Shown here one piece after another: positions 1 to 60,251 of a stretch of DNA of 60,251 nucleotides. The DNA is from a virus. Its lineage: Duplodnaviria > Caudoviricetes. The first letter of the stretch is position 1. Each line of letters begins with the position of its first letter. Under the pieces are notes generated by a model. The model did not search any database. It was given only the letters and a program-made list of their open reading frames with translations, and was not told the origin of the DNA. The stretch lies in IMG/VR virus record IMGVR_UViG_3300032257_000013, positions 1-60,251 of that record; one strand, 5' to 3'. A program made the translations under genes and the position numbers.

Positions 1-127
1 TCAAGCCAGTCAGTGCCAACCTGCTTTGGTATTCTCACATCGACATCACGCTTTTCTCTAACAGCCAGCCTGTTTGCTAATGCGTATGCTGCCTTTTGTC
101 CTGCGTATGACATATCGTTGTCGCCGC
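1..127. repeat. Terminal direct repeat (127 bp), identical to 60125-60251; circular assembly overlap
   Basis: TCAAGCCAGTCAGTGCC...GTTGTCGCCGC occurs at both ends and the primase ORF reads through the junction. Confidence 0.95.
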
Positions 128-887
128 ATACCGTTACCCGCTTGACACTCTCGGGCAGCTTCAATGCTTCCATACCACCTGCGCTAATTGCTGCCCATAC
201 AGGCCGACTCGTTTTGCTGTGAACTGCTATAGCCGTTTCTATTCCCTCAGTCACATAGATGTGGTCGCCTTCCCCAAATAGTCGTATAGCACCACCAGTA
301 ATCGACCTGATAGGCGTCATTATTTTTTTCGGATGATCGACTGGCGCTTTCTTTGCGTTTTGCAGATAGGTGATGTGATAGGTCAGTGGGTTGTTATCGA
401 CATCAACCACCAAGCCAACCATGGCCGAATACCGTCCTTGCTTCTTCCCGTCTTCGTAGTAATCAAACGCCGGGATAGATTTCAGATCGTCAGGGATGAT
501 TGTTAGTCGGCGCGATATTAAATACTTGTATGCTTCGCTTTCGCCAATAGGCTTTAACATTTGGTAAATACGTCGCAGCATGAATTTCGGATCTTTTTTC
601 TGGACTGGCTTTGATTTATCGACAGTTCCGATAATGCTTTCGACTTCGGTTGCAGCTTCACGAAACGACCAGTTGTTATATTTCATCAACAACATCCATC
701 CATCGCCGGCACCACACCCATGGCAATAATACCCACCACGTCCGTTTTTATCGTCGAAGCGATAACGGTCTTTCCCTTCGCAGATCGGACAGGGACCATG
801 CTTGTTTTTCAAAAACTCATCAGGGATACCAAGCTGCCTTAATATTCCCGGCCACTTTCCTTCTGCTTGCTTTGCTATCTCGCTCAT
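1..887 (-). CDS. Zn-finger/TOPRIM primase, 301 aa (5' part; continues across the circular junction to a stop at 60106)
   Basis: Absent from the ORF track; translated by hand from ATG 887 (ATGA overlap with helicase stop): MSEIAKQAEGKWPGIL..HGPCPICEGKDRYRFDD..YYCHGCGAGDG..VTEGIETA..CGDND..DWLD. Confidence 0.9.
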   Translation of the reverse strand, partial: MSEIAKQAEGKWPGILRQLGIPDEFLKNKHGPCPICEGKDRYRFDDKNGRGGYYCHGCGAGDGWMLLMKYNNWSFREAATEVESIIGTVDKSKPVQKKDPKFMLRRIYQMLKPIGESEAYKYLISRRLTIIPDDLKSIPAFDYYEDGKKQGRYSAMVGLVVDVDNNPLTYHITYLQNAKKAPVDHPKKIMTPIRSITGGAIRLFGEGDHIYVTEGIETAIAVHSKTSRPVWAAISAGGMEALKLPESVKRVTVCGDNDMSYAGQKAAYALANRLAVREKRDVDVRIPKQVGTDWL

Positions 888-2383
888 GCGGCAGCCCTCA
901 GTGATGCGAGAAAGTTTTTAGCTAACATCTGCCATTGGTCTGCCTTTGGCATTTTCTCAAGACCTCGCGGCCATGTTCCAATTTGTTTTTTGTACATGTG
1001 AGCCGCAGCACCACATTTCAGCCCGCGATATTGAGCGGTATAAATGCAATCATTCCAGACGCGCTGTTTGTCGTTTTTATCAACCTTCTTTCGCTTAACT
1101 TCTTTCAAGTCTGCTTCGTAATATTCAATTTCCTCAGTTTTTTGTTTCATTTCATTGCCGCAAGCTGGGCAAGTTCTTCGGCCCTTAAAAACCGTTTTAC
1201 ATTTTTTACAGGTAATTTCTTTTGGTTCTTTGTTTTCTATTTTGCGGCTTTCAGTTCGGTCTTGGATGGTTGTCTTGTCATCCAGCGACCAGTCAGTAAT
1301 AAATTCTACCGGCCCCATTCCTGCGTCAATACTCATGCCGCCATGATCGATGATGAACGCGCAGTCTTTGCCCTCATACGGTCTTAATGCTCTTCCGACC
1401 GCCTGCATCCATTTCGCTACGGACTTTGTTGCAGTCGCCATTACCACGGTCTGTATGCGAGGAATGTCTACACCAAGCGATACAATCCCAACATTGCAGA
1501 TAACCTTCGTTCTTCCGCGTGTCACTCGCGAATATATTTCTGCGCGATCTTCGTCCGTAGTGTTTGCGTCCAGATATTCAGCTTTAACCCCGGCCCCGAT
1601 AAATCTTTCAACCAGGCTTGCTGCGTTTGCTCGCGTCGGTGTAAAAACTACCGTTGACGTGTCTTTGGCGATTCGCCACCAATTCGTTACCACATCACCC
1701 ATAATCACATTGTCAGCAAATGCGTCACCAAGTCCGTCCGCTTGGTATTCACCGCCCGTCATTTTCACATCGCTTAGATCAGGTTTTTCGGCGGCATAGT
1801 ATCGCGGCTGGACAAGATAGCCCTGATCGATCAGCTCAGACATTGTGACCGGAACAAGCAAGTCGTCGTACACAGCCCCAAGGCCACCACCGCCGTTTAC
1901 GCATGGACTTGCGGTAAGACCTATCACGATTTTTCTTTTGTCGTATTCACCGGCCAGCGCAGCCAGTAGAAATTCTTGTCGTTTTTTGCTTACCGACAAA
2001 TGCGCTTCATCGACGATCAAAATATCTGCCGCCTGCACTCCTAGCAACGCGTTCGTCATGTGATCTTTACCAAGACGGCTGATAATCGTGTCCATGCTTG
2101 CGACCTCAACCCTATGTCGCGGATCATGCTCGATACCGGCCATGATAATTCCTGACTCGATTCCAAGATCGTAAAACGCTTGCTCGGCTTGAAGTGTTAA
2201 TCCTCTGCGTGGCGTAATAAACAATACTCGCTTGCCTTTCTCGGTAGCGCTTTTGCAAATTGCAGCAGCAGTTCGTGTTTTTCCTGCCCCGGTAGACATC
2301 ACCAGCAGTGGCGCTATCTTCCCCTGGCCAATGGATTGACGTAGCATGCTGACGGCATTAGTTTGGAACTCCCTCAATTCCAT
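884..2383 (-). CDS. Superfamily 2 (DEAH) helicase with C-terminal Zn ribbon
   Basis: TGAGKT, DEAH, TAS and QAVGRALR motifs; CKKC..CPAC. Confidence 0.92.
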   Translation of the reverse strand: MELREFQTNAVSMLRQSIGQGKIAPLLVMSTGAGKTRTAAAICKSATEKGKRVLFITPRRGLTLQAEQAFYDLGIESGIIMAGIEHDPRHRVEVASMDTIISRLGKDHMTNALLGVQAADILIVDEAHLSVSKKRQEFLLAALAGEYDKRKIVIGLTASPCVNGGGGLGAVYDDLLVPVTMSELIDQGYLVQPRYYAAEKPDLSDVKMTGGEYQADGLGDAFADNVIMGDVVTNWWRIAKDTSTVVFTPTRANAASLVERFIGAGVKAEYLDANTTDEDRAEIYSRVTRGRTKVICNVGIVSLGVDIPRIQTVVMATATKSVAKWMQAVGRALRPYEGKDCAFIIDHGGMSIDAGMGPVEFITDWSLDDKTTIQDRTESRKIENKEPKEITCKKCKTVFKGRRTCPACGNEMKQKTEEIEYYEADLKEVKRKKVDKNDKQRVWNDCIYTAQYRGLKCGAAAHMYKKQIGTWPRGLEKMPKADQWQMLAKNFLASLRAAA

Positions 2384-2949
2384 GATCCACCCCCTACTTC
2401 ACTAGTAGTTAAATTTATTATTTCACTCGACTGGTTAGGTGGTTTTTTACTGTCATTGTCACTGTCACTGTCACTGTCTTTGTTTGGGGTAACAAGAGCC
2501 AAAGGTTTACCGTAACCTTTACCCCAACGTTTCACGTATTCGTTAAGTGATTGTAAAAACTCAACTTTTAGGTTTGAGTTAGGAATGAAGTCGAGCGACT
2601 TTAACCATGAAGTTAGAACATTAGGATTTGCCGGTTTATTCCACTTCAGATACCTTGGGAAGTACACTACATGGAACCTTTCGTCATACTTCACGAAACC
2701 ATTATGCAAACATTCCCCTAAACCTTTAGCGTAACGTTCCGTTCCCCATCTTTTGTCAGCCGCCAATGCCTCGATTGAGGCTTTATAAATACCCAGCGCA
2801 TTAGTTCTTTCGTTGGTATGAAGATGAAAAAAAACAAGCTGCGCATCATCAGAGCAAAATGGAAATTTATCATCCGACCAGATAAGCGTATAAATCGCTC
2901 GAAAGGGTTTTTTTGATTCTTCAATCATTCGCGCTACCCTTGCTAGCAT
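2374..2949 (-). CDS. Putative phage replication initiator protein
   Basis: IWSDDKF-type N-terminus, low-complexity DSDSDSDND linker, internal 12-bp periodic repeats, position directly upstream of helicase and primase. Confidence 0.6.
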   Translation of the reverse strand: MLARVARMIEESKKPFRAIYTLIWSDDKFPFCSDDAQLVFFHLHTNERTNALGIYKASIEALAADKRWGTERYAKGLGECLHNGFVKYDERFHVVYFPRYLKWNKPANPNVLTSWLKSLDFIPNSNLKVEFLQSLNEYVKRWGKGYGKPLALVTPNKDSDSDSDNDSKKPPNQSSEIINLTTSEVGGGSWN

Positions 2950-3031
2950 CCTTCAACGGCACGCTATTGGTTTCTTTTATTTTAATTTCATAAATTTTCA
3001 TGTTATGCTTCCCCTCGTTATTGTTGTATTC

Positions 3032-3068
3032 AAAAGCCCGTCATGACTTGCCAGTCGCGGGCTTTTTT
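3032..3068. terminator. Intrinsic terminator, probably bidirectional
   Basis: AAAAGCCCG...CGGGCTTTTTT inverted repeat with A and T tails. Confidence 0.65.
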
Positions 3069-3264
3069 ATTGCAAAAATTCTCTCTCGAACTCCATAAAC
3101 CGCTGATGATCCTCCAAGCTATCCTGAGCCGCTCTAAGCTCAGATAAACGTATCTGCGCCTTGTTCCTTACTGGCGCTTCGTGTGACGTTAGGTCGCTCT
3201 CTGCTTGGCGGATTAGGGCTTTTAGGCTGCTTGTGGGTTCACACATGATCTGCAATCTCAGCAA
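3067..3264 (-). CDS. Hypothetical protein
   Basis: ORF in operon orientation, overlapping its upstream neighbour. Confidence 0.5.
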   Translation of the reverse strand: MLRLQIMCEPTSSLKALIRQAESDLTSHEAPVRNKAQIRLSELRAAQDSLEDHQRFMEFEREFLQ

Positions 3265-3427
3265 TGGTTATCCCACTTGCAAGATGCTTTCCTGAGATAT
3301 CACCTGGAAAATCCCCGTGACAATCGATGACAAGACCTTCCTCAAAACACCAGGTCACACATTGCTCTTTGGTCGGGAACGTCTTTATAACCCCGTCATA
3401 GCTTGATACGGCGAATTTGTCAGTCAT
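3239..3427 (-). CDS. Hypothetical protein
   Basis: ATGA overlap with the upstream MTase stop. Confidence 0.55.
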   Translation of the reverse strand: MTDKFAVSSYDGVIKTFPTKEQCVTWCFEEGLVIDCHGDFPGDISGKHLASGITIAEIADHV

Positions 3428-4024
3428 GGATTCGCCTCGAAAAATGCTTGAGAGAATCCTGGTGGTGTTGCACTTCTCAATTCTTTTGTGCGCTCTGATT
3501 TACCGCCGTATTTTTTCCACATCTTTGACCCTTCAACCGGCTCAACTTCATTGCGTGGCAAGTCTGTATTAAACTCACCCCATAATTGAGTCAGCTTTGT
3601 GTAAGGATCGCCGTAGTGCCATGGATGAAACCGCATTGCTGGATTCCCTAGCCATTTGTTTAGCTTTCCAACAGGGTTTTCAATTACCCACCATTTCAGC
3701 GTGTCCCTGAAAACGTAAGCCAGCCTCAAGCAAGCATCTACTAATGCTAATGCCTCACGTAACTCATCATCTGTGCGCGGGTGTTTTGCTCCGGCGTTAC
3801 TTAATACAGTGCAGACAGGCGCAGCCATAATGCCGTGGATATCACCATGCTCTCTGATATCAAGTAGTTGGCTTGACAGCCTTGGCGCATTACTTATTGG
3901 CGACGGATAAAGAAGCACATCCCCCCCCCCGTTTTAAATCAACCTGGATGACGTTATAGCCAGCATCGCGATATGGCTTAGACCATGCGCCTGTGTAGTC
4001 GCAGAGCGAAAGAATCGTTTTCAC
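3424..4024 (-). pseudogene. C5-cytosine methyltransferase-like gene, frameshifted at a G10 tract (3921-3930)
   Basis: GTG 4024 gives MKTILSLCDYTGAWSKPYRDAGYNVIQVDLKRGG (motif I-like); the other frame gives AAPVCTVLSNAG (motif IV) and ENPVG (motif VI); span is 601 nt = 3n+1. Confidence 0.8.
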
Positions 4025-4236
4025 ATCTTCCTCCAACACTGAACCTTCACGACCTCATCCTTCACCTCGATACACTCACATACAGGCCAAATCTGCTTGT
4101 CCTCTAGCATTAAAGGGCAAGACTGATATACGTGAGTCGTGATGGTTTCAGATGGGGTAATAGGTTGCTGCCAGGCCACGATAATAAATATCGCGCCGGC
4201 TAAAATCATAATGAGCATTACTGAGCGATCAATCAC
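4021..4236 (-). CDS. Small membrane-anchored hypothetical protein
   Basis: N-terminal hydrophobic segment; coupled to neighbours. Confidence 0.55.
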   Translation of the reverse strand: MIDRSVMLIMILAGAIFIIVAWQQPITPSETITTHVYQSCPLMLEDKQIWPVCECIEVKDEVVKVQCWRKM

Positions 4237-4658
4237 TATTTTCCACTAACCGACTTCAAATCACGCCCTACCCTGATCTGCGCTTGCTCCATTTTCTCTG
4301 TCAGCGTCCGCATGGTTTCAACGGCACCGATATACTCGCGCTGCAGTTCGGCCATTTCATCTATTGGCTCAATTGGTTCCGGCGAGCGATAACCAGATAT
4401 TTCACAGATATAATTAATTGCAGAATGGCACCCTGATTTTCGTGCTTCTTTTAAAATAAACAGGGTTTGTTCGGGATCAAGCTTTTCGGAACGGTTTTTA
4501 TCTAGGCAGTTATTAAGTAACTTCCCTGCATCATCAGGCATTTTTGCAGGCCATAACATAGAACCAATTGTTTTTGCCCAAGCCTTGCCACCAATGGAAC
4601 GGCAGCAATCTCTATATGCCTCATAAATATCTTCAAACGGGGATTCTTGTGTATTCAC
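4236..4658 (-). CDS. CII-like phage regulatory protein
   Basis: Directly downstream of cro; GG-K..G.MLWP...LNNCLD..R.EKL pattern typical of CII-position proteins. Confidence 0.6.
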   Translation of the reverse strand: MNTQESPFEDIYEAYRDCCRSIGGKAWAKTIGSMLWPAKMPDDAGKLLNNCLDKNRSEKLDPEQTLFILKEARKSGCHSAINYICEISGYRSPEPIEPIDEMAELQREYIGAVETMRTLTEKMEQAQIRVGRDLKSVSGK

Positions 4659-4724
4659 GTCCCTTTCCTTCTCGTTACTACTAAGTAGTAATGCGTAGTA
4701 AAGCCAAATTAGGTTTAAATTTTT

Positions 4725-4949
4725 TTAGGCGGCTTCTTCATCTGGATACAAATCATCTATTGACGATGGCTTGTCACCGTAAGACAGCTCAAGCTTGTTA
4801 AATTTTTTAGTAACGGCAATTTCGGGACGCCTTGACCAGCCTTCATATTGAGAAACTGCCGATTGACCAACCTCAAGCATCTTTCCCAGCTGCCCCTGGG
4901 TTAACTGATGCTTATCTCTAAATATGCTCATTGGGTGTTTTTTATCCAT
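4725..4949 (-). CDS. cro: Cro-like HTH regulator
   Basis: LTQGQLGKMLEVGQSAVSQYE HTH, divergent from cI; start moved to ATG 4949 because the predicted PR -10 lies at 4957-4962. Confidence 0.8.
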   Translation of the reverse strand: MDKKHPMSIFRDKHQLTQGQLGKMLEVGQSAVSQYEGWSRRPEIAVTKKFNKLELSYGDKPSSIDDLYPDEEAA

Positions 4950-4956
4950 AGCCGTG

Positions 4957-4999
4957 ATTTTAATCACGTTTCGTGATGCCTGTCAACACGTTTCGTTGT
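4957..4999 (-). promoter_or_regulatory. PR promoter with OR operators
   Basis: TTGACA (4981-4986) N18 TAAAAT (4957-4962) on minus strand; palindrome ATCACGTTTCGTGAT 4963-4977 and related AACACGTTTCGTTGT 4985-4999. Confidence 0.7.
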
Positions 5000-5034
5000 T
5001 AGCTGTTAATAACACGCTGTGATAAATATTATGT

Positions 5035-5772
5035 TTGGAGGATGTTATGAGTGTTGGTGAAAGAATAAAAAAAGCTAGAAAGTATTTTGGAAAATTTACG
5101 GGACAAGAAATATCCCAAATGAAATTAGCTGAATACTGTGGTTGGCCAGGAGCGCAAACCAGAATTTCCAACTATGAAAACGGAACCCGCGACCCATCCC
5201 CTAATGATCTTATTCTAATAGCTAGAGCAACAGGATCACGCGTTGAATGGTTACAATTTGGGTCAGGGGAAATGGAAGCTAATAAATCTTCTGACACGAG
5301 CAACGTCACTAACATTACTGACAAACTGCTTCAGTCGCCAAACGACGACCTGTTTATTCCAATATCAGATGCCACCGCATCAATGGGGAATGGGAACGCC
5401 GTTCTATCTCATGAAATCGTCATAGGCCATCTTAAAGTGTCACGCCAATGGATTAGAAACACCCTGTCAATAAGTAAGCCTGACAATCTGGCGGTTATCA
5501 CTGCCTTCGGTGACTCAATGGCCCCAACTTTCTCTGATGGCGACACGCTGCTCATTGATCGCGGCGTTAATGAAATGAAGGTTGACGCAGTTTATGTCAT
5601 AGCCATGAATGACGAGTTATTTGTAAAGCGCGTACAGCGGCGCATGGATGGCGCGTTAGTGATTAAGAGCGATAACCCACTCTATGACCCTTATGTCGTC
5701 GAAAATGGTGACAAGAATGAATTAGAAGTTTTGGGGCGTGTTGCTTGGGTATGGAATGGGAAAAAATTATGA
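5035..5772 (+). CDS. cI: CI-like repressor (HTH plus S24 autopeptidase)
   Basis: RISNYENGTRDP HTH; GDSMAP serine and FVKR lysine of S24; likely start ATG 5047. Confidence 0.93.
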   Translation: MEDVMSVGERIKKARKYFGKFTGQEISQMKLAEYCGWPGAQTRISNYENGTRDPSPNDLILIARATGSRVEWLQFGSGEMEANKSSDTSNVTNITDKLLQSPNDDLFIPISDATASMGNGNAVLSHEIVIGHLKVSRQWIRNTLSISKPDNLAVITAFGDSMAPTFSDGDTLLIDRGVNEMKVDAVYVIAMNDELFVKRVQRRMDGALVIKSDNPLYDPYVVENGDKNELEVLGRVAWVWNGKKL

Positions 5773-6044
5773 CTTCAATCAAAAAAAGAATTGTTGTTGG
5801 CGCTGCATTTATGCTCTTTAGCATAACGGTATTTTCTGAAAACAAATTACCTTCCATAGATTCTGATTCTTTAGAGTGGCAGGTTATAAAAGAAGAAAAT
5901 AAACCAGTGATAATATCGACGATATCAAAAAAATACCCAAAAGCACATTGGGAATGTCTACTTAAACATCTACCCAATACCAGCAGTGATATTGCTGCCC
6001 GAGGAATAATTAAGGCATGTAGAGAGCTATATCCAGCAAGATAA
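5769..6044 (+). CDS. Exported small protein co-transcribed with cI (candidate superinfection exclusion or moron)
   Basis: ATGA overlap with cI stop; MTSIKKRIVVGAAFMLFSITVFS signal peptide; two Cys. Confidence 0.6.
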   Translation: MTSIKKRIVVGAAFMLFSITVFSENKLPSIDSDSLEWQVIKEENKPVIISTISKKYPKAHWECLLKHLPNTSSDIAARGIIKACRELYPAR

Positions 6045-6078
6045 ATAGCATTCATTGCTTTAATATTCACACTTCCAT

Positions 6079-6101
6079 ACCCCGCTTCCTGCGGGGTTTT
6101 T
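6079..6101 (+). terminator. Intrinsic terminator of the cI operon
   Basis: ACCCCGC-TTCCT-GCGGGGT followed by T tract. Confidence 0.8.
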
Positions 6102-6153
6102 ATTGCCTCACATCTAACAAGACAAAAATAGTTTAGCTATTACCTAGTCAATT

Positions 6154-6195
6154 ATCACATTACGTGTTGACTTTGATATCACAGTTCGTTATATT
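6154..6195 (+). promoter_or_regulatory. PL promoter with OL operators
   Basis: TTGACT (6167-6172) N17 TATATT (6190-6195); operators ATCACATTACGTGTT (6154-6168) and ATCACAGTTCGTTAT (6178-6192) match the OR consensus ATCAC-N5-GTGAT. Confidence 0.75.
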
Positions 6196-6352
6196 CCCCC
6201 CATCGACACTCACAAGCATCCGACCTTCCGAGCTAGGCCAATGGAACCGGATAACGAATTGACCCATTCGGCGATGTGAAGCCAAAGATTACGCCACAAG
6301 GCGGTTTGCGGCAGGTTGATAACGGTAAAAACACAGATTATTGGAGGAAACA

Positions 6353-6697
6353 ATGTCAACAAATGTAAATGAGTTTATTGGCGAGCTTGATGCCGGCGTA
6401 TTCGAGGAAAAGTTAAGCAGAGCAATCTCGGACGTTGCCGCAGGAATCGTAACGCAGGGCAAGCCCGGCAAGGTAACAGTTACGCTTGATATGAAGCAAA
6501 TCGGCACCAGCCATCAGGTCGCCATCGACAGCAAGCTGGTCTATGTGAAACCAACAGCAAAGGGCAAGGTGAGTGAAGAAAACACCACGCAAACGCCTAT
6601 GTATGTCGGTATAGGAGGGAAAGTAACACTGTTTCCTGAAGATCAAACGCAAATGTTCGACAAGCGCGGACACGTCAACGATAAGGAGCACGCTTAA
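6353..6697 (+). CDS. YfdP-like prophage protein
   Basis: FIGELDAGVFEEKL..GKVTVTL..TQTPMYVG..L.PE.Q; precedes DUF2303; GGAGG RBS. Confidence 0.75.
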   Translation: MSTNVNEFIGELDAGVFEEKLSRAISDVAAGIVTQGKPGKVTVTLDMKQIGTSHQVAIDSKLVYVKPTAKGKVSEENTTQTPMYVGIGGKVTLFPEDQTQMFDKRGHVNDKEHA

Positions 6698-6699
6698 TC

Positions 6700-7500
6700 A
6701 TGGATCGTTCAGCAATCGAAAGAATTGAAGAGCTGGGAAACGCAGCCAGTAAGCTACCGGAAACAAATACGCCTATTACTGTTGTTCCTGACAACTCAAC
6801 AATAAAGAGTCTTGAAGACTACCAGCCTGGGCGTTCACGCTTTCGTGGAAAAATGAGCACGGAATCAATTGAAGACTTCGCTAGCTATACCAAGCAGTAC
6901 AGCCAAGCCAGCTGCTTCATTAATCAAAGCAAAATGATAGCAGTTTCTGTATTTAATCTTGGTACAGAAGACAGGCCAGGCCATGCCGACAACAAGGCAA
7001 TTCTATCCCTTGAAACAACGGCTGCATACGAAGCTGTCAAAGCAATAACAAATCAGCGTCTTTCCCAAAAGGATCTAGCTGAATGGCTTGAAGACTGGCG
7101 CATGAATCTTGAGGCAATCGACCAGGACAGCAGCGATCTTGATATTAAAAAATCAATTAACGCCATCAGAAATATAACGATTGAATCGAGTCGCAAAGAA
7201 GAACATTCAGATCACGACTTTAAAGCTGGCCGTAGCGCTATGGAAGAAATTGAAGCCAGCAGCAAGGAGAACATCCCTTCAAGTTTTTGTTTTACCTGCA
7301 TGCCTTACGTCGGCCTAAGTGACCGTCAATTTTATTTAAGGCTCAGCTTGATAACAGGCGGAGAAAAGCCGGTATTTATCCTGCGCATCATAAAGCACGA
7401 TGAAATTAAAGAGGAAATGACAAAAGAATTTAAGTCAATTCTTGATGATTCGCTTAAGGATGATGACATAAAAATATTTATTGGTAGTTTTTCTGCTTAA
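6700..7500 (+). CDS. YfdQ/DUF2303 family protein
   Basis: RSRFRG..ST..I.DF, VFNLGT..PGHADN, QK.LAEWLEDW motifs. Confidence 0.85.
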   Translation: MDRSAIERIEELGNAASKLPETNTPITVVPDNSTIKSLEDYQPGRSRFRGKMSTESIEDFASYTKQYSQASCFINQSKMIAVSVFNLGTEDRPGHADNKAILSLETTAAYEAVKAITNQRLSQKDLAEWLEDWRMNLEAIDQDSSDLDIKKSINAIRNITIESSRKEEHSDHDFKAGRSAMEEIEASSKENIPSSFCFTCMPYVGLSDRQFYLRLSLITGGEKPVFILRIIKHDEIKEEMTKEFKSILDDSLKDDDIKIFIGSFSA

Positions 7501-7502
7501 CG

Positions 7503-7653
7503 GTTACGGGCGAGCTGTGCTGCGGCGTGGAAACATGCCTCCCTAAGAGAATCGTTCGACTGCTAAACATAACCGGCGTGGCAACCGGAAGCCCACAGAT
7601 GGCGATCAGATTTGAAGGAAGAAGGTTGTTCAGCACAGTAAGCCCGCCATAAC
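7503..7653 (+). ncRNA. Candidate structured non-coding RNA of unknown class
   Basis: Closing helix CGGGC/CTGTGCTG (7507-7522) pairs with CAGCACAG/GCCCG (7631-7646); internal GGCGTG-GAAA-CATGCC and CCGG-N8-CCGG hairpins. Confidence 0.5.
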
Positions 7654-7664
7654 AGGAGGCAGCA

Positions 7665-7886
7665 ATGGGACAAGTAATACAAGCAGCAGACCGTTTTAAG
7701 CAGAAAAATAGAACGTTTTATGATTGCTCAAAGTTCATTACATGGGATGAATATCGTGGCAGCAAAAAGACAGCTTTAACAACGACTGCTTCCGACGAAC
7801 TGAATCAGGCAATTATTGATATTGCTAGAGCGCCTATCGAAGAATTTTTAGTAAACCCTGATGAGCCGCCACCTGAAGTGGCATAG
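7665..7886 (+). CDS. Hypothetical protein
   Basis: Strong AGGAGG RBS. Confidence 0.6.
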   Translation: MGQVIQAADRFKQKNRTFYDCSKFITWDEYRGSKKTALTTTASDELNQAIIDIARAPIEEFLVNPDEPPPEVA

Positions 7887-7896
7887 GAGAAACATT

Positions 7897-8043
7897 ATGA
7901 AATTCAATCCTAAAAAATACAAACCATCTAGCGAAAAAAATCGCGTGTTTTGGGAGAACTATCGCAATTCAGTTCGCGAAGTTAGATTTTTAAACAAGAT
8001 CAATAAAGGGCTTCCAAACTTTAAACAGGCCGCTCAGTCATGA
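7897..8043 (+). CDS. Small basic hypothetical protein
   Basis: AGGAG RBS before ATG 7897; ATGA coupling to next gene. Confidence 0.5.
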   Translation: MKFNPKKYKPSSEKNRVFWENYRNSVREVRFLNKINKGLPNFKQAAQS

Positions 8044-8288
8044 GCATGTGCGCTGAAGAATTTGAAATAGCGGATCGTCATGTAGCGTTTGAAGAAGCTG
8101 TCAAAAAGCCATTGTCCGAGGGCGATTACATTGAGGCAATGACAGAGATAATCGCAACAGGTAAAAACGCGCAACTATGCGCAGACGCTATAAACAAAGG
8201 GGATTCTGCAAGTTTAGGCAGAGTTATCGAATCACTGGTACAGGCACAGCACGTTAGAAGCCTGAAAGAAGCGTATGGAGTGGAGTGA
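8040..8288 (+). CDS. Hypothetical protein
   Basis: Coupled ORF upstream of bet. Confidence 0.55.
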   Translation: MSMCAEEFEIADRHVAFEEAVKKPLSEGDYIEAMTEIIATGKNAQLCADAINKGDSASLGRVIESLVQAQHVRSLKEAYGVE

Positions 8289-9085
8289 TGAATACACAAG
8301 TTGCGACGCTGCCCTCAGCGATAGACGAACAACAATTAATTTCAGTTTTATCAACCAGCCTTTATCCGGGCGCTGCGCCTGCAAGCGTAAGCATGGTGCT
8401 CGCGTACTGCAAGGCTTCCGGTCTTGACCCTATGCAGAAGCCCGTTCATATCGTGCCTATGTGGGATAGAAACCTTGGGCGCATGAAGGACGTAATAATG
8501 CCCGGCATTGGGTTATACCGAACCATGGCTGCGCGAGGCGGTGATTATGCGGGCGTTTCTGAGCCGGAATTTGGCGATGATATCACCGAGAATATTGGCG
8601 GCGTAGAAATCACTTACCCTGTTTGGTGCAAAGTTGTCGTAAAGCGCAGGCTGTCAGACGGAACTATAGCGGATTTTTCAGCTATTGAGCGTTGGAAAGA
8701 AAACTACGCAGTAAAAGGCGGAAAAGAAAGATCGATCGCGCCAAATGCTATGTGGGCAAAACGCCCATACGGGCAGATATCAAAATGCGCGGAAGCCCAA
8801 GCATTACGCAAAGCCTTTCCTGAAATTGGCGCGCAGCCAACAGCTGAGGAAATGGAAGGCAAGAGTGTTGAGGTTGATATCACGCCAGAAGTAAACGCAG
8901 AAGCAACACAAGAAGCCACCCTATTACCTTGTTATCCACAAAACAAATTTGAAGAGAACTTTGATAAGTGGGCATCCGCGATTAAATCAGGACAGAAAAC
9001 GCCTGACGAAATTATATTAATGATTGAAAGCAAATACACGCTTTCAGATCAGCAGATCGTAAAAATTAAAGCGGCACAAAAATGA
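8285..9085 (+). CDS. bet: Bet/RecT-type single-strand annealing recombinase
   Basis: YCKASGLDPMQKPVHIVPM, W..RP.GQ..KCAEAQALRKAFPE. Confidence 0.92.
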   Translation: MMNTQVATLPSAIDEQQLISVLSTSLYPGAAPASVSMVLAYCKASGLDPMQKPVHIVPMWDRNLGRMKDVIMPGIGLYRTMAARGGDYAGVSEPEFGDDITENIGGVEITYPVWCKVVVKRRLSDGTIADFSAIERWKENYAVKGGKERSIAPNAMWAKRPYGQISKCAEAQALRKAFPEIGAQPTAEEMEGKSVEVDITPEVNAEATQEATLLPCYPQNKFEENFDKWASAIKSGQKTPDEIILMIESKYTLSDQQIVKIKAAQK

Positions 9086-9864
9086 TAGCTGTGAAAATTC
9101 CAAGGCACGGACTTTTTAAAGACTTAACCTCGAATGTTTTTGGAAGGCTTACCGTCTTGTCTTATGCTGGAAGAATTGGAGTCAATAACCAGTGGAATTG
9201 CAAGTGTACTTGCGGAAATTATTGTATTGTCGCTGGCGGAAATCTAAATAGAGGCAGCACTAAATCATGCGGATGCCTTCATGCTGAAATTGCATCAAAG
9301 GTTCACGCATCCCACAAGATGACAGGAAGTGGTGAATATAGAACATGGATGTCTATGAAAAATAGATGCCTAAACTCAAATGGAATCGGATATATAAATT
9401 ATGGCGGTCGAGGAATAAAAGTTTGCGATAGATGGGTAAATTCATTTGAAAGCTTTTTTTCTGATATGGGGGTAAGACCTAAAGGATCATCCATTGAGCG
9501 AATAAATAATAACGGAAATTATGAGCCATCGAACTGCCGCTGGGCGACAGCAAAAGAACAGGCCAACAACAAAAGATCGAACCATACAATTACGATTAAT
9601 GGCGTAACAAAAACTATGCAAGCGTGGGCTGACGAATGTGGACTGCATTGGTCCGTAATAAAATCTCGCATTAGTTCAGGGCTGTCAGGATATGACTTAA
9701 TCAAGCCATCAGAAAAATACAAGACACTAACCTTCCGTGGAATAACAGATACGTACAAAGGCTGGAGTAATAGAACCGGCATTAAGTCTGAAACTATTTC
9801 GCAGAGAATCAAAAGGAATAAGTGGACAATTGAAAGAACATTAACAGAAGGAGCGACTTTATGA
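9082..9864 (+). CDS. Free-standing HNH homing endonuclease
   Basis: FGRLTV..CKCTCG..KSCGC; YGGRGIKVCDRW; SIERINNNGNYEPSNCRWAT.KEQANN. Confidence 0.85.
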   Translation: MIAVKIPRHGLFKDLTSNVFGRLTVLSYAGRIGVNNQWNCKCTCGNYCIVAGGNLNRGSTKSCGCLHAEIASKVHASHKMTGSGEYRTWMSMKNRCLNSNGIGYINYGGRGIKVCDRWVNSFESFFSDMGVRPKGSSIERINNNGNYEPSNCRWATAKEQANNKRSNHTITINGVTKTMQAWADECGLHWSVIKSRISSGLSGYDLIKPSEKYKTLTFRGITDTYKGWSNRTGIKSETISQRIKRNKWTIERTLTEGATL

Positions 9865-11516
9865 AGATATTAAAATTAACCCAGGGCTCGAACTCTTGGC
9901 ATACCCATAGAGCTGCGCATTTTAATGCGTCCGATGCTCCTGTAATAATGGGATTGTCTAGCTATAAGACACGCGACGAACTGCTACATGAGAAAAAAAC
10001 CGGGATTACTCCAGAGGTAACGCCGGCCACTCAAGCGATATTTGATGATGGTCATAAATTTGAATCAATGGCTCGCGAAATAATAGAAGCTAATCTGGGC
10101 GAAGAATTATATCCAATAACTGGATTTCTTGAGATTGACGGACTTCAACTTTCAGCATCATTTGACGGGATAGACTTTTCAAAAACGTTTTGCTTTGAAC
10201 ACAAAACCCTTAACAGCTCACTTACTAAAGTCGAAACAATAGACGATCTCGACAAGCAATATAAGGTACAGATGCAGCAGCAGATGATGATTTCTGGGTG
10301 CAGTAAATGTCTGTTCGTCGCGAGCAAAGGCGTAAAGGAAGGTATGGTTCAGCTATGGTATGAGTCAGATGACTCTCTTGCCGATGAAATTATTGCTCAT
10401 TGGAAACAATTTGCAATCGATCTTGCCGCATACGAACACCGGCCAGAAGTAATCAAGCCGGACGCAACACCTATTATGGAATTGCCTTCTTTGCTTGTTG
10501 AAGTCCATGGCGGCGTAAAAAACTCGAACCTTACCGTGTATGAATCGAGCGCGCTTAATTTTATCCGAAACATTAACACCGACCTGAAGACCGACGAAGA
10601 CTTTGCCAATGCAGAAGAAACCGTTAAGTTTTGCGGCAAGGCAGAGAAACAGCTCGACCTTGTTAAGCAGCAAGCCATTGCGCAGACCACAGATATTGAA
10701 ACGTTATTCAACACCATGGATCGGCTTCGCGAAGAGCTGCGCACCAAGCGACTGTCACTTGAAAAGCTTGTTAAGGCGCAGAAGGCCACTATTAAATCTG
10801 AAATACTACGCGAAGCAATGGATTCATTTAAGGCGCACATTGCCACCACAAATGAAGGGCTTGGCGGAAATTACCTTCCGGCCTTTGGTGTTGATTTTTC
10901 CGGTGCCATGAAAGGCAAGCGTACCATCACATCAATACGAGGTGCTGCAAACGATGAGCTGGCACGGGTAAAGATTGAGGTCAGCGCAAAAGCAGAAGCA
11001 ATACGCATCAACCTGGCTTCGCTTCGTGATCTTGCGTCAGATTATAAGTTTCTATTCAGTGATGTTATGCAGATCATCACGAAAGCAAATGATGACTTAG
11101 TGTTGCTGATCAACAGCCGGATAAACGAACACAAGAAATCTGAAGAAGATCGACTTGAAGCTGAACGTGAAAAAATCCGTCAGGAAGAGGCAGCCAAGCT
11201 TCAAGCGGAAGCAGATAAAAAGACCGAGAATGGAGCGCAGGCTAATCATGAACAGGTAGAGAAGCAGCAGTACCGCGCGCCTGTTAATCCATCGCGAACG
11301 CTAGGCCATCCCGGGCCAGCAGAACGATCATCAAAAACAGAGCCACGGGAAGATATTACACCAACGTTCTACAAAGAAGACGCAATCAATGCAATCAGAG
11401 AAACAGCCAAACCAATGTCTGAAAAAAAGGCACTGGCCATCCTGGCTGCAATCGAGCGCGGCGACATACCCGGCGTCCAGGCTTATTACTCAACATCAAA
11501 ACAGGAAGCGGCGTAA
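9861..11516 (+). CDS. YqaJ/lambda-exonuclease family protein with coiled-coil C-terminus
   Basis: W...R..FNASDAP..MG.S.YKT, SASFDG, FEHK, Y.VQMQQQM. Confidence 0.9.
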   Translation: MKILKLTQGSNSWHTHRAAHFNASDAPVIMGLSSYKTRDELLHEKKTGITPEVTPATQAIFDDGHKFESMAREIIEANLGEELYPITGFLEIDGLQLSASFDGIDFSKTFCFEHKTLNSSLTKVETIDDLDKQYKVQMQQQMMISGCSKCLFVASKGVKEGMVQLWYESDDSLADEIIAHWKQFAIDLAAYEHRPEVIKPDATPIMELPSLLVEVHGGVKNSNLTVYESSALNFIRNINTDLKTDEDFANAEETVKFCGKAEKQLDLVKQQAIAQTTDIETLFNTMDRLREELRTKRLSLEKLVKAQKATIKSEILREAMDSFKAHIATTNEGLGGNYLPAFGVDFSGAMKGKRTITSIRGAANDELARVKIEVSAKAEAIRINLASLRDLASDYKFLFSDVMQIITKANDDLVLLINSRINEHKKSEEDRLEAEREKIRQEEAAKLQAEADKKTENGAQANHEQVEKQQYRAPVNPSRTLGHPGPAERSSKTEPREDITPTFYKEDAINAIRETAKPMSEKKALAILAAIERGDIPGVQAYYSTSKQEAA

Positions 11517-12115
11517 TGGAAAAACTTAATGAGTCGGAAGACATGCATATTTTATTTTTTGATACGGAAACAAACGGAATGGTTGACTGGAAAAGTCCGT
11601 CTGACGGGAAAGATCAGCCTCACATAGTTCAGCTCGCAGCTCATGTTGTTAAAGCCAGCACACGAAAAGTAATCCAGAGTGTGAACGTCATTGTTAGGCC
11701 GGATAATTGGGAAATCCCCCAAGAAATGACCGACATCCATGGAATAACAATGGATCAGGCTGTTGGTGTTGGGGTACCAGAATCGCTTGCGCTCGACATT
11801 ATTTTAATGATGCAAGAATCTTGCGATTTGCGTGTAGCGCATAACACGACATTCGATAATAGAATTATTCGCATTGCTGCGAAACGATACGGCGATGAAG
11901 ACGCGGTTGGCGATTGGAAAGATGGCCAGTATTTTTGTACTTGTCAAAACGCAAGAAAAATTATGGGAGGAAAACTTCCTAAACTCGAAGAAGCCTACAA
12001 GCATTTCACCGGCAAGCAGCTAGAAAACGCACACACGGCCATCGCTGATGTGAATGCTTGCATGGCTGTCTATTGGGCAATTCAAGACCACCTAGCGACA
12101 TCAAGCGCAGCATAA
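11516..12115 (+). CDS. DEDDh 3'-5' exonuclease (DnaQ-like)
   Basis: FDTETNG, AHN.TFD, AHTAIADV. Confidence 0.9.
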   Translation: MEKLNESEDMHILFFDTETNGMVDWKSPSDGKDQPHIVQLAAHVVKASTRKVIQSVNVIVRPDNWEIPQEMTDIHGITMDQAVGVGVPESLALDIILMMQESCDLRVAHNTTFDNRIIRIAAKRYGDEDAVGDWKDGQYFCTCQNARKIMGGKLPKLEEAYKHFTGKQLENAHTAIADVNACMAVYWAIQDHLATSSAA

Positions 12116-12136
12116 AAATAACCATTAGAGGGCAGC

Positions 12137-12385
12137 ATGAATAATATTAAAACAATAAACATTCCCGTTTATGAATCAACCGACGGCAGACAATTTACCG
12201 GCGAAGAAGAAGCCGTGCTTCACCAAGTCGAGCTTGATATGAAAGAACCCATCTCAAGATACGTTAACGAGCTGGAATACAAAGACAAGCATAAGGCCAT
12301 TGTCGCCAGTCATATTTTGATCTGGGAGCAAGCAAAGGCTATGCGGGATATGCAAAACACACCACAACCTCAGGAGGCTTCTTAA
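12137..12385 (+). CDS. Hypothetical protein
   Basis: RBS AGAGGG; YESTDGRQF motif common in small phage proteins. Confidence 0.55.
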   Translation: MNNIKTINIPVYESTDGRQFTGEEEAVLHQVELDMKEPISRYVNELEYKDKHKAIVASHILIWEQAKAMRDMQNTPQPQEAS

Positions 12386-12386
12386 C

Positions 12387-12827
12387 GTGGCTAACGATTT
12401 AAATAACTGTAATTTTATAGGCAGACTTGGTAAAGATGTCGAAATTCGTTACATGCCTTCAGGTGGTGCGGTCGCTTCATTCTCTATCGCTGTAGGCAGT
12501 CAGTGGACTGATAAACAGTCTGGCGAAAAACGAGAAGAAACGGAATGGGTGAATCTAACCGCTTTCGGAAAACTTGCTGAGATATGCGAAAAATATTTAA
12601 CGAAAGGCTCTCAAGTGTTCGTGTCTGGACGCATGAAAACGGACAAGTATGAAAAAGACGGTGTAACGCGGTATTCAACAAAGGTGATTGTTGACCGCAT
12701 GCAGATGCTTGGTAGCAGGGGTGACAACCAACAATCAGCACAGAATAACAGCACTGCTCAGGCTAAGACTGCACAGCCTGCGCAACAAGCGAATGTTGAC
12801 GATTTCGACGACGACATTCCATTCTGA
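12387..12827 (+). CDS. ssb: Single-stranded DNA-binding protein
   Basis: IGRLGKD.E.RY OB fold; DFDDDIPF tail. Confidence 0.96.
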   Translation: MANDLNNCNFIGRLGKDVEIRYMPSGGAVASFSIAVGSQWTDKQSGEKREETEWVNLTAFGKLAEICEKYLTKGSQVFVSGRMKTDKYEKDGVTRYSTKVIVDRMQMLGSRGDNQQSAQNNSTAQAKTAQPAQQANVDDFDDDIPF

Positions 12828-12847
12828 TACTTACCTGAGAAATTATA

Positions 12848-13864
12848 ATGAAAAAATATACGCTTCCAACTGGATATTTAATTGTTGACGATTACTCAAA
12901 AGGTAAGCTGGAAACATTGTCGATAGGCGATTACGGAAAAGCCGTTAATGTAAAGGCTGATTTTCTTGGCTACACAAAAGAAATAAACGGTGTTCCTAAT
13001 GTCCCTTGCATGCCATTAACAGAGAAATGGGTAATCACTTTAAGCACCCAATATGGCTGCGTCATGAAGTGTAACTTTTGTGATGTTCCGAATGTTTCGT
13101 GGCAAGGAAATGCGACTTTTGACGATTTGAAAATGCAGTTTTTTAATGCTGTTAAGTGTTTCCCTGAAATAAAGTATACAGAGCGGTTAAACATTCACTT
13201 TGCAAGGATGGGGGAACCTATTTTCAATAAAGCAGTATTTGAGTTTGCAAGATGGCTATATAAGTCAAAAGACATTATACAGCACTCGCTGGGCCTGCGA
13301 ATTGAGGTTATCCATCCGGTTTTAACAACATCTTTGCCAAAGGACTTCTCTGGCCTGGAAGATAAGCTGTACGAGTGGTGCAGTATTAAAAACGATTTAT
13401 ACAACGGTCAAGCTGGGCTTCAATTCAGCATTAATTCAACATCACCATCGCAACGTGATGAAATGTTCGGTGGAATGGCAATGGATTTAATACATTTTTC
13501 AAAATTGGCAGAAAACTTACCAAATCCAATTGGTAGAAAATATTGCCTCAACTTTGCTTATTCTACTGATTATGAGATTGACGCACAATTTCTATCAACA
13601 CTGTTTGATAAAGAAAAATTCATGTGCAAGATCACACCTATCCACAACAACAACTCATGCCGCGACAATAATATCTCCACGATAGGTGGGTATGACTCAT
13701 ATCTGCCATACCGAAAGCCAGAAGACGATTTAAAGCGCGCTGGGTTTGATGTGCTGGTATTCGTTCCCTCAATGGATGAAGAAAATGGGCTGGTTACATG
13801 CGGAAATGCGGTTCTTGGCGGTAGTGAAATAAAAGTATCGGCAAAGATTCCCAACATAGCATAA
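12848..13864 (+). CDS. Radical SAM enzyme, RlmN/Cfr-like
   Basis: STQYGCVMKCNFC (CxxxCxxC), RMGEP, LQFSINS, C-terminal TCGN (compare AACGQL). Confidence 0.8.
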   Translation: MKKYTLPTGYLIVDDYSKGKLETLSIGDYGKAVNVKADFLGYTKEINGVPNVPCMPLTEKWVITLSTQYGCVMKCNFCDVPNVSWQGNATFDDLKMQFFNAVKCFPEIKYTERLNIHFARMGEPIFNKAVFEFARWLYKSKDIIQHSLGLRIEVIHPVLTTSLPKDFSGLEDKLYEWCSIKNDLYNGQAGLQFSINSTSPSQRDEMFGGMAMDLIHFSKLAENLPNPIGRKYCLNFAYSTDYEIDAQFLSTLFDKEKFMCKITPIHNNNSCRDNNISTIGGYDSYLPYRKPEDDLKRAGFDVLVFVPSMDEENGLVTCGNAVLGGSEIKVSAKIPNIA

Positions 13865-13921
13865 CCACGCAATGCCAAAACTAATAAAAATAAACAGCGA
13901 ACGAATTTAGGAGTTACTTAA

Positions 13922-15373
13922 GTGATAGCACATTCAGAACAAATGGATTTCATGTTCGCTAGAGAACTAATCATCGATAACTTCGCTGGCGGTGGCGGCG
14001 CGAGTCATGGCATTGAGCAAGCATTTGGACGCCATGTTGATATCGCCATCAACCATGACCCTGAAGCAATTGCCATGCACATGGCGAACCACCCACATAC
14101 TGAGCATCACTGCGAAAGCGTTTGGGATATTGACCCAATTACAGCAACAAATGGCCGGCCGGTCGGCCTGGCGTGGTTTAGTCCAGACTGCAAGCACTTC
14201 TCGAAGGCCAAGGGAGGCAAGCCAGTAGAGAAGAAGATCCGTGGTCTAGCTTGGATTGTCGTTAAATGGGCAAAGCTGGTTAAACCCAGAGTGATCATGT
14301 TAGAGAACGTCGAGGAATTTCAGGATTGGGGGCCACTGAAAGATGACGACAAACCCTGCCCTGTTCGTAAAGGCCACACGTTCCGTCGCTGGAAGCAACA
14401 GCTGATCGATCTTGGCTACCAGGTAGAACACCGGCAACTGAGAGCATGCGACTATGGTTCTCCGACTATCCGCAAACGCCTATTCCTAATTGCTCGCTGT
14501 GATGGCCGGCCAATTGTTTGGCCGAAACCAACGCATGGCAAAGGGAAAAGGCTTGAGCCATTCAAAACAGCTGCAGACTGCATGGATTGGAAATTGCCAA
14601 CACCATCAATTTTCTTAACCAAAGAGGAAGGCCGAGCAATCAAAGTACGCCGTCCACTGGCTGAAGCTACAATGGCGCGCATTGCCAAAGGCGTTAAGCG
14701 TTATGTTCTAGGCAGCGCCAAACCATTTATTGTTCCTATCGCCAACTACAATGGAAGTGTGATTGCTCATGATATTGATGAGCCGCTACGCACTATCACC
14801 GCCTCTCCAAAGGGTGGCTCATTTGCTTTGGTTTCAGCATTCCTGGCTAAACATTATACCGGAGTCATCGGTCACGAAATCGATAAGCCCATCGGAACGG
14901 TAACAACGGTCGATCATCATTCTCTGGTAGCCAGCCACATGATCAAGCTACGCGGCAGCTGTAAAGACGGCCAGCCCATCGACAAGCCAGCGCCAACCAT
15001 AACGGCTGGAGGCACTCATCTTGGCGAGGTTCGAGCCTTTCTTATTAAATACTATGGAACCGATCAAGATCCGCACCTCAATAAACCTATGCACACGGTT
15101 ACAACTAAAGACAGGTTCGGCCTTGTGACGGTTCACGGCGAAGAATATCAGATCGTTGATATTGGAATGCGAATGCTGGCACCACGTGAGCTTTACCGCG
15201 CACAAGGGTTTCCTGACAACTACATCATTGACGTAGAGCTCAATGGCAGAAAGCTTAGCAAAGCAGCCCAAGTACGGATGTGTGGCAACTCGGTATCGCC
15301 CAACGTAGCAATAGCACTGGTAAAAGCAAATGTTGGCGTAACTACAGTAGCTAAGCAAAAGGGAGCAGCATAA
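13922..15373 (+). CDS. C5-cytosine DNA methyltransferase
   Basis: FAGGGG, SPDCKHFS, ENV, R.RLF, RAQGFP, CGNSV. Confidence 0.93.
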   Translation: MIAHSEQMDFMFARELIIDNFAGGGGASHGIEQAFGRHVDIAINHDPEAIAMHMANHPHTEHHCESVWDIDPITATNGRPVGLAWFSPDCKHFSKAKGGKPVEKKIRGLAWIVVKWAKLVKPRVIMLENVEEFQDWGPLKDDDKPCPVRKGHTFRRWKQQLIDLGYQVEHRQLRACDYGSPTIRKRLFLIARCDGRPIVWPKPTHGKGKRLEPFKTAADCMDWKLPTPSIFLTKEEGRAIKVRRPLAEATMARIAKGVKRYVLGSAKPFIVPIANYNGSVIAHDIDEPLRTITASPKGGSFALVSAFLAKHYTGVIGHEIDKPIGTVTTVDHHSLVASHMIKLRGSCKDGQPIDKPAPTITAGGTHLGEVRAFLIKYYGTDQDPHLNKPMHTVTTKDRFGLVTVHGEEYQIVDIGMRMLAPRELYRAQGFPDNYIIDVELNGRKLSKAAQVRMCGNSVSPNVAIALVKANVGVTTVAKQKGAA

Positions 15374-15376
15374 ACA

Positions 15377-15946
15377 ATGGCATCAAAAACAGAAGCGTAT
15401 CCCCTGTCATGGCCCCAAGATTGGTCGAGAACGAGTAAGCCAACAAAAAGTCAGTTTAAAACTAGCTTAACCGGCGCGCTCAAGAACGTGACAGATTCGC
15501 TTAAGAAGTTTTCTAATGACTCAGGCAAAAAGATTGAGAATCAAATTATCTCGTCGAATGTCACCCTGGGTAATCTTCGGCCAAATGATTCAGGCGTCGC
15601 CGTGTATTTTTCATGGGACGGAATATCCACCTGCATTGCTGTAGATCGATACACAAAGGTTGAGGAAAATCTGCAAGCTATCCATCACTGCATTGAGGCA
15701 GAACGGACAAAGCTTCGTCATGGCGGGCTCAATATTGTGAGGGCTACATTTCGCGGATATGCAGCGCTTCCACCGCCATCCATAAGTGATTGGTGGGATG
15801 TTCTTGAGTGCAGGCGCGACGCATCGCGAACAGCCATCGATCTAAACTATAAGCGGCTAAGAAAAGACTCACACCCTGATCGCGGCGGCAATGATGAATG
15901 GTTCAATAATGTTCAGCAGGCTTACAAAGAATCTAAGCAGTCATGA
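15377..15946 (+). CDS. Phage J-domain protein
   Basis: AYPLSWP N-terminus; WWDVL..HPDRGG C-terminal J domain. Confidence 0.85.
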   Translation: MASKTEAYPLSWPQDWSRTSKPTKSQFKTSLTGALKNVTDSLKKFSNDSGKKIENQIISSNVTLGNLRPNDSGVAVYFSWDGISTCIAVDRYTKVEENLQAIHHCIEAERTKLRHGGLNIVRATFRGYAALPPPSISDWWDVLECRRDASRTAIDLNYKRLRKDSHPDRGGNDEWFNNVQQAYKESKQS

Positions 15947-16155
15947 CAAACAATCTCACAGACGAGCAATGCAACACTATGCCGGCACGTGAATTGTCAG
16001 AAGCAAGCGGCTTGCCTGAAACGACAATACGCTCACGAAAGCAGCGCGGGGATACTGGTAGACGCTTAATACGCCCTTTAGTTTCGCACAGTGCAAGTGT
16101 TGGCAATAGGCGGCATAAGACTGACGGGCATCCTTGGCGTAAATGGGCTGGGTAA
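15943..16155 (+). CDS. Small HTH-like protein (possible endonuclease remnant)
   Basis: ARELSEASGLPETTIRSR resembles the C-terminal DNA-binding repeats of HNH endonucleases. Confidence 0.45.
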   Translation: MTNNLTDEQCNTMPARELSEASGLPETTIRSRKQRGDTGRRLIRPLVSHSASVGNRRHKTDGHPWRKWAG

Positions 16156-16167
16156 CGGGGTAGAGAA

Positions 16168-16650
16168 ATGAAAACAACAACATCACAAGTAACAAAATTA
16201 GTTCTAACTGACTTAGACCGGCTTGATCCTGTTTCTGTAATTACTGAGGATTTTGGATCAGAAAGAGGCAAGATAATTATCGAATGCTACGGTAAAGCAT
16301 GGACAGCCTATTGGGGGTCGATGGGCTGTAACTCAGTAGCTATATTCTTCTACGAAAGTAACGAGCATTACCTCGCAGGAAAGCTCAGCAATATTGATGA
16401 CCATGTATACGATATCGATGCTATACGAGAGTCAGCGGAAGAAAAAGGCATTGAATGCTGGCGTGATGATCCTTGGCATGACCATGAATTTTTACATGCT
16501 ATGTATGGGCCAGACATGACTGAATGGCATAATAGTTTGCCAAAAAAATCAAACTCAGATTATCTATACCTATGTCGAATCATTAAAGCAGTGCAAGAAG
16601 CTTTTAGGAACATCATTGCTGAGCATGACAATAGTAAAGAGGTGGGATGA
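16168..16650 (+). CDS. Conserved-type phage hypothetical protein
   Basis: LDPV.V..ED....GKIII.CYG.AW..YWG.MG..Y.YL.RII.AVQ pattern. Confidence 0.65.
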   Translation: MKTTTSQVTKLVLTDLDRLDPVSVITEDFGSERGKIIIECYGKAWTAYWGSMGCNSVAIFFYESNEHYLAGKLSNIDDHVYDIDAIRESAEEKGIECWRDDPWHDHEFLHAMYGPDMTEWHNSLPKKSNSDYLYLCRIIKAVQEAFRNIIAEHDNSKEVG

Positions 16651-16886
16651 TGCTTGATAACGACGGATACCATAACTATTTACGCCAAAGGATCAGCCTT
16701 GAAAATAAATTAACTGATATTGGCAGCACGCAAGAAAGCATAGAAATAGAATCGCAGATGATGTTTGTTGAGGAACGACTATTGGCTCGCATTAAACAAT
16801 CTCATTCACACGCAAGGCAGGAACTAAACGCATTGAAAATGGTGCTAATAGAGTCATCAAAAGATGATGCAATAAGTGAGAAATGA
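16647..16886 (+). CDS. Hypothetical coiled-coil protein
   Basis: ATGA-coupled ORF. Confidence 0.55.
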   Translation: MMLDNDGYHNYLRQRISLENKLTDIGSTQESIEIESQMMFVEERLLARIKQSHSHARQELNALKMVLIESSKDDAISEK

Positions 16887-17077
16887 CTTATATATTAGCT
16901 AAAGACAGAAAGCCGGAGACGGGTGTTGACGTCTATGTGGTTACAGAGTCAGGGGTCAAGGGTGTAGCAAAGTATTGGGATTTAACTGGCGCTTGGCTAA
17001 CACAGGATAACAACCTTAAAACTTCAGATATTGTGAAGAAGTGGCAATATGCCGAGGCAACCGCAGATGAAGCTTAG
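16883..17077 (+). CDS. Small hypothetical protein (DUF551-like)
   Basis: KDRKPE...V.V....V..WQ pattern; coupled. Confidence 0.5.
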   Translation: MTYILAKDRKPETGVDVYVVTESGVKGVAKYWDLTGAWLTQDNNLKTSDIVKKWQYAEATADEA

Positions 17078-17264
17078 TTTTAAAGAAGATAAATACGCCT
17101 TAAAAATAGCAAGGTTAGAGAAGTGGCATAGATACTTCGCTTTAATACCTATTCGTGTTGCGCGTGAAGACTATCGATGGCTTGAATATATAGAACGAAA
17201 AGGGGCATGTATTGGAATCGTTAATAGGCGGTGGTCTTGGAAATATAGGGAAATTAGTGATTGA
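17067..17264 (+). CDS. Hypothetical protein
   Basis: WHRYFALIP.R...RWLE.I.RK pattern; GAGG RBS. Confidence 0.5.
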   Translation: MKLSFKEDKYALKIARLEKWHRYFALIPIRVAREDYRWLEYIERKGACIGIVNRRWSWKYREISD

Positions 17265-17267
17265 GCT

Positions 17268-17489
17268 ATGAGTTATCCAGCATTTAAAGAAATGGATCTG
17301 TGGACAAGGGTGCGCGCCACAAAGGATATAACAACTAAAAACCGAACAATGAAAGCTGGAGATACAGGGGTAATTATTGAGCGGTACGCTTATGTCGTTG
17401 GCGTTAGACCAGACGGAAAAAAGCTTACTGTAGAAACAGGCTGTGAAACAGCTTTGGAAATTATCAGCACTCCCAAAAACAATGAATGA
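17268..17489 (+). CDS. Hypothetical SH3-like small protein
   Basis: RVRATKDI..KAGDTGVIIE. Confidence 0.5.
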   Translation: MSYPAFKEMDLWTRVRATKDITTKNRTMKAGDTGVIIERYAYVVGVRPDGKKLTVETGCETALEIISTPKNNE

Positions 17490-17524
17490 AATAGCTAAAC
17501 AAGCACTGCAACAGGTTAAGGCCA

Positions 17525-18007
17525 ATGATTAAAGGCGCAACATTTTCTCATTGCGAAAAGTACCGGTACAGCCTTTGGCGGTTTTGGGATAAAAACCCCT
17601 ACGCCTTATTTTTGATGTTAAACCCAAGCACAGCAGATGAAGAAAATAACGATCCGACTGTAGAGCGGTGTCAAAGATATGCTGCCCAATGGGGCTATGG
17701 TGGCTTGGTCGTATGTAATATTTTTGCCTATAGAGCAACCAAACCTAAAGATATGAAATCACAGGATGATCCCGTTGGGCCAGATAACGATGATTATATT
17801 ACCAAGCAAGCCGCTGATGCAGGAATAGTTGTATGTGCCTGGGGTAATCATGGTAGCCACGAAAATAGATCAAAAAATATCGTTGCCACGCTAAGAGAAA
17901 GTAATATTGAGCTGCACTGCCTGAAAATTACAAAGCAAGGCGAGCCTGGCCATCCCTTGTATTTACGTAAAGATATTGAGCCCCAGCGTTGGAACGGTGA
18001 GCGATGA
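17525..18007 (+). CDS. DUF1643 family protein
   Basis: YRY.L.R.W, MLNPSTAD..NDPT, N.FA.RAT.P, AWG, HPLY. Confidence 0.88.
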   Translation: MIKGATFSHCEKYRYSLWRFWDKNPYALFLMLNPSTADEENNDPTVERCQRYAAQWGYGGLVVCNIFAYRATKPKDMKSQDDPVGPDNDDYITKQAADAGIVVCAWGNHGSHENRSKNIVATLRESNIELHCLKITKQGEPGHPLYLRKDIEPQRWNGER

Positions 18008-18321
18008 AAATCTTACATTTAACATTAAAAAAACAATGGTTTGATTTGATAGCCAGCGGCTCAAAAACTATTGAATATCGAGAATTTAAGAACTATTGGG
18101 TATCAAGATTGATGACTTCTGACGGCAGATTACGTAATGACTTTGATGAAGTGCATTTTCGCAACGGTTACTCAAAGGGTTCGCCATTTATGAGGGTGGA
18201 ATTTTCAGCAATTCGCGTGGTGCAAACACGTCACCATCCAGCTATGAACGGGGAACCACTAACCGATAGCCATTACTTCGCTATTTATCTTGGGTCAGTG
18301 CTGAATGAGAAAGCGGCGTAG
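18004..18321 (+). CDS. ASCH domain protein
   Basis: LHLTLKKQWFD.I.SG.KT.EYR. Confidence 0.85.
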   Translation: MKILHLTLKKQWFDLIASGSKTIEYREFKNYWVSRLMTSDGRLRNDFDEVHFRNGYSKGSPFMRVEFSAIRVVQTRHHPAMNGEPLTDSHYFAIYLGSVLNEKAA

Positions 18322-18323
18322 AA

Positions 18324-18542
18324 ATGCTCCCTGAGATCGTACCATTTCAAGACCTTCAAGAGCTGTCCGATTATCGTAAGCCTATGTATGTCAGAAAGTG
18401 GCTGGATAATCTCAAAGTGCCTTATGCTGTATCGAGGAATGGACTACCCCGCGTTCACAGATTGGCATTAGCCAACGCATTAGGGGTTAAGGCTGTGGAA
18501 CCGGCCAGTAATGAGCCAGATTTTGATAAATGGGAAGGTTGA
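18324..18542 (+). CDS. Excisionase-like protein (DUF4224-type)
   Basis: ELSDYRKP...KWL...VPY....G.PRV, EPDF tail; immediately upstream of int. Confidence 0.75.
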   Translation: MLPEIVPFQDLQELSDYRKPMYVRKWLDNLKVPYAVSRNGLPRVHRLALANALGVKAVEPASNEPDFDKWEG

Positions 18543-18550
18543 TATAGATT

Positions 18551-19546
18551 ATGTCCACTATGGGCCGCCAAAAAACAGTCAATCATAACCTTCCGCCGCG
18601 CATGTTTCCGCGAAATGGAAAGAAACAGACCACCTACTATTACCGGCCATCCTTGGGTGATCGAACTCCAATTAATCTAGGACACAACTACGAAAAAGCG
18701 CTAAAGAAGTGGGCGGAGATCGAAGGTGACACCCCGGCGCCAGATAATCCGCAGACATTTAACGAAGTGTCTCAGTGCTATTTTAGGGACATTGTGCCAA
18801 ATAAATCGCCAGCAACACAGAAAGATAACTTCAGAGAACTCAAGAAGTTAAATGAGATATTTAAATATATTTTACTGGACAATATCAAGCCCAAACACGT
18901 CCGAATGTATATGACCAAGCGAAAAGCCAAGGTCAGGGCTAACCGCGAAAAAGCCTTACTCTCCCATATTATTAATTACGCCCGCGAGCATGGCTACTCA
19001 GACAAGCCAAATCCATGCGCAGGCATCCGTGGAAACAAGGAAAAAGGTCGCGATAAGTACGTGACAGACGCAGAATTCAAGAGCCTGTATGAGTGTGCAC
19101 ACCCTGCCCTACAAGACGTTCTTGACCTGATGCTATTCACCGGCCAGCGTCCGGCAGACTGTTTAAAAATGACCCGAGCAGATATCCGAGAAGGTGCATT
19201 ATGGGTAAAACAGAACAAAACCGGCCATAAACTAGGCATCAACATTACTGGTGAGTTTGCCAAAGCTATTGATCGCATACTGTCCAGGGAAAGGTCAGTA
19301 CCAAGCATGTACCTGGTGGCAGATGATAACGGTCAACCGCTATCTTATTGGACGCTGACCAGTCGATTCAAGAAGGCTCGCAAGGGTTCTGGCGTCGATT
19401 TCCAAATGAGAGATATTCGGGCAAAAAGCGCAACCGACACAGGAAACTTGGAAACAGCCAAGCAACGTCTTGGACATTCTACCGTTGTCATGACTGAGCA
19501 TTATGTGAAAAACCGTAAAGGTGAGCGCGTGGGGCCGCTGAAATGA
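18551..19546 (+). CDS. int: Tyrosine integrase
   Basis: TGQR, QNKT, RDIRAK, LGHS, T.HY catalytic motifs. Confidence 0.94.
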   Translation: MSTMGRQKTVNHNLPPRMFPRNGKKQTTYYYRPSLGDRTPINLGHNYEKALKKWAEIEGDTPAPDNPQTFNEVSQCYFRDIVPNKSPATQKDNFRELKKLNEIFKYILLDNIKPKHVRMYMTKRKAKVRANREKALLSHIINYAREHGYSDKPNPCAGIRGNKEKGRDKYVTDAEFKSLYECAHPALQDVLDLMLFTGQRPADCLKMTRADIREGALWVKQNKTGHKLGINITGEFAKAIDRILSRERSVPSMYLVADDNGQPLSYWTLTSRFKKARKGSGVDFQMRDIRAKSATDTGNLETAKQRLGHSTVVMTEHYVKNRKGERVGPLK

Positions 19547-19549
19547 GCA

Positions 19550-19636
19550 TGGTGCCTAGGGCCGGAATCGAACCGGCACGACCTTTGGGTCGGCAGATTT
19601 TAAGTCTGCTGCGTCTACCAGTTCCGCCACCCAGGC
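19550..19636 (-). tRNA. tRNA-Leu (anticodon UAA), full length with encoded CCA
   Basis: GCCTGGG..GCAGA-CTTAAAA-TCTGC, long variable arm CGACC-CAAA-GGTCG, GGTTCGATTCC, CCTAGGC-A-CCA. Confidence 0.95.
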
Positions 19637-19640
19637 ATAA

Positions 19641-19847
19641 TTTTGGTAACAACTTTATATTTTTGGTAACAAATTTAACCGTAACTATTTGTTTTTAAAG
19701 CCTTTATTTTCATTAAAAAGGGATTTTAAGTCCTGTCGTATTTTGATAAATATCATACTGTTACGTCATTTTTGTTACCAAAAGACTGAAATGCGAAACG
19801 CTTTTATCTCAATAAGTTATGAAGGGGCTAGTGAATTTTGGCTACAT
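19641..19847. mobile_element. attP: arm-type repeats around a tRNA-Leu anticodon-arm core
   Basis: TTTTGGTAACAA at 19641 and 19661, inverted at 19772-19783, variant at 19836; core AGGGATTTTAAGTCC 19719-19733; IHF-like TATCATACTGTTA 19751-19763. Confidence 0.7.
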
Positions 19848-19949
19848 TTTTTGGAGAGTAAAATACGAGTCACAAACTACCAATTCAGCATCAATTAGCA
19901 ACAGCCCTCGCTATTGACCCCAAGCATCAGGTCGGAGTAGCATCAAGCA

Positions 19950-20090
19950 ATGGAGATAACCCTTACAGAGATTGTCGCCCTCATGCTAATGTGGGTCTTG
20001 CTTTATGGTGCCATCCGATTATTTGAAAAGTTTATGGCCGGCGACTTCGATCATTTCTTTGGATACCACGATAAAAAAAAGAAACGCTAA
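19950..20090 (+). CDS. 46-aa single-pass membrane peptide (not in ORF track)
   Basis: MEITLTEIVALMLMWVLLYGAIRLFEKFMAGDFDHFFGYHDKKKKR; TTGACC-N18-TAGCAT promoter ends 6 nt before ATG. Confidence 0.55.
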   Translation: MEITLTEIVALMLMWVLLYGAIRLFEKFMAGDFDHFFGYHDKKKKR

Positions 20091-23000
20091 GGCATCACCA
20101 CCTTTTCCCTGTACAGCTTATTAAACTTCGTCATTACCAGATTAATCCTGTCTTCAATAGGCTGAAGCTTCAGCTTTCTCTCTTGATCGGTTAGCTTTTT
20201 GGTATTTTTAATTTGGTTTCGCCTCTTGCGCAGTTTTCTGATCTGGCTTTGGTATTGTTTCGCCCTTCCAATTAATCGATATTGAGCGTTGAATTCATCC
20301 TTAACAGACCGCCTTTTTTCTGGATCTTCACGATAGAATTTAATCTGATTCTCAACAAGGCGGATATCTTCCATATTTTTATAATATGAAGACACCATCC
20401 TTCTTGGGTTTTGAGTACCATACAGCTTGCGAACTAGCGGAACAGTGTACGTTTCAATTTCTTCTTTCTGCAATATCTTAATCGGCGTCGCCACAGTATC
20501 GCCCAGGAACCGGCCAGCACCACCTGTTACCGTGTCATACATCAGGTCGAAAAATTCCGGCGAGATATCAACCGCACCTGGACGCACAGCATCACCACCT
20601 GTTAAAGAGTTAAGCTGCTCAGTAATATAGCGTGACGGCTCACGTACGCTACCCCAATACTTTTGAGAGTTCGGCTTATCTACGCCGAATGGATTATCCG
20701 CAGGACGCAGAGGTCTTCCGGCAAAGTCTTTATTCGTTCCCCATTGAATGAAAGGATCGGTGATTGTTGGTGAAACCATTTGCAAGATTGATTCTTCACC
20801 GCCTATAGGATTAAATGCACCCATTACTGAGCTCAACACACGCATAGCGCCATCGGTAGATTTAAACCCTTTCTTTGACATTGCTTCGCCAAGTACCTGC
20901 CCGGTAACGTGCATTACGTTATAGCCCCACGGCAGTGGAATTTTGAAGTAATCGCCACCAGGACGCATGACAATTAGATTATGCGCTTTAGTGTAATCGG
21001 GTATCTTGTCATAACGTGGCTCGCCATCGTCATCATCGCCGCCCAGCGAACGATTAAGCATGTCGAGCATCACCGCAAAGGCAACAGTCCCGAGCATCAT
21101 CTTGCGAACCTTTGAGCTTTTACGTGCAGCTATAATCAAGCGGACAGAGCCTTGAATCGATGCGTTATAAAACAAGTACAGGGCATTAAGAACCTGACCA
21201 GAATCACCTTTCCGGTTAAAGTTTACTGTCAGCTCTTTGGCGATTCTTGCCGCCTTAGCTTCGCTTATCCCTGCTTTACGAGCATGCACAAAGGTCGATA
21301 AGCGCACCGCATTTTCAACGGCAGTATTTTCATCCTCAATAAACTTCATAAGATTATTGAGGCCACGCTTGATCGTCATTATCTTGCCCGGCTGCATTTC
21401 TCGCAGCAGTTTTTTCAGCTTCGTTTCGCGCTGATCAATATCCCGGTAATGATCCATCCAGCCCGTCTTGCCGCCGGCATCCCTAAATTCACGAAAGTGT
21501 TTAGCCCACGCCTGATCCAGTTTGCCTTTTTGAGCGGAACGAATACCGCGCCATGCTTTACCGACATCCTTGAATATGGCCTTTTTCATATTGGCCGCTT
21601 CAGTGTCATTCAGGTTATAGCCTGCCGTCTGCATGTCTCGCGCAAAGTTAGATATAACAAACTCAGGGTTTGCACTGGTATTCACTAAAGCCAGCCATCG
21701 ATTAACCTTCAATAGCGCATTAACAATTACCCCTGCATCCTGCGCGCCAAGGTTTTTCATTGAGCGCGCAATACGCATCGCATCAACGCTTTTCTCATTA
21801 AAGGTAATGTGATGTTCTTCACCATCAATGCGAACTGACAGCACGTTATCAGCAAGGATATAGCTTGTGTCGGGTCGGTACACGACTAAACCATCTTTAT
21901 CAAAGGTTGCTTTGTAGTCAGGCTTATCAATGGTATACAGCTTCTCATCAGGGTTCGCCTTTACGAAATCCAGCAAGGCTTTGCCTACTTTTGCTTTTTC
22001 CGACCTGATAACGGTGGCTTCGTATTGAGCCACTACCTGGGCAAGAACGTTCGCAACATCAAGATTACTACCTGTCCGACGCTTCGATTTTCCGCGAGTA
22101 TCAAAGCCTTTGCCTTTGCGCGGCATGCCTTTACCCTTGCCTTCACGCTGAAGCGGAATGTAATACTTATAAGCATTCTCCCACGCATCAATTGTTTCAT
22201 TGGCTTCAAGACCTGATTCGCGCAACAGATCACGCCGAGCCTTGGTGATGATATCAACCCGGCTAGCGATATCCTCCAACGCATCCAACTGTCCACGTTC
22301 TTTGAAATCCTTAATAACCTGAACCGCTTCCTCATTAGACATTCCAGAAAGCGCTTCATTATCTTCACGATCAGGGTTAATTTTTTTCAACTGCGCATTA
22401 GCTTCTGGCGCATGCCGGGCATGCAATACTTCACCGATTTCTTCCAGCGACAAATCGGCTTTGTGAATAGCTTCAAGTAGTGGCTGGATATGATCTTCGT
22501 GGAAATCCTCGATCTTTGCCCCGGTCATTCCATGATAGCGAAGCTCTGCCAGGTAAGCGTCTTGATCCTCGAGCAGCTCGTCAACGCCTTGTTTCTTTTC
22601 CGCCTGCCTCTGAACCTTCAGCAATGGCGCGAACTTATCCTGCGCTTTAAATACCAGCGTGTCCCATATTTGTTGGGCGCGAGATTCTTCAGGTAGTGCG
22701 TTGGTGGCGTCTTCTTCAGACTTCCGGCTAAACATAGAAACTGATTCTGATTCAGACTCACTAGCACCCGTCGCCATAAAACGAGTCGCGCCACGCTTGC
22801 TGGCTTTACCACTGCCGGCTTCACGCGCCTTCTTCGCCATATACGCAATATCATTCGCGCCGTACTTTGACGCCAGCTTAGTCAGGCCATGCGAGCGCAG
22901 CCATTCCTTGATGGCCCCGATCAGCTCACGAATCCGCTTCTGGATCGATGGCTTTAATTCGCCTTGATGCGCAATCACTTCCTCAACCAGTATATTTGCT

Positions 23001-26000
23001 CGCTGTTCCTTACTATAGCGTTGCGTTCCGTCTGGAAAAGTCGATGACAAGCCTTCGCGATATGGCTTGAGATCAATACCCAAGTCCTTCGCAATCCGGT
23101 TCAACCCTTTACTGCTACCCATCGCCATGTACAGCTTTCTCATAGCGGCATTAACGCCCTTATTGCCGTATATGACATCCATGCCCCGGTGCGTCAATTC
23201 GTGTAGCAGGACGGTTTCGGCATGCTCTTCGCTTACAATCGCGTCACGAACAAGGTAGACTTTCCCCTTATGGAATACGCCCTCTACATCGCCATCCCCT
23301 GCGTCTTGCTTTTTGGCGTCATCTTGTATCGCCGCCGGAAGATCCCTGAAAGTGTCGACGACCGTTACACCGTCCGCACCTTTGAGGAAGGGGGCGACCC
23401 GATCAATGACCGCATCGAGTTCCACTGCCGCAAGCGGCGTTGATTTTTTCTTGGCGCGGGAAAGCTTAGCCTCTCCAATATCTGCAGACTTCTCAATCAC
23501 CACCATTCGCGCATTCGTGCCAGTATTGACAGGCAAGCTTGTGTCTTGAAATGATCCCTCTGGGAGTTTTTCTTCAGTTCCGCCTACGGATTCCAGCCAT
23601 TCACGAAATGCGGCTGCAGTTTTATCCTTGCCGAAAAAGACACCCTCACCCATTATCGCAACAATTCGACCGCCGGGCTTAAGTTGATCGTAAGCATGCT
23701 GCACATGCTCGGCATCACGACGATCCGAAAAAGGCGGATTCATTATGATTCGATCATAATCACCATCGGTAACATCCATAAAATCATTGCCGACAATATT
23801 AAGCCCCTTGGCCTCAAGAAGCTCACGACGGCTACTGGAAAATTCCACGACATCAGGCTCGACGCCCGCCTCGCGGATTCTCTCTGCGATATGCCCCATA
23901 CCTGCAGATGGCTCAAGCACTGTCATGCCAGGCTCAATCTGAGCAATCTCGACCATCTCATCGGCAACGCTTTCAGGCGTCGGGAAAAAATCAAGACCAT
24001 CCTTAGCCCGGCCAATCATTTTCCGTTCCATTTCTTTAATCTTGTCAGGCTCAGCCGGCGCTTCACGTAAAGCGACAAATTCACGCAGGGCAGAACGAAA
24101 CTCAGCAGGTGTCTCCAGCCCCATGCTATCAAGACGCTTGCGCTTTTCGTAAACGCTCTCGAACTGCCAAGGAACGGTTAGATTATTTTTGCGACGAGCC
24201 TTACCAATAAGCTTCTCAACAAACTCTGGATTCAGCGTAATACGCTTATCATCATCACCATCCCAAATTCCACGTTTCTGCGCTTCAGACGGACTGAGAA
24301 TAATAAGATTTTCGCCACGCTTAAATGGCAACACGATAGCCTGCCCACGATAGCCAGACCGACGGATGGCCTCAGTAGCAGCTGCCTTGCTCTTGAAGGC
24401 CGCTCTATCTCCAGACTTGGTTGAAAACGTTGATACCTTGTTCAAATTCTCTTTGGCAAACTTCAGATATTCCTTTGTTACATCATCCGCAACCTTAAGG
24501 ATTTTCTGGCCAATCAGCTTCATGCCTTCTGTTTCTTGCGCCTGACGACCCAACCTAGCCAAGTCCGAACGGAATGCTGTGTATGTTGGCCACGTTGCGA
24601 AATCAGCCGTTTCTGCATCCGGCGCTTCGCCTTTGCGTTTTACCTGATCCCGGTATTCCGGAAATTTATTTCTGATCTGCTCATCCTTTGCCAAATTCAC
24701 AAAGGTAGACATCATTTCAACTTGTGTTTTTTGTCTGACTCGATCAAGAAACTTAGCTTTCCCGCTTTCAATAGCTGCAGCAATGTTGCGCATAGTTTCC
24801 GACATCGCCTTATCGTAACTAGCGGACGCTTCTGCTCTGGCCGCCATACCGGCACGACGTGAAGTATTAACTTTGCGCTCTTGCCCCAATGACTCGTCGG
24901 CCCGACCTTCAAGACGATCAGCCATTTCATTCAAGCGCTCAACAGCGGATTGCGATCGATCGTCCTCAAACGCATCACGACGCACCTTAGCTTGTTCCTG
25001 CACTGCATCAGTATCGCCAGCACTCACATACTTCTGAAACGCCTCGGCGGACTCTCGCGTCTTAAACTGAAAGCCAGGAACAGCGCCAGTGCCTCGGAAA
25101 CGCGAATACCAACCACCCATTTTTTTGGCAGCAGATAACCATTCTTTATAGATATCACGGTCAACTCGTTCAGCAGTTTGCACCACAAACAAATCATAAT
25201 CATCGCGAGTATGTTTTGTTTCGATAATCTCGGTATCAGTAGTCGCGCCGGCTGAACCCACCCTTGTCCGATCTTCTGCTTTTTTTGCACCCCTTTCTGA
25301 TCTGGTTTTTTCTGCCAACAACGTATCAAATGTAGCCCTCTGCTCGGGCGATAAAGTCATCCGGGCATCCTGAAAGGTTGCTCCTTCTGCCATTTTTATC
25401 CTGACATTGCGAATGTAATCTTCTAATTTCTCAGGGTTTTCAGCTCCTAATTTTGCAGCTTCAAATTCCTTATTTCGCTCATCGCGAGCCTTTATAATTT
25501 CGTCAAAATGCTCAGTAATACTTTCGTCGGTGGCCTTCTCGACACTCTGACGAATAGAGTTAAGCCGTGACTCTTCATAGTTTCCACCGCCAATCATAAA
25601 GCTGACGGAATCACTAAGATTAAACTCGTCAGTAATGCGATCGAATGCGGCCCCAATCACCCTATCCTTTTTCTCGCTTTTGTAGCGATACTCAAGACCA
25701 GAGAAACGTTTGAATATTCCAGGCTTAGTCATGCTGGATATTTCGGAAAGAATACTGTCCTTATTTGCAACAACGGACTCAAAAGCGGATTTAAACTCAT
25801 CAGCTTTAACCTTCCCGTCATATAGGCGCGACTTGAAATCATCAAAGCTTGATAGCGAGTCAACAGCCACCTTTTCCCGTTTGCTAACCGTAACAAGTGA
25901 ATCTGTCTTTCCATCTCCAACAACAGACTCACGATACATGCTCTCACTGATCGTAAAATCCTTGTTCCGGCCTTTGTTTTCTACAAACCCGAACCGTTTA

Positions 26001-29000
26001 TAAAACTTGACTAACCTGCTCCGAGAAGTAACACCCTGGAAGTCGTCGCGCACGGCTGGCGTCAAGATGACCCGAAATCCCTTCTCGTCGGCATACTCAA
26101 CGATACGCTCCATCGCTTGCGTTCCAACACCTTGTTTCCTTTTATCTTTCTCAACAATGATAGTCTGCAACTTCAGGTCGCCTTTTGACGAAAACATGTG
26201 CAATGACTTCAGGCCCAGCTCGGCCTCCAGATTGGTCGCAAATTCATCAACATCGCTATTTACATCTTCATTAACCTTGGGAGTTTCCCGCTTACTAACC
26301 GGAACCGTCACATCTACATCAGGGCGTGCTGCCTTGGGCTTTTCTTCGCGTTTGCTGACCGGTGTGAGGATATCGGGTTTCTTTTTACTGATAGGCTGCT
26401 GTACGCCTTCCATCTTGATTTTTGTTAGCCCACCATCTTTACCTGAGAATTCAACGGCATTAAAAGTGAACACCTGCCCTTCTAGGTCAGTTTTTATTTT
26501 GGCGTACTTTTTCCCGGCACCCTTTTTCACGTAACCGAGCGTGATATGCGGCTTATAATCGGGGAATGTATCTGTATGCTCCAGTGAGTCGGCAATTTTC
26601 TTATTTAGTCGGGTAAGATCTGGGCTGCTGACACGTAACACGACAACATCATTTTCATCATTCTCAAATATTTCAACGCCATCAACAGTCGCGGTGATTT
26701 TCCCCTCACCCTGTAGCGCCTTGGAAAGATCGGTTGAGTCTGACGTATGAAGCCCATATTTGACGGTGATGTGTGGACGCTCTTCTAAACCTTCAGCCGG
26801 ATCTATGTCATTAACATCAATTAACCGCTTGGCGGTTTGGCGCACACGCATCATGTCGTCGCCATCGAGCGCAACCTGAGAAGAGCTATAATCATATTCA
26901 TGGGCGGTAGACGTAGAAACAGCCTCAGAAGTAGTTTCATTATCTGAAAAGTCAATTTGACCGGAATGCTCACGATAAGCGGTATAACCATCGTCGTATG
27001 CGCCCCACTGACTTTCTGGTAGATCTTTGACGTTTTCTTTCTTGTCAGCTTTCGCATCATTCCATCCCGAATAAAATCCCGGCGCATCCACAAGAGAGCG
27101 ATGCTCGCCACGATAATCCTTGATTGCTTTACGTGCCGCTTTATCGATTTTCTGTTTTTTCTGTCCCCCAGAATCAGAAACGGCCTCATCAGAGGCCGCT
27201 TGTTGTGGTGTTTTGGTGGTGGTGTCGGGCGGGGATTTATCAATTTCCTGAGCATTGATAGATGTTGATTGATTTGGCTCAGTTTTGAGTATGTTATTTT
27301 CCGTTTCAGGCGACACAACGGGTTTTGTGTCTGACTGCTTAGACACAACATCTTCAATATCAACCTGATTGTTGGCTTGCTCGCTGAAAAGATCGCCAGC
27401 GATACCCTGATCGGCTGGAACGTCTTTATTGGGGCTGCGCTTTTTATCCTGCGCTACTGCGGCGTCTTTGACTTCTTGGGCTGCTTGGGTGTTGTCTCCA
27501 AGGAGGTCTTTGTCTTCTGTTTGTAACCGCTCTTCTCGTCTTCGATCAGTCGGTCGTGGATCGCCTGCATCCGCTTGCTCTTCAGTTTGCGTGGCTTGAG
27601 GTGCTGCATTGCGTGGCTCCTTCGTGAATTTAATTAATTCTTGTGCAATAGCGTAATCAGATAGACTATCGGTGCGCTCGACCAGGGCATCGTAACCAGC
27701 CGGGTCAAGTTCAAACGCTTCTCTTGCCAAGTCTGCAAGGCTGCGTGTTTCAGCGTCCCATTCAGAATTATACGCCGATTCATCGCTACGGCTACCGGGC
27801 TCGTAATTGATCTCTGGCGAGTCTGCAATTAACTTAGCAATTTCGCCACGCGGTAATGGTTTCGCAATCTTCTGTCTAACTGCTGCCTGAGTATCACGCG
27901 CATAGTCGATATTGTCCGGGCTTGTCCGGTCGGCTTCAACCTGATCGAGCATGTATTCAATAACGCGGATTTCACGCTTACCAAGCAATTTACCTTCAAG
28001 CGCTTTATTAACGGCGCGCTGAGTGTCTTTAACCGAATAACCCGTATCAACCGCCGAACCGTCAACAGCCGGGGCCGTCATATTTTGGAACCATTCAGGG
28101 TTTATGCTGCTCGTCCTGATTGGGTCGTCAACCTGAGTAGCAGGTTTATCTTGATTCATTTCTGAGAACTGGCCGCCAACTAAGGCAATGCCGCCGCCCT
28201 TAGTCAGATCATCCGACATTTGCTGCAAAGGGGCGCGGTAGTCTTCTCTGGCTAAACGTGGGTCTTTCAAATTCGCCGGTAATCGTGCGGCGCGTGAATT
28301 ATCACCCTGCATTTTATCTGCAACCGGGCTTAATGCGTCCGCCATAGCGTTATTAGCCGGCGCTTCCTGATTCAATGCTTGCTGCGCAGTCTCATCAAGT
28401 GGGCGCTCTGAAACAACGTCGAACGGCTCAACAGTTTCAGTCCCCGCATCAACCTTGCCAGGCAAACGATTTTCATCACGCTGCAGCTTATTCAGATAAC
28501 GCGGCTGATCTTGCTGCATCATCATGTCTTCACGCACCTGGGCATCATCTACCGGGGCCGCCTCTCTTTCAGCAAAAGCCGCTTCACGTTCCTGTGCGAT
28601 TTTCTGTTCTTGCGCTTTGGCTTCTCGTGTCGCTAAGATTCGGTCGCGAAGTTTGGCTGTTTTTGGCGAAAGCTGATCAGCTATATCGCGAATGGGAGAT
28701 GTTTGCGGACTTTGATCAGCTGGCTCAAAGGGGTTGCCATCAACCGGGGTTAGCTGAGGTGATGCGTCTGTCTTTTTGCGCGTCAGTACATTAGCCGCAA
28801 TATCGCCCGGCAATCCAAGCGCTTCAAGCAAACCTTCAACAACGACATCAGCCTGGCTGGCTTCTTCCCCAACAACAGCGCTGCGGGCAATCTCGCCTGT
28901 TGCGCCACCTATCATCTGAATAAAGGTCTGCGCTGGAATATTAGTAAACTGGTTTGGGCCAATTTTCCACGGAACCACAGCGGCAGTAAGTGCATCAACA

Positions 29001-29737
29001 CCGCCTTGTGTCATTGACTGCAACGAAGCCCTTACTTCAGCTTGATCAAAGCTAAACCCTTTCTCAATGGATTCTGCAAGATTAGGCCCGTATGTATTAG
29101 CAAATGAACTGGAATAACCAGCCCCAGCCATTGTCGCAACTTGCCTTTTAATTCCCTTAAGAGCGACGGGAAGAACTTTGTCCATCCCTTTAGCGCCAAA
29201 GAGCATGGTAACTATTTGCGGCGCAAGCTCAGCCGCTTGGTCAATTATAAATCCTGTTGTATCAGGTGAATCAATAACCTCACTAATGAAATCGCCTGCC
29301 GCACCTACATATCCATCTGCCTTATTTGCCTCGTTATATGCTCGAGTCATTGTTGGATGTGTTGGAAGTTCAGCTATTTTCTCTTGTTGCGCAGAAACCT
29401 CATCCTTGTAAGATTCTCTTGGGCGAATTAATGGAGCTAGTTTTCTGCCGGTCTTTTCCTCATACATAGCAGACATTGTGTCTTGAATTTCATTAGCACC
29501 TGACGCTTCACTGAACTTTGCGGCAGCACCGAGAGCGCCTTGATACAACCTACGAGCGCCCTTCTCTATAGACGACAAAACACCGCCACCCTCATCCTCG
29601 TACGCTTTTATTTCTGCCTCATAGTCAGTATCGGATGAAGAATCATCTGCAAAAGGGTTCCCCTCAACGGGCATAAGCGTTGGCGCATCATTCTGCGCTG
29701 ACTCGAACGGATTACCACTAACTGGTGTGAGCTTCAT
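20087..29737 (-). CDS. Giant polyvalent internal virion/ejection protein: 2H phosphoesterase, GNAT, N6-adenine MTase, zincin metallopeptidase, LPD38-like C-terminus
   Basis: HITV/HITL; RKQGVGT..FYKRFGF; DFFPTP, LEPSAGMG, NPPF; HELTH; TVNFNRKG..LYLFYNAS.QG..IPLPWG; last gene of late operon after ejection genes. Confidence 0.85.
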   Translation of the reverse strand: MKLTPVSGNPFESAQNDAPTLMPVEGNPFADDSSSDTDYEAEIKAYEDEGGGVLSSIEKGARRLYQGALGAAAKFSEASGANEIQDTMSAMYEEKTGRKLAPLIRPRESYKDEVSAQQEKIAELPTHPTMTRAYNEANKADGYVGAAGDFISEVIDSPDTTGFIIDQAAELAPQIVTMLFGAKGMDKVLPVALKGIKRQVATMAGAGYSSSFANTYGPNLAESIEKGFSFDQAEVRASLQSMTQGGVDALTAAVVPWKIGPNQFTNIPAQTFIQMIGGATGEIARSAVVGEEASQADVVVEGLLEALGLPGDIAANVLTRKKTDASPQLTPVDGNPFEPADQSPQTSPIRDIADQLSPKTAKLRDRILATREAKAQEQKIAQEREAAFAEREAAPVDDAQVREDMMMQQDQPRYLNKLQRDENRLPGKVDAGTETVEPFDVVSERPLDETAQQALNQEAPANNAMADALSPVADKMQGDNSRAARLPANLKDPRLAREDYRAPLQQMSDDLTKGGGIALVGGQFSEMNQDKPATQVDDPIRTSSINPEWFQNMTAPAVDGSAVDTGYSVKDTQRAVNKALEGKLLGKREIRVIEYMLDQVEADRTSPDNIDYARDTQAAVRQKIAKPLPRGEIAKLIADSPEINYEPGSRSDESAYNSEWDAETRSLADLAREAFELDPAGYDALVERTDSLSDYAIAQELIKFTKEPRNAAPQATQTEEQADAGDPRPTDRRREERLQTEDKDLLGDNTQAAQEVKDAAVAQDKKRSPNKDVPADQGIAGDLFSEQANNQVDIEDVVSKQSDTKPVVSPETENNILKTEPNQSTSINAQEIDKSPPDTTTKTPQQAASDEAVSDSGGQKKQKIDKAARKAIKDYRGEHRSLVDAPGFYSGWNDAKADKKENVKDLPESQWGAYDDGYTAYREHSGQIDFSDNETTSEAVSTSTAHEYDYSSSQVALDGDDMMRVRQTAKRLIDVNDIDPAEGLEERPHITVKYGLHTSDSTDLSKALQGEGKITATVDGVEIFENDENDVVVLRVSSPDLTRLNKKIADSLEHTDTFPDYKPHITLGYVKKGAGKKYAKIKTDLEGQVFTFNAVEFSGKDGGLTKIKMEGVQQPISKKKPDILTPVSKREEKPKAARPDVDVTVPVSKRETPKVNEDVNSDVDEFATNLEAELGLKSLHMFSSKGDLKLQTIIVEKDKRKQGVGTQAMERIVEYADEKGFRVILTPAVRDDFQGVTSRSRLVKFYKRFGFVENKGRNKDFTISESMYRESVVGDGKTDSLVTVSKREKVAVDSLSSFDDFKSRLYDGKVKADEFKSAFESVVANKDSILSEISSMTKPGIFKRFSGLEYRYKSEKKDRVIGAAFDRITDEFNLSDSVSFMIGGGNYEESRLNSIRQSVEKATDESITEHFDEIIKARDERNKEFEAAKLGAENPEKLEDYIRNVRIKMAEGATFQDARMTLSPEQRATFDTLLAEKTRSERGAKKAEDRTRVGSAGATTDTEIIETKHTRDDYDLFVVQTAERVDRDIYKEWLSAAKKMGGWYSRFRGTGAVPGFQFKTRESAEAFQKYVSAGDTDAVQEQAKVRRDAFEDDRSQSAVERLNEMADRLEGRADESLGQERKVNTSRRAGMAARAEASASYDKAMSETMRNIAAAIESGKAKFLDRVRQKTQVEMMSTFVNLAKDEQIRNKFPEYRDQVKRKGEAPDAETADFATWPTYTAFRSDLARLGRQAQETEGMKLIGQKILKVADDVTKEYLKFAKENLNKVSTFSTKSGDRAAFKSKAAATEAIRRSGYRGQAIVLPFKRGENLIILSPSEAQKRGIWDGDDDKRITLNPEFVEKLIGKARRKNNLTVPWQFESVYEKRKRLDSMGLETPAEFRSALREFVALREAPAEPDKIKEMERKMIGRAKDGLDFFPTPESVADEMVEIAQIEPGMTVLEPSAGMGHIAERIREAGVEPDVVEFSSSRRELLEAKGLNIVGNDFMDVTDGDYDRIIMNPPFSDRRDAEHVQHAYDQLKPGGRIVAIMGEGVFFGKDKTAAAFREWLESVGGTEEKLPEGSFQDTSLPVNTGTNARMVVIEKSADIGEAKLSRAKKKSTPLAAVELDAVIDRVAPFLKGADGVTVVDTFRDLPAAIQDDAKKQDAGDGDVEGVFHKGKVYLVRDAIVSEEHAETVLLHELTHRGMDVIYGNKGVNAAMRKLYMAMGSSKGLNRIAKDLGIDLKPYREGLSSTFPDGTQRYSKEQRANILVEEVIAHQGELKPSIQKRIRELIGAIKEWLRSHGLTKLASKYGANDIAYMAKKAREAGSGKASKRGATRFMATGASESESESVSMFSRKSEEDATNALPEESRAQQIWDTLVFKAQDKFAPLLKVQRQAEKKQGVDELLEDQDAYLAELRYHGMTGAKIEDFHEDHIQPLLEAIHKADLSLEEIGEVLHARHAPEANAQLKKINPDREDNEALSGMSNEEAVQVIKDFKERGQLDALEDIASRVDIITKARRDLLRESGLEANETIDAWENAYKYYIPLQREGKGKGMPRKGKGFDTRGKSKRRTGSNLDVANVLAQVVAQYEATVIRSEKAKVGKALLDFVKANPDEKLYTIDKPDYKATFDKDGLVVYRPDTSYILADNVLSVRIDGEEHHITFNEKSVDAMRIARSMKNLGAQDAGVIVNALLKVNRWLALVNTSANPEFVISNFARDMQTAGYNLNDTEAANMKKAIFKDVGKAWRGIRSAQKGKLDQAWAKHFREFRDAGGKTGWMDHYRDIDQRETKLKKLLREMQPGKIMTIKRGLNNLMKFIEDENTAVENAVRLSTFVHARKAGISEAKAARIAKELTVNFNRKGDSGQVLNALYLFYNASIQGSVRLIIAARKSSKVRKMMLGTVAFAVMLDMLNRSLGGDDDDGEPRYDKIPDYTKAHNLIVMRPGGDYFKIPLPWGYNVMHVTGQVLGEAMSKKGFKSTDGAMRVLSSVMGAFNPIGGEESILQMVSPTITDPFIQWGTNKDFAGRPLRPADNPFGVDKPNSQKYWGSVREPSRYITEQLNSLTGGDAVRPGAVDISPEFFDLMYDTVTGGAGRFLGDTVATPIKILQKEEIETYTVPLVRKLYGTQNPRRMVSSYYKNMEDIRLVENQIKFYREDPEKRRSVKDEFNAQYRLIGRAKQYQSQIRKLRKRRNQIKNTKKLTDQERKLKLQPIEDRINLVMTKFNKLYREKVVMP

Positions 29738-30784
29738 TTACTGCTCTACCTTATAAAATTTACCATCTTTTTCTACATACCAGTTTCCATCGGGCGCTTG
29801 CTGGGCTCCTGGATAAGGTGCTCCGCCTTCAGGACTTAGCGTGCCACCACCCGCTCCAAGAGCAGGCTGTGAAGCTTCACTATAATAAGTATCCATGAAC
29901 TCGTCAGTGAGATTTTGCGCTTGAGTTGAAGCGGCTGTCCGCTCTTCCTCGTTATACGCATTTTTCATCAACGTAGTCACCAGACCTGAATAAAACTTAG
30001 CCCTTGCGTCTTGAGGTGATGTGGCGGACTTCTGTGACGCCGTGGCATGAGCCCTTAACCATCGCTGATCGTCATTTTCACCCTGAACCGTTGGAAGCCT
30101 TTTATAGATCGCGTTGGTTTCTTGAAGGATGGCTGGCGTCGCGCCAGCTTTTCCTGATCGCGGATCAATGCCGATAATCTCTTCCCCGCTGCTAGGATTA
30201 ACCAAGCGCTGATTACCACCTAAAGCGATTGGCTTCTGGTTCGCACCAAGCGCGGACAATATATCGTCAGGGGCAATGGTGAACCCTTCGTCGTTTGCGT
30301 CGGTAGCAATCCAGGTATCAGGCAATGAAGGATGCTTTTGAACATCCTTAACGCGACCTTCACCAGTTTGGTTGTAATACGCCATCGCTTTATCAGGCTG
30401 GCCGAGTTTTAGATAACGCATCGCATCGACAAGACCTTCCTTGTCGGCTAAGCGTCTTTTCTGCTCAATGGACAGCTCATCAGCTTCGCTTTTATTCTTG
30501 AGTGCTTTTTCCTTGAGCGGCCTTAGACCGAGATTGTAATTATAATTCTCATCAGCTCGCGCATCGGTCTTGTCACGACGATCACGCTTATATTCTTGGT
30601 CTTCCTCATTCAGCGACCTTAACCCAAGATTGTAGTTATACTCTTCGTCGGCGCGCTCATCGAGCTTTGTTCGACGATTACGGTTATGCGCTCGATCCTG
30701 TTCCTGTTCTTTTATCTGACGGCCTCTCAAATAACCGTTTAGACCAGCATTAATTGCTTCCGAAAAACCTTGATGACGTGCCAT
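29738..30784 (-). CDS. Putative internal virion/ejection protein
   Basis: Helical, 31-aa internal duplication (RADE.YNYNLGLR), C-terminal PGAQQAPDGNWYV; position. Confidence 0.65.
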   Translation of the reverse strand: MARHQGFSEAINAGLNGYLRGRQIKEQEQDRAHNRNRRTKLDERADEEYNYNLGLRSLNEEDQEYKRDRRDKTDARADENYNYNLGLRPLKEKALKNKSEADELSIEQKRRLADKEGLVDAMRYLKLGQPDKAMAYYNQTGEGRVKDVQKHPSLPDTWIATDANDEGFTIAPDDILSALGANQKPIALGGNQRLVNPSSGEEIIGIDPRSGKAGATPAILQETNAIYKRLPTVQGENDDQRWLRAHATASQKSATSPQDARAKFYSGLVTTLMKNAYNEEERTAASTQAQNLTDEFMDTYYSEASQPALGAGGGTLSPEGGAPYPGAQQAPDGNWYVEKDGKFYKVEQ

Positions 30785-30808
30785 TATTTAATCCTCTAAA
30801 TTAATTAC

Positions 30809-31465
30809 TTATGCCATTACAGTTCTTGGCGCTACAGTTCTTGGCGCCACAGGTTGTGGTGTAGGCGTAATTGATGCTGGCGTGCGCGTCATGCCGTAAA
30901 TCGTCCCAGCCGTATTCAGGCCGGCAGCTAATGAACTGCTTGCTGCGGAGTTATAATTGTTCGCATTATCCTGAGCGCGATTAGAATTTTCACCGAGAAC
31001 ATTTATTGCCGGGTTTCTTAACCCAAGTCCAGCCGACCGTGCTTCAGACGTTGCGCCACGCTCATAATCTTTTAAGCTACGACGTGTTGTGTTTATTGCG
31101 TTAGCTTCAGCAACGGCCAGATTAAGTGCGTTGCGCTTATTCAATGATTTGAATTTTCCTGACGCTGGGTTAATCCCGTATCGACCCAGGCTACGCTTTT
31201 CCATTTCAGCCGACTTACTAAAAGAATCACGAACCGCCGTGCTGGCCTCGCCAATACCCTTTGCGTAATCAGCTTCAGATAAATTCGCATCACCCAGCAT
31301 GTCATCGACGAGTTTTTTCTTATATGCAAACTCTTCCTTGGCAAGACCTAACTGTTCACGGCCAAGAGAATCAGCTTGATTCTGAGCGCCTTTTGCTGCC
31401 TTTCGATTCTTTCGGCTTTCGCTCGCGCCCAATACTGCGCTACCGACTATTGCTGCTGCTGGCAT
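30809..31465 (-). CDS. Putative ejection (DNA pilot-like) protein
   Basis: Ala/Gly-rich N-terminus, LGRYGINPASG motif; follows the GNAT gene as in P22-like podoviruses. Confidence 0.65.
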   Translation of the reverse strand: MPAAAIVGSAVLGASESRKNRKAAKGAQNQADSLGREQLGLAKEEFAYKKKLVDDMLGDANLSEADYAKGIGEASTAVRDSFSKSAEMEKRSLGRYGINPASGKFKSLNKRNALNLAVAEANAINTTRRSLKDYERGATSEARSAGLGLRNPAINVLGENSNRAQDNANNYNSAASSSLAAGLNTAGTIYGMTRTPASITPTPQPVAPRTVAPRTVMA

Positions 31466-31935
31466 AACAACTCCCCTTTAACGATTCCTAATAGATGCTG
31501 ATCCATAATATTTCCACCTTTCATAAAACTTGCCCGATTAATTCCTTCGTTTTTCATTCCAACCTTTTTAGCAAGACGGTATGCAGCCCTGTTATTCTCA
31601 GGAACATGCGTTATGACTTTCTTGCATGACGTGCCTGAAAACATCCATTCAAGCGAAGCGATAGCCATATCAACAACCATAGATCCACGATATTCAGGAA
31701 GAATATTTGTATGGACTTCGTAGGTAATAGAGTTGTGAGGGTGATAGAAAAAAATACCTGCAACATTATTATCAATAAGTGGCGCAAGAAAATAGCAGGC
31801 ATGATTATCGATCATACTCAAGCAGTCGAACTTAACGGCATCAGGAGCGCCATCGTCAGAGACAAACGGATAAATAGATGGATGAGAAATAATCCGATTC
31901 ACCAAATCAACATCAAATGTCCGTTCAATGTGCAT
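31447..31935 (-). CDS. GNAT-fold virion assembly protein (P22 gp14/DUF2824-like)
   Basis: EVH..ILPEYRG, KVITHVP..NRAA.RLAKKVGM..EG. Confidence 0.75.
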   Translation of the reverse strand: MHIERTFDVDLVNRIISHPSIYPFVSDDGAPDAVKFDCLSMIDNHACYFLAPLIDNNVAGIFFYHPHNSITYEVHTNILPEYRGSMVVDMAIASLEWMFSGTSCKKVITHVPENNRAAYRLAKKVGMKNEGINRASFMKGGNIMDQHLLGIVKGELLCQQQQ

Positions 31936-31948
31936 AAAAAAACCGACT

Positions 31949-32152
31949 CTAGGCCGGCTCAACCTCACCTTCTATCTCACTATTGGGCGGGGCTTGATTC
32001 TGTTGTGCAAACCGAATCCCAGCCAAGAACGTTTGCGCCTCAGTAATTTCTCTGCCTGCATTATCAATTTCATTCTGCAATTGGTGCTTGCGCAGTAATG
32101 CGTTATTCAGGCGGCTTGTTTGTGCCTGTATTTGTGTGTCAAGCGTGCTCAT
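31949..32152 (-). CDS. Small coiled-coil hypothetical protein
   Basis: ORF in late operon; start uncertain. Confidence 0.45.
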   Translation of the reverse strand: MSTLDTQIQAQTSRLNNALLRKHQLQNEIDNAGREITEAQTFLAGIRFAQQNQAPPNSEIEGEVEPA

Positions 32153-32357
32153 TACTTTCTCCTTCATCCCATTCAATAGATTTTTTGCAATGTCTTTTAT
32201 CGATCTTATTAAGGATCTTGCACAGTAATGTGCAGAATTTACATTTCCCTACTCGCTTCCCACAGCGTGAGCTCACGGTTTCATCTGGACTACCAAGAAA
32301 CAACGTGTTTAACAGTTGGTCTAGTGATATTAAAATATTAACAATATAGTCTTTCAT
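32139..32357 (-). CDS. Conserved small phage protein
   Basis: N.LI.LDQ..N...G.PDET.SSR....HC..SI motif. Confidence 0.7.
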   Translation of the reverse strand: MKDYIVNILISLDQLLNTLFLGSPDETVSSRCGKRVGKCKFCTLLCKILNKIDKRHCKKSIEWDEGESNEHA

Positions 32358-32554
32358 AGCTTTCTCGATAAATATGCCACGGCCTTTGCGAGCGTTTTCA
32401 ATACAACTTTCGCACTGGCCAAGTTAGTAACGTTACTGTTTATATAAGCGTCGATTTGTTGCGGCGTTTTTGTGCGCAAAGCAGACAGCACAGAATCGCG
32501 CTTTGTTTCTTCGCGATCTTTATAATCTCGTGTTGTCCTTACGTTGCGCCTCAT
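32354..32554 (-). CDS. Hypothetical tail-associated protein
   Basis: ATGA-coupled ORF in tail region. Confidence 0.55.
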   Translation of the reverse strand: MRRNVRTTRDYKDREETKRDSVLSALRTKTPQQIDAYINSNVTNLASAKVVLKTLAKAVAYLSRKL

Positions 32555-32949
32555 ACCGCTGTAATCTCTATTGTTTGATCAAGATATGGAAATGCAGAGA
32601 GCGTAACGGTATATGTTCCGGCAGTATCAAAAGTAAGCTCAAGCGATCCATCGGTTACTTGAAATGAGTCATTAGCTGGACCAGTTATTACAACATTAGT
32701 AGGATTCGGCACACTTAGCGTTGTCGACACGTCAACGCCATCAGCAATAACAGTGGTTTTATCGGGCGTTAAAGCGAGCTGCGGTTTGTCTGTGACAACG
32801 CCTGCTAGGATGTACTGAGTCGCATCATTTGCAGTGCCTTCGATAACTGTTTCGCCAACTTGGGCCTGCATGGCCGCCATATAGGTATGCACATGTCCAG
32901 TACGGAGTATTTCACCAGACATCGAGTCAAACACAACAATGTTGCTCAT
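32551..32949 (-). CDS. Tail fibre assembly/accessory protein
   Basis: GEILRTG N-terminus plus Ig-like ADGVD..GTYTV..FPYL; follows fibre gene. Confidence 0.6.
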   Translation of the reverse strand: MSNIVVFDSMSGEILRTGHVHTYMAAMQAQVGETVIEGTANDATQYILAGVVTDKPQLALTPDKTTVIADGVDVSTTLSVPNPTNVVITGPANDSFQVTDGSLELTFDTAGTYTVTLSAFPYLDQTIEITAV

Positions 32950-34391
32950 TTTTTAGTCTCCAGCAAAACTAGAGACCTACGCCCGGCTATAGGCGTACCT
33001 GAGGCTGAGATTACATTTATTTTAAGGTGGTATGTGTAGGATGCTGCTCCAGGGGTTTCAGATATAGCGCCTGATATTGCTTCACCATACGTATCGCCCG
33101 TATTACCCCTAGTAAACACAAAACTAGAATATATCATAGTCGTGTCACGATACACTTCAATAGCAAAAGTATAATTACCTACGTTTAACACTGACACAGC
33201 AAAACTTATACTAATTGTTGCTCCTGTAGAAACTATCCCAACACTCTGTAGAGTAGTTATGCCGACTGAAGCATTAACGTTCCCAGAAGTATAGAGGGCA
33301 TTCGGTATAGTTACTGCCTGATATTCTAAGTTATCAGTAAGGATGGCTAAAGATGCAATCTTTGCTCCTGTGATAACAGCATTGCCAATCTTTGCATTCG
33401 TAATAGCCGCATTAGCTATTTTTGCATTGGTTACAGCCAGATCATCAATGTGCGCCGTGCCAATATAACCCTGCGCGGCAACAAGCGAATCCATGAAGGC
33501 GTTTTGAATCTTTGCTGTAGTAATTGTCGCGTCTGCGATATAAGCAGTATCCATTACCACCGCAGGGCTGCCACCTACATCACCGATAATAAACGGGATA
33601 ACTTCACTGCCCGCTGCAATCGCTTCAAATGTTACTGTTCCACTGACAACAGTGTTACCTACAACAGTCGGCCACGTTGGCTCAGTGCCGCCAGACGTAC
33701 CTGCGACTGTCACCTTATACCAAAGGCCGGTTTCAGCGCTTGGCGTCGGCATGGCGTAACTGTTAAGCGCGTATGCCGTGCTTGGCTTAAACTTCGTCGT
33801 CAGGATATCGAGAACATAGCTCGGATCGTATGACGGCTGCCCGATTGTTCCAGGCACTGCATTATAAGCACCGATGACTGCGGTATCAGATTCAAACGCC
33901 ACCCAATAATAATAGGTGCCGCCACTGGTGATATCGCTATCGACGTACATTAAGCCATCGGACGCACCGAGGTATTCAGCTTGCCCTACGTCATCTACCG
34001 AAGCCCGGTATATTCTTGCTCTGGCGTGGTTGCTGTATGCCAAACGCGGATCATCGTACCGTACAACCACTGTGCCGATTGCAGCCGTTACGACAACATT
34101 AGTCGGGGCAGGCGGCGTCGATAAGTTTGGCACAACGGTGCTGGCAACAAACCCGGATGAGTTATTGCCATTAAAGGTGATTGTTTTGCCGTTTTGTAAA
34201 ACATCAATCAACCCAGCTTCATACAGGCCGCGCCAAGTAATCGATTTATCAAGCGGCTCATTACGCGGGGCTTTACCTTCACGAACATCAAGGATTTGCT
34301 TGATAGCCGTTAATGCTGCGCGCGTCTGCGCATCCGTTATACGTGAAACATCAGGTATTGACTGAATTTTTGTTTCAGTTACAAGGCTCAT
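32946..34391 (-). CDS. Tail fibre/tail tip-associated protein
   Basis: FN3-like YYYWV, GTSGGTEPTWPT module, A.IT.AKI repeats. Confidence 0.75.
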   Translation of the reverse strand: MSLVTETKIQSIPDVSRITDAQTRAALTAIKQILDVREGKAPRNEPLDKSITWRGLYEAGLIDVLQNGKTITFNGNNSSGFVASTVVPNLSTPPAPTNVVVTAAIGTVVVRYDDPRLAYSNHARARIYRASVDDVGQAEYLGASDGLMYVDSDITSGGTYYYWVAFESDTAVIGAYNAVPGTIGQPSYDPSYVLDILTTKFKPSTAYALNSYAMPTPSAETGLWYKVTVAGTSGGTEPTWPTVVGNTVVSGTVTFEAIAAGSEVIPFIIGDVGGSPAVVMDTAYIADATITTAKIQNAFMDSLVAAQGYIGTAHIDDLAVTNAKIANAAITNAKIGNAVITGAKIASLAILTDNLEYQAVTIPNALYTSGNVNASVGITTLQSVGIVSTGATISISFAVSVLNVGNYTFAIEVYRDTTMIYSSFVFTRGNTGDTYGEAISGAISETPGAASYTYHLKINVISASGTPIAGRRSLVLLETKK

Positions 34392-36859
34392 CAGGCAGCT
34401 TTCAAGTCGTCAACGGATTCACCGACAAGCACTTCTTCAATATCGTCAGTACCGGTCAATTCAATTTCATATTTTTCGCCGAGGTATCCAGCAGGCAACC
34501 TAAAAGGATCGCTGTTTAATACCGCTTTTGTTTTCTTGAGTACGCCATCGGCATACAATTTCAGCGTTAAGTTTGAATAGCTTTTTGCAAACACGCGGGC
34601 AGCGCCCATATTGAGCGGAACACCAGAACGAAACTCTTTGCTTTTCCAAGTGTACGTTTGCTTCGTACTGTTGCCTTCCCACTTTTCAACATTATTGTTG
34701 ATAATCAGATACAGCTCATCCGAAAGAAGATCCCGAAAACCGCCTGCGGCAAACATATCAATATGGGTAAAGCCTGACTCGGGCTCGCTTGGGTCAAAAA
34801 TAAAGCCGCCCTGAGTGGTGCCGTTATCATAAAAAGCAATGTATTGCCCTTCATGCCCAAAGGCGACAATACTCTCAGGTTTATAGGCTTGCCATTCATC
34901 ACGCTTGAGATAATTTTTAGTGACAACATCCGCGCTGCCCGGCCTGATTGATACCAAGCCATCCGGCGATGGATATACAACGCCAAAACTATCAAGACCC
35001 ACAATGCCGCGCTTACTAACGCAGGACTGGTCAAGATCGAGCTTTGACATGCTCATGCTTTCTGGATCAGAGCCGGTAATCAGATACGGCGTCCCTTCTG
35101 TCACTACTACAATATTGGTATCGAACGCACCACCGCCAACAATCGGATAATCTGTTGTTAGCACCGAGCCAGCAGGATAAGCATGAGGAAGAAAGGCTGG
35201 CGTAAAATATACATCGCTTTTCGAGAAGCCATAACCAATGCCGTTTGGCAGCATACCGATACCAAATAAATCCGATGGTGGCGGCGTCCAGTCCGTGCTT
35301 GGAATATTCTCGCCAAGCGCGGTATCGGCTTTGGTGTCAGCGTATGTCGTATTCGCGACCGCTATTTCATCGACAAGCTGATAAGAAGAAGAGCCGGAAG
35401 CTGTGCGGTAAATCCGCTTCAACGTAATGTTGTAGCTTCCAGCAGGCCCGGTTTGCATACCGGACAAGTCAATGGTCTGCCCCAGGCAGAAATTGACAAC
35501 CGAGGAAAGAGGACTCGGCGGACCCTCTTCACCCAGGGCAGATACGTTGGTGTAGACATAGGCGGTACTTGTCTGGTCAGACGAAGCGCAACCGCCCCCT
35601 GCGCCCGGCGTCGCTGTCAATGCAACGGTCGGCGCTGGTACACCTAAATCATAAGTATTGTTTGGGTAATCTGTTCCGCCACCGCTTACTGCGATAGGCG
35701 AATAAGTCATTTTTGGTACGCCGTCACCTGTAAAGTAAGTGCGCTCTGTAACATCCCCTGCAATTGGCCCACGGAATACATCAACATCGGTTAGCCAGTG
35801 GAAAAAGTAGCCGTTTTCTTTCGCCCAATTTCCATTAGCTAAATCTATAACTTCAGACGCATTAAACGTTTCTATGTGAAATCCGGTTGTAGCTGACCCT
35901 AATACGCTAGCCGCAAGACCAGCGATAGCAGGGTATGCGCAAGTTATTATTGCTGGATGACCAACAACCGATGTCTTTGTTGTATCCGTGGCAGTAATTC
36001 TAACAACATCATTAATCCTGCACGTTATAACGTCGCCAACAACACTTATTTCTGCGCTGTATAAATTTCCTACAGTTAATGATTCCGTATACGTACCAAG
36101 AAGATCGCTTTGGTTGTAACCACCGTCTTTATATAAAAACCACGCTTCCCCATCAGTAACCAGCCCATAATACGACTCGGCTGTAGGTGAATGCCTAAGC
36201 GCTACACCAATATTGCCGATTTTAGAAGCAACATATATATCAGCACTTACCGTATAATCGGCCGTGATAGGAACGGCATCAATTGAGTTGTCAAACTCGT
36301 TTACTTCAATAGAGCCTGCAACATAAACTCTGTTGGCGTTAAAGGCTAAAGACGTAGTAGCGCCGCCTTGCCTGCTTATCCATGTGGTTCCAGATTCACC
36401 GTTATGCGCACCAAGCAGGACACCATTTGTGTCCGTCATAAGATCAAATACGGGAAACCCTATATATGACCCATCAACACCATCAAGTGTAAAGTTATCA
36501 TCATCAACGTAGGTTATGGTGTGAACGATGTTATCGAGAAGCGATACCCCCACCCCTGAGATAAAGACCTGCTGGCCAGTCGTTCTGCCATGGGCAGTAG
36601 ATTTTAATTTAACAGGATTTGATTGAATGATAGCCTCAATAGCACCGCTAGCATCCCCACCCGCAACCGCGCCCCATCGATGCAGGCTAAGCTTATTGCC
36701 AACCTTCGACGGCTTATTCACACGTAACGAATTACGCAGCGAACGAATTTCACCGCTGAACAATTTACAGTTTCTAGCCGTTTGCGCGTAATTTTCAGGC
36801 AACAGTCGCGCCGACTTGCGCGGAATTTCGCCTTTAAAATCTTTCAAAAATATCCGCAT
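34391..36859 (-). CDS. Podovirus tail nozzle/stabilisation protein with inserted FCCH-like and lectin-like domains
   Basis: F.GEIPR...RLLP..AQ.A.NC N-terminus; YVYT.V...GEEGPPS, P.AYP, V.YPSPDGL, YTWKSK.F. Confidence 0.75.
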   Translation of the reverse strand: MRIFLKDFKGEIPRKSARLLPENYAQTARNCKLFSGEIRSLRNSLRVNKPSKVGNKLSLHRWGAVAGGDASGAIEAIIQSNPVKLKSTAHGRTTGQQVFISGVGVSLLDNIVHTITYVDDDNFTLDGVDGSYIGFPVFDLMTDTNGVLLGAHNGESGTTWISRQGGATTSLAFNANRVYVAGSIEVNEFDNSIDAVPITADYTVSADIYVASKIGNIGVALRHSPTAESYYGLVTDGEAWFLYKDGGYNQSDLLGTYTESLTVGNLYSAEISVVGDVITCRINDVVRITATDTTKTSVVGHPAIITCAYPAIAGLAASVLGSATTGFHIETFNASEVIDLANGNWAKENGYFFHWLTDVDVFRGPIAGDVTERTYFTGDGVPKMTYSPIAVSGGGTDYPNNTYDLGVPAPTVALTATPGAGGGCASSDQTSTAYVYTNVSALGEEGPPSPLSSVVNFCLGQTIDLSGMQTGPAGSYNITLKRIYRTASGSSSYQLVDEIAVANTTYADTKADTALGENIPSTDWTPPPSDLFGIGMLPNGIGYGFSKSDVYFTPAFLPHAYPAGSVLTTDYPIVGGGAFDTNIVVVTEGTPYLITGSDPESMSMSKLDLDQSCVSKRGIVGLDSFGVVYPSPDGLVSIRPGSADVVTKNYLKRDEWQAYKPESIVAFGHEGQYIAFYDNGTTQGGFIFDPSEPESGFTHIDMFAAGGFRDLLSDELYLIINNNVEKWEGNSTKQTYTWKSKEFRSGVPLNMGAARVFAKSYSNLTLKLYADGVLKKTKAVLNSDPFRLPAGYLGEKYEIELTGTDDIEEVLVGESVDDLKAA

Positions 36860-36905
36860 TAACTTTTCCCACAGAAATGAAAGGATTGACATGAATTTTT
36901 CCCAC

Positions 36906-36930
36906 AAAAAAACCCGCTAAAAAGCGGGCT
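36906..36930 (-). terminator. Intrinsic terminator after spanins
   Basis: CCCGCT-TTTT-AGCGGG followed by T7 on minus strand. Confidence 0.7.
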
Positions 36931-36953
36931 TCGTTGGTGTTTTAGTTGACTAG

Positions 36954-37289
36954 CTAATTACTACATTGGATCTTGTAATATGATCTTTCAGCATTGCTCT
37001 GGGAGATATATCTGCGCACAGCGCTCCAGTTATAGGCAGACGCTTTGTAAGAGTCCGGGCCTTGGCATACATGCCCATCAATAACGACCACTTTAGGTCG
37101 TTTGAGTGTTAGCGCGTCAGGGGGTGGCGGCGCTATCGTTGTTGGCAGGCTTGCGCGTGGCGGACTCGATATCAGAGAACAGCTTGTCAGTAGCGTCAGC
37201 GCTATGGCTAACAAACCAATCCGGCATATCCACAAGGACTTCGCCAAGGTCACGCCCCTCAAAAACGGCCATTTGCTCCAACTCATCAT
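36954..37289 (-). CDS. o-spanin (Rz1-like lipoprotein); true start probably GTG 37253
   Basis: Lipobox LLTSC, Pro-rich, overlapping the i-spanin in another frame. Confidence 0.75.
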   Translation of the reverse strand: MMSWSKWPFLRGVTLAKSLWICRIGLLAIALTLLTSCSLISSPPRASLPTTIAPPPPDALTLKRPKVVVIDGHVCQGPDSYKASAYNWSAVRRYISQSNAERSYYKIQCSN

Positions 37290-37512
37290 CCCTTGCCTCC
37301 TGGTAAGTGTTACTCAGTTTTGCCATTTCCTGATTTTGCTCGATAGCCTCAAGCTGTGCATTGCGCGAATAAGTATCAAACGCTTCAATAGCCATAGCCT
37401 TTTCTACCCGGGCTTCAAAATATAGCTTGCTCATAAAACCTATCCCAGCAATTAAGCTGGCAATAATTGCCCCAACAATCAAATACACTTTAAATTTTGC
37501 GAGAAATCCCAT
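37117..37512 (-). CDS. i-spanin (Rz-like)
   Basis: N-terminal TM MGFLAKFKVYLIVGAIIASLIAGIG followed by helical periplasmic domain. Confidence 0.7.
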   Translation of the reverse strand: MGFLAKFKVYLIVGAIIASLIAGIGFMSKLYFEARVEKAMAIEAFDTYSRNAQLEAIEQNQEMAKLSNTYQEARDDELEQMAVFEGRDLGEVLVDMPDWFVSHSADATDKLFSDIESATRKPANNDSAATP

Positions 37513-37625
37513 TACATGTATTTCCTTGTTTGATAACCGATGGCGAAACCAAGCCCGCAAGATATAACGCCAATTATTAATAAACTCTCAGAGAACATAG
37601 GCAGCACTCTGAGAGCGCAATCCAT
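37512..37625 (-). CDS. 37-aa membrane peptide in the lysis cassette (not in ORF track)
   Basis: MDCALRVLPMFSESLLIIGVISCGLGFAIGYQTRKYM; TAATG overlaps with both endolysin stop and i-spanin start. Confidence 0.55.
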   Translation of the reverse strand: MDCALRVLPMFSESLLIIGVISCGLGFAIGYQTRKYM

Positions 37626-38032
37626 TACCGACCCCAGCCACCGTGCTCAACCGTGATCGTGAGATCATCAATGTCTTTCGTTAATAGCATGAATTTTTCA
37701 AAGGCTGCGCGACTGGATTGAATCGCTGGAACGCCATTAATTTCGCCAAACTTTTCACCAAGAAGAACACAGCCCTCAGTATCTTTTGCGGTGTTGCCTG
37801 CGTGAAATAATATTTTATCGCGCTGAGGAACGTCGGTTATTTCCCAAGTATTCGGATATTTTGCTGATGAATACCGGCGACACTTATAGGTGCCTGGCAC
37901 GATGCAAGACTCATTGCGCTTGTTATCACGAAAAGGATCTTCAAGCGCGACCATGATAGGCTGGTTGTTGTGAATCAATACTGCAAAGGTGCAGTCAGAT
38001 CGGTAGCAAACTCTACGGAGGATTAGATTCAT
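37625..38032 (-). CDS. Putative endolysin, DUF5675 family
   Basis: LE.P...N....SCI.PGTY, VP.R..IL.H.GN...DTEGC.L.G, SR.AF. Confidence 0.8.
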   Translation of the reverse strand: MNLILRRVCYRSDCTFAVLIHNNQPIMVALEDPFRDNKRNESCIVPGTYKCRRYSSAKYPNTWEITDVPQRDKILFHAGNTAKDTEGCVLLGEKFGEINGVPAIQSSRAAFEKFMLLTKDIDDLTITVEHGGWGR

Positions 38033-38277
38033 CTTTTTCTGATCTCTGTTCGTATATCATAAAGAATTCTATTAGACGCTTTTAGCTGTTCTTCCATTCT
38101 GATGACACGGTTATTAAGCTCTTGAGCAATATTTGCTTTTTCTTCAAGCCTATCAACACGGCTAGTAACCGTTGCCGCCCACCACACAATCCCTACTGTT
38201 TGTATAAATATCGTCAATATTAATGCGATAGGTACACGCTTATCCAAATGCCACCGTGCTTCGTCGTTTACAACCAT
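38029..38277 (-). CDS. Holin-like/antiholin membrane protein
   Basis: WHLDKRVPIALI..Q...WWAA TM plus coiled coil, upstream of endolysin. Confidence 0.6.
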   Translation of the reverse strand: MVVNDEARWHLDKRVPIALILTIFIQTVGIVWWAATVTSRVDRLEEKANIAQELNNRVIRMEEQLKASNRILYDIRTEIRKR

Positions 38278-38556
38278 TTACAGCTCCCTCACTTTGATAT
38301 AAAAATCTGCTTCCCTAGTCGGGCTTTTGTCTGTAACAAACACAATCGTTACTTTGTATGTTGTTTTATCGACGCCGCCTGCAACTCTGTTCTGAACGAT
38401 TTGCCCGCTAATTGCCGACGCGCCCGGAAAGGTAAGCACACCAGTCGCTTCGGTTATCGAAGTAATGCCGGTAATAACTTCACCGGCTCTAAGCACGCTA
38501 GAACAGTCAAAATCGACCAGCATATCTTCGGATGGTTGTTTAACAACTATTTTCAT
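38278..38556 (-). CDS. Small Ig-like virion accessory protein
   Basis: KQP.E....FD....L..GE.I...V.GG....YKVT...T. Confidence 0.55.
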   Translation of the reverse strand: MKIVVKQPSEDMLVDFDCSSVLRAGEVITGITSITEATGVLTFPGASAISGQIVQNRVAGGVDKTTYKVTIVFVTDKSPTREADFYIKVREL

Positions 38557-39923
38557 TATCCCGCCTTATATCCTCGTTTGGTCGTTGTGGCTGCATAGCC
38601 TCTTGTGTTCGTTGTTGACGTATAGCTTCGACTGATTGGCACAACCTTTGTTTTATTGCCGTCAATAAACCCAGCGCTTAGATACGCATTGCAGGTGAAT
38701 GATCCAGTTGGTGTAGCCTTTAGAATTGCGTCAGCAAAAAACGATGATGAATTAAGCAAGCCAGACAAGAACGCATCAACACTGAACCCCTGCGCCATCG
38801 TCTTTTTCAGAACACTATCGGTAAGCACCGAGCCAATACGTTCAATGGAAAGGATAGAATCTGTTGTAATAACGCCGGAAAGCGCTTTACTCAGAATGGC
38901 GTCAACACTGAGGTTTGTTGCGATAGTTTTTGTCAGCAACGCATCAGTAGTGATTGATCCTGATACCTGCTTAAATAAGATCGCGTCAGCAGAATACGAC
39001 CCGGAGAGCGTCTTCGTTATGATGGCGTTAGCGGTGAACGATCCATTTATACGCTGTTGCGCCGTCAGGTAAGCGTCAAGCAAAAATGCCGCAGTAATAT
39101 CGACTTTCTTAATGGCAGCATCAGACGTAAAACTTGACGCCACAGATCCTTTTAGGATGGCATCAGCAGTAGCGCTCGAAGAAACTATTGAGGCTAATGT
39201 TGCATCAGCAGTCACGCTGGAGGAAACCGACCCTTTTAATGCTGAGTCAGCAGTTAGTGACTGCGTGACATCCGCTTTCTTAATAACCGAATTGACGGAA
39301 AATGTGCCAGATATAATACCTAAGAGAACACTATCGGATGTTACTGCACCCGTATTCTCTTTGTTCAAAGTGGCATCAGCAGTAAATGACGCCTGAATAC
39401 CGAGTTTTAATATTGCATCGGCAATCAAGGTATCGGGTATGCCGATCTTCTTGAGAGCACCATTTGTCAGGAACGTATTTAATACGCCGACCTTCAGCGC
39501 GGCATCTGAAGTAAACGAACCGCTTTGTACAAGCTTCAGTGCCGCGTCAGAAGTAAAGGCCCCTGATATATTGGCGGCCTTTAATATGGCATCAGCAAGC
39601 GCCGTATATGAAGCTGTGCCTTTGATAACAGCATCAGACAATAGCGCTGCAGTAACAGACTTCAGTAATATTGAATCAGCCGTATATGATCCAGTTATGC
39701 CTTTTAAAAGCGCCGAGTCTGTTGTGATTGCCCCGGCTATATCGGCCTTTTTAAGAGCAGCATCACCTGTAATCGCGCCTTGAACAGCCTTCTTCAGAAT
39801 CGAATCAGTTGAAATGCTACCAGGCAACGTTTTAAGAAGAATGGCATCAGACGTTACCGAGCCCGTTACAGTCGTTATGCTGTTACTGTAATAAGTACCC
39901 GCACCTCTTCTACGACGCGGCAC
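38556..39923 (-). CDS. Repetitive fibre-like protein (about 14-15 aa TADAILK repeats)
   Basis: Many tandem (G/S)x(F/I)T(A/S)D(A/S)(I/A)LK units. Confidence 0.65.
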   Translation of the reverse strand: MPRRRRGAGTYYSNSITTVTGSVTSDAILLKTLPGSISTDSILKKAVQGAITGDAALKKADIAGAITTDSALLKGITGSYTADSILLKSVTAALLSDAVIKGTASYTALADAILKAANISGAFTSDAALKLVQSGSFTSDAALKVGVLNTFLTNGALKKIGIPDTLIADAILKLGIQASFTADATLNKENTGAVTSDSVLLGIISGTFSVNSVIKKADVTQSLTADSALKGSVSSSVTADATLASIVSSSATADAILKGSVASSFTSDAAIKKVDITAAFLLDAYLTAQQRINGSFTANAIITKTLSGSYSADAILFKQVSGSITTDALLTKTIATNLSVDAILSKALSGVITTDSILSIERIGSVLTDSVLKKTMAQGFSVDAFLSGLLNSSSFFADAILKATPTGSFTCNAYLSAGFIDGNKTKVVPISRSYTSTTNTRGYAATTTKRGYKAG

Positions 39924-40257
39924 GGATAGCCTCCATAAAATGCCTTATGAAGTCAGGAACAAACGATGGTTGCGGGGCAATCTCTACGGTGCCATTTGGA
40001 TATACCCAGGCACCGCCAAGGTGATACAGCCGGAACAGCTCGCCAACATCGGTATTCCCGACAACCCTTGATAGATAATCAAACTCACCGTCAAAGACTT
40101 TAGTGGTAAGGGTGGGCATGCCGATATCATTAGGAACGAGCGTAAACTGTCCGTCACCTATAATATCGTCCACCCACCCCTTTGCCTCGCCTAAGACGAT
40201 AAGCAGCTCATCGCCATTGTCAGGCTTCCATACAGCTTTGTAGGTGATCGGAATCAT
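39910..40257 (-). CDS. Hypothetical protein
   Basis: TAATG-coupled ORF. Confidence 0.55.
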   Translation of the reverse strand: MIPITYKAVWKPDNGDELLIVLGEAKGWVDDIIGDGQFTLVPNDIGMPTLTTKVFDGEFDYLSRVVGNTDVGELFRLYHLGGAWVYPNGTVEIAPQPSFVPDFIRHFMEAIRAAS

Positions 40258-40754
40258 TACAGCTCGTCGTAACTGTAATTGAGTGATTCCTGTGTGACAT
40301 TACCCTGAACAGCAGTAGTGCCAACAGCCATTTGAAGAACCAGCGCATCGGTAGTTGCGTTCAATGCAGAAAGCTGACCAGCGTGCCAAGCCAATTTTGC
40401 GCCCGATACATACGTTGTTCCGTCTGTCGTGGCTATCGTTGAAACGGTAGCAATAGGTGTCACACCCGCCGCATTCGTTCCAACATTAATCCCAACGCCA
40501 GTATCAAACGCGCCATCCGTCCAGAACTGGAAATTTTGAACATAGTTATCAGGAACCACTGCGATCTTCGCCCTGATCCATTTTTCAAAACTATAATTCG
40601 TGCCAGCCGCAGGAATCGTGACGGGGTTAGCCTGACGGTTTGCCAAGCTATTTGTTGCATTATCTGCCGAAATTAAATCAATACCAGTAACCGCAGCGCT
40701 CTCGGTTGCGGCATTGGCCCCTGTAAATACATGAAGGTTTACTGTAGCAACCAT
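40257..40754 (-). CDS. Putative virion structural protein
   Basis: Beta-rich, IPAAGTNYSFEKW and YSYDE patterns; AGAGGA RBS. Confidence 0.6.
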   Translation of the reverse strand: MVATVNLHVFTGANAATESAAVTGIDLISADNATNSLANRQANPVTIPAAGTNYSFEKWIRAKIAVVPDNYVQNFQFWTDGAFDTGVGINVGTNAAGVTPIATVSTIATTDGTTYVSGAKLAWHAGQLSALNATTDALVLQMAVGTTAVQGNVTQESLNYSYDEL

Positions 40755-40779
40755 CGTCTTTCCTCTTAGTTATTGACAC

Positions 40780-40801
40780 AAAAAAACCGGCATATAGCCG
40801 G
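40780..40801 (-). terminator. Intrinsic terminator after the secreted-protein module
   Basis: CCGGC-loop-GCCGG followed by T7 on minus strand. Confidence 0.7.
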
Positions 40802-40827
40802 CTGCGATTCCCCTTCAGTAAAAATAT

Positions 40828-41670
40828 TTAATAAATAATAACTTTACAGGTTGTTTCAGGCGCACCCGCTAACGCCCCCACCCATGAATAAACATCGCCT
40901 GACTTGCTGTCCACCTCGACCATAAACCCCTCATAACTACACGCCCCTTGATCGGGGTTCTCTGTAGCTGATGGGAACGCTAATAACCGCTTGTTACCAA
41001 CAGCGCTATCAAGTATGTCCCACGCAGCAGACAACTCAGCCGATGTGATCGATGTTGTTGATGATGCGGTGATTGCATAAGCCTTACCTTCAAAAGCATC
41101 ATTCTTAACGTCAAAAACATAAGCCTGTGTTTTTCCTGTCGATGCAATATCAATAACATCAGCAAAACATCGATCACCATCCGCTGGCCCCGATATTGTC
41201 CATGTATAAGCATAGTGAGGTTTGAAAAGTTTGAATGTTTCTGTGCCAACAGAATAAGGCACTTCAGGGGCAAACGTTAGCGTGTCAGTTGATGCCACAA
41301 AATCGGTGACAATAGCCTCAAGACCATTATTACTACCGCTGGTAAATTTTAAAATATACCCGTTCCAATAATCATCTGCTTCAGTTAGTGCAGTATCGAC
41401 AAGCGTGGTCGTTGAGCCGCTGTCGGCTGTGCTGGTATTCGCTGCCGTTTTTAACGCTACGGCTTGATGGGTTAAATGATCCGTCCATGTAGTGCCATCT
41501 GTACATGAAATATTTAGTTCTAGCGCAGTTGGTTCGGTAGGCGTTCCGGTGTTTGATTTAAAAAAGGTATTAACCGTTACTTTATCGGTTGTGGCATACG
41601 AGCCTAAATAAACATCGGCGTTCGCTATAAAAGAGAATGCCAGCAATAATACTGCCACTAATAGTTTCAT
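40828..41670 (-). CDS. Signal-peptide-bearing protein with virion-type beta domains
   Basis: MKLLVAVLLLAFSFIANA cleavable signal; SGSTTTLVDT.L..ADDYWNG..L.FTSG..G....TDF domain. Confidence 0.7.
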   Translation of the reverse strand: MKLLVAVLLLAFSFIANADVYLGSYATTDKVTVNTFFKSNTGTPTEPTALELNISCTDGTTWTDHLTHQAVALKTAANTSTADSGSTTTLVDTALTEADDYWNGYILKFTSGSNNGLEAIVTDFVASTDTLTFAPEVPYSVGTETFKLFKPHYAYTWTISGPADGDRCFADVIDIASTGKTQAYVFDVKNDAFEGKAYAITASSTTSITSAELSAAWDILDSAVGNKRLLAFPSATENPDQGACSYEGFMVEVDSKSGDVYSWVGALAGAPETTCKVIIY

Positions 41671-44600
41671 TGGTAATACTCCGCAGGGTTTTGAGCTTTT
41701 TTATATGCTTCAGAAATAACTTTATTTCCTTCTGCATTTGGGTGAACTTTATCAGTCCAGATTAATCCATCAATGTGCTGCATTTCACGGTGTATATCGG
41801 CAAGTTTTACGCTTGGGTATTCTGCAACAACATCAGCAAGTACGGCATTATTTCTATGAACTAAGCTATCAGACCCCTTTTTACAAGCCGCACCTGTAAA
41901 GTATGCAGCTTTGACATGGGCAATATTCCCCACCATCACTTCAGTATTTGGGAAAAGTGTTGTTGCATACGTCAGTACAGACCGCCATCTGTGCTTAAAC
42001 CAAGGCTCATCCGTGTAATTCTCACATGCAAACCCGTTTATGCTTGATATAAGCAGCAATTTATTAGGTTTATCGCCGAGCAAATATTTAGACATTTGAG
42101 AAAGCATGTGGTCTTGCTCGCGCCCACCAAGGCCATGATTAACCTCAGTCAAACCATAATCATTAGCAAGCAATGTGCTGAATCTGCTTGATTGACGTTC
42201 GCCCATCGCTGGCAATGTCCCGCCTACTACAAGCGAGTCACCATAGGCTGCAAGCGTTTTCACTGCGGCATTAGGAATCACGGCGGTGGTCAGCGTTGTG
42301 ACCCCTTCAAGAATAACGTTGCTCGTGCTTGTAGTCGTCACTCGTATTGTGTGCGCTCCACACTCAGGATCGCTATAAAGCAATAATGGTACGCCGTAAT
42401 AAGGAACTTGATCGCTGTACTCGTTGCTGGTGTCAATTGTCAACAACGTGCCAGCATCCACTTTTACATCGATAGAGCCTTTGCCTGTGTCGGTAGTGAA
42501 CATGCCATAAAAAGCACACCCTGTATCCGTCCATTCCGCATATTCACCAGAAGCAGAAACGCTTTCTGCATCCCCTTTGTAATAATTTGCATTTGTAGAT
42601 GTTGACCAACCAGCAGAATAAGTAATCGCAACGTCGTCACTGTTCATTTTACTTTCAGGAGTGGTTGCTTCTTCGATAATCAACTCACCAAAACCAAAAT
42701 AATGCGTGTGGTTATACGTTGGAGTAAAACTTGCTGCCGATGCAAAGTCACCTGTATTGTTTGTGTACATTCTTGCGTTTGCGGCTGTTGCGCCACCCGC
42801 GTTTGCCGTCATAGATGGGTTCTGGTCTTGTGCCGCATCATCAAAATATCGACTAACAAAGTATGTTGCGTCTCTGTCGATTTCCATTTGAACTGCATCG
42901 GAAGTTAATGTGCTGGCGGCTGCAATGGTTCCAGCAGCACTCCCACTAAAAAACAATTGTCTATTTGGGCCATCACATTCGGCTGTTTCAGAAGCGTTAA
43001 TGCCTTTGCATATATACGCGCTTGCAATCTTAGTATTTTCACTGCCGCTGGGTGCGCCAATAAATTTAACCTTTACATTTTGCGTTGTACCACCAAGATT
43101 ATGCGCATCATAAAATCCAGTCTTAATGACTTCTCTGAAGGTTACGCCGTTATTGCCGCCCGTAGCCGACCCATCATATCCTACTGGAAACTCATTAAGA
43201 TAATCATACGCAACAACATCCAGGCCAAGTGTTTTTGGTGAGGTAAAAAGACCTGATTCAGCGCCTTTTTCTGTACAACCTGCGTTTAAGCATGGCAGTA
43301 CACTCGCACAAACTAGCTGTTTGTCGTTTAAAGAACTATAAGTCTGCGGTGATGTTGCTGGATCAGTTGAGGCGGTATAACTGGCCGAGCCACAATCTTT
43401 ATTAGCATCGCTAAAATAAGTAATGTAATGGTCAACAGAAAGATTTGACCCATCCCATTTAGTCGTAACGCTTGAACTGGAATCAACAATATATTGATAA
43501 TCTTTAACCCGTGGCAAATACTCAGTTTCGACATGGGCATCGTTCCATAATCCAGCGCTATCGACCACATGAGCTTCAATACAATGCGGGGTGCTGCTAT
43601 TGATGCTGGATAGTGAAACGCTTGTTCCCGCATCGTTGCCCCAGATCAAAGCGTTGCTTAAAGTAAGATCGTAAGTCCCTTGCCCATCTGTTGCTGTTGT
43701 AGTCGCAGCATCATCACTATAAAAGTGATAGCTTGCTATATCGCTCGTACCGTCATTAATAACAGCTTTATAAATCCGCCCATCATGAACTGTTCCGCTT
43801 GGTGTAATGGCTCTTGCGCCTAACCTAAAATCGCTTTGCGTTCCGGTTGCCCATGCGCCTGTTTCAGTGGCATCCAGTGACGACCCCACAAGCGTTCCGT
43901 TTGTTAAATCAAATAAATATAAATTTTGACCACCACCTCCCCATTCAGCAACCAGCCTGTAAACAGTATTTATCGCCCATGTAATTGAGCTGATAGTACG
44001 TGTAGTCGTTGTGCCTGCATTTTCTTTAACAAACTGTAAATCATAAGTGGTGGCTACAGTTTTTATTTCAATTTGATTGTCGTTATCGCTTCGCTTACCA
44101 ATCAAATAACCCACTGGTGTTGTACTGTCTACATCAAAATCAACGGTAGTTACGCCATCGCTAGGTGGCGTGTCCAGAAGCGTTGCTTGCGTTCCGTAAT
44201 ATAATGCGTTTGGGTATAAATATTGGTGACGGCTGCTTACGTAGCTATGAATGTGCGGATTAACATCGCCGTTGCATGTCGCGCCCACTCTTGGCGCATA
44301 ATATGTTCGCAGGTCGGTAACTTCATCATCGCCAGCCGTGACACACACCGCATCAGAGTCGGGGCCGCAGGTAGCAAGAACAGGGTTTATGGTTACATCA
44401 ATATTTGTGGTCGATGTGCTAACAGCAGATTGTATTCCGGCAGCTGGAAACAAATTACTGTCAGACCACGACGGTGGGTTGAATGTCGTGAGTGTTGCTT
44501 CAACTTCAACTGTGTTGCTATCAAGATCACCCGCGTCATCGACAAGGTGAGCTTCTAAGCAAAGCGTCGTATCCAGCTCATCAACAAGTGCTGTGACGGT

Positions 44601-45524
44601 GGTTTCATCAGATAAAGAATTGATCGCGGAATTTGAAAGCGTCCATGAATTATCTGCTTCATCTGTTAATGTTGTGCCGCTGGTATAGCCGGGTTTTATC
44701 CTTGACAGTAATATCTTGTTATCGCTGGTCGTATCCCAAACAGCAAAGTTACGGATTTCACCTTCAAAATTATGGACAATGCTTGGTGTGCCAGTCATCC
44801 AGGCACCTAATACAAACTCTCTATCCGACCCATCAGCAGGGGCTAACCCATCAGGATCAGACATTATTTCAACACCGTCTATTTTGACGCTGAAACCTTT
44901 TTGCCCCCAGATATATTCAAGCAAATACCAAGTGCCACCAGTCCATGATGTTTGTGCTGAAGAATATGTTACTGCTGTGCCACCAGAATATTTCCTAGCG
45001 TACAGCTTCCCATCTGTCGAACTAAGGTAAACGTCAAAGAAATCACCTGACAGATTTGTTTTACCAAATATCCTATTGGTAGTACCTCTGGTGGAATCAA
45101 ATGTTGAGTGTTGCTTAAATTCCAGCTCAACAATTCCAGAGCTGGGTACGACATCCAATAACGTTGCTTGCTGGATATCATAGGTTCCAGCAAAGTCTAA
45201 AACACGAATTGATGAATCATGGTAGTGAGCTGTCGATGTGTCTACTACATCGTCAGTGCCGCATGTTTGTGTACCTTTGGTTGCGTAATAAACACGCAGC
45301 GCATCAAGATTACCCGTTCTACACGCTAACCCACCACTGCCGCCAAGTTGATCACAATTATCCCCTGCTGGCTGAACATTAAGCGTAACGCTGTTTTTAT
45401 CTACTGTTATTCCGGCACTTTGAGCGCCAGCAGTATATGTGCCGTTTGAATACCATACGGGTGCGGCTTGTGTGATTACAGAAAAAGATAGCAGTAAAAT
45501 GAAAATTAATAGCTTATTTATCAT
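41667..45524 (-). CDS. 1285-aa signal-peptide protein: two FN3-like/LamG-like modules and a C-terminal SGNH (GDSL) hydrolase
   Basis: MINKLLIFILLLSFSVITQA signal; GDS, GLGG, N, DKVHPN blocks; duplicated LR.YYA..C / C.EAH.VD.AG modules. Confidence 0.75.
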   Translation of the reverse strand: MINKLLIFILLLSFSVITQAAPVWYSNGTYTAGAQSAGITVDKNSVTLNVQPAGDNCDQLGGSGGLACRTGNLDALRVYYATKGTQTCGTDDVVDTSTAHYHDSSIRVLDFAGTYDIQQATLLDVVPSSGIVELEFKQHSTFDSTRGTTNRIFGKTNLSGDFFDVYLSSTDGKLYARKYSGGTAVTYSSAQTSWTGGTWYLLEYIWGQKGFSVKIDGVEIMSDPDGLAPADGSDREFVLGAWMTGTPSIVHNFEGEIRNFAVWDTTSDNKILLSRIKPGYTSGTTLTDEADNSWTLSNSAINSLSDETTVTALVDELDTTLCLEAHLVDDAGDLDSNTVEVEATLTTFNPPSWSDSNLFPAAGIQSAVSTSTTNIDVTINPVLATCGPDSDAVCVTAGDDEVTDLRTYYAPRVGATCNGDVNPHIHSYVSSRHQYLYPNALYYGTQATLLDTPPSDGVTTVDFDVDSTTPVGYLIGKRSDNDNQIEIKTVATTYDLQFVKENAGTTTTRTISSITWAINTVYRLVAEWGGGGQNLYLFDLTNGTLVGSSLDATETGAWATGTQSDFRLGARAITPSGTVHDGRIYKAVINDGTSDIASYHFYSDDAATTTATDGQGTYDLTLSNALIWGNDAGTSVSLSSINSSTPHCIEAHVVDSAGLWNDAHVETEYLPRVKDYQYIVDSSSSVTTKWDGSNLSVDHYITYFSDANKDCGSASYTASTDPATSPQTYSSLNDKQLVCASVLPCLNAGCTEKGAESGLFTSPKTLGLDVVAYDYLNEFPVGYDGSATGGNNGVTFREVIKTGFYDAHNLGGTTQNVKVKFIGAPSGSENTKIASAYICKGINASETAECDGPNRQLFFSGSAAGTIAAASTLTSDAVQMEIDRDATYFVSRYFDDAAQDQNPSMTANAGGATAANARMYTNNTGDFASAASFTPTYNHTHYFGFGELIIEEATTPESKMNSDDVAITYSAGWSTSTNANYYKGDAESVSASGEYAEWTDTGCAFYGMFTTDTGKGSIDVKVDAGTLLTIDTSNEYSDQVPYYGVPLLLYSDPECGAHTIRVTTTSTSNVILEGVTTLTTAVIPNAAVKTLAAYGDSLVVGGTLPAMGERQSSRFSTLLANDYGLTEVNHGLGGREQDHMLSQMSKYLLGDKPNKLLLISSINGFACENYTDEPWFKHRWRSVLTYATTLFPNTEVMVGNIAHVKAAYFTGAACKKGSDSLVHRNNAVLADVVAEYPSVKLADIHREMQHIDGLIWTDKVHPNAEGNKVISEAYKKAQNPAEYYQ

Positions 45525-45817
45525 TGACCGATGATACCCTTTTCAGCCTGACCGTTCTTCACCTTCTCTATTGTTCGACCAAATATATAAGACACTGGAT
45601 ATGTCAGTAGAAGCCCTAGCACCCATTCGTTAATACTCACTGAAATCAAAACCGCGTCGCCCGGGATGTCAGTTTTATACTGAATAAGAGCGTTAATAAC
45701 AGGAATGACCATTTCAACTGCCGTGATATACGCAAGCGAAAAATTGACAAGCCTCATTGCCAACTTTGGACGCAACAATGCTTTTACCTGGTCTTCAGTC
45801 ATACTTTTTAAGTTCAT
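45521..45817 (-). CDS. Two-TM holin-like membrane protein
   Basis: Two hydrophobic segments ending in YIFGRTIEKVK, as in 3TM-type holins. Confidence 0.55.
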   Translation of the reverse strand: MNLKSMTEDQVKALLRPKLAMRLVNFSLAYITAVEMVIPVINALIQYKTDIPGDAVLISVSINEWVLGLLLTYPVSYIFGRTIEKVKNGQAEKGIIGQ

Positions 45818-46443
45818 TTACTTGCCTCCGCCTGACTCTTCAGGCCAAGCGTTTGTAAAAACGTGTTGTAGTAACTGCCAGATTTTGCTGCACTACTTTC
45901 AGCTGAATCTTTCGCATAAGCGCGTGACAGGACGTATAAATACAGAGCGTCCTTATAGATGTCGTCCAGGGTAATCGCTACACCGATGGCAACGTCTGCG
46001 GGATCTGCGGTATAAACTAGATCAACCCAGCCCATGCCGGACGCAGGCTGAGGCGGTGAAACATAGAAAGCCTTGGGATCTTCATCGATCAGCATGTATT
46101 CATCGACAACGGCGTTTGCGGTATCGGTATGCCAATCAGGGTTTGCAAGATCAAGCTGGCCCATGTTGCCCATGCTGATTGCCTTGCCAATAACGGCACC
46201 GGTTCCCATGTTGCGCGTTAAGCGCTGAAACCAAACACCATCGGCAGGCAATGATTGCTTAGTACCGGCGGCAAGCTGAACAGCCGTGTTTTTCACATAG
46301 GCATCATGCTTAACAATAACGATATGACTTTGACCATCGTTCAGATAGCCAAGTAATTCGTCTGCAGCCCATCGATCATTGGTATCATCGAGCAACGTCT
46401 TTTCAGCGTCGTCGACGATTGTTTGTGCGAGGATTGTTCCCAT
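45814..46443 (-). CDS. Tail tubular/adaptor protein (DUF6682-like)
   Basis: L.D....RW...EL..YLND.Q, L.AGTKQ.LP, FYV.PP, RAY.KD. Confidence 0.75.
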   Translation of the reverse strand: MGTILAQTIVDDAEKTLLDDTNDRWAADELLGYLNDGQSHIVIVKHDAYVKNTAVQLAAGTKQSLPADGVWFQRLTRNMGTGAVIGKAISMGNMGQLDLANPDWHTDTANAVVDEYMLIDEDPKAFYVSPPQPASGMGWVDLVYTADPADVAIGVAITLDDIYKDALYLYVLSRAYAKDSAESSAAKSGSYYNTFLQTLGLKSQAEASK

Positions 46444-46452
46444 GATGACCTA

Positions 46453-47091
46453 TTAGATTAGGTGGGCTTTGACACGGTTTATTGTGTCTTCGGTCTTAAA
46501 GTCGGCACGGGCTTTAGCTTCAGCTTTATCTTTTGCTCGCTGAAACTTGTTGCCGTAATAAATTGATAGTTCGGTATTTGTCCATTTCTTACCAGGTGGC
46601 TCCATGAGAAAGAACCGGGCCCCATCGGCTATTGCATTATAATAATCATCGAAGAGGAAATCCGGCACTGTTGCTGCGGTGGGCGTTGGCTTCAATATCA
46701 TTGAAACGTTCATAGTCCCACCAGCATTAGGAAATGGAACAAGCCTTATCAACCCTTTCGATTCAACTTGGAAATATTTTGGGTCTTTACCTGTAAGGGT
46801 TTCCCAGTTATTAAGGTTTTGATCTAGCCAGGTCTTTGTGCGCTGGTAAATCTTTTTACCATTAACGGTAATTGGATCGTTTATTGTTTCAACTTGCGAA
46901 TCATCATCTGGCGTTAGATCGTAATCTTTAATGCCATCGACAGTCACAAGGTCTTCATCCCTGTAACGCCAATATTTTGTTTCTTCGCAGAAATCAATAC
47001 ATGCGCGTAATACAGCGCGCTCGATTAAAGAATTTGGAGCGCCCGGGACATCGGGCGCCACAAACTTAGTGAAGGCTGCTATCGCAGTCAT
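46453..47091 (-). CDS. Head-tail adaptor protein
   Basis: P.VPG.P.....A...ACIDFCE.T..W, I.DGA...L...P.K.W. Confidence 0.7.
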   Translation of the reverse strand: MTAIAAFTKFVAPDVPGAPNSLIERAVLRACIDFCEETKYWRYRDEDLVTVDGIKDYDLTPDDDSQVETINDPITVNGKKIYQRTKTWLDQNLNNWETLTGKDPKYFQVESKGLIRLVPFPNAGGTMNVSMILKPTPTAATVPDFLFDDYYNAIADGARFFLMEPPGKKWTNTELSIYYGNKFQRAKDKAEAKARADFKTEDTINRVKAHLI

Positions 47092-47561
47092 TACTGATAA
47101 AGACCTTGCTCGTTAGCAGACGCGATCATCTTGCGAATCATTGTCGGCGCCTTCATTGTCTTTTTGAGACTATCGAGGTTCAACATTTCGCCCGCAAACT
47201 CCACCAGCTCATCTTTGTCGTCCGCATCGTTAATACCAAAAGCAGTAACCGCATGCGCCGAAAGCTCATCATCAGTCCATTTATCAAGCGGCTTTTCATC
47301 GAAGCCGTCATCGTCGCTGCCACTGCCTTCAGGGCTTTCATTATTATTTTCGTTATCTTCGTCTTCCGGCTCTGGCTCGGCGCCAGGCAAGCAATACGAT
47401 TCTTTGATACCCAGAAAACGAGCAATATCATTTTTGTCCTTAACTTCGCAGACGTGCATACCGTCTTTGTCTGGTGTGAAGTGATAGTTTCGGGCTGATT
47501 TGCCCTTACCCATAGTGACGGACGTGCCGTTCACCCTTTCAATAGTGCATTGGATTAACAT
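47091..47561 (-). CDS. Hypothetical virion-morphogenesis protein
   Basis: IER..GT.V....YHF.P...HVCEV......FL.I.E.Y. Confidence 0.6.
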   Translation of the reverse strand: MLIQCTIERVNGTSVTMGKGKSARNYHFTPDKDGMHVCEVKDKNDIARFLGIKESYCLPGAEPEPEDEDNENNNESPEGSGSDDDGFDEKPLDKWTDDELSAHAVTAFGINDADDKDELVEFAGEMLNLDSLKKTMKAPTMIRKMIASANEQGLYQ

Positions 47562-47583
47562 TGTTATTCTCCTTCATCAAAAG

Positions 47584-47620
47584 AAATAAAGGGCCGCCGT
47601 ATGACGACCCCTTATTTTTT
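47584..47620. terminator. Intrinsic terminator
   Basis: AAATAAAGGG...CCCCTTATTTTTT imperfect inverted repeat. Confidence 0.55.
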
Positions 47621-47629
47621 GGCTACAAC

Positions 47630-48088
47630 TTAATCGTCGTAACCGGCAGCGCGGTAGCTCAGCGTAAAGCCGACCTTTCCGGTGACAGCACCAGTGGCCG
47701 GGGCCGCCGTTACCTTCAGACCGACAACTCGATCAGCCGCCGTAGCCGCCAATCGAACACCTGCTACAGCATCCATGCGAGCAACACCACCAGCCCGAGC
47801 AACCGTATTAGCCGCCACTAACTCAGCGACGGTGCCAGCAGTTAAGCCGCCAGTCAGTGAGATCAATGGAGTGCCGTTTGAATCAAGGTCGTCAGAATCG
47901 ATAACGCAGTCGACCGGCACATGCTCTGCCGGCAATTTGACCATTTCAAGGATGTCGTTAAGGGCTAAAGCCCCACCAACGTCAGCAGCAAGATCAATCT
48001 CGCCACGAACGGTTCTTACTTCTCCTGCCTGACAGGAATTAATAGCTGGACGGTATGACTGAACCGCCTTACTTTTATATGTAGCCAT
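47630..48088 (-). CDS. Capsid decoration/cement protein
   Basis: Ala-rich beta protein after MCP; LALNDILEMVKLPA...DDLD. Confidence 0.7.
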   Translation of the reverse strand: MATYKSKAVQSYRPAINSCQAGEVRTVRGEIDLAADVGGALALNDILEMVKLPAEHVPVDCVIDSDDLDSNGTPLISLTGGLTAGTVAELVAANTVARAGGVARMDAVAGVRLAATAADRVVGLKVTAAPATGAVTGKVGFTLSYRAAGYDD

Positions 48089-48130
48089 GAGTTAATTACC
48101 TCGTAAAAAATAAATGAATAGCCAGAAACA

Positions 48131-48156
48131 AATAAGGGACGCCGAAGCGCCCCTCA
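48131..48156 (-). terminator. Intrinsic terminator after MCP
   Basis: GGGGCGC-TTCG-GCGTCCC then TTATTTGTTT on minus strand. Confidence 0.7.
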
Positions 48157-48174
48157 ATTCATCACCTTGCCGGG

Positions 48175-49281
48175 TTAGTTTGGATCAGCAGCCGCCGTAT
48201 CAAGAGCAATAAGACCGAAATCCTTGCTGTTGAAAGTAGACTTCTTCACGCCGAAAATAGAGCCGGTTGTGATAACAGCTTGGTTGCCGTTATCGCGTGG
48301 CTCTTCATGCCAGTCAAAACGCAGACCAGTACCAGGCGAGCCAAAAGCACATACCGCAGCCTGCGCGCCCATAAACAGAGCACGACCAGCAGCAACATTG
48401 CTGCCAGCACCGTAATCACTAAAGCGAATGGCGCTCTTATGACTGTGCAGAACAACATTATTGTGCATACCGAGTGAGCCACGGAAAATAGGACTCTTGC
48501 GGCCTTCAGCCGTTGCAGCAGACTTTTGGATTTCCAACCAATCAGAAGATCCAGTTGCAGTACGCAGATCAAAAGCCTGAAATGGGTTCATGAGAAGAAC
48601 GAAATGCTCTTCACCATCGATCATAATAGGCTGAAGCTGTGGTGTTTCCTGAGTACCACCACCGATCATTGTTGCTTTGGTTGCCGCACGCTCAATGAGA
48701 TTGACGTTCATTTTGTCAGTTGCATCAAGAGAAGCCTTACTGGTTGCATTGCCGCCATACATTAAGTGAGCGGTATCAGGCGCAGTCAGCGAGTTATTGG
48801 CAAAACCTGAATACGATGTCGGGAACGTGTAATCGGTATTAATACCGCGCGCACCAGACAGGTACATGAAGAACAGCTCATCGAAAATACGACTCCACCA
48901 TTCAGCCTGACGTTTGCGAGCGACCTTACGCAGATCATGGATCGTGCGCTTGCGTGTCATCTTGCCGCCAGTGTTTACACCGCCACGCATCTGGTCAATG
49001 TAGACCTGATCCGTGTAAAACTTCAGATCTTCTTCCTGACCTTCGAGAACATCATCACCCTCAACCGGCTGCATCTTGAGCTGAACGGACAGATCGTAAG
49101 TGATCTGTTCACCCGCATCATTTTCAAGATGTGGAAGCATCTGAATCGGTGTTGAAGCCTCTGGGCCTTTACCCATAAACTTCTTGTTAAAGTATGAAAT
49201 TTTAGCTGTATCAACAGCCAGGAAAGCGGAATACTTCTTAACCGCCTTCGCGTCGTTTAAACCTACGATTGTACGTGCCAT
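48175..49281 (-). CDS. Major capsid protein, N4-gp56/DUF4043 type
   Basis: LEG.EE.L.FY.D...IDQ.R, MTRKRT.HDLR, GAQA...AFG, FNSKDFG..ALDTAA. Confidence 0.9.
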   Translation of the reverse strand: MARTIVGLNDAKAVKKYSAFLAVDTAKISYFNKKFMGKGPEASTPIQMLPHLENDAGEQITYDLSVQLKMQPVEGDDVLEGQEEDLKFYTDQVYIDQMRGGVNTGGKMTRKRTIHDLRKVARKRQAEWWSRIFDELFFMYLSGARGINTDYTFPTSYSGFANNSLTAPDTAHLMYGGNATSKASLDATDKMNVNLIERAATKATMIGGGTQETPQLQPIMIDGEEHFVLLMNPFQAFDLRTATGSSDWLEIQKSAATAEGRKSPIFRGSLGMHNNVVLHSHKSAIRFSDYGAGSNVAAGRALFMGAQAAVCAFGSPGTGLRFDWHEEPRDNGNQAVITTGSIFGVKKSTFNSKDFGLIALDTAAADPN

Positions 49282-49360
49282 GAGTGCACACCTCTTTAGT
49301 TAATTAACATTGGTGCGGCACTCATGCGCCTTAATTTGTGACAGCACTCTTGCGCTGTCA
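49279..49360 (-). promoter_or_regulatory. Candidate translational switch in the MCP leader
   Basis: Hairpins 49339-49360 and 49317-49330 share GCGC-ANGA-GTGC; 49318-49326 is the exact complement of 49279-49287 (includes MCP ATG). Confidence 0.6.
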
Positions 49361-49369
49361 TATCTAAAA

Positions 49370-49555
49370 TTACAATTTATTCAGCTTACGCTTGATCTGT
49401 GAAGATCCTCCCTTGAGCTGATTGACCTGAATGGATGGGTCGGCGTCAACGCGCACAGTGGCGCGTCTACCGCTTTTTTCTTGGAACGTCACCTGAACTT
49501 TGCCCTTATCAATATCCAGGACATCACCCATCTCCATTTGAACAAATAAAGCCAT
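49370..49555 (-). CDS. Divergent CsrA/RsmA-fold protein, 61 aa
   Basis: Residue pattern GD.L.I...V.VT.....G....V.V.A...I.V aligns with CsrA GE.L.IG.EV.VTV...G.QV.IGV.AP..V.V. Confidence 0.6.
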   Translation of the reverse strand: MALFVQMEMGDVLDIDKGKVQVTFQEKSGRRATVRVDADPSIQVNQLKGGSSQIKRKLNKL

Positions 49556-49558
49556 TGA

Positions 49559-50506
49559 TTATCCTGCGGCGTACCGTTCTGCTTGGTCGGGAGTCATCCT
49601 AGAAATAGCTTCTTCGAGCTCCATCCCTTCTAGCTTGTCGATAGCTGCGAACTCACCACCGCTATCAACGCCACTGGTATCTGCCGCCGGTAATCCACCC
49701 AAGGTTTTAGGTATATCAACAACCTTTCTGCCTTTGTCCGGCTTGGTAGGTTCGCCGGTATCGCCATCCTTAAGGTCCGGCACCGCAAACTCCGCTTTAT
49801 AACGTTTGTCTGCTTCACTCAATACAGAAAGCCCGTCTTTATTGGCAAACTCATCATTCGACAACACGTCAGAAACAATCTGACCAAATGCCGCATACTT
49901 AGCGGACGAGTCTTTGTAATGGTTGTTGGTTTTAAAAAATTGATCCTGCTCCCAAGTCCAGCGTTGCTCAGCAATGTCTGCGTTGCTTTGCTCTGCAAAC
50001 TCAGCCTGCTTTTTGAGAATATTCAGGTCACTACGCTGATTATTGAGCGCAGCCAGCTTGTCATGGTATTCATTAAGCTCAAGCTCTTCATCCGCCAGAT
50101 CAACCCCAAGAACTTTTATCTGCTCGTCAATGCTGGTTATTTGAGCATCAACATCTTCAGGCTTGCTAGTGTTTAGCTTTGGTGTAAAGTCTGGCGTACT
50201 GCCCGCTTCATCGGCGCTCTGAACATTCCCGTCATCATCAGTGCCTGCATCGGCATTAACATCGGCGTCGGCAGCTTTAGCCGCTTCACCACCAGCATCA
50301 AGGTCGTCATTACCGGCCTTATCATCGTCGCTGTTAGTAGCTTCGGCAGACTCGCCAACATCAGCATTAACATCGTCGCCAGCCTTGTCATCTTCAGACA
50401 ACTCATTGTTTTCATCGTCAACACCATTAACCTCGTCGTCATCATTAAGCGCGGCTAATTCTTCTTCGGTCAAACCTTCCTTATCATCATCGGTAATACC
50501 TGACAT
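49559..50506 (-). CDS. Scaffolding protein
   Basis: Very acidic N-terminus, coiled coil, PKTL..LPAAD C-terminus; between portal and MCP. Confidence 0.75.
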   Translation of the reverse strand: MSGITDDDKEGLTEEELAALNDDDEVNGVDDENNELSEDDKAGDDVNADVGESAEATNSDDDKAGNDDLDAGGEAAKAADADVNADAGTDDDGNVQSADEAGSTPDFTPKLNTSKPEDVDAQITSIDEQIKVLGVDLADEELELNEYHDKLAALNNQRSDLNILKKQAEFAEQSNADIAEQRWTWEQDQFFKTNNHYKDSSAKYAAFGQIVSDVLSNDEFANKDGLSVLSEADKRYKAEFAVPDLKDGDTGEPTKPDKGRKVVDIPKTLGGLPAADTSGVDSGGEFAAIDKLEGMELEEAISRMTPDQAERYAAG

Positions 50507-52686
50507 TACGTTTCCCCTTCTTCGTTTGTTACTGAATCGATCAAACTATCTGCAACAGCACCGATTTCCGGAACTGCGGCAACTTGGTAAGCGGCATCAA
50601 CCGCAGCACCATACGTTTCAACTTTTGTTTTATCAGCGCTTGCTTCTTTGCTTGCCGCATTCGCATTGGTATCGCGTACCTTCGCGGCCTGCTCGTCCAT
50701 AGCAAGCTGTGTTTGCTCATCCTGTAGCGCCTGCTCTTTCTCGGCAGCTTCTTGCTCAGCTGCCTTCTTCTGCTCAAGCTCAGCTTTTTTCTCGGGATCA
50801 TTGCCGGCATCAGGGTCAGACATGCCGTTAATTTCACGGATACGCTTAACCATTTCGTCCTTGCCTTCCACGTCGCTCATATCAACAACAAGATCAAGCA
50901 GCTTCAGTGCGACTTCAGGCATAGTCTGGGAAAGTTTTGCAACCATGTCGGATAACTGCTCGAACATTGCGACGCGAATGGACTCACGATAATCCTGCTC
51001 ACCGACAATATAATCAGCCTGAGATTTAGTGATATCGCTTTCGGGATCATCCGGGCTATTTACATCAACAAAATCAAGCTCGCCACGGTCGCCGGTAAGA
51101 CGGATAACCTTCTGTTTGGTATAAAACTGCTCTATCAAACTGAGTTTTGTTTCACCAGAAAGCTGTGTAGCAAAGCGGAGGTTATCAAACAGCTCTGCCG
51201 TTACGACACTGCCCTGATTTGCTCGAGCATTAATGGCTTTGCCGCTGGACGCATTGGTTTCCTGTCCAAGATTTTCAGCCGTAACACCTGAAACAGAACG
51301 GATATACTCACCATCTTGCGTACTAAGCATGACGTGCTCTTCTGCGAGCGCTTTGTCATTTCTTATTTCAAACTTATGACCTTTTTTATATTCAAGAATG
51401 CCCGCAGGGTCGGCAGCTTCTTCGCGCAAATTCTCTTTGTCTTCAACCGCGCCCTTTTCCATAATCACCTGGTTGGTACTCAGGATGAAAAGAGCCTTTG
51501 AACGTCGCTTGTTTAAATCATCTTGAGGGTCACGGCATGGTCGGATAACACCATACGGCGCGTTATCTCTTGCTCGTCGATAGGCCCAGACAGGCGTAAA
51601 AGGAAAACGGTTATGTTTATACGGTGATTCCATGTTTTGCAGTAACGATCCTTTAACAAAGATCGCGCAAAACACTTTCATTTTCACTGCGTCATAAACA
51701 CTTGCATAACCATCATCAATGGCCGACTTCATAAACTCGTGTTCTTTATCGTACTCTTGGCCGTTGATATCATCATAGTCCTGGCCAAGATCTTCGTAGT
51801 CCAGGCGAACGACCTTGCAGGGGCATGGCATGCGATACCAGCCTTCGTACAGTTTTACACGTGATCGACGGTTATTGACCAGCGAATTGATATCATCGAC
51901 AGTCGACGTGCGGCTAATTGGCCGGCCCTGGCTGTCAGTTTCGTAGTACAGGGACGCTTCATAGAAAAATTCGTCGTCATCGGTTGGAACTAGGTTGCTG
52001 CCAACGCTTGCAGCTTCAAGTATTGCTATACGATCCGGGAACATCGCTTTCGCAATATCCAGATCAAGCCATTTCTGTCTAAACAGGAAACGACTATCGG
52101 ACAAATCACGCTCAACGCCTAAATGGTCATACCAAACGTTGCGCCAATTCTCGTATCGGTCAAATAATGGCTCGCTTTCACCGTCGTCACGAATACCGTC
52201 CTCAATCCAGCCAAGCCCGGCCTTAACTGCGTCAGCGAAAGCTCGCGACCGTGCAAATTTTGTCTTATTAACATCTGACAGATACTTAACCAGCTTTGTT
52301 TTGGTCTGGGCCGCCTTAACATCGTCTTCAGTGCGGGGAAGAATAGCCCCATCGATTCGGGTGCGCTTCTCGGTGCCTAAGATCCAGTTAATTGCTGGCT
52401 TGATTTCATTAAATACCAGTGGCGCCTGGCCACGACTTTCAAGCTCTGCCTTATCTGAATCATCCCATTGCAGGTTATCGTAGTAATCTTCATCGATCGC
52501 CATTTCAATGCGGTTCGATGATTGAACAATCCGGGCCTGCTCCAGCCAATCCTCAAGCTGATTTAGCCGCTCTTTGTTTTCAAATGAATCTAGGTCATGT
52601 GCTTTTGGCTCTGCAGACTCTTTACCGTCATCGTAAGCATCAAGCGGGTCATGCTCGCGCTTTGTCTGGATATTCTCGAAAGACAT
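50506..52686 (-). CDS. Portal protein (P22-like)
   Basis: D.DYYD..QW, N.IKP.INWILG.E, FPF.P.W, RDPQ.DLNKRRSK, SGKAI.AR. Confidence 0.9.
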   Translation of the reverse strand: MSFENIQTKREHDPLDAYDDGKESAEPKAHDLDSFENKERLNQLEDWLEQARIVQSSNRIEMAIDEDYYDNLQWDDSDKAELESRGQAPLVFNEIKPAINWILGTEKRTRIDGAILPRTEDDVKAAQTKTKLVKYLSDVNKTKFARSRAFADAVKAGLGWIEDGIRDDGESEPLFDRYENWRNVWYDHLGVERDLSDSRFLFRQKWLDLDIAKAMFPDRIAILEAASVGSNLVPTDDDEFFYEASLYYETDSQGRPISRTSTVDDINSLVNNRRSRVKLYEGWYRMPCPCKVVRLDYEDLGQDYDDINGQEYDKEHEFMKSAIDDGYASVYDAVKMKVFCAIFVKGSLLQNMESPYKHNRFPFTPVWAYRRARDNAPYGVIRPCRDPQDDLNKRRSKALFILSTNQVIMEKGAVEDKENLREEAADPAGILEYKKGHKFEIRNDKALAEEHVMLSTQDGEYIRSVSGVTAENLGQETNASSGKAINARANQGSVVTAELFDNLRFATQLSGETKLSLIEQFYTKQKVIRLTGDRGELDFVDVNSPDDPESDITKSQADYIVGEQDYRESIRVAMFEQLSDMVAKLSQTMPEVALKLLDLVVDMSDVEGKDEMVKRIREINGMSDPDAGNDPEKKAELEQKKAAEQEAAEKEQALQDEQTQLAMDEQAAKVRDTNANAASKEASADKTKVETYGAAVDAAYQVAAVPEIGAVADSLIDSVTNEEGET

Positions 52687-53096
52687 CAGTGCTCAACCTC
52701 AAAACTCTTGCCATTGATACCGATAACCGCACTGCCGCCACCACTGTGACGCCGTGCTCGGATTTCCATTTGCTCAAGTGCTTCAGGGGGCATATTTACC
52801 AATCCGTCAATGCCATTAATAATCATGTCAGCAATAGGCATGACATCGAACTTTGAATTAGAATCAAGACCAAGCACCTTGGCTGCAAGCTGTGCCTGGT
52901 GCATAAGGAAGTGGTCATCGGTGTATCGATGCAACCCAGACAAGCAAATAACAAACGCACAGCCTTTGCCGAACGACCTGCGCGCAAGTATCAACGCGGG
53001 CTCAGCACTGTCCGGATCATTCTTATCAGTCTGTATATGCTGATAGAACGAATGAATACCGTTATTTGTTTTTGGCGCTGCCATTGAACCCATCAA
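52686..53096 (-). CDS. Hypothetical protein upstream of portal
   Basis: EPAL.L, I.D.I..GI..LV.MPP pattern; coupled to portal. Confidence 0.6.
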   Translation of the reverse strand: MMGSMAAPKTNNGIHSFYQHIQTDKNDPDSAEPALILARRSFGKGCAFVICLSGLHRYTDDHFLMHQAQLAAKVLGLDSNSKFDVMPIADMIINGIDGLVNMPPEALEQMEIRARRHSGGGSAVIGINGKSFEVEH

Positions 53097-53108
53097 ATAA
53101 CTCCCAAT

Positions 53109-53156
53109 AAAAAGCCCGCTCAGTGGCGGGCATAAAAAAACCGGCTAAATGCCGGT
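53109..53156 (-). terminator. Tandem intrinsic terminators
   Basis: CCGGC-loop-GCCGG-T7 and GCCCGC-loop-GCGGGC-T5 on minus strand. Confidence 0.7.
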
Positions 53157-53185
53157 CATGCTTTTGTTTGAATAGCTAAACTCGC

Positions 53186-53497
53186 TCAGGTTCCAACAGT
53201 CTCATCAGTTCCATCCCAAACAAATTCGATTAATGGAAAATGCGCACCGCATCCAACGCAAAAGGTGCCATTGTAGAATTTTGGATCACGCGCATAAGTT
53301 TCTGCGATAGTCCTGCTCATGATAGTTACTGCGCCGCATTTGTTATGCACATAACTTGACCTTAGTGGCCGAACAAAACCTTTCGCTCTTTCTTCCTCGG
53401 AAAGAACCACGTACCCTTTTTGCATGCCTGTTTTTTCGTTGATATCGCGATGGTCATCAGTAACAGGCGAACCATCTGATAATGTAGTATTTTTCAT
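53186..53497 (-). CDS. Conserved-type Zn-binding phage protein
   Basis: GFVRP.R.SY.H.KCG..T.M...AETYARDP.FY..TFC..C..H. Confidence 0.65.
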   Translation of the reverse strand: MKNTTLSDGSPVTDDHRDINEKTGMQKGYVVLSEEERAKGFVRPLRSSYVHNKCGAVTIMSRTIAETYARDPKFYNGTFCVGCGAHFPLIEFVWDGTDETVGT

Positions 53498-53505
53498 TGC
53501 TTCTC

Positions 53506-55044
53506 CTAGCTGGTTTTCCAGCCTCGTCGACTAGCACGTTTCGGCTTTATCCTGATCGGCTCATCGTAACCTTGCGCGAATTGCCTAAAAGCATCCGCGC
53601 CATTCCTTGCATCATTCTTAACAGGCGAATCTTGATATGATTGAACTTGGGTGTTCCATTTCTTTTGGTACTGCTCAAGCCGCTTAAGCCCTAGCTCGCA
53701 TTCTTCAGAATCAAACCAGCATGTCGGGAATACCCGACGAACAGCGTCAATACCCTCAGCAAGAACCTCGATGCGTGGCACCTTAATGATCGGCTTGACG
53801 CCAAGGTCTTCAAGCACATCCTGACGAGACTTGTCATCAACTTGGCACAACTCAGTAACCTCAACATCATGAGGAAGGTAATGTTCACCAAAAGCGATGT
53901 CGTGCTCATTTTTATAATCTAAAAGCCATTTTGCGTAGTGGCTTAAATCTCTACCTGAGTTTTCGTAATAGCCAATAAATCTATTCTCAATCCCGATACG
54001 CTGGTGCAACCAGATAGCATTCGCATCATTGCGCCCAAGATCCCAGAAAGTATTAACCAACACGCTTGGGACAATCGGAACCTTGCACACCCGGCCTTCT
54101 TTCCGTGTTTTGGATAGCTCTTTGGAGTAATACGAGCCTTCGCGACTGGCTGCAAACGCTTCTTCAGGGGTTGAGGGGTGTTCCTGATTCATTTTATCGC
54201 CCTGATCCTCATCCTTTTTGGTGTACCATGCGCGCTGCCCAGGTGTCAGCGTTACATCCATTTGATCCTCAATGCCGTCAAGATAGTCCTTCATCTTGGC
54301 TGTAATAGTAACCAGCCTTGCATCATGTGCACTCAGCGTATTCTTTGGATCGTGATACCAAGCGAAAAAGAAAAAGCGGTAATCCATGCGTGTAAGCTCG
54401 GATTTTCCAGCCTTTACCATCTGATCAAGCTTCATTGCCCGCTGCGATCGGTCGAAAAAATCACCTTCACGGCCATACGCCGTAGATTCAACGGTAACAA
54501 TTCCGCCCTCATGAACCGTATTCAAAGCGCCGGCTTTAACCTCAGCCGCTCGCTGCGGATACAGTGCACACATCGGGCCATACTCAGAAATATGCAAATA
54601 TTGAAATGTTCCGCCTCGATGAGACACGGACACTTCGATGATTGAACCGTTATCAAGCTCAAGCGTGCCATTCATGTCTCTACGGACAATGCCCGCCAAA
54701 CTTTTAACGTAGGGGTCAAGCTTGTCGTAGGCATACAAAACTTTATCCCGGAAGAACTTTCCAGCATCTTCTCTGGTATGAGCAACAATACCGATACGCG
54801 ATCCAGCTTTGAAAATCGCCATATCTAGCCCACGAATACAAGCAAACGTGGTTATGCCATGCTGTCTACTCTTAAGAACAATATTCAACCACCACATAAA
54901 GCGGTCAAATTGACGCTGAACAGCGTTAGGCGTAAAAATTACCTTCTTGCCCTTTTCGTTCTGTATCCAATAAAGGTTACTAAGACGCCATTCCCGACTG
55001 GTTAGGTTCCTGTCGAGCTCATCCTGCTCTTGTTGATCCGTCAA
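53506..55044 (-). CDS. terL: Terminase large subunit
   Basis: LKSRQHGITT Walker A, LHISE Walker B, ESTA, WDLG..D nuclease, ADAFR. Confidence 0.93.
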   Translation of the reverse strand: MTDQQEQDELDRNLTSREWRLSNLYWIQNEKGKKVIFTPNAVQRQFDRFMWWLNIVLKSRQHGITTFACIRGLDMAIFKAGSRIGIVAHTREDAGKFFRDKVLYAYDKLDPYVKSLAGIVRRDMNGTLELDNGSIIEVSVSHRGGTFQYLHISEYGPMCALYPQRAAEVKAGALNTVHEGGIVTVESTAYGREGDFFDRSQRAMKLDQMVKAGKSELTRMDYRFFFFAWYHDPKNTLSAHDARLVTITAKMKDYLDGIEDQMDVTLTPGQRAWYTKKDEDQGDKMNQEHPSTPEEAFAASREGSYYSKELSKTRKEGRVCKVPIVPSVLVNTFWDLGRNDANAIWLHQRIGIENRFIGYYENSGRDLSHYAKWLLDYKNEHDIAFGEHYLPHDVEVTELCQVDDKSRQDVLEDLGVKPIIKVPRIEVLAEGIDAVRRVFPTCWFDSEECELGLKRLEQYQKKWNTQVQSYQDSPVKNDARNGADAFRQFAQGYDEPIRIKPKRASRRGWKTS

Positions 55045-55601
55045 ACTCCACCCGGAGCGGTATCATGTTCTTTTGCTAACCGGGCTAATGTACGTTTTGG
55101 GCCAAGATTTAATTCAGCGCCATCTTTCCCGGTGAGCTCAGTCTTATCGGTTAACATTTTCAAGTGCCGCATACACAATTCAAGCGACGCTTTCTTATCT
55201 ACGTGCTTGATTTTGCTAGTCACAGTAATTTCGTTGCCACCAACCGTTGACACTTCAAAGCCAGACAATGCTCTAGCAACATCTTCCGGTAATTGGTGAA
55301 TAGGTATTAACTGGCCACTCTCATTATAAAACTGACGTGGATCAAGGAACGCCAAGCATGCTAGCTCTTGTAATACCCGGTCTGCTGTTATTTCAATTCT
55401 TTCACATCGCTTGTCCATTGCTTCCTGTATGGCATCAGCGATCAAAGGTTTTAACAGGTTTTCACTTCCTGTCTGTTGTGCTGTCTTTTTACTATACCCA
55501 GCATCAATAGCCGCCTTTGTGGCGTTTAGACTTACAAGGTATTCAGCAACAAATAGTCTTTGCTTTTGGGTTAGCTTTTTTTCTTTCTTCTTCACAGCCA
55601 T
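55041..55601 (-). CDS. terS: Terminase small subunit
   Basis: LT.KQ..F..EYL..LNAT.AAI.AGYS.KTA. Confidence 0.92.
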   Translation of the reverse strand: MAVKKKEKKLTQKQRLFVAEYLVSLNATKAAIDAGYSKKTAQQTGSENLLKPLIADAIQEAMDKRCERIEITADRVLQELACLAFLDPRQFYNESGQLIPIHQLPEDVARALSGFEVSTVGGNEITVTSKIKHVDKKASLELCMRHLKMLTDKTELTGKDGAELNLGPKRTLARLAKEHDTAPGGV

Positions 55602-55604
55602 ACG

Positions 55605-55892
55605 TCACGGCCTTCCCGGCTTCCATTCAGTGCCGGCTATCTCGGTAATAGGATAGTTTGTACCCCATCCAGCCAAGCTTGATACCTTACCGCTAAGCTC
55701 AGAGATGTCCGCTACCAATTCAGAATTAGAGATTGAATCGCGCCTTTCACTGGATATGTCATTAAAATACTCTGCAGACTCGCCTATCTCTTGCGACCAA
55801 CTGTGTATATTGCGCAGCATTACCGGCCCGTACCAAAATAACCGGAAGCGAACCTTTAATAACTGCGCTTCATACCTTAGCCGGGCAAGCAT
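55605..55892 (-). CDS. Hypothetical protein
   Basis: TAATG-coupled ORF. Confidence 0.45.
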   Translation of the reverse strand: MLARLRYEAQLLKVRFRLFWYGPVMLRNIHSWSQEIGESAEYFNDISSERRDSISNSELVADISELSGKVSSLAGWGTNYPITEIAGTEWKPGRP

Positions 55893-56170
55893 TAGAGGTT
55901 TTGCCCTGCATCCGGCAAGATGTCATACGTCTTGTCGAATATCTCAGCGTCACACGGGTACATTTCACCGCTAACACCTTCCATTAACCAATCACCAGCC
56001 TTTCCGCTCATTGTTCCTTCAAGCGTTTCAACTTGAAACGGCTCGCACATCTGAATAGCTTTAACCGGTATAGGCTTTTTCATCACTGGCGTTAAACGAA
56101 GTAAAACTGGCCCATTAATTGGACATAAAACATCGTAACCGCCAAAGCTGCTTTGTTTAACGGTAATCAT
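55892..56170 (-). CDS. PGDYG-like small protein
   Basis: KKPIPV.A.Q...TLEG.M....GDW...GV.GE.YPC...IF.KTY. Confidence 0.7.
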   Translation of the reverse strand: MITVKQSSFGGYDVLCPINGPVLLRLTPVMKKPIPVKAIQMCEPFQVETLEGTMSGKAGDWLMEGVSGEMYPCDAEIFDKTYDILPDAGQNL

Positions 56171-56646
56171 TGCTCGCCATCCAAACCATCCAAACCATTA
56201 GGCTCAACGTCAAGAACCAATCCCCAATCATCAGCTAACATATCTGTCTGTGAAGCTAGCCACCCAGGAAGCATTGCCCGACGTCCTTCTGAGTTCACTG
56301 TGTACATGTCAATATGTGGCAATATTTCTTGATTTGGCTCAATACCAACCGCTTCCGCGTAAGGAGTTCCTTTGCGAAAGGTAATTCCTATTGTTCCGGG
56401 GACATAAATGCAAAACATCCCTTTGCCATTCCAGCCTTTACGAGCAACCTTTAGCCCGCGCTTCATAGCCTCAATAGCCAAGCCAAAGCTCATGCCGTCC
56501 GCTTCCCGGTAAGCATCCTCAAATACATCTTCTGGCGACCAACTACGACAGCCATCAGGAGAGAGAACAGCATAACCGGGTTGGTTATTCTGAGATTCAG
56601 GTTTTGCCTGGATAGTCTTTGTGCCGATATACGTCTTCATTTTCAT
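56167..56646 (-). CDS. DUF2829/Tad2-like protein fused to an N-terminal YIGTK..SWSP domain
   Basis: FG.AIEA.K.G.KVARKGWNGKGMF and WLASQTDMLADDW; N-terminal YIGTK..GY.V..DG..SWSP..VFE.AY. Confidence 0.8.
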   Translation of the reverse strand: MKMKTYIGTKTIQAKPESQNNQPGYAVLSPDGCRSWSPEDVFEDAYREADGMSFGLAIEAMKRGLKVARKGWNGKGMFCIYVPGTIGITFRKGTPYAEAVGIEPNQEILPHIDMYTVNSEGRRAMLPGWLASQTDMLADDWGLVLDVEPNGLDGLDGEQ

Positions 56647-56698
56647 TTCATGCCCCCTTCGCTTGAAATAAAACCCCATTAACAATTGGGTTAGTTAG

Positions 56699-56899
56699 TT
56701 ACATCTCTCTGCTCGCCCAAAGCCACTTAGTATTCTTTGATGGCCTTTCCGGGCATTGCCTTTCATCGTGATAACCGCAATCACCGCAAGCGCATTTTCT
56801 TGTGCGCTCCCACTTCCGACTGCCCATGCTTCTCATAAGCGCCGCGTCAGCAATATTTTCTATGCGACATAGCTCTTCTGGATCATCCAGCAAAACCAT
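56699..56899 (-). CDS. Small Cys-rich hypothetical protein
   Basis: CACGDCG.H...C. Confidence 0.45.
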   Translation of the reverse strand: MVLLDDPEELCRIENIADAALMRSMGSRKWERTRKCACGDCGYHDERQCPERPSKNTKWLWASREM

Positions 56900-56906
56900 C
56901 TCCCAT

Positions 56907-56941
56907 AAAAAAGCCCCTGACTATTCGAGATAGCCAGGGGC
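56907..56941 (-). terminator. Intrinsic terminator
   Basis: GCCCCTG...CAGGGGC followed by T6 on minus strand. Confidence 0.7.
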
Positions 56942-56970
56942 AATTCATTTCTTATTGTTATTCTTGGTCG

Positions 56971-57309
56971 TTATGTCGTTAAAAGCGTACTGCCGCGCCA
57001 ACTACCAGACGTAAATTTATCGCCGGCTACATTAGCATTGGACAGTGAGTCATTAAGCACATAAACAATTCCGGTACAAGCAGGACACGGTTCGCCGCCT
57101 AATGCCATATCGGTTTGATCGTTAGTTCCAGGGCTATCATAATAAGCTGCGTACGCAAGCTCACTGCCAGCTATTGCAGCTACAGCGTCACCACTGCCAG
57201 CACCAATAGACAAAGCGATAACAGAGTCGTCAAACGTTACATCAGCGAATACCGGCATCGCTAAAAACGCAAACGCCACCATCCAAAGCATCAAAAAACC
57301 TTTCTTCAT
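56971..57309 (-). CDS. Exported protein with signal peptide
   Basis: MKKGFLMLWMVAFAFLAMPVFA; AGGAGG RBS; CPAC. Confidence 0.65.
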   Translation of the reverse strand: MKKGFLMLWMVAFAFLAMPVFADVTFDDSVIALSIGAGSGDAVAAIAGSELAYAAYYDSPGTNDQTDMALGGEPCPACTGIVYVLNDSLSNANVAGDKFTSGSWRGSTLLTT

Positions 57310-57349
57310 GGGATCACCTCCTAATGTTATTTTTCAAACGACAGAAACG

Positions 57350-57432
57350 AAAAAACCCAACACAGTGGTTGGGTTCTCTTGGGATTTCTTCTATCTTGGT
57401 AAATTATGACATGAAAGTGTCAGGTTGAGCAA
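57350..57432 (-). promoter_or_regulatory. pR'-like late promoter followed by tR'-like terminator
   Basis: TTGCTC-N18-CATAAT (57432-57403) then AACCCAAC..GTTGGG-T6 (57350-57375), directly after the Q-position gene. Confidence 0.55.
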
Positions 57433-57453
57433 GCATTGATTATGCTTATTTAA

Positions 57454-58029
57454 TCAAAACACCCCTACCTCATCTAACCGCTCAGTTATATGCCGCTCCG
57501 CTTGCTCAAGATGAAGATAAATATTGTTATAACACTCCGACAAAAGCTTGGACCATCCCGACTCACTAAACGATTGTCGAGTTATATACATATTTTTCGC
57601 CATCATAGATCGTGTTACTCGCCGTTCCAGCCCCAACTCCTTATACCTAACGTTTTCAATGACACAGCCTGCCATCCCTCTAATCTTTGCGATTTCCTTT
57701 CGCTCGCCTTCATCGCTTCGGTGCAGCTCATGCGCAAGAAAGTCACTCGCCCCTAGCAGTCTTGCATTGTCCCAGGCACCGTACACTTCGCAGAATAGCC
57801 GGCCAGCTGCATGAACCGGGCAGTTATTGGCAATGACGCTGATCGTATGGGCCAGGTCTTTAACATCCTCCAGCGAAATACCGCTGCTTCCCCCCTGCCT
57901 ATTCGACTTCATAATGGTGCCAATCTGAGACTTAACGCCAGAACGTAGCAACACTTCTTCTGCCCACCCAATAGCTGACTGTGCATTATCGAATTTTATT
58001 ATTGGTTTTTCTTCGACTGCTTGATTCAT
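57454..58029 (-). CDS. Putative late-gene activator/antiterminator (Q position)
   Basis: Last early gene before pR'/tR'; C-terminal HTH-like segment TRSMMAKNMYITRQSF. Confidence 0.5.
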   Translation of the reverse strand: MNQAVEEKPIIKFDNAQSAIGWAEEVLLRSGVKSQIGTIMKSNRQGGSSGISLEDVKDLAHTISVIANNCPVHAAGRLFCEVYGAWDNARLLGASDFLAHELHRSDEGERKEIAKIRGMAGCVIENVRYKELGLERRVTRSMMAKNMYITRQSFSESGWSKLLSECYNNIYLHLEQAERHITERLDEVGVF

Positions 58030-58031
58030 TC

Positions 58032-58358
58032 CTACCTCCGCCAGTTATTGCCATATCTCGATGATCGTTTCTTCCTTGCCGGTCGTTTTTTCTTGACTGA
58101 AGCTGACTTCTTTGACGTGCTTGGGGCTATCATCTGCAAGTATTCCGGCATGGACAAACCCATCGATGACAGCCTTTCCGCTGATGCCATCAGGGTCACA
58201 CAACCGTTTTCTTCTGGAGTGGATATGGATCCGGACACGGCTTTGTGGATCCAGTCCCTCAATTTCTTCCGATCCCAATGGTGCATTGCCAGGATCCGGT
58301 TCCATGTTGGCAGCCTGAACGGTAGAACAATCCTCATTACCAGCTTTTCTTCTTTCAT
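58032..58358 (-). CDS. Overlapping ORF carrying the RusA-like N-terminal half
   Basis: IVLPFRLPTWNRILAMHHWDRKKLRDWIHKAV resembles the RusA LP.P.S.N..W N-terminus. Confidence 0.55.
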   Translation of the reverse strand: MKEEKLVMRIVLPFRLPTWNRILAMHHWDRKKLRDWIHKAVSGSISTPEENGCVTLMASAERLSSMGLSMPEYLQMIAPSTSKKSASVKKKRPARKKRSSRYGNNWRR

Positions 58359-58365
58359 CCGTCAT
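58045..58365 (-). CDS. Overlapping ORF carrying the RusA-like catalytic half
   Basis: VRIHIHSRRKRLCDPDGISGKAVIDGFVHAGILADDSPKHV; ATGA coupling to upstream gene. Confidence 0.65.
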   Translation of the reverse strand: MTDERRKAGNEDCSTVQAANMEPDPGNAPLGSEEIEGLDPQSRVRIHIHSRRKRLCDPDGISGKAVIDGFVHAGILADDSPKHVKEVSFSQEKTTGKEETIIEIWQ

Positions 58366-58625
58366 TCCTCCGCTCCGCACCAGTCACATTCCTTGCCAAC
58401 TTCAATCGAGATATCACCTTCAACACAACAATTATGCCGCCACATTTCAGGATCGACTCTAAGTTTAAAATGACTGCTACGACACTTCGGGAAAGTTCTC
58501 GGCTCAGTTAATCCGCAAGAATACGTGTCTTGGAATATCTCGGTGCGATGCTGGCAAGCTTGGCACCCGAGCTCTTTAATTTCCATTGACTGCGCCTTGC
58601 GTTCTGTAACAGTTAAGTCAGTCAT
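58362..58625 (-). CDS. Cys-rich hypothetical protein
   Basis: CQAC..C..C..CC..CDWCG; coupled. Confidence 0.55.
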   Translation of the reverse strand: MTDLTVTERKAQSMEIKELGCQACQHRTEIFQDTYSCGLTEPRTFPKCRSSHFKLRVDPEMWRHNCCVEGDISIEVGKECDWCGAEE

Positions 58626-58951
58626 AAACTCGCCTCGTAAACCGACAACACTTTTGCAAGGTGCGGCTTCACTCTTGAATCCATCATCCTGATAACGTCG
58701 CGGACAATCTCTGCCGATTCATCATGAGATTTACTTTTCACATGCACGGCCTTAGCCTTACTTTTTACAATCCCATAAAGCAATTCATTTTTATCTTGAA
58801 TGGATATAATTAATTTTTCTTTTACTAAAATTTTTAATGTTTTAGCTACTGAATCAGGATCATAAACAGGAATATTCTGAGACACTTCTAAAGGCGTCAT
58901 ACCAATCCTTTTTTTACTAAGCACTTTAATCACATTATCGCGAATACTCAC
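58622..58951 (-). CDS. Winged-helix-like hypothetical protein
   Basis: GMTPLEVSQ..SVAKTLKILVKEKLI pattern. Confidence 0.5.
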   Translation of the reverse strand: MSIRDNVIKVLSKKRIGMTPLEVSQNIPVYDPDSVAKTLKILVKEKLIISIQDKNELLYGIVKSKAKAVHVKSKSHDESAEIVRDVIRMMDSRVKPHLAKVLSVYEASL

Positions 58952-59238
58952 TTAATCACCCCCTCTCGTATTGCTCGCTCAATCGTTGCTATAACAAGAT
59001 CCCTTTGATCAACATTATGTTTTGCTTCCCAGGACTCCCAACCAATCCGGTGAAAGTCATCGTGCTCTTCTCTCGTTAAAGGCATAGTAAATAAATCTGA
59101 TGGCTTTACGCTGCCGCCATACCCTCGCCCTTTTATATGATGCGGGTCATCAGCAGGAAGCCCCGATATGCAGGATGGCAATTGCTTAACCCAGTCTTTA
59201 TACTTCTGGCTTCGGAATGGTTTTATTTTCTGCATCAA
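58948..59238 (-). CDS. DUF968/HNH-like nin-region protein
   Basis: KY.DWVK.LP.CISG..ADDPHH..G...K.SD.F..PL..E.H...H. Confidence 0.75.
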   Translation of the reverse strand: MMQKIKPFRSQKYKDWVKQLPSCISGLPADDPHHIKGRGYGGSVKPSDLFTMPLTREEHDDFHRIGWESWEAKHNVDQRDLVIATIERAIREGVIK

Positions 59239-59693
59239 ACAAATCCTAGTATCTGCGCAACAACATCATCAAGATCATCCCGCGTGTAATTCGTTAGCAC
59301 TCGCCGCAATATCACATCTGCGACTTTTGAATAGACTCTTTCAAATTCCTCATCATCCATATTCGCAAAACTAATGCTGTCCGCTTCCGCTCTAACATCA
59401 CCATTCAGATTTGCTACCGGCTCATAGAATCCAGCGGCAATAATGCAGTCTTTACGAAACCGCTCTTTATTTTTTTGCACCGGAAGCCCTTTGTATTCGA
59501 TTTCATCTGGCTCGAACGCATCAAACCCAACATTCAGCATAGTGAAGAATTTTTGAAGAAATATGTAATTCCTTGGCTGCTTGCACTCGATAGAAACAAC
59601 GTTGCCCGTTTTAACTTTTCCAATAAACGCTGCCGTTTCATCGTCATCAGGAATAAGTACGCCGCCCGGCATTTTTTTCATGTAGCCTTTCAC
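59235..59693 (-). CDS. DUF1367 family nin-region protein
   Basis: PRN..F..KFF..L, AGFY, SISFANMD..EF..VY. Confidence 0.8.
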   Translation of the reverse strand: MKGYMKKMPGGVLIPDDDETAAFIGKVKTGNVVSIECKQPRNYIFLQKFFTMLNVGFDAFEPDEIEYKGLPVQKNKERFRKDCIIAAGFYEPVANLNGDVRAEADSISFANMDDEEFERVYSKVADVILRRVLTNYTRDDLDDVVAQILGFV

Positions 59694-59965
59694 GCTCTCA
59701 TTTTCCTTTTTCGATAAAAGCCCACAAACTCTGGATATTCATTTTCCAGTTTCCGCGTGTAAAAAGATGTGTAGTTATTATTCAGCTTGAATTGATCGCC
59801 TGTTGTCTCAATGGCCATATGCCAGCGTATGCGCTCAAACACGGCCTTTGAACCAAAGTGCTGATACCCACGCCGCATGGCTTCCCGTGAAAAACGAACA
59901 AACAACCTGAAGATGTGCGGATTACGCTGATCGTATTCTTCAAATTTTGATTCAAGCGTTTTGAT
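59690..59965 (-). CDS. Conserved-type phage protein; start uncertain (possible ATC at 59965)
   Basis: FE.Y...NP.I...F..F...G......K..FERIRW...FKLNNNY...Y.R motif extends upstream of the TTG call at 59905. Confidence 0.6.
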   Translation of the reverse strand: MKTLESKFEEYDQRNPHIFRLFVRFSREAMRRGYQHFGSKAVFERIRWHMAIETTGDQFKLNNNYTSFYTRKLENEYPEFVGFYRKRKMRA

Positions 59966-60101
59966 TAGCCTGCACCCTCTTCACGTAATACCTAACCCAA
60001 TCCAGAACCCGAGCAGGGTTATCGTATTTTCCCGCCTCGCTTTTTACTGCTTCGGCGTCACGATCACGAATAAACTTTGCGGCTATCTCTCTAGGTGCCA
60101 T
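59952..60101 (-). CDS. 49-aa hypothetical protein (not in ORF track)
   Basis: MAPREIAAKFIRDRDAEAVKSEAGKYDNPARVLDWVRYYVKRVQANQNA; starts 5 nt after the primase stop. Confidence 0.45.
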   Translation of the reverse strand: MAPREIAAKFIRDRDAEAVKSEAGKYDNPARVLDWVRYYVKRVQANQNA

Positions 60102-60105
60102 CGGT

Positions 60106-60251
60106 CTATCCACCCGTTATCTCATCAAGCCAGTCAGTGCCAACCTGCTTTGGTATTCTCACATCGACATCACGCTTTTCTCTAACAGCCAGCCTGTTTG
60201 CTAATGCGTATGCTGCCTTTTGTCCTGCGTATGACATATCGTTGTCGCCGC
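60106..60251 (-). CDS. 3' end of the primase gene (continuation of 1-887)
   Basis: ...GTDWLDEITGG then TAG at 60106-60108. Confidence 0.85.
   Translation of the reverse strand, partial: GDNDMSYAGQKAAYALANRLAVREKRDVDVRIPKQVGTDWLDEITGG
60125..60251. repeat. Terminal direct repeat, copy of 1-127
   Basis: Exact sequence identity with the window start. Confidence 0.95.

What the first reader, a model, noticed from the sequence alone, without database searches (positions are those of the whole stretch)
19550..19847. attP keeps only the tRNA-Leu anticodon arm and the phage supplies a complete replacement tRNA
Seen: between the arm-type repeats (TTTTGGTAACAA) lies GGACTTAAAATCCCT on the minus strand (19719-19733), an anticodon stem-loop of tRNA-Leu(UAA) that differs from the phage tRNA's own stem (GCAGACTTAAAATCTGC) and has no tRNA 3' half behind it. 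About 83 nt downstream on the same strand is a full tRNA-Leu(UAA). Known: most tRNA-targeting phages rebuild the host gene; tRNA-dependent lysogeny has been described in mycobacteriophages. Inference: integration destroys the host tRNA-Leu(UAA), and the phage copy, placed under the host promoter and not itself an integration target, rescues it. I am not aware of this being shown in proteobacterial phages.
Basis: partly seen in the sequence, partly recalled or inferred. Interest (0 to 1): 0.75.

Follow-up and report, generated by a model that had tools for sequence, protein, structure and literature searches.

The report
Phage breaks host tRNA, brings spare
This complete 60-kb temperate phage seems to insert into the anticodon loop of the host leucine tRNA(UAA) gene without repairing it and carries its own whole tRNA-Leu(UAA) beside the site, a strategy called tRNA-dependent lysogeny that was first shown in 2024 in mycobacterial phages.

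Summary
The window is a complete Bcep22-like phage genome. It holds a tyrosine integrase (18551-19546), a sound tRNA-Leu(UAA) 3 nt after the integrase stop (19550-19636, minus strand), three exact 12-nt arm repeats, and a 15-nt tRNA-Leu(UAA) anticodon arm (19719-19733) with no tRNA 3' half behind it.

Six complete attP sites of the same integrase family share one layout: P1 near -116, P2 near -53, core, tRNA 3' half, then tandem P' sites. The window's repeats fit that layout around the 15-mer (-116, -52, +59, +79). They do not fit around the full tRNA (-242, -178, -67, -47).

15 of 16 relatives with a tRNA-Leu(UAA) core carry the tRNA 3' half; the window does not. In relatives the P' sites start 0-2 nt after the integrase stop. 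Here a 94-nt stretch holding the tRNA lies between them.

The 15-mer matches tRNA-Leu(UAA) genes in 222 of 401 sampled genomes.

No lysogen or junction was found, so destruction and rescue of the host gene are inferred, not shown. I class it as a new member of a known kind. An alphaproteobacterial case is already in print, and earlier notes of this scan describe similar elements on other DNA.

The parts
18324..18542 (+). 72-aa ORF just upstream of the integrase; possible excisionase or directionality factor (weak call)
   Evidence: Pfam DUF4224, E 2.9e-4, 21.1 bits, just under the cut-off of 22. The role is suggested by position only.
18551..19546 (+). Tyrosine integrase, 331 aa, transcribed towards attP
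   Evidence: PF00589, E 2.3e-15. Homologues are 44-61% identical. The residues that are invariant across 22 family members are present in it.
19550..19636 (-). Complete phage tRNA-Leu(UAA), 87 nt, with encoded CCA; anticodon arm GCAGA-CTTAAAA-TCTGC
   Evidence: ARAGORN; Rfam tRNA model 56.8 bits. It starts 3 nt after the integrase stop and ends 4 nt before the first P' arm site.
19641..19672 (+). Two tandem arm-type sites (P' arm): 19641-19652 and 19661-19672, 20 nt start to start
   Evidence: Exact 12-mers. They lie at +79 and +59 from the core in tRNA sense. Relatives have tandem P' sites 19 nt apart.
19673..19718 (-). 46-nt AT-rich spacer where relatives carry the tRNA 3' half
   Evidence: No T-arm and no tRNA hit.
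19719..19733 (-). attP core: GGA-CTTAAAA-TCCCT, the anticodon loop plus part of the stem of tRNA-Leu(UAA). The crossover is presumed to fall within the 7-nt loop.
   Evidence: Unique in the window. Identical to the arm of tRNA-Leu(taa) genes. Sits at the family's core position relative to the arm sites.
19752..19781 (-). Sigma-70-like promoter match (TTGGTA, 18 nt, TATGAT) overlapping P2 and pointing towards the core and the tRNA
   Evidence: It matches 9 of 12 positions, and the region's count is not above chance (2 found, 1.6 expected). Weak.
19772..19783 (-). Arm-type site P2, inverted relative to the P' sites
   Evidence: Exact 12-mer. Offset -52 from the core; the family range is -51 to -56.
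19836..19847 (+). Probable arm-type site P1 (TTTTGGCTACAT; 9 of 12 bases match)
   Evidence: Offset -116 from the core; the family range is -113 to -119.

Best explanation
The stretch 19637-19847 is the phage attachment site of a lambda-type tyrosine integrase. The crossover core is the 15-nt copy of a tRNA-Leu(UAA) anticodon arm at 19719-19733.

The integrase would recombine this core with the anticodon loop of the host's tRNA-Leu(UAA) gene, which is usually single-copy. Related phages carry the tRNA from the loop to the CCA end and so rebuild the gene. This attP has 46 nt of unrelated AT-rich DNA there, so the host gene would be left as two halves.

The phage's own complete tRNA-Leu(UAA) lies between the P' arm sites and the integrase stop, on the same strand as the core. 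After integration it would sit 82 nt downstream of the truncated host gene. There it could be read through from the host's tRNA promoter, often as the new last gene of a Gly-Cys-Leu tRNA cluster, and replace the lost function. This is tRNA-dependent lysogeny.

Shown here: the anatomy, the family-wide attP layout, and the match of the core to real tRNA-Leu(UAA) genes. Inferred: the actual host site, loss of host tRNA function, rescue by the phage tRNA, and how that tRNA is expressed.
For: 1. **The DNA is a free phage genome.** The window is a complete virus record with terminal repeats, so the tRNA is phage DNA and attP must be present.
2. **The arm sites fit the 15-mer, not the tRNA.** Six complete attP sites of the family (L109, L125, L126, L128, L134, L241), and in part L092 and L122, share one layout: P1 at -113 to -119, P2 at -51 to -56 in inverted orientation, core, tRNA 3' half, and tandem P' sites at +77 to +129 spaced 19 nt. 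The window's sites lie at -116, -52, +59 and +79 from the 15-mer, and at -242, -178, -67 and -47 from the full tRNA's loop.
3. **Relatives cross over in this loop.** In relatives the identity with tRNA-Leu(UAA) begins 2-3 nt before the anticodon loop.
4. **Only the window lacks the 3' half.** 15 of 16 relatives with such a core and no full tRNA beside it carry a T-arm and CCA end 3' of the core. The 16th (L140) carries the 5' half. The window has neither.
5. **The tRNA looks inserted.** In relatives the first P' site starts 0-2 nt after the integrase stop. In the window 3 nt, the 87-nt tRNA and 4 nt lie between them.
6. **The layout is unique in the sample.** Of 62 loci with a tRNA within 400 nt after the integrase stop, only the window has the tRNA directly after the conserved integrase end. 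L184, L199 and L172 also show 3-4 nt gaps, but only because their reading frames run on about 25 codons, so the tRNA starts 76-80 nt after the homology ends. Of 139 tRNAs in 241 loci, only the window's has a second copy of its anticodon 11-mer just upstream of its 5' end.
7. **The 15-mer is a real tRNA arm.** It occurs in 222 of 401 sampled genomes of the class that holds G001, the genome of locus L052 (218 of 397 without four unpublished genomes). There were 230 matches in all, so it is nearly always single; by my count the reversed control pattern gave 3. In 27 of 30 fetched loci it lies inside a full tRNA-Leu(taa). In 21 of those 27 the gene is the last of a Gly-Cys-Leu or Cys-Leu tRNA cluster.
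8. **The phage tRNA has a different arm.** Its 17-nt arm occurs in only 8 of the same 401 genomes.
9. **The strategy is proven elsewhere.** It was shown experimentally in actinobacteriophages, including the pair Omega (44-bp core, tRNA rebuilt) and Gaia (8-bp core, own tRNA-Leu-CAA downstream of int) (PMC10865867, sections 5, 6, 10 and 11 read).
Against: - No lysogen, attB, attL or attR of this phage or a close relative was found. The closest integrases in the genome, viral and metagenome collections are 40-64% identical. Exact-pattern scans found nothing. The only run that holds the phage gave no junction contigs.
- The P' sites lie 18 nt or more closer to the core (+59) than in any relative (+77 at the least).
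- The P1-like site has 3 mismatches in 12.
- The only promoter-like match lies on the P side and would be separated from the tRNA by integration. No terminator-like site was found.
- The phage tRNA shares 11 nt with the core, so it might itself be a substrate.
- TTA makes up 184 of 1,059 leucine codons in a crude ORF set, so a purely translational role for the tRNA is not excluded.
- The host is unknown, and the 15-mer is too widespread to name it.
Confidence: 0.7

Rival explanations
1. Canonical integration. The crossover lies inside the full tRNA (19550-19636), which is a copy of the host gene, so the gene is rebuilt. On this reading the 15-mer is a relic or a chance match.
For: In 61 other loci the integrase is followed by a tRNA on the opposite strand. 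Some bacteria have a tRNA-Leu(UAA) with the phage's anticodon arm; the best is 92% identical to the phage tRNA (L279).
Against: The arm sites are at -242, -178, -67 and -47 from the tRNA loop, unlike any relative. No arm site can fit in the 3 nt between the integrase stop and the tRNA, where relatives have their tandem P' sites. No 12-mer-like site lies in the integrase 3' end. The 15-mer sits at the family's core position to within 1-4 nt. The phage contig runs through the tRNA unbranched in the only run that holds it, which is weak evidence.
Confidence: 0.07
2. The 15-mer is the core, but the tRNA has another purpose, such as supplying a UUA decoder for phage translation or countering a tRNA-cleaving host defence. 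On this reading its position beside attP is incidental, and the host tolerates the loss or has a second gene.
For: TTA is 17% of leucine codons. The same anticodon arm is found in tRNA-Leu(UAA) genes of at least 118 viral contigs, many of them in tRNA arrays. Both roles are discussed for phage tRNAs in PMC10865867 (section 11).
Against: The tRNA has the same anticodon as the target. It is the only tRNA in the phage. It is wedged exactly between the integrase stop and the P' sites, on the strand that follows the truncated host gene. The 15-mer is nearly always single-copy in the sampled genomes. The two roles do not exclude each other.
Confidence: 0.13
3. The attP is a decaying remnant. The phage no longer integrates, living lytically or as an episome, and loss of the tRNA 3' half is part of that decay.
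For: No lysogens were found in any collection. The P'-to-core spacing is unusually short, and P1 is degenerate.
Against: Three arm sites are identical at 12 of 12 bases. The core is intact over 15 nt. The integrase is full length with the family's invariant residues. The P1 and P2 spacing is kept to within a few nt.
Confidence: 0.1

Closest known systems
tRNA-dependent lysogeny of actinobacteriophages (Fionnbharth/K4, Cluster L, Cain/K6, Gordonia CQ2/DL, Gaia/X): Guerrero-Bustamante and Hatfull, mBio 2024, PMC10865867
   Same: A tyrosine integrase with arm-type sites flanking a short core (8-17 bp there, up to 15 bp here). The core lies in a host tRNA gene that is not rebuilt. [quoted passage not shown] Close integrase relatives use the same tRNA but rebuild it. 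The Omega/Gaia pair is the nearest parallel: a tRNA-Leu target, with Gaia's own tRNA downstream of int.
   Different: Here nothing is shown experimentally and attB is unknown. The phage is a Bcep22-like podophage whose integrase relatives sit in Betaproteobacteria-type genomes. The target is tRNA-Leu(UAA). The tRNA lies inside the attP-int module, 82 nt from the core and in the orientation of the host gene, whereas Fionnbharth's tRNA lies elsewhere and has its own demonstrated promoter (section 6). The paper's supplementary figures of arm-type sites could not be seen.
[quoted passage not shown]
   Same: A proteobacterial host. The integration falls in the central part of a tRNA-Leu gene and inactivates it. 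The prophage carries a tRNA-Leu of the same anticodon that is only about 80% identical to the host gene.
   Different: That case involves tRNA-Leu(UAG), an alphaproteobacterial host, and junctions seen in two sequenced lysogens. Here only the free phage form is known, and the case rests on attP layout. I read passages only; the supplementary tables were not seen.
Canonical tRNA-rebuilding attP sites of the same integrase family (for example L125, L128, L109, L126, L134, L241)
   Same: Homologous integrases (40-46% identity). The same order and spacing of P1, P2, core and tandem P' sites. The same target loop, CTTAAAA.
   Different: Those sites carry the tRNA from the loop to the CCA end between the core and the P' sites and have no full tRNA. 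The window has a 46-nt non-tRNA spacer there and a full tRNA inserted between the P' sites and the integrase stop.
Phage lambda attP (P1, P2, core, P'1-3; integrase transcribed towards the P' arm). This comparison is recalled, not tested here.
   Same: Arm-type sites on both sides of a core, in inverted orientation, with tandem sites on the integrase side.
   Different: Lambda's attB is not in a tRNA gene, and lambda encodes no tRNA (stated in PMC10865867, section 11).

Membership tests
tRNA-dependent lysogeny (as defined in PMC10865867, abstract) | The phage encodes a tyrosine-family integrase. | tested here: met
   PF00589, E 2.3e-15. The family's invariant residues are present.
tRNA-dependent lysogeny | attB overlaps a host tRNA gene. 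| tested here: inconclusive
   No attB or lysogen was found. Indirect support: the core equals the anticodon arm of tRNA-Leu(taa) genes in 222 of 401 genomes, and in 27 of 30 fetched loci it lies inside the full gene. Relatives use this loop.
tRNA-dependent lysogeny | [quoted passage not shown] | tested here: met
   Tested on the phage side only. tRNA likeness is limited to 15 nt. There is no T-arm or acceptor 3' strand behind it, whereas 15 of 16 relatives have them.
tRNA-dependent lysogeny | [quoted passage not shown] | tested here: met
   tRNA-Leu with anticodon UAA at 19550-19636, 56.8 bits.
tRNA-dependent lysogeny | The host tRNA is essential or non-redundant, and the phage tRNA is required for viable lysogens. 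| not testable with these tools
   The only support is that the 15-mer is nearly always single (230 matches in 222 genomes). That tRNA-Leu(UAA) is the only decoder of UUA is textbook knowledge, not tested here.
Lambda-type attP with arm-type and core-type sites, in this integrase family's version | P1, P2 (inverted), core and tandem P' sites at conserved offsets. | tested here: met
   Offsets are -116, -52, 0, +59 and +79, against family ranges of -113 to -119, -51 to -56, 0, and +77 to +129. The P' distance is shorter than in any relative.
Canonical tRNA-rebuilding attP | attP carries the tRNA from the crossover point to the 3' end. | tested here: not met

The most novel reading that the evidence does not exclude
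The phage has turned a tRNA-repairing attP into a tRNA-replacing one by two changes. A foreign tRNA-Leu(UAA) cassette was inserted between the integrase stop and the P' arm sites. The tRNA 3' half was then lost from attP.

The new gene has no promoter of its own in the lysogen. It is read as the new last gene of the host's Gly-Cys-Leu tRNA operon. Its anticodon stem differs from that of the target gene at three base pairs, which keeps the integrase from cutting the phage's own tRNA.

Because only 15 nt need to match, and these are shared by more than half of the sampled genomes of the class, the change frees the phage from tracking any one host's tRNA sequence and widens the range of hosts it can lysogenise.
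Probability: 0.35. Interest if true: 0.65.

Novelty: new member of a known kind. Interest (0 to 1): 0.45.

Why it matters
tRNA-dependent lysogeny has been proven only in phages of Actinobacteria. Its authors asked how common it is elsewhere.

This phage is a clean candidate from a very different lineage: a Bcep22-like podophage whose integrase family sits in Betaproteobacteria-type genomes. It comes with many relatives that still repair the same tRNA. That makes the step from 'repair' to 'replace' readable. A tRNA cassette was inserted at a defined point, and the 3' half was lost.

It also gives a sequence-only test for such cases when no lysogen is known: place the arm-type sites against the family's attP layout to see which tRNA-like element is the core.

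In practice, a short core conserved across many genomes, together with int and the tRNA, could serve as a broad-host integration cassette, as was proposed for mycobacteria.

Tried and rejected
- **Direct search for lysogens or junctions, all empty.**
  - The integrase alone against genome contigs and viral contigs found no relative.
  - A 33-nt core-plus-P' pattern in metagenome contigs gave 0 matches.
  - The tandem arm pattern in viral contigs gave 0 matches.
  - The C-terminal 499 aa of the neighbouring giant gene in viral contigs gave 0 relatives.
- **Sequencing runs.** Only one run holds the phage, and it is probably its source. Laid on 18500-20500, it gave the phage contig plus short tRNA pieces from other organisms over 19550-19643. 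There were no joints, and no contig diverged at the core. Contigs cannot show absence.
- **Profile scans** gave 240 loci, none above 64% identity (the 64% hit is a partial match), so the closest homologues (59-61% identical, P0002-P0005) could not be seen in their DNA context.
- **Three loci with a tRNA 3-4 nt after the integrase stop** (L184, L199, L172) looked like further examples. They are ordinary junctions whose integrase frames simply run on.
- **A third GGACTTAAAATCC in genome G001** (L244) looked like a second core-only site. It lies inside a 1,276-aa ORF and is a chance match.
- **Viral contigs holding the phage tRNA's anticodon arm.** None of the 80 fetched encodes a relative of this integrase.
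- **Promoter and terminator scans** gave nothing above chance.
- **This scan's own notes** on this genome and on the integrase sequence were empty.
- **One paper search** was too loosely set and added nothing.

Full report
**What the DNA is.** The window is a whole virus record of 60,251 bases with direct terminal repeats, rated 100% complete. Its large terminase is 40-42% identical to those of Ralstonia phages YL2 to YL4, Burkholderia phages Bcep22, BcepIL02 and BcepMigl, Serratia phage Parlo and Pseudomonas phage 8P. A 3,216-codon ORF lies next to the site. This is therefore a free, Bcep22-like phage genome. The tRNA in it is phage DNA, and its attP must be present. An independent assembly of the only public run that holds it, probably its source, gives the same arrangement in one 60,154-nt contig.

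**Check of the observation.**
- ARAGORN finds one tRNA, tRNA-Leu(taa), at 19550-19636 on the minus strand. Rfam scores it 56.8 bits against a threshold of 29.
- The integrase (PF00589, E 2.3e-15) ends at 19546, 3 nt from the tRNA's CCA end.
- TTTTGGTAACAA occurs exactly three times in the window, all within 143 bp: twice in tandem (19641, 19661) and once inverted (19772-19783).
- A weaker fourth copy lies at 19836-19847.
- GGACTTAAAATCCCT lies at 19719-19733 on the minus strand and is unique in the window.
- It shares 11 nt with the phage tRNA's own arm, has nothing tRNA-like behind it, and lies 82 nt upstream of the tRNA on the same strand.

**Relatives of the integrase.** The closest proteins are 59-61% identical and come from short unnamed contigs. 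Named homologues at 50-53% identity come from Zoogloea, Denitromonas, Ideonella, Rubrivivax, Georgfuchsia, Gallionella and similar bacteria.
- Profile scans gave 80 loci each from genome contigs, IMG/VR contigs and metagenome contigs.
- Of 239 loci in which the integrase stop could be found, 62 have a tRNA within 400 nt downstream. It is always on the opposite strand, with its 3' end facing the integrase. The tRNAs are Phe, Met, Cys, Lys, Asn, Leu(CAA), Leu(UAA), Thr and Ser.
- This is the ordinary prophage junction of a tRNA-targeting family, and several members use tRNA-Leu(UAA).

**The family's attP layout.** I lined up the loci with a tRNA-Leu(UAA) loop near the integrase on the A of ACTTAAAAT, in tRNA sense.
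- Six complete attP sites (L109, L125, L126, L128, L134, L241) show the same plan: one arm site at -113 to -119, an inverted one at -51 to -56, the core, the tRNA from the loop to the CCA end, then two tandem arm sites 19 nt apart between +77 and +129. L092 and L122 show most of it.
- The arm sequence differs between phages, but the plan does not.
- The module occurs in either orientation relative to the integrase gene.
- In the orientation the window has, the first tandem site starts 0-2 nt after the integrase stop.
- Identity with the tRNA starts 2-3 nt before the loop, which places the crossover in the anticodon loop.

**Where the window's core is.**
- Measured from the 15-mer, the window's sites lie at -116 (the weak copy), -52 (inverted), +59 and +79 (tandem). 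Measured from the loop of the full tRNA, they lie at -242, -178, -67 and -47. Only the first set fits the family plan.
- No arm site can lie between the integrase and the tRNA, because the gap is 3 nt. None lies in the integrase 3' end.
- The core of attP is therefore the 15-mer, not the tRNA.
- Two differences from relatives remain. The P' sites are at least 18 nt nearer to the core. The stretch between them (46 nt, AT-rich) has no T-arm or acceptor strand, whereas 15 of 16 relatives with a core and no adjacent full tRNA have both. The exception, L140, carries the tRNA 5' half instead.
- Between the integrase stop and the first P' site the window has 3 nt, the 87-nt tRNA and 4 nt. This looks like an inserted cassette.
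- Among 62 loci with a nearby tRNA, and among 139 tRNAs in 241 loci, this layout is unique.

**The likely target.**
- The 15-mer occurs in 222 of 401 genomes sampled from the class that holds G001, the genome of locus L052. There were 230 matches in all, against 3 (by my count) for the reversed control pattern.
- Four of these genomes are flagged unpublished (G041, G143, G298, G310), and all four have a match. Without them the tally is 218 of 397.
- In 27 of 30 fetched loci the 15-mer is the anticodon arm (AGGGA-CTTAAAA-TCCCT) of a complete tRNA-Leu(taa). The other three are a tRNA cut by a contig end and two partial copies.
- In 17 of the 27 the gene is the last of a Gly(GCC)-Cys(GCA)-Leu(UAA) cluster, and in 4 more the last of a Cys-Leu cluster.
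- The phage tRNA's own 17-nt arm occurs in 8 of the same 401 genomes, and in tRNA-Leu genes of at least 118 viral contigs. The best bacterial tRNA is 92% identical to it (L279).
- The 15-mer therefore matches common host genes, while the phage tRNA is of a rarer type that differs at three stem pairs.

**How it most likely works.** The integrase joins the core to the host anticodon loop. The junction that holds the host 5' half continues into the AT-rich spacer and the two P' sites, and then, 82 nt on, into the phage tRNA and the end of the integrase gene. The other junction holds the P arm and the orphan host 3' half. No host tRNA is rebuilt. The phage tRNA, in the same orientation, can be read through from the host's tRNA promoter and processed out.

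The steps after the anatomy are inferred. No promoter or terminator stands out. The one promoter-like match (19781-19752, minus strand) would stay with the other junction after integration. In the free phage it could drive the tRNA.

**Comparison with what is known.**
- This is the pattern described as tRNA-dependent lysogeny (PMC10865867; abstract and sections 5, 6, 10 and 11 read). It comprises a tyrosine integrase, a common core of 8-17 bp in a tRNA gene, no rebuilding, and a cognate phage tRNA that lysogens need to survive.
- Omega, which rebuilds tRNA-Leu-CAA through a 44-bp core, and Gaia, which has an 8-bp core and its own tRNA-Leu-CAA downstream of int, form the same contrast as the relatives and the window here.
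- The authors name Lactobacillus prophage Lj965 as a possible case outside Actinobacteria (section 11).
- A proteobacterial case is already in print. [quoted passage not shown]
- Searches for the term and for related words showed no experimental case in Proteobacteria among the papers listed. I read only listings for the rest.
- Earlier notes of this scan, which are unchecked, describe the same trick in other phages and non-phage elements on other DNA, one of them with the tRNA 6 nt after the integrase stop.

**Verdict.** I put 0.7 on tRNA-dependent lysogeny at tRNA-Leu(UAA). The rest is split between a canonical site in the full tRNA (0.07), a tRNA kept for other reasons (0.13) and a decaying attP (0.10). 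It is a new member of a known kind, of moderate interest. Its value lies in the clear before-and-after series within one integrase family and in extending the phenomenon to a new phage lineage.

Noticed in passing
L140:3469-3750 (IMG/VR contig): A related integrase (43% identical) is followed by tandem arm sites and then the 5' half of a tRNA-Leu(UAA), ending at the anticodon loop, instead of the 3' half. No T-arm or CCA follows. This suggests an attP that integrates in the opposite orientation and supplies the 5' part of the gene.
   Followed up: partly
L229:3454-5400 (metagenome contig): Beyond the core of a canonical tRNA-Leu(UAA) att site lie two GTTACCAAAA-type repeats, like the window's arm motif, and a second, unrelated tyrosine-recombinase-like ORF of about 520 aa reading away from the site. 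This may be a tandem array of two elements at one tRNA.
   Followed up: partly
L024, L026, L028, L032, L037, L055, L058, L063, L068, L087, L189, L211: At tRNA-Phe(GAA) junctions, a second copy of the anticodon 11-mer lies about 0.8-5 kb away on the far side of the integrase. These look like the two ends of small integrase islands whose repeats reach the anticodon loop.
   Followed up: no
G001 contigs C188 and C233 (L243/L259, L052/L245): This genome (Nitrosomonas supralitoralis by the title of L052) has an intact Gly-Cys-Leu(UAA) cluster on one contig. On another contig a related integrase is followed by P1, P2, the core and only the tRNA 3' half, which is the far junction of an integrated element.
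   Followed up: partly
window 20087-29737 (-): A single 3,216-codon ORF starts right beside attP, as in Bcep22-like phages. Its C-terminal 499 aa found no relative in IMG/VR by the pattern scan.
   Followed up: no
window 13922-18321 (+): Upstream of the integrase lie a C-5 cytosine DNA methylase (PF00145), a DUF1643 protein (E 6.8e-51) and a small ASCH-domain protein. A YqaJ-type recombinase domain lies at 9861-11516.
   Followed up: no
L074:4954-5150 (Pseudomonas sp. contig): An integrase with tandem arm sites is followed by only the acceptor and T-arm end of a tRNA-Leu, which then diverges into AT-rich DNA holding a loop-like ACTTAAAAT. It looks like a decayed or rearranged junction.
   Followed up: no

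What the first reader, a model, noticed from the sequence alone, without database searches (positions are those of the whole stretch)
49279..49555. CsrA-like protein plus twin ANGA hairpins forming a mutually exclusive switch over the major capsid start
Seen (mRNA sense): right after the 61-aa gene come UGACAGCGC-AAGA-GUGCUGUCA and GGCGC-AUGA-GUGCC, the same GCGC-ANGA-GUGC hairpin twice with loops 26 nt apart. The second overlaps CAUGAGUGC-cg-CACC, which can instead pair with GGUG-u-GCACUCAUG, burying the SD (GAGGUG) and AUG of the capsid gene. Known: CsrA/RsmA dimers bind two hairpin-loop ANGGA sites. This protein keeps the CsrA beta pattern but lacks the R44-equivalent arginine. Inference: an orthogonal phage CsrA with ANGA specificity stabilises the twin hairpins, frees the RBS and switches on capsid translation, tying capsid output to expression of the portal-scaffold genes. 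I know of no description of this module.
Basis: partly seen in the sequence, partly recalled or inferred. Interest (0 to 1): 0.88.

Follow-up and report, generated by a model that had tools for sequence, protein, structure and literature searches.

The report
Phage CsrA-like protein with capsid-leader RNA switch
A small phage protein related to the bacterial RNA-binding regulator CsrA sits next to a conserved RNA hairpin that can alternately hide or expose the start of the major capsid gene, which suggests that these phages run their own translational switch for late genes.

Summary
The 61-aa ORF (49555-49370, minus strand) belongs to a phage branch of the CsrA family. A family profile hits RsmE at 3e-8, and the AF2 model's best PDB matches are all CsrA/Rsm chains.

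The two C-ANGA-G hairpins are the only strong matches in the 60-kb genome to a model built from relatives. A proximal hairpin of this kind lies 28-50 nt before the capsid start in most related leaders. Its stem covaries. Its 3' half is complementary to the SD-to-AUG region, so the two folds exclude each other.

In 80 related contigs, 65 have both protein and hairpin, 4 have neither, 9 have protein only and 2 have hairpin only. In PBC5-like phages the gene and the capsid gene lie about 30 kb apart, yet both persist. There the same switch also precedes the endolysin and DarB-like genes.

The twin arrangement is a minority form (12 of 62 distinct leaders). Binding, and its direction (activation or repression), are inferred and not shown. 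The protein is already annotated in the literature as "CsrA-like". I found no description of the RNA element or of a phage-internal regulon.

The parts
49370..49555 (-). 61-aa CsrA-like protein gene (phage branch of the CsrA/RsmA family), placed between the scaffold-like gene and the major capsid gene
   Evidence: ORF list. PHROG 8397 'CsrA-like regulator', E 2.4e-5. A family profile hits RsmE 2jpp at 3e-8 and CsrA 1y00 at 1.4e-7. AF2 mean pLDDT is 85.8. The Foldseek PDB ranks shown from 1 to 15 are all CsrA/Rsm chains, TM about 0.7.
49339..49360 (-). Distal hairpin (hp1): 9-bp stem, AAGA loop (49351-49348). It does not take part in the alternative fold.
   Evidence: Sequence. Isolated fold -13.6 kcal/mol. 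Model R1 score 23.2 bits. A second hairpin of this kind occurs in 12 of 62 distinct leaders.
49317..49330 (-). Proximal hairpin (hp2): GGCGC-AUGA-GUGCC, loop 49325-49322. This is the conserved core element.
   Evidence: Sequence. -6.5 kcal/mol. Model R1 score 24.5 bits. Stem covariation across 39 distinct relatives. It is also the RNAalifold consensus on a structure-blind alignment.
49277..49329 (-). Alternative long hairpin. Its 5' arm is the loop and 3' half of hp2 plus GCACC. Its 3' arm is part of the SD, the spacer, the ATG and the next 2 nt.
   Evidence: It is part of the minimum-energy fold. Alone it folds at -22.8 kcal/mol. The same kind of pairing is seen in relatives.
49289..49294 (-). 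Shine-Dalgarno GAGGUG of the major capsid gene. Its last four bases are paired in the closed state.
   Evidence: Unpaired probabilities 0.96, 0.98, 0.01, 0, 0, 0 in the free ensemble.
48175..49281 (-). Major capsid protein gene (368 aa). The start codon 49281-49279 is paired in the closed state.
   Evidence: Pfam PF13252, E 1.9e-56. PHROG 334 major head protein. AUG unpaired probability 0-0.03.
49559..50506 (-). 315-aa acidic protein in the scaffold position. It lies upstream of the CsrA-like gene, with no terminator-like site found between them.
   Evidence: ORF list. PHROG 8246, function unknown. Position between portal and capsid genes. No terminator-like site on the minus strand between 50506 and 49282.
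48133..48156 (-). Terminator-like hairpin plus T-run just after the capsid gene. It is a boundary of the unit and not part of the switch.
   Evidence: Consensus scan. Sequence.

Best explanation
The 61-aa protein is a phage-specific CsrA paralogue. I propose that it acts in trans on the phage's own late mRNAs.

Its likely target is a short hairpin with a C-G closing pair, a conserved G-U second pair and an A-N-G-A loop. In the capsid leader the loop and 3' half of this hairpin are also the 5' arm of a longer helix, which pairs with the SD, the spacer and the AUG.

- Without the protein, the long helix wins in the window by about 10 kcal/mol, and the capsid start is closed.
- With the protein bound to the small hairpin, the AUG is released and capsid translation is switched on. 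In the window a second, constitutive hairpin 26 nt upstream would help, possibly with one dimer bridging both.

What is shown:
- CsrA homology and fold.
- Conservation and covariation of the small hairpin.
- Conserved complementarity to the translation start.
- Strand specificity.
- Co-occurrence with the gene, including in genomes where the two are unlinked.

What is inferred:
- Protein-RNA binding.
- The direction of the effect.
- The dimer bridging.

My odds:
- The hairpin is a functional cis-regulatory RNA: about 0.9.
- The CsrA-like protein is its ligand: about 0.65.
- Given binding, activation at capsid-type leaders: about 0.6-0.65.
For: Protein:
- PHROG 8397, E 2.4e-5.
- The profile of 44 family members hits RsmE at 3e-8 and CsrA at 1.4e-7.
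- 31 of 44 members hit Pfam CsrA at E <= 0.01.
- The AF2 model's top PDB matches are all CsrA/Rsm chains, rmsd 0.6-1.5 A for ranks 1-14.
- Two relatives carry tandem fused copies, which fits a dimeric unit.

Small hairpin:
- Selecting on CANGAG alone gave 39 distinct hairpins. The unselected stem pairs are kept through compensatory change: pair 7-18 is GC 29, UA 8, AU 1, UG 1, and pair 6-19 is GC 19, CG 8, UG 3, AU 2, GU 1 with 6 unpaired.
- The covariation score is 0.404 against 0.160 in shuffles (0 of 500 reach it), and 0.07-0.18 when partners are slid.
- The G-U second pair is kept in 34 of 39. That U can also pair with A in the long helix.
- RNAalifold on a structure-blind alignment returns the same hairpin.

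Strand and place:
- 114 of 120 model hits in 80 loci are on the coding strand, and 67 of 80 loci have a hit in the capsid leader.
- Hairpin density is 61 in 9.9 kb of leaders against 38 in 477 kb of the opposite strand.

Alternative fold:
- Arms from the same locus pair at -16.4 kcal/mol, against -11.4 for arms from different loci (0 of 10,000 permutations; 45 distinct leaders).
- For the variable outer arms alone the figures are -7.5 against -4.9 (0 of 20,000; 22 of 26 better than their row median).

Loop identity is separate from start-site complementarity:
- Distal hairpins and scaffold-site hairpins keep GC-ANGA-G(U/C) although they are not part of the long helix.

Co-occurrence in the 80 loci:
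- Protein and hairpin 65, protein only 9, hairpin only 2, neither 4.
- All 7 cultured relatives first tested have their best coding-strand hit in the capsid leader.
- Three distant capsid relatives without the gene have no leader hit.

Natural unlinking:
- In PBC5 and Atu_ph08 the gene stays after portal and scaffold while the capsid gene lies about 27-30 kb away and keeps the switch.
- In proviruses G007 and G008 the capsid leader matched the switch pattern with no CsrA-like gene in the fetched locus, and the gene was found elsewhere in the record.
- The endolysin, DarB-like and a fourth leader carry the switch too in PBC5 and Atu_ph08.
- F116, whose capsid protein is only 24% identical, has a family member (gp47) with two strong sites beside it, at 25.2 and 20.2 bits.

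Precedent and context:
- Burkholderia and S. meliloti, hosts of such phages, are reported to lack chromosomal csrA (passages of PMC7366521).
Against: - No binding or expression data exist for any family member.
- The window protein itself misses Pfam CsrA at E <= 1.
- The residue aligned with CsrA R44 is Q in the window and is basic in only 23 of 44 members. The R6 equivalent is hydrophobic.
- No C-terminal helix appears in the model.
- The loop contains GGA in only 10 of 39 cases, so canonical CsrA recognition cannot be assumed.
- Foldseek E-values are weak (0.03 at best), as expected for 46 aligned residues.
- Nine loci with the protein have only variant loops that the model misses.
- One ~80-kb phage lineage (G004/G005) has a look-alike element before a 196-aa ORF and no detectable CsrA-like gene.
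- The fixed-register test of the long helix on a MAFFT alignment is only modest: 64.4% paired against 60.7% in shuffles.
- The sequences are related, so the permutation numbers are not probabilities.
- At scaffold-type and F116 gene-49 sites the loop or 3' arm is itself the SD. There, binding would repress, so the direction is not uniform.
- The 10 kcal/mol gap is large for a 5-bp hairpin plus protein unless binding is co-transcriptional.
- JC1 virion proteomics found one peptide of the homologue, a hint of a structural role.
- Campa et al. report a correlation between phage and host csrA and favour host manipulation.
Confidence: 0.42

Rival explanations
1. Same protein-RNA pair, opposite sign. 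The CsrA-like dimer anchors on the upstream ANGA hairpin and uses its second surface to cover the SD. The SD (A/G)GGAG itself fits ANGAG. The result would be classic CsrA-style repression of the capsid and other late genes, for example as negative feedback or to set the scaffold:capsid ratio.
For: - Repression by binding that competes with the ribosome is described as the usual CsrA mode (abstract of PMC7492729).
- At scaffold-gene sites in one subfamily and at F116 gene 49, the hairpin loop AGGA plus G is the SD, 7 nt before the AUG.
- 37 of 62 leaders have only one hairpin, which would leave a second dimer surface free.
- Many capsid SDs read AAGGAG.
Against: - It gives no role to the conserved complementarity between the hairpin's 3' half and the translation start. 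With it there would be two OFF states and no defined ON state for the most abundant virion protein.
- In the closed fold the ANGA is base-paired and not displayed.
Confidence: 0.2
2. The hairpin and switch are real cis-RNA elements, but the CsrA-like protein does not operate them. Candidates are a 30S standby or decoy site (the loop GAG pairing with the anti-SD), an RNase III or RNase E processing or stabilising element at the 5' end of late transcripts, or recognition by another phage or host factor. The CsrA-like protein would then do something else, such as host manipulation or a virion role.
For: - The G004/G005 lineage has a look-alike element and no CsrA-like gene.
- Key CsrA RNA-contact residues are not conserved.
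- One JC1 peptide was found in virions.
- The literature favours host manipulation.
- In PBC5 and Atu_ph08, four of the leaders have a TATAA-like hexamer about 10-20 nt upstream, so the hairpin may be the 5' end of late transcripts.
Against: - Co-occurrence is tight: 65 with both and 4 with neither out of 80 loci, and both persist when unlinked.
- The only known activity of the fold is binding hairpin loops of this general type.
- A conserved A at loop position 1 and a C-G closing pair are not needed for anti-SD pairing.
- The stems are about 16 bp with bulges, which by recollection is shorter than typical RNase III substrates.
- There is no U-run after either hairpin.
Confidence: 0.25
3. The hairpins are chance or purely thermodynamic features (a terminator or stabiliser of the upstream gene), and the small ORF is a non-functional or mis-called gene.
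For: - The 9-mer pattern alone is not enriched in the window.
- The small protein found only itself in the word-indexed protein search and nothing by tblastn in phage records.
Against: - The covarying stem, the strand bias and the leader-specific placement across 67 of 80 loci argue against chance.
- The ORF is conserved upstream of the capsid gene in 75 of 81 loci and has 23 further relatives at E <= 0.001 in the exhaustive search.
- The element stays with the capsid gene when the upstream gene is 30 kb away.
- No terminator-like tail follows either hairpin.
Confidence: 0.03

Closest known systems
CsrA/RsmA/RsmE family of RNA-binding translational regulators (Pfam PF02599; PDB 1y00, 2jpp, 1vpz)
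   Same: About 60 aa, an all-beta protomer, profile-level homology and the same fold. The G10, G29, R33 and A38 positions align with conserved CsrA residues. The candidate target is a purine-rich loop on a short hairpin near an SD.
   Different: The window protein falls below Pfam's threshold. The R44 and R6 equivalents are not conserved, the T5 equivalent is an acidic residue in 41 of 44, and there is a family-specific K27. No C-terminal helix was modelled. The candidate loop is a 4-nt ANGA with a C-G closing pair and a G-U second pair, and GGA is present in only 10 of 39. The targets are the phage's own late leaders and not a host regulon.
CsrA-mediated translational activation of E. coli ymdA (Renda et al. 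2020, PMC7492729; abstract and section headings read)
   Same: Two sites in a 5' leader and an SD-sequestering hairpin. Binding favours the open form and promotes ribosome binding.
   Different: There the regulator is the host's global CsrA with GGA sites, and the mechanism is shown experimentally. Here the regulator is phage-encoded, the site is a covarying hairpin whose own 3' half is the anti-start strand, and nothing has been tested.
Phage-encoded csrA homologues as listed and discussed in the literature (Sobrero & Valverde 2020, PMC7366521; JC1 gp47, PMC9144972; PTXU04 gp28, PMC11879866; Campa et al. 2021, PMC8450108; passages read)
   Same: The same gene family at the same place in GP4, DC1, Bcep22, BcepIL02, SopranoGao, Pavtok and JC1. 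Knockdown of a phage csrA homologue in PTXU04 gave smaller plaques.
   Different: Those papers treat the gene as a moron or a host-manipulating factor. The Adler et al. paper says its role in the phage life cycle had not been tested before. None of the passages I read mentions a cis element in phage mRNAs. I could not tell whether PTXU04 belongs to this phage group.
Classic phage translational operators: MS2/Qbeta coat protein on the replicase hairpin, T4 RegA (recalled, not checked here)
   Same: A phage protein recognises a small hairpin or RBS site on a phage mRNA and sets the timing or amount of another phage protein.
   Different: Those are repressors with unrelated folds. Here the fold is CsrA, the RNA is bistable, and the favoured reading is activation.
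Post-transcriptional autoregulation of P22 scaffolding protein (recalled, not checked here)
   Same: A P22-like portal/scaffold/capsid module with post-transcriptional control of head-assembly genes. In one subfamily the hairpin overlaps the scaffold gene's SD.
   Different: In P22 the scaffold protein itself is the effector, and no CsrA-like gene or ANGA hairpin is known to me there.

Membership tests
CsrA/RsmA family (PF02599) | Significant sequence similarity to the family profile | tested here: met
   At family level: the profile of 44 members hits RsmE at 3e-8 and CsrA at 1.4e-7, and 31 of 44 members hit PF02599 at E <= 0.01, best 1.6e-11. The window protein alone does not hit PF02599 at E <= 1. 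It does hit PHROG 8397 'CsrA-like regulator' at 2.4e-5.
CsrA/RsmA family (PF02599) | CsrA protomer fold (five beta strands in an extended, swap-ready conformation) | tested here: met
   AF2 with the 44-sequence alignment gives pLDDT 85.8, and above 90 for 43 residues. The Foldseek PDB ranks shown from 1 to 15 are all CsrA/RsmA/RsmE chains, with TM 0.6-0.7 and rmsd 0.6-1.5 A for ranks 1-14. E-values are only 0.03-1, and none is <= 0.001.
CsrA/RsmA family (PF02599) | Intertwined homodimer with two RNA-binding surfaces | not testable with these tools
Indirect hint: two relatives (L061, L008) encode two tandem copies in one chain. A single-sequence AF2 model of L061 was too poor to use, pLDDT 53.
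CsrA/RsmA family (PF02599) | Conserved RNA-contact residues (R44; beta-1 L2, L4, R6; that these are the contact residues is recalled from the CsrA literature) | tested here: not met
   The R44 equivalent (position 46) is Q in the window. Across the 44 members it is K 16, R 7, V 5, L 4, Q 3, I 3. The R6 equivalent is L/V/M/I. The hydrophobic L2 and L4 equivalents are kept (L3 in 34 of 44; V/L/M/I at position 5).
CsrA/RsmA family (PF02599) | C-terminal alpha helix after beta-5 | tested here: inconclusive
   The AF2 model shows no helix. Residues 51-61 have mean pLDDT 52-59.
CsrA/RsmA family (PF02599) | Binds GGA-containing motifs, preferably in hairpin loops | not testable with these tools
   The candidate sites are hairpin loops, but they read ANGA: AUGA 15, AAGA 13, AGGA 10, ACGA 1 of 39.
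CsrA-activated, SD-sequestering leader (ymdA type) | A leader structure that occludes the ribosome binding site | tested here: met
   In the window the AUG has unpaired probability 0-0.03 and four SD bases have 0-0.01. In relatives the -10..+3 region pairs with the motif arm, and pairing between arms of the same locus is conserved.
CsrA-activated, SD-sequestering leader (ymdA type) | Regulator sites placed so that binding disfavours the occluding structure | tested here: met
   The loop and 3' arm of hp2 (49326-49317) form the 5' arm of the occluding helix, so the two folds exclude each other. This is a geometric fact. Binding itself is untested.
CsrA-activated, SD-sequestering leader (ymdA type) | Regulator binding increases 30S binding and translation | not testable with these tools
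   This needs toeprint or reporter assays.
Any described RNA family (Rfam 15) | Match to a curated covariance model | tested here: not met
   No match at E <= 10 in 49150-49600. The only gathering-score match in the whole window is a tRNA.

The most novel reading that the evidence does not exclude
A diverged, phage-borne branch of CsrA acts as an orthogonal master switch of late-gene translation.

It would recognise a C-ANGA-G hairpin that doubles as the anti-anti-start strand, and so open the otherwise closed starts of the capsid gene. In some genera it would also open the lysis, DarB-like and other virion genes, while closing starts where the hairpin loop is itself the SD, as at the scaffold gene.

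That would be a protein-operated bistable RNA regulon. It would time head assembly and possibly lysis. It spans many podophage genera: Lessie-, Gervaise-, Lasta-, Pavtok-, Itty-, Roslycky- and Hollowayvirus, plus many uncultured phages. It would also work in hosts that have no CsrA of their own.
Probability: 0.35. Interest if true: 0.85.

Novelty: new variant of a known kind. Interest (0 to 1): 0.76.

Why it matters
Phage csrA genes have been read as morons that tamper with the host. One recent functional screen notes that their role in the phage life cycle had not been tested before.

A conserved, covarying target hairpin on the phage's own capsid, lysis and virion mRNAs would change that reading. 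The gene would be a core regulator of morphogenesis. It would also explain why it is kept in phages of hosts reported to lack csrA.

If the reading holds, it would:
- add a new cis-regulatory RNA motif that is absent from Rfam;
- add a second natural example of CsrA-type translational activation through an SD-sequestering structure;
- show a changed loop specificity (ANGA instead of GGA);
- offer a compact, possibly orthogonal protein-hairpin pair for synthetic translational control.

The hypothesis can be tested directly with a two-plasmid reporter and a gel shift.

Tried and rejected
- **Word-indexed homologue search.** The 61-aa protein found only itself. tblastn against phage records found nothing at E <= 1. 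The exhaustive search was needed to get relatives. Six of its 24 hits are long repeat proteins, which I set aside as beta-rich look-alikes without checking them.
- **Plain 9-mer pattern.** It is not enriched in the window, so I rejected it as a test and used a covariance model instead.
- **First outer-arm duplex test.** One search was flawed: the arms were truncated or empty and gave dummy energies. I discarded it and redid it on 26 leaders with arms of 8 nt or more. The 18 leaders dropped had loops too short to leave an outer arm.
- **Fixed-register count of the long helix.** On a MAFFT alignment it is only modest, because the registers differ between lineages. RNAalifold on that alignment returns only the small hairpin.
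- **Terminator reading.** Neither hairpin has a T-run, and neither is called on the minus strand.
- **Translational coupling or a cis effect of the upstream ORF.** Rejected, because the element stays with the capsid gene when the ORF is about 30 kb away.
- **DNA palindrome or operator reading.** Disfavoured by the conserved G-U pair (34 of 39) and by the strand bias of 114 of 120 hits.
- **Third window hit.** The hit at 24869-24892 (11 bits) lies inside a 3216-aa ORF and I treated it as chance. The leader of that ORF shows no motif.
- **Tandem protein model.** The single-sequence AF2 model of L061 was too poor (pLDDT 53) to test an intramolecular dimer.
- **RNA expression.** No RNA holder was listed among public runs for this stretch, so nothing was laid.
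- **PTXU04.** I could not place it among the relatives with the searches I ran.
- **Papers not seen.** Supplementary tables of PMC7366521 and PMC11879866 may bear on which phages carry the gene, but I did not see them. PMC3187461 (Bcep22/BcepIL02) is not held, so whether it discusses the leader is unknown to me.
- **Limits of the literature claim.** 'Not found in print' rests on searches of the open-access library only.
Full report
**What is there.** The window is a whole 60,251-base virus record. On its minus strand lies a head-assembly block:

| Gene | Coordinates | Evidence |
|---|---|---|
| P22-like portal | 52686-50506 | PF16510, E 2.7e-157 |
| 315-aa acidic protein in the scaffold position | 50506-49559 | PHROG 8246, function unknown |
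| 61-aa ORF | 49555-49370 | see below |
| Major capsid protein | 49281-48175 | PF13252, E 1.9e-56 |

A terminator-like hairpin follows the capsid gene at 48156-48133.

- Hairpin 1 (49360-49339) has 9 pairs and an AAGA loop.
- Hairpin 2 (49330-49317) has 5 pairs and an AUGA loop. The loops start 26 nt apart.
- The stretch CAUGAGUGC-C-GCACC can pair instead with GGUGU-GCACUCAUG, which holds four bases of the SD and the ATG.

RNAfold puts hairpin 1 plus this long helix in the minimum-energy fold (z = -4.39; 0 of 200 shuffles fold as well). Enforcing hairpin 2 costs 9.6 kcal/mol (-38.4 against -28.8) and frees the AUG.

**The protein.**
- Alone it misses Pfam CsrA at E <= 1, but it hits PHROG 8397 'CsrA-like regulator' at 2.4e-5.
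- The exhaustive search found 24 proteins at E <= 0.001: the protein itself, 17 proteins of 57-99 aa, and six of 754-3318 aa.
- I aligned the window protein with 28 small ORFs from related contigs and 15 of these hits to make alignment A1, 44 sequences.
- The A1 profile hits RsmE (2jpp) at 3e-8, E. coli CsrA (1y00) at 1.4e-7 and seven further CsrA entries below 0.002.
- 31 of the 44 members hit PF02599 at E <= 0.01.
- AF2 on A1 gives pLDDT 85.8. Every Foldseek PDB rank shown from 1 to 15 is a CsrA/RsmA/RsmE chain (TM 0.51-0.71; rmsd 0.6-1.5 A for ranks 1-14, 3.0 A for rank 15). No E-value is below 0.03.

So homology and fold are well supported. The RNA-contact residues are not:
- The R44 equivalent is Q46 in the window and is basic in only 23 of 44 members.
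- The R6 equivalent is hydrophobic.
- The T5 equivalent is D or E in 41 of 44.
- K27 (39 of 44) and R33 (37 of 44; T in the window) mark the family.

Two relatives carry two copies fused in one chain (L061, domain E-values 2.7e-12 and 1.9e-14; L008). That fits a dimeric working unit. The dimer itself could not be tested.

**The RNA in relatives.** A capsid-protein scan of IMG/VR gave 80 loci at 66-97% identity.
- 62 distinct 200-nt leaders remain after removing duplicates. Most carry a hairpin with an ANGA loop whose stem begins 32-56 nt before the capsid start.
- I selected on CANGAG alone, which gave 39 distinct 24-mers. The stem pairs that were not part of the selection are kept through compensatory change:
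  - Pair 7-18: GC 29, UA 8, AU 1, UG 1.
  - Pair 6-19: GC 19, CG 8, UG 3, AU 2, GU 1, and 6 unpaired.
  - Covariation score 0.404 against 0.160 in shuffles (0 of 500 reach it), and 0.07-0.18 with slid partners.
- The second pair is G-U in 34 of 39. That U can also pair with A in the long helix, which is what a sequence serving two folds would need.
- RNAalifold on a structure-blind MAFFT alignment of 45 whole leaders returns only this hairpin.
- Loops are AUGA 15, AAGA 13, AGGA 10 and ACGA 1. Some relatives have 5-nt loops of the form ANGAC or ANGAG.

A covariance model of the hairpin finds the two window hairpins at 24.5 and 23.2 bits, and nothing else above 11 bits. In the 80 loci it gives 120 hits, 114 of them on the coding strand, and 67 of 80 loci have a hit in the capsid leader (my count from the table).

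The twin arrangement is a minority form. Of 62 distinct leaders, 12 have two hairpins (loop spacing 13-34 nt), 37 have one and 13 have none with a strict ANGA loop. Density is 61 hairpins in 9.9 kb of leader against 38 in 477 kb of the opposite strand.

**The alternative fold in relatives.**
- In most motif-bearing leaders the region -10..+3 is largely paired with the motif arm. Over all 60 distinct leaders the mean unpaired probability of the AUG is 0.35, against 0.47 in shuffles, and 22 of 60 are below 0.2.
- The registers differ between lineages, so a fixed-register count is only modest: 64.4% paired against 60.7% in shuffles and 31-47% with slid partners.
- A register-free test is clearer. 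The motif arm pairs with the start region of its own locus at -16.4 kcal/mol on average, and with those of other loci at -11.4 (45 distinct leaders; 0 of 10,000 permutations reach this).
- With the conserved cores removed the figures are -7.5 against -4.9 (26 leaders; 0 of 20,000; 22 of 26 better than their row median).
- The sequences are related, so these are not probabilities.

**Link between protein and RNA.** An HMM of A1 finds the small ORF upstream of the capsid gene in 75 of 81 loci, window included. Crossing this with the RNA model over the 80 IMG/VR loci gives:

| | Hairpin found | Hairpin not found |
|---|---|---|
| Protein found | 65 | 9 |
| Protein not found | 2 | 4 |

- The 9 with protein only have hairpins with variant loops, as seen.
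- The 2 with hairpin only (L024/25) have a very diverged ORF, E 0.011.
- The 4 with neither are L070-72 and L078. L072's record is 92% complete and has no CsrA-like gene anywhere. Its only model hit lies in an open reading frame away from the capsid gene.

In cultured phages:
- Seven cultured relatives (PBC5, SopranoGao, GP4, JC1, Atu_ph08, Itty13, Stean) all have their best coding-strand hit in the capsid leader, and each leader folds into a start-burying helix.
- Three distant capsid relatives without the gene in the fetched locus (Vibrio K250, VT2-Sakai, Mae-JY35) have no leader hit.

The most telling cases are natural unlinkings:
- In PBC5 and Atu_ph08 the small gene stays behind portal and scaffold, while the capsid gene sits about 27-30 kb away next to a divergent endolysin gene.
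- In PBC5 and Atu_ph08 the capsid leader keeps both the hairpin and the long helix. So do the endolysin leader, the DarB-like leader (the top hits, 24.6 and 23.5 bits) and a fourth gene.
- In proviruses G007 and G008 the capsid leader matched the switch pattern with no CsrA-like gene in the fetched locus, and the gene was found elsewhere in the record.
- In F116 the capsid protein is only 24% identical. Its gp47 is a family member (E 2e-15), and two sites of 25.2 and 20.2 bits lie at the starts of the next two genes.
- These cases exclude a cis explanation such as a terminator or translational coupling. They point to a diffusible factor with several targets.

A reverse scan of IMG/VR with an RNA pattern alone gave 32 matches in 29 loci:
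- 18 lie before capsid homologues. 13 of those have the small ORF in the same locus, and 5 are of the PBC5 type.
- One lies before an endolysin-like gene.
- One lies before another gene in a locus that carries the protein.
- 12 lie elsewhere. Six of these are from one ~80-kb phage lineage that has no detectable CsrA-like gene. This is a real exception, or possibly a convergent simple hairpin.

**Other targets and the sign of the effect.**
- In one subfamily, whose proteins carry an insertion, the hairpin also sits at the scaffold gene start. There its loop AGGA plus G, or its 3' arm, is the SD. The same holds at F116 gene 49. Binding at such sites would repress.
- In some loci the hairpin precedes the gene after the capsid gene, again with GAGUG/CACUC complementarity to that start.
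- For capsid-type leaders I favour activation. The conserved complementarity between the hairpin's 3' half and the start has a purpose only if the closed fold is the default and the hairpin form is the alternative that something stabilises. A repressor would add a second OFF state to the most highly expressed virion gene.
- This step is inference, and I put it at about 0.6 given binding.

**What is known.**
- RefSeq and PHROGs already label the gene 'CsrA-like regulator' in SopranoGao, GP4, Itty13, Bcep22 and others.
- Sobrero & Valverde list these phage alleles. They note that Burkholderia hosts, and S. meliloti, lack chromosomal csrA.
- The JC1 paper calls the gene a moron and found one peptide in virions.
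- Campa et al. propose suppression of host defence.
- Adler et al. saw small plaques on knockdown of a phage csrA homologue and state that its role in the phage life cycle had not been tested before.
- I found no description of the hairpin, the switch or a phage-internal regulon. Rfam 15 has no matching family.
- These searches cover only the open-access library.

**Verdict.** Binding and activation remain hypotheses, and the twin form is one variant of a broader single-hairpin system with several late-gene targets. It is a new variant of a known kind of regulation, with a new RNA motif, and it is directly testable.

Noticed in passing
L061:2611-2943 and L008:959-1231: Two relatives encode the CsrA-like domain twice in one chain (110 and 90 aa). 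Both halves match the family HMM. This could be a natural single-chain pseudo-dimer.
   Followed up: partly
L010, L011, L015-L017, L020-L022, L026, L029, L030, L037-L039, L043, L050, L061, about 1.2-1.5 kb upstream of the capsid start: In the subfamily whose CsrA-like proteins carry an insertion, a second copy of the hairpin sits at the scaffold gene start. Its loop (AGGA+G) or its 3' arm serves as that gene's SD. This geometry implies repression rather than activation.
   Followed up: partly
L013:4127-4150, L014:4129-4152, L047:4145-4168, L056:4164-4187: In several loci the same hairpin lies just after the capsid stop, in the leader of the next virion gene (145-159 aa).
   Followed up: partly
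PBC5 (NC_003324.1) 32716-32739(-), 3943-3966(+), 14012-14035(+), 3857-3881(-); Atu_ph08 (NC_070876.1) 14425-14448(+), 40444-40467(+), 31599-31622(-), 40361-40384(-): Four late leaders per genome (DarB-like, capsid, endolysin and a fourth gene) share the hairpin plus start-burying helix. Four of these eight leaders (DarB-like and the fourth gene) also have a TATAA-like hexamer about 10-20 nt upstream of the hairpin, which may be a late promoter -10 element.
   Followed up: partly
L085:3240 (Atu_ph08 gp36): The annotated capsid start codon appears to be the AUG inside the hairpin loop (GCGC-AUGA-GUGC). The N-terminus that matches the relatives (MTKTVVAFGD...) starts about 35 nt downstream.
   Followed up: partly
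L087, about 3050-3250 (Erwinia phage Stean, record 57435-57590, minus strand): An unannotated CsrA-like ORF (E 1.9e-15) lies in the 315-nt gap between the scaffold-position gene and the capsid gene.
   Followed up: yes
L101:6759-6965, 6902-6925, 7356-7379 (Pseudomonas phage F116): F116 gp47 ('unknown') is a member of this phage CsrA-like family. Two strong hairpin sites lie at the starts of genes 48 and 49, the first of them inside the 3' end of gp47's own coding sequence.
   Followed up: partly
L102, L104, L107, L122, L124, L125 (records G004, G005): A ~80-kb phage lineage carries GCGC-AUGA-GUGC plus a start-burying complement before a 196-aa ORF, but has no detectable CsrA-like gene. This is either convergence or a different factor.
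   Followed up: partly
L133:2724-2963 and its capsid leader (Microcystis phage Mwe-JY07): A cyanophage has a weakly similar small ORF (E 0.0016) in the same position. Its leader has an AUGAC-loop hairpin and a start-burying helix.
   Followed up: no
window 20087-29737 (-) and 19553-19636 (-): A 3216-aa ORF, in the position where relatives have the DarB-like gene. It was not analysed, and no hairpin motif is visible in its leader. A tRNA gene lies just downstream of it.
   Followed up: no
window 49374-49403 (-): A weak sigma-70-like match (9 of 12) lies at the 3' end of the small ORF, upstream of hairpin 1. If it is real, a capsid transcript could start just before the hairpins.
   Followed up: no

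Follow-up and report, generated by a model that had tools for sequence, protein, structure and literature searches.

In lambdoid phages, the rusA gene is found in a nin-like recombination module. Two frames of one DNA are both used in the lambda spanin genes: Rz1 lies inside Rz, in its +1 frame, and the two products are different proteins of a membrane-spanning complex. Programmed -1 frameshifting is known from dnaX, from orfAB of IS3 and IS911, and from the phage tail chaperones G/GT. Fully overlapping genes that are both under selection at the protein level are rare in double-stranded DNA phages, and we know of no case in which a single enzyme fold is divided between two such frames. The RusA protein of Escherichia coli (DLP12 prophage; PDB 1Q8R, 2H8C, 2H8E) is described as a mixed sheet of four strands with two flanking helices, and its residues D70, D72, K76 and D90/D91 are named as critical (PMC1636454). 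A full-text search of the literature gave, in the passages that it retrieved, no description of a RusA that is overlapping, frameshifted, split or heterodimeric. The PRFect paper does place 'RusA/RuvC' among the genes 'known to contain a frameshift'; in the accessible text of its references 35-42, a resolvase is named only in the 1991 ruvC paper, and therefore this remark was not taken as a precedent for a RusA frameshift. What appears to be new in the locus described here, as judged from its sequence, is a RusA-type resolvase that is split, with its halves in overlapping frames.

The locus lies in a complete virus record of 60,251 nt with direct terminal repeats, analysed at its full length and referred to below as the window. 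Its neighbours belong to a nin-like module that includes NinB (59235-59693) and a DUF968/HNH protein (58948-59238). The initial annotation had described two overlapping frames that are both open, and both ORFs were indeed found at the minus-strand positions given in Table 1. Frame A is the -1 frame relative to frame B, and the overlap is nearly complete in both ORFs. The ATGA coupling proposed for frame A is present as well, since its ATG overlaps the TGA (58364-58362) of an upstream ORF (58625..58362). The ATG of frame B is located 7 nt behind a GGAGGA Shine-Dalgarno sequence, and the duplex energy to the anti-Shine-Dalgarno is -9.5 kcal/mol for the B start and -6.2 kcal/mol for the A start. 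A second assembly, represented by a Logan contig of run X1 (which may be the source sample), agrees with the window at every position of 57900-58500 and contains no indel; the sequencing runs listed with the segment comprise one DNA run (maybe the source sample) and no RNA run.

Table 1. Features of the two overlapping frames, with positions in the window.
Feature	Position	Strand	Description
Frame B ORF	58358..58032	minus	108 aa, MKEEKLVMRIVLPFRLPTWNRILAMHHWDRKKLRDWIHKAV...; stop TAG 58034-58032
Frame A ORF	58365..58045	minus	106 aa from ATG; 111 aa from GTG 58380
Twin-start region	58356..58371	minus	GGAGGA 58371-58366; A ATG 58365-58363; B ATG 58358-56
Frame B layout			N-terminal strand and helix of RusA type; tail with an EY..MIRP-type motif and a basic end
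B residues 9-41 (RIVLPFRLPTWNRILAMHHWDRKKLRDWIHKAV)	58236..58334	minus	strand and helix predicted to complete the A fold
B tail motif EYLQMIAP, residues 72-79	58122..58145	minus	+1 frame of A G-I-L-A-D-D-S-P
Frame A residues 1 to ~40		minus	forced reading of the B N-terminal region; RusA catalytic core after
A core	58048..58263	minus	72 aa, strand-helix-strand-strand; equivalent to E. coli RusA 48-116
A catalytic motif	58129..58197	minus	D57, D59, K64, D68, D78-D79

The two genes that flank the overlap deserve a brief description. The upstream ORF (58362-58625, minus strand) encodes 87 aa with many cysteine pairs (C..C ... C.....C ... CC ... C..C); it gave no family match at a meaningful E-value, and a relative of it holds the same position in one of the related loci (L004). 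The downstream gene (57454-58029) encodes 191 aa without known family, and its ATG at 58029 lies 15 nt after the stop of frame A. The last codons of B, TGG CGG AGG TAG, include GGAGG just before this ATG, and because of this sequence the translation of B to its end could also couple the downstream gene.

Frame A had been regarded as the catalytic half of RusA, and this assignment is confirmed by profile searches, by fold and by the catalytic residues. Residues 36-108 match PHROG 34, 'RusA-like Holliday junction resolvase', with an E-value of 1.3e-12, and there are additional matches to PHROG 1682 (8.4e-7) and PHROG 9203 (0.0098). The Pfam RusA family (PF05866) gave no match for A or B at E<=1, none among 30 frame-A homologues at E<=10 and none in the six frames of the 60,251-nt genome. 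When the A profile was compared with PDB sequences, RusA entries were the sole matches, over the catalytic stretch (E 0.24-0.4). An AlphaFold2 model of the A core, made with 77 sequences, has a pLDDT of 85.5. The top five rows of a Foldseek search with this model are E. coli RusA chains, with a TM of about 0.7 on the query; by VIA-align, its residues 1-72 fall on RusA 48-116 with a Z of 6.0-6.4 and an rmsd of 2.1-2.4 Å over 67-68 residues, the next-best entry after RusA reaching 4.8. In HMMER alignments with 1q8r and 2h8c, the motif residues listed in Table 1 align, in that order, with RusA D70, D72, K76, D80 and D90-D91, and the catalytic D/D/K/D/D columns are invariant or at least 90% conserved in alignments of 30 and 77 sequences. 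Together, these results show that the A core has the RusA fold and keeps the catalytic residues. As the model aligns to RusA 48-116 only, A lacks the residues that correspond to RusA 1-47.

Frame B is less easily placed by similarity. Searches of B against Pfam, PHROGs and PDB returned chance-level rows only, and no score in the ESM Atlas reached 0.9. The family was aligned in two sets, A3 (16 sequences) and A5 (82 sequences). Positions P13, L16, P17, T18, W19, N20, L23, M25 and R30 of the N-terminal part are nearly invariant among 82 sequences, and Y73, I77 and P79 are invariant in A3. The initial annotation had called the tail of B featureless, a description that had to be abandoned: a conserved EY..MIRP motif is present in the tail, which finishes in a basic stretch that probably binds DNA. 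Modelled alone with 82 sequences, B has a pLDDT of 64; its first 16-18 residues are unstructured, helices are formed at 19-24, 27-45, 58-65 and 70-77, with disorder at the basic end. Some short B proteins (P0043-45) are devoid of exactly the 15 residues that would overlie the A catalytic motif, which counts in favour of two separate chains; scans with two of them (P0044 and P0045) found further overlapped loci only.

Related loci (L002-L159) were obtained from IMG/VR by pattern scans with frame A, frame B and the family alignments, and by one genome scan, and were anchored on the A motif D.DG.S.K or on the B motif P-T-W-N. The first set contained 63 distinct loci, and 82 were distinct after a second scan. 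A further relative, GenBank record BK063671 (L001), holds a 72%-identical stretch in which both frames are likewise open. In B, the consensus LP.PLPTWNR.LAM..W.RKK.R..IH..V precedes the A core, IHIHS.R.R..D.DG.S.K, and this two-frame layout was found in all fetched loci but three: in L066 the two parts are separate genes, in L146 B is truncated, and L069 runs into the end of its contig. The distance between TWN in B and the catalytic D in A is 104 nt in 59 of the 63 loci and 110 nt in 4 of the 63, so that the offset is always 2 mod 3. The RusA-like N-terminal part and the catalytic part lie in different frames in 82/82 distinct loci, among which the identity of the core falls to about 37-40%. 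The initial annotation had proposed to test whether homologues keep both frames open with the same split, and the same 2-mod-3 offset does recur in the 82 distinct loci. No single-frame fusion was found among 30 frame-A protein clusters or among 15 frame-B clusters, and no single-frame gene among the related loci fetched. B and A co-occur at every locus, either overlapped or adjacent.

The distribution of the family was also estimated with a profile of frame A, which matched, in 1.84 billion proteins, 1911 representatives at E<=1e-3 (ordinary RusA relatives may be among them) and 637 at E<=1e-10. The best 150 of the 1911 matches all belong to the split family itself, and 135 of these best 150 begin at profile position 11 or earlier. 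Because the early profile positions are the frame-A reading of the conserved N-terminus of B, these early-starting matches suggest that the same overlap is present in those 135 representatives. The split family is nearly absent from deposited phage genomes, with one GenBank phage record at the DNA level and two by tblastn. Three prophage-like copies were found in MAGs, namely of Methylophaga, a sponge symbiont and Marivita. In BK063671 (record 12539-12826), the annotated gene is frame B only, as a 'hypothetical protein', and the RusA-like frame A is without annotation; the host label of this record, Methanomicrobiales, is odd beside the proteobacterial MAGs that hold relatives.

Several variants of the arrangement were noticed among the related loci. 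A divergent branch (L142-L145) has P-S-L-N in place of P-T-W-N in B and D.DN...K in place of D.DG.S.K in A; the two-frame layout is retained, and the tail of B is rich in Ser and Thr and without a clear EY..MIRP motif. In L146 (about 1120-2100), frame B stops after 45 aa (...LPTWNRILTMTRWERKRLIK*), and the -1 frame continues into an ORF of ~300 aa unrelated to the RusA core, which may be a gene inserted into the core or replacing it. In other members (L001/L009/L118, L015 and the protein P0020), frame A reaches further upstream and starts with a common segment of the M(R)W(T/S)EE.Y.DFL type, so that, as read from their sequences, these frame-A proteins appear to have an extra small N-terminal piece before the forced linker.

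The maintenance of two open frames over the same DNA was compared with what the coding of A would produce by itself. For this, the synonymous codons of the A core were resampled with the codon usage of the flanking ORFs, over a span from -27 to +126. This resampling predicts an open B in 6.5% of cases; across the A core, B is in fact open in 62 of the 63 loci, and the third frame in 0/63. Measured directly in windows of 51 codons, the +1 frame is open in 13% of cases (32/247) in the flanking long ORFs of the loci, and in 9.7% (24/248) in the long ORFs of the window itself. The double openness is far above chance. At the amino-acid level, the mean pairwise BLOSUM62 of B over the A core is 0.75 versus -0.19 in the simulations, for 15 sequences below 65% identity (z 15; the loci are mutually related, and therefore this and the other z-scores overstate independence, the effect sizes being large all the same). 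The control frame gives z 5.5 in the same test, which is the share owed to common descent. The excess is concentrated in the columns E-Y-L and I-R-P of B, which score 2.5-5.8, the S-P columns of A over the same bases scoring 0.05-1.3; against synonymous resampling, the B tail-motif columns reach z 9-12. The tyrosine of the EY motif in B requires in A a codon for Ile, Val or Leu that ends in TA. In the opposite direction, frame A is open across the N-terminal region of B in 54/63 loci versus 30% expected, and the conservation of A amino acids beyond the part forced by B sets in only ~54 nt downstream of the TWN threonine codon, shortly ahead of the first strand. These data show that, in the DNA they share, A and B are each under purifying selection.

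The joint modelling of A and B, which had been proposed as a check on the split, gave a complex with an ipSAE of 0.75, against 0.17 for the best control, a pass that may reflect likeness to RusA because RusA structures are solved. The ipSAE mark is reached by 58 of 80 solved complexes and by 2 of 110 mismatched pairs. Between runs, at least 95% of the contacts are the same, and the partner pLDDT is at least 75. In the model, B residues 4-16 pair with the last strand of A (97-106) with very low expected error, and the B helix 33-44 lies on A 56-75, which puts the strand and the helix of B where RusA residues 1-47 would sit. The model therefore supports the view that B completes the RusA fold of A, and it is on this model that the assignment of the B N-terminus depends. 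It would fit a fused chain equally well, and in this sense it speaks for the completion of the fold and not for assembly in trans as such.

Whether the two frames yield two chains or one has to be decided on other grounds. A programmed -1 frameshift, or transcriptional slippage, between ...IHKAV and RIHIHS... would give a single mini-RusA of ~100 aa, with full-length B as the unshifted product. The direction and the phase suit such an event, A being the -1 frame of B in every overlapped locus; in the window the stronger ribosome-binding site belongs to B, the openness of B would be accounted for as well if one start gave two products, and a fused chain is as compatible with the complex model as two chains are. 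The slippery site itself is what these loci do not conserve. The initial annotation had seen no canonical slippery heptamer, and a scan of frame B of the window for X_XXY_YYZ, from 30 nt upstream to 78 nt downstream of the TWN threonine codon, likewise found none. Near the junction such a heptamer occurs in only 12 of the 82 loci, scattered over six or more different positions, and the longest run of A or T in the 82 loci is at most 7 nt. In 7/82 loci the RKK codons of B contain A_AAA_AAG or A_AAA_AAA, and because of these seven loci a frameshift product may be made in some members of the family. Nevertheless, a frameshift would not need A to be open over the N-terminal region of B, as it is more often than expected, nor B to be open and conserved downstream, and this counts for two chains. 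The nucleotide conservation at the junction is explained by the two protein sequences, and the IH..V of B is retained in short B proteins that lack the overlap. Start codons point in the same direction: they are present in frame A in 81/82 loci, the exception being L053, which has no ATG, GTG or TTG within the open part of A, and candidate B starts are present in all. In 17/82 loci the A start is exactly 4 nt before the B start, and 13 of those 17 read NTGA+ATG/GTG across the stop of the upstream gene; the window has a looser version of these twin starts, ATGA and then an ATG 7 nt on. In the loci whose frame A is interrupted upstream, candidate start codons for A are present at T+44 or T+53, preceded by a Shine-Dalgarno-like sequence that the W-E-R-K-K codons of B form. 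The A starts vary in position, and the Shine-Dalgarno is weak for many of them. The most telling locus is the sole clearly un-overlapped one, L066 (1287-1716). It encodes a short B of 80 aa that retains the EY..IRP motif and a basic tail, followed by A with its own ATG; the two share only 53 nt, and A is in the +1 frame relative to the short B, which argues against a frameshift. The +1 frame of A in L066 still reads a vestigial ...EYSKTITTSTSKKS...KKKRKK tail, and the B frame is closed by stops upstream. A duplication origin of L066 was not supported, as the nucleotide score of 16 between the tail of the short B and the A core was reached by 334 of 500 shuffles. The initial annotation had offered both a two-chain resolvase and an unusual recoding event; two chains are favoured over a fusion because the slippery site is not conserved, because of the twin starts and because of the separate genes of L066, and we regard the frameshift as improbable.

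Two chains might also be the products of overlapping genes with separate functions, in which case A would be a trimmed nuclease and B an unrelated small basic protein with a DNA-binding or regulatory role. B has no detectable sequence relation to RusA, it has a conserved tail motif of its own, and it exists in short forms without overlap; when modelled alone, it is mostly helical with a disordered basic end. What makes this account unlikely is that the A core, covering RusA 48-116 only, is without the first strand and helix of the fold, and that the first 16 residues of B, unstructured alone, pair with the last strand of A in the complex model (0.75 vs 0.17). The co-occurrence of B and A in every locus, overlapped or adjacent, argues in the same sense. 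It is scarcely credible that a rusA pseudogene is decaying here after a recent frameshift, or that the assembly has an indel, with double openness as a product of chance. One fold divided over two frames is exactly what a fresh 1-nt indel yields, but the same offset is present in 82 distinct loci with core identities down to about 37-40%, and openness and amino-acid conservation are far above expectation. The reading is contradicted, moreover, by the lack of any single-frame close relative in the searches and by the second assembly, which is identical and free of an indel. In agreement with the initial annotation, which had doubted a simple pseudogene, the conserved offset, the selection on both frames, the absence of single-frame relatives and the identical second assembly all speak against decay.

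We consider it likely, with some reserve, that two separately initiated chains, encoded by nearly fully overlapping genes, assemble into one RusA-type Holliday-junction resolvase. Translation of B would begin at an ATG of its own, which follows a good Shine-Dalgarno sequence, and B would supply the first strand and the first helix of the RusA fold, followed by the EY..MIRP tail and the basic end. A would start at the ATG that overlaps the stop codon of the upstream gene, and would supply the strand-helix-strand-strand core, which contains the catalytic Lys and the Asp residues that bind metal. The chains would then assemble in trans, the strand of B pairing against the last strand of A. By analogy with RusA, two such assemblies probably join in an (A.B)2 dimer that cleaves four-way DNA junctions in phage replication and recombination. 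We infer that both frames are translated, that the chains assemble in trans and have enzyme activity, and that the tail of B has a role. A more ambitious proposal, which we put forward tentatively and with slightly more doubt than belief, is that this is an obligate two-chain enzyme domain contained in ~330 bases, regulated by re-initiation at the twin starts, whose overlap derives from a frameshift-split rusA and whose B tail was overprinted. According to this proposal, ribosomes ending at the upstream gene would re-initiate at either of the adjacent starts, and a single message would in this way yield the two chains in a set ratio. A frameshift in an ancestor would have split a rusA gene, and the overlap would then have become fixed; the out-of-frame continuation of the N-terminal piece would have become a new conserved module, EY..MIRP plus basic tail, that overprints the catalytic core.

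If the two-chain reading is confirmed, the locus would provide a natural model for a frameshift that splits a gene without killing it, for the origin of new protein sequence by overprinting a catalytic core, and for the possible control of a subunit ratio by twin start codons. The arrangement has a practical side as well. Gene callers retain one of the two frames, and public protein sets hold either frame. Hundreds of phage resolvases have probably been missed or mis-annotated, because gene callers keep one frame only and BK063671, for instance, lists B alone.

The locus can finally be compared with the systems mentioned at the beginning. As in dnaX, in orfAB of IS3/IS911 and in G/GT, the N-terminal part is in one frame and the C-terminal part in the -1 frame. 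Unlike those genes, A and B have no conserved slippery heptamer; the zero frame, B, has no stop soon after the junction and continues under selection, and the -1 frame, A, is open far upstream of the junction. The likeness to E. coli RusA (PF05866; PHROG 34) consists in the strand-helix-strand-strand core of A and in the position of the locus, in a nin-like recombination module beside NinB. RusA, however, is one chain of 120 aa, whereas here the first strand and helix are on a second polypeptide, in the other frame; in addition, B has a conserved tail without counterpart in RusA, and the spacing from D.D to K in A is one residue longer. With Rz/Rz1 the locus would share the use of two frames of one DNA, whose products are both needed for one function and bind each other. 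The difference is that A and B appear to be two pieces of one enzyme domain, and that their overlap covers nearly the whole of both genes.
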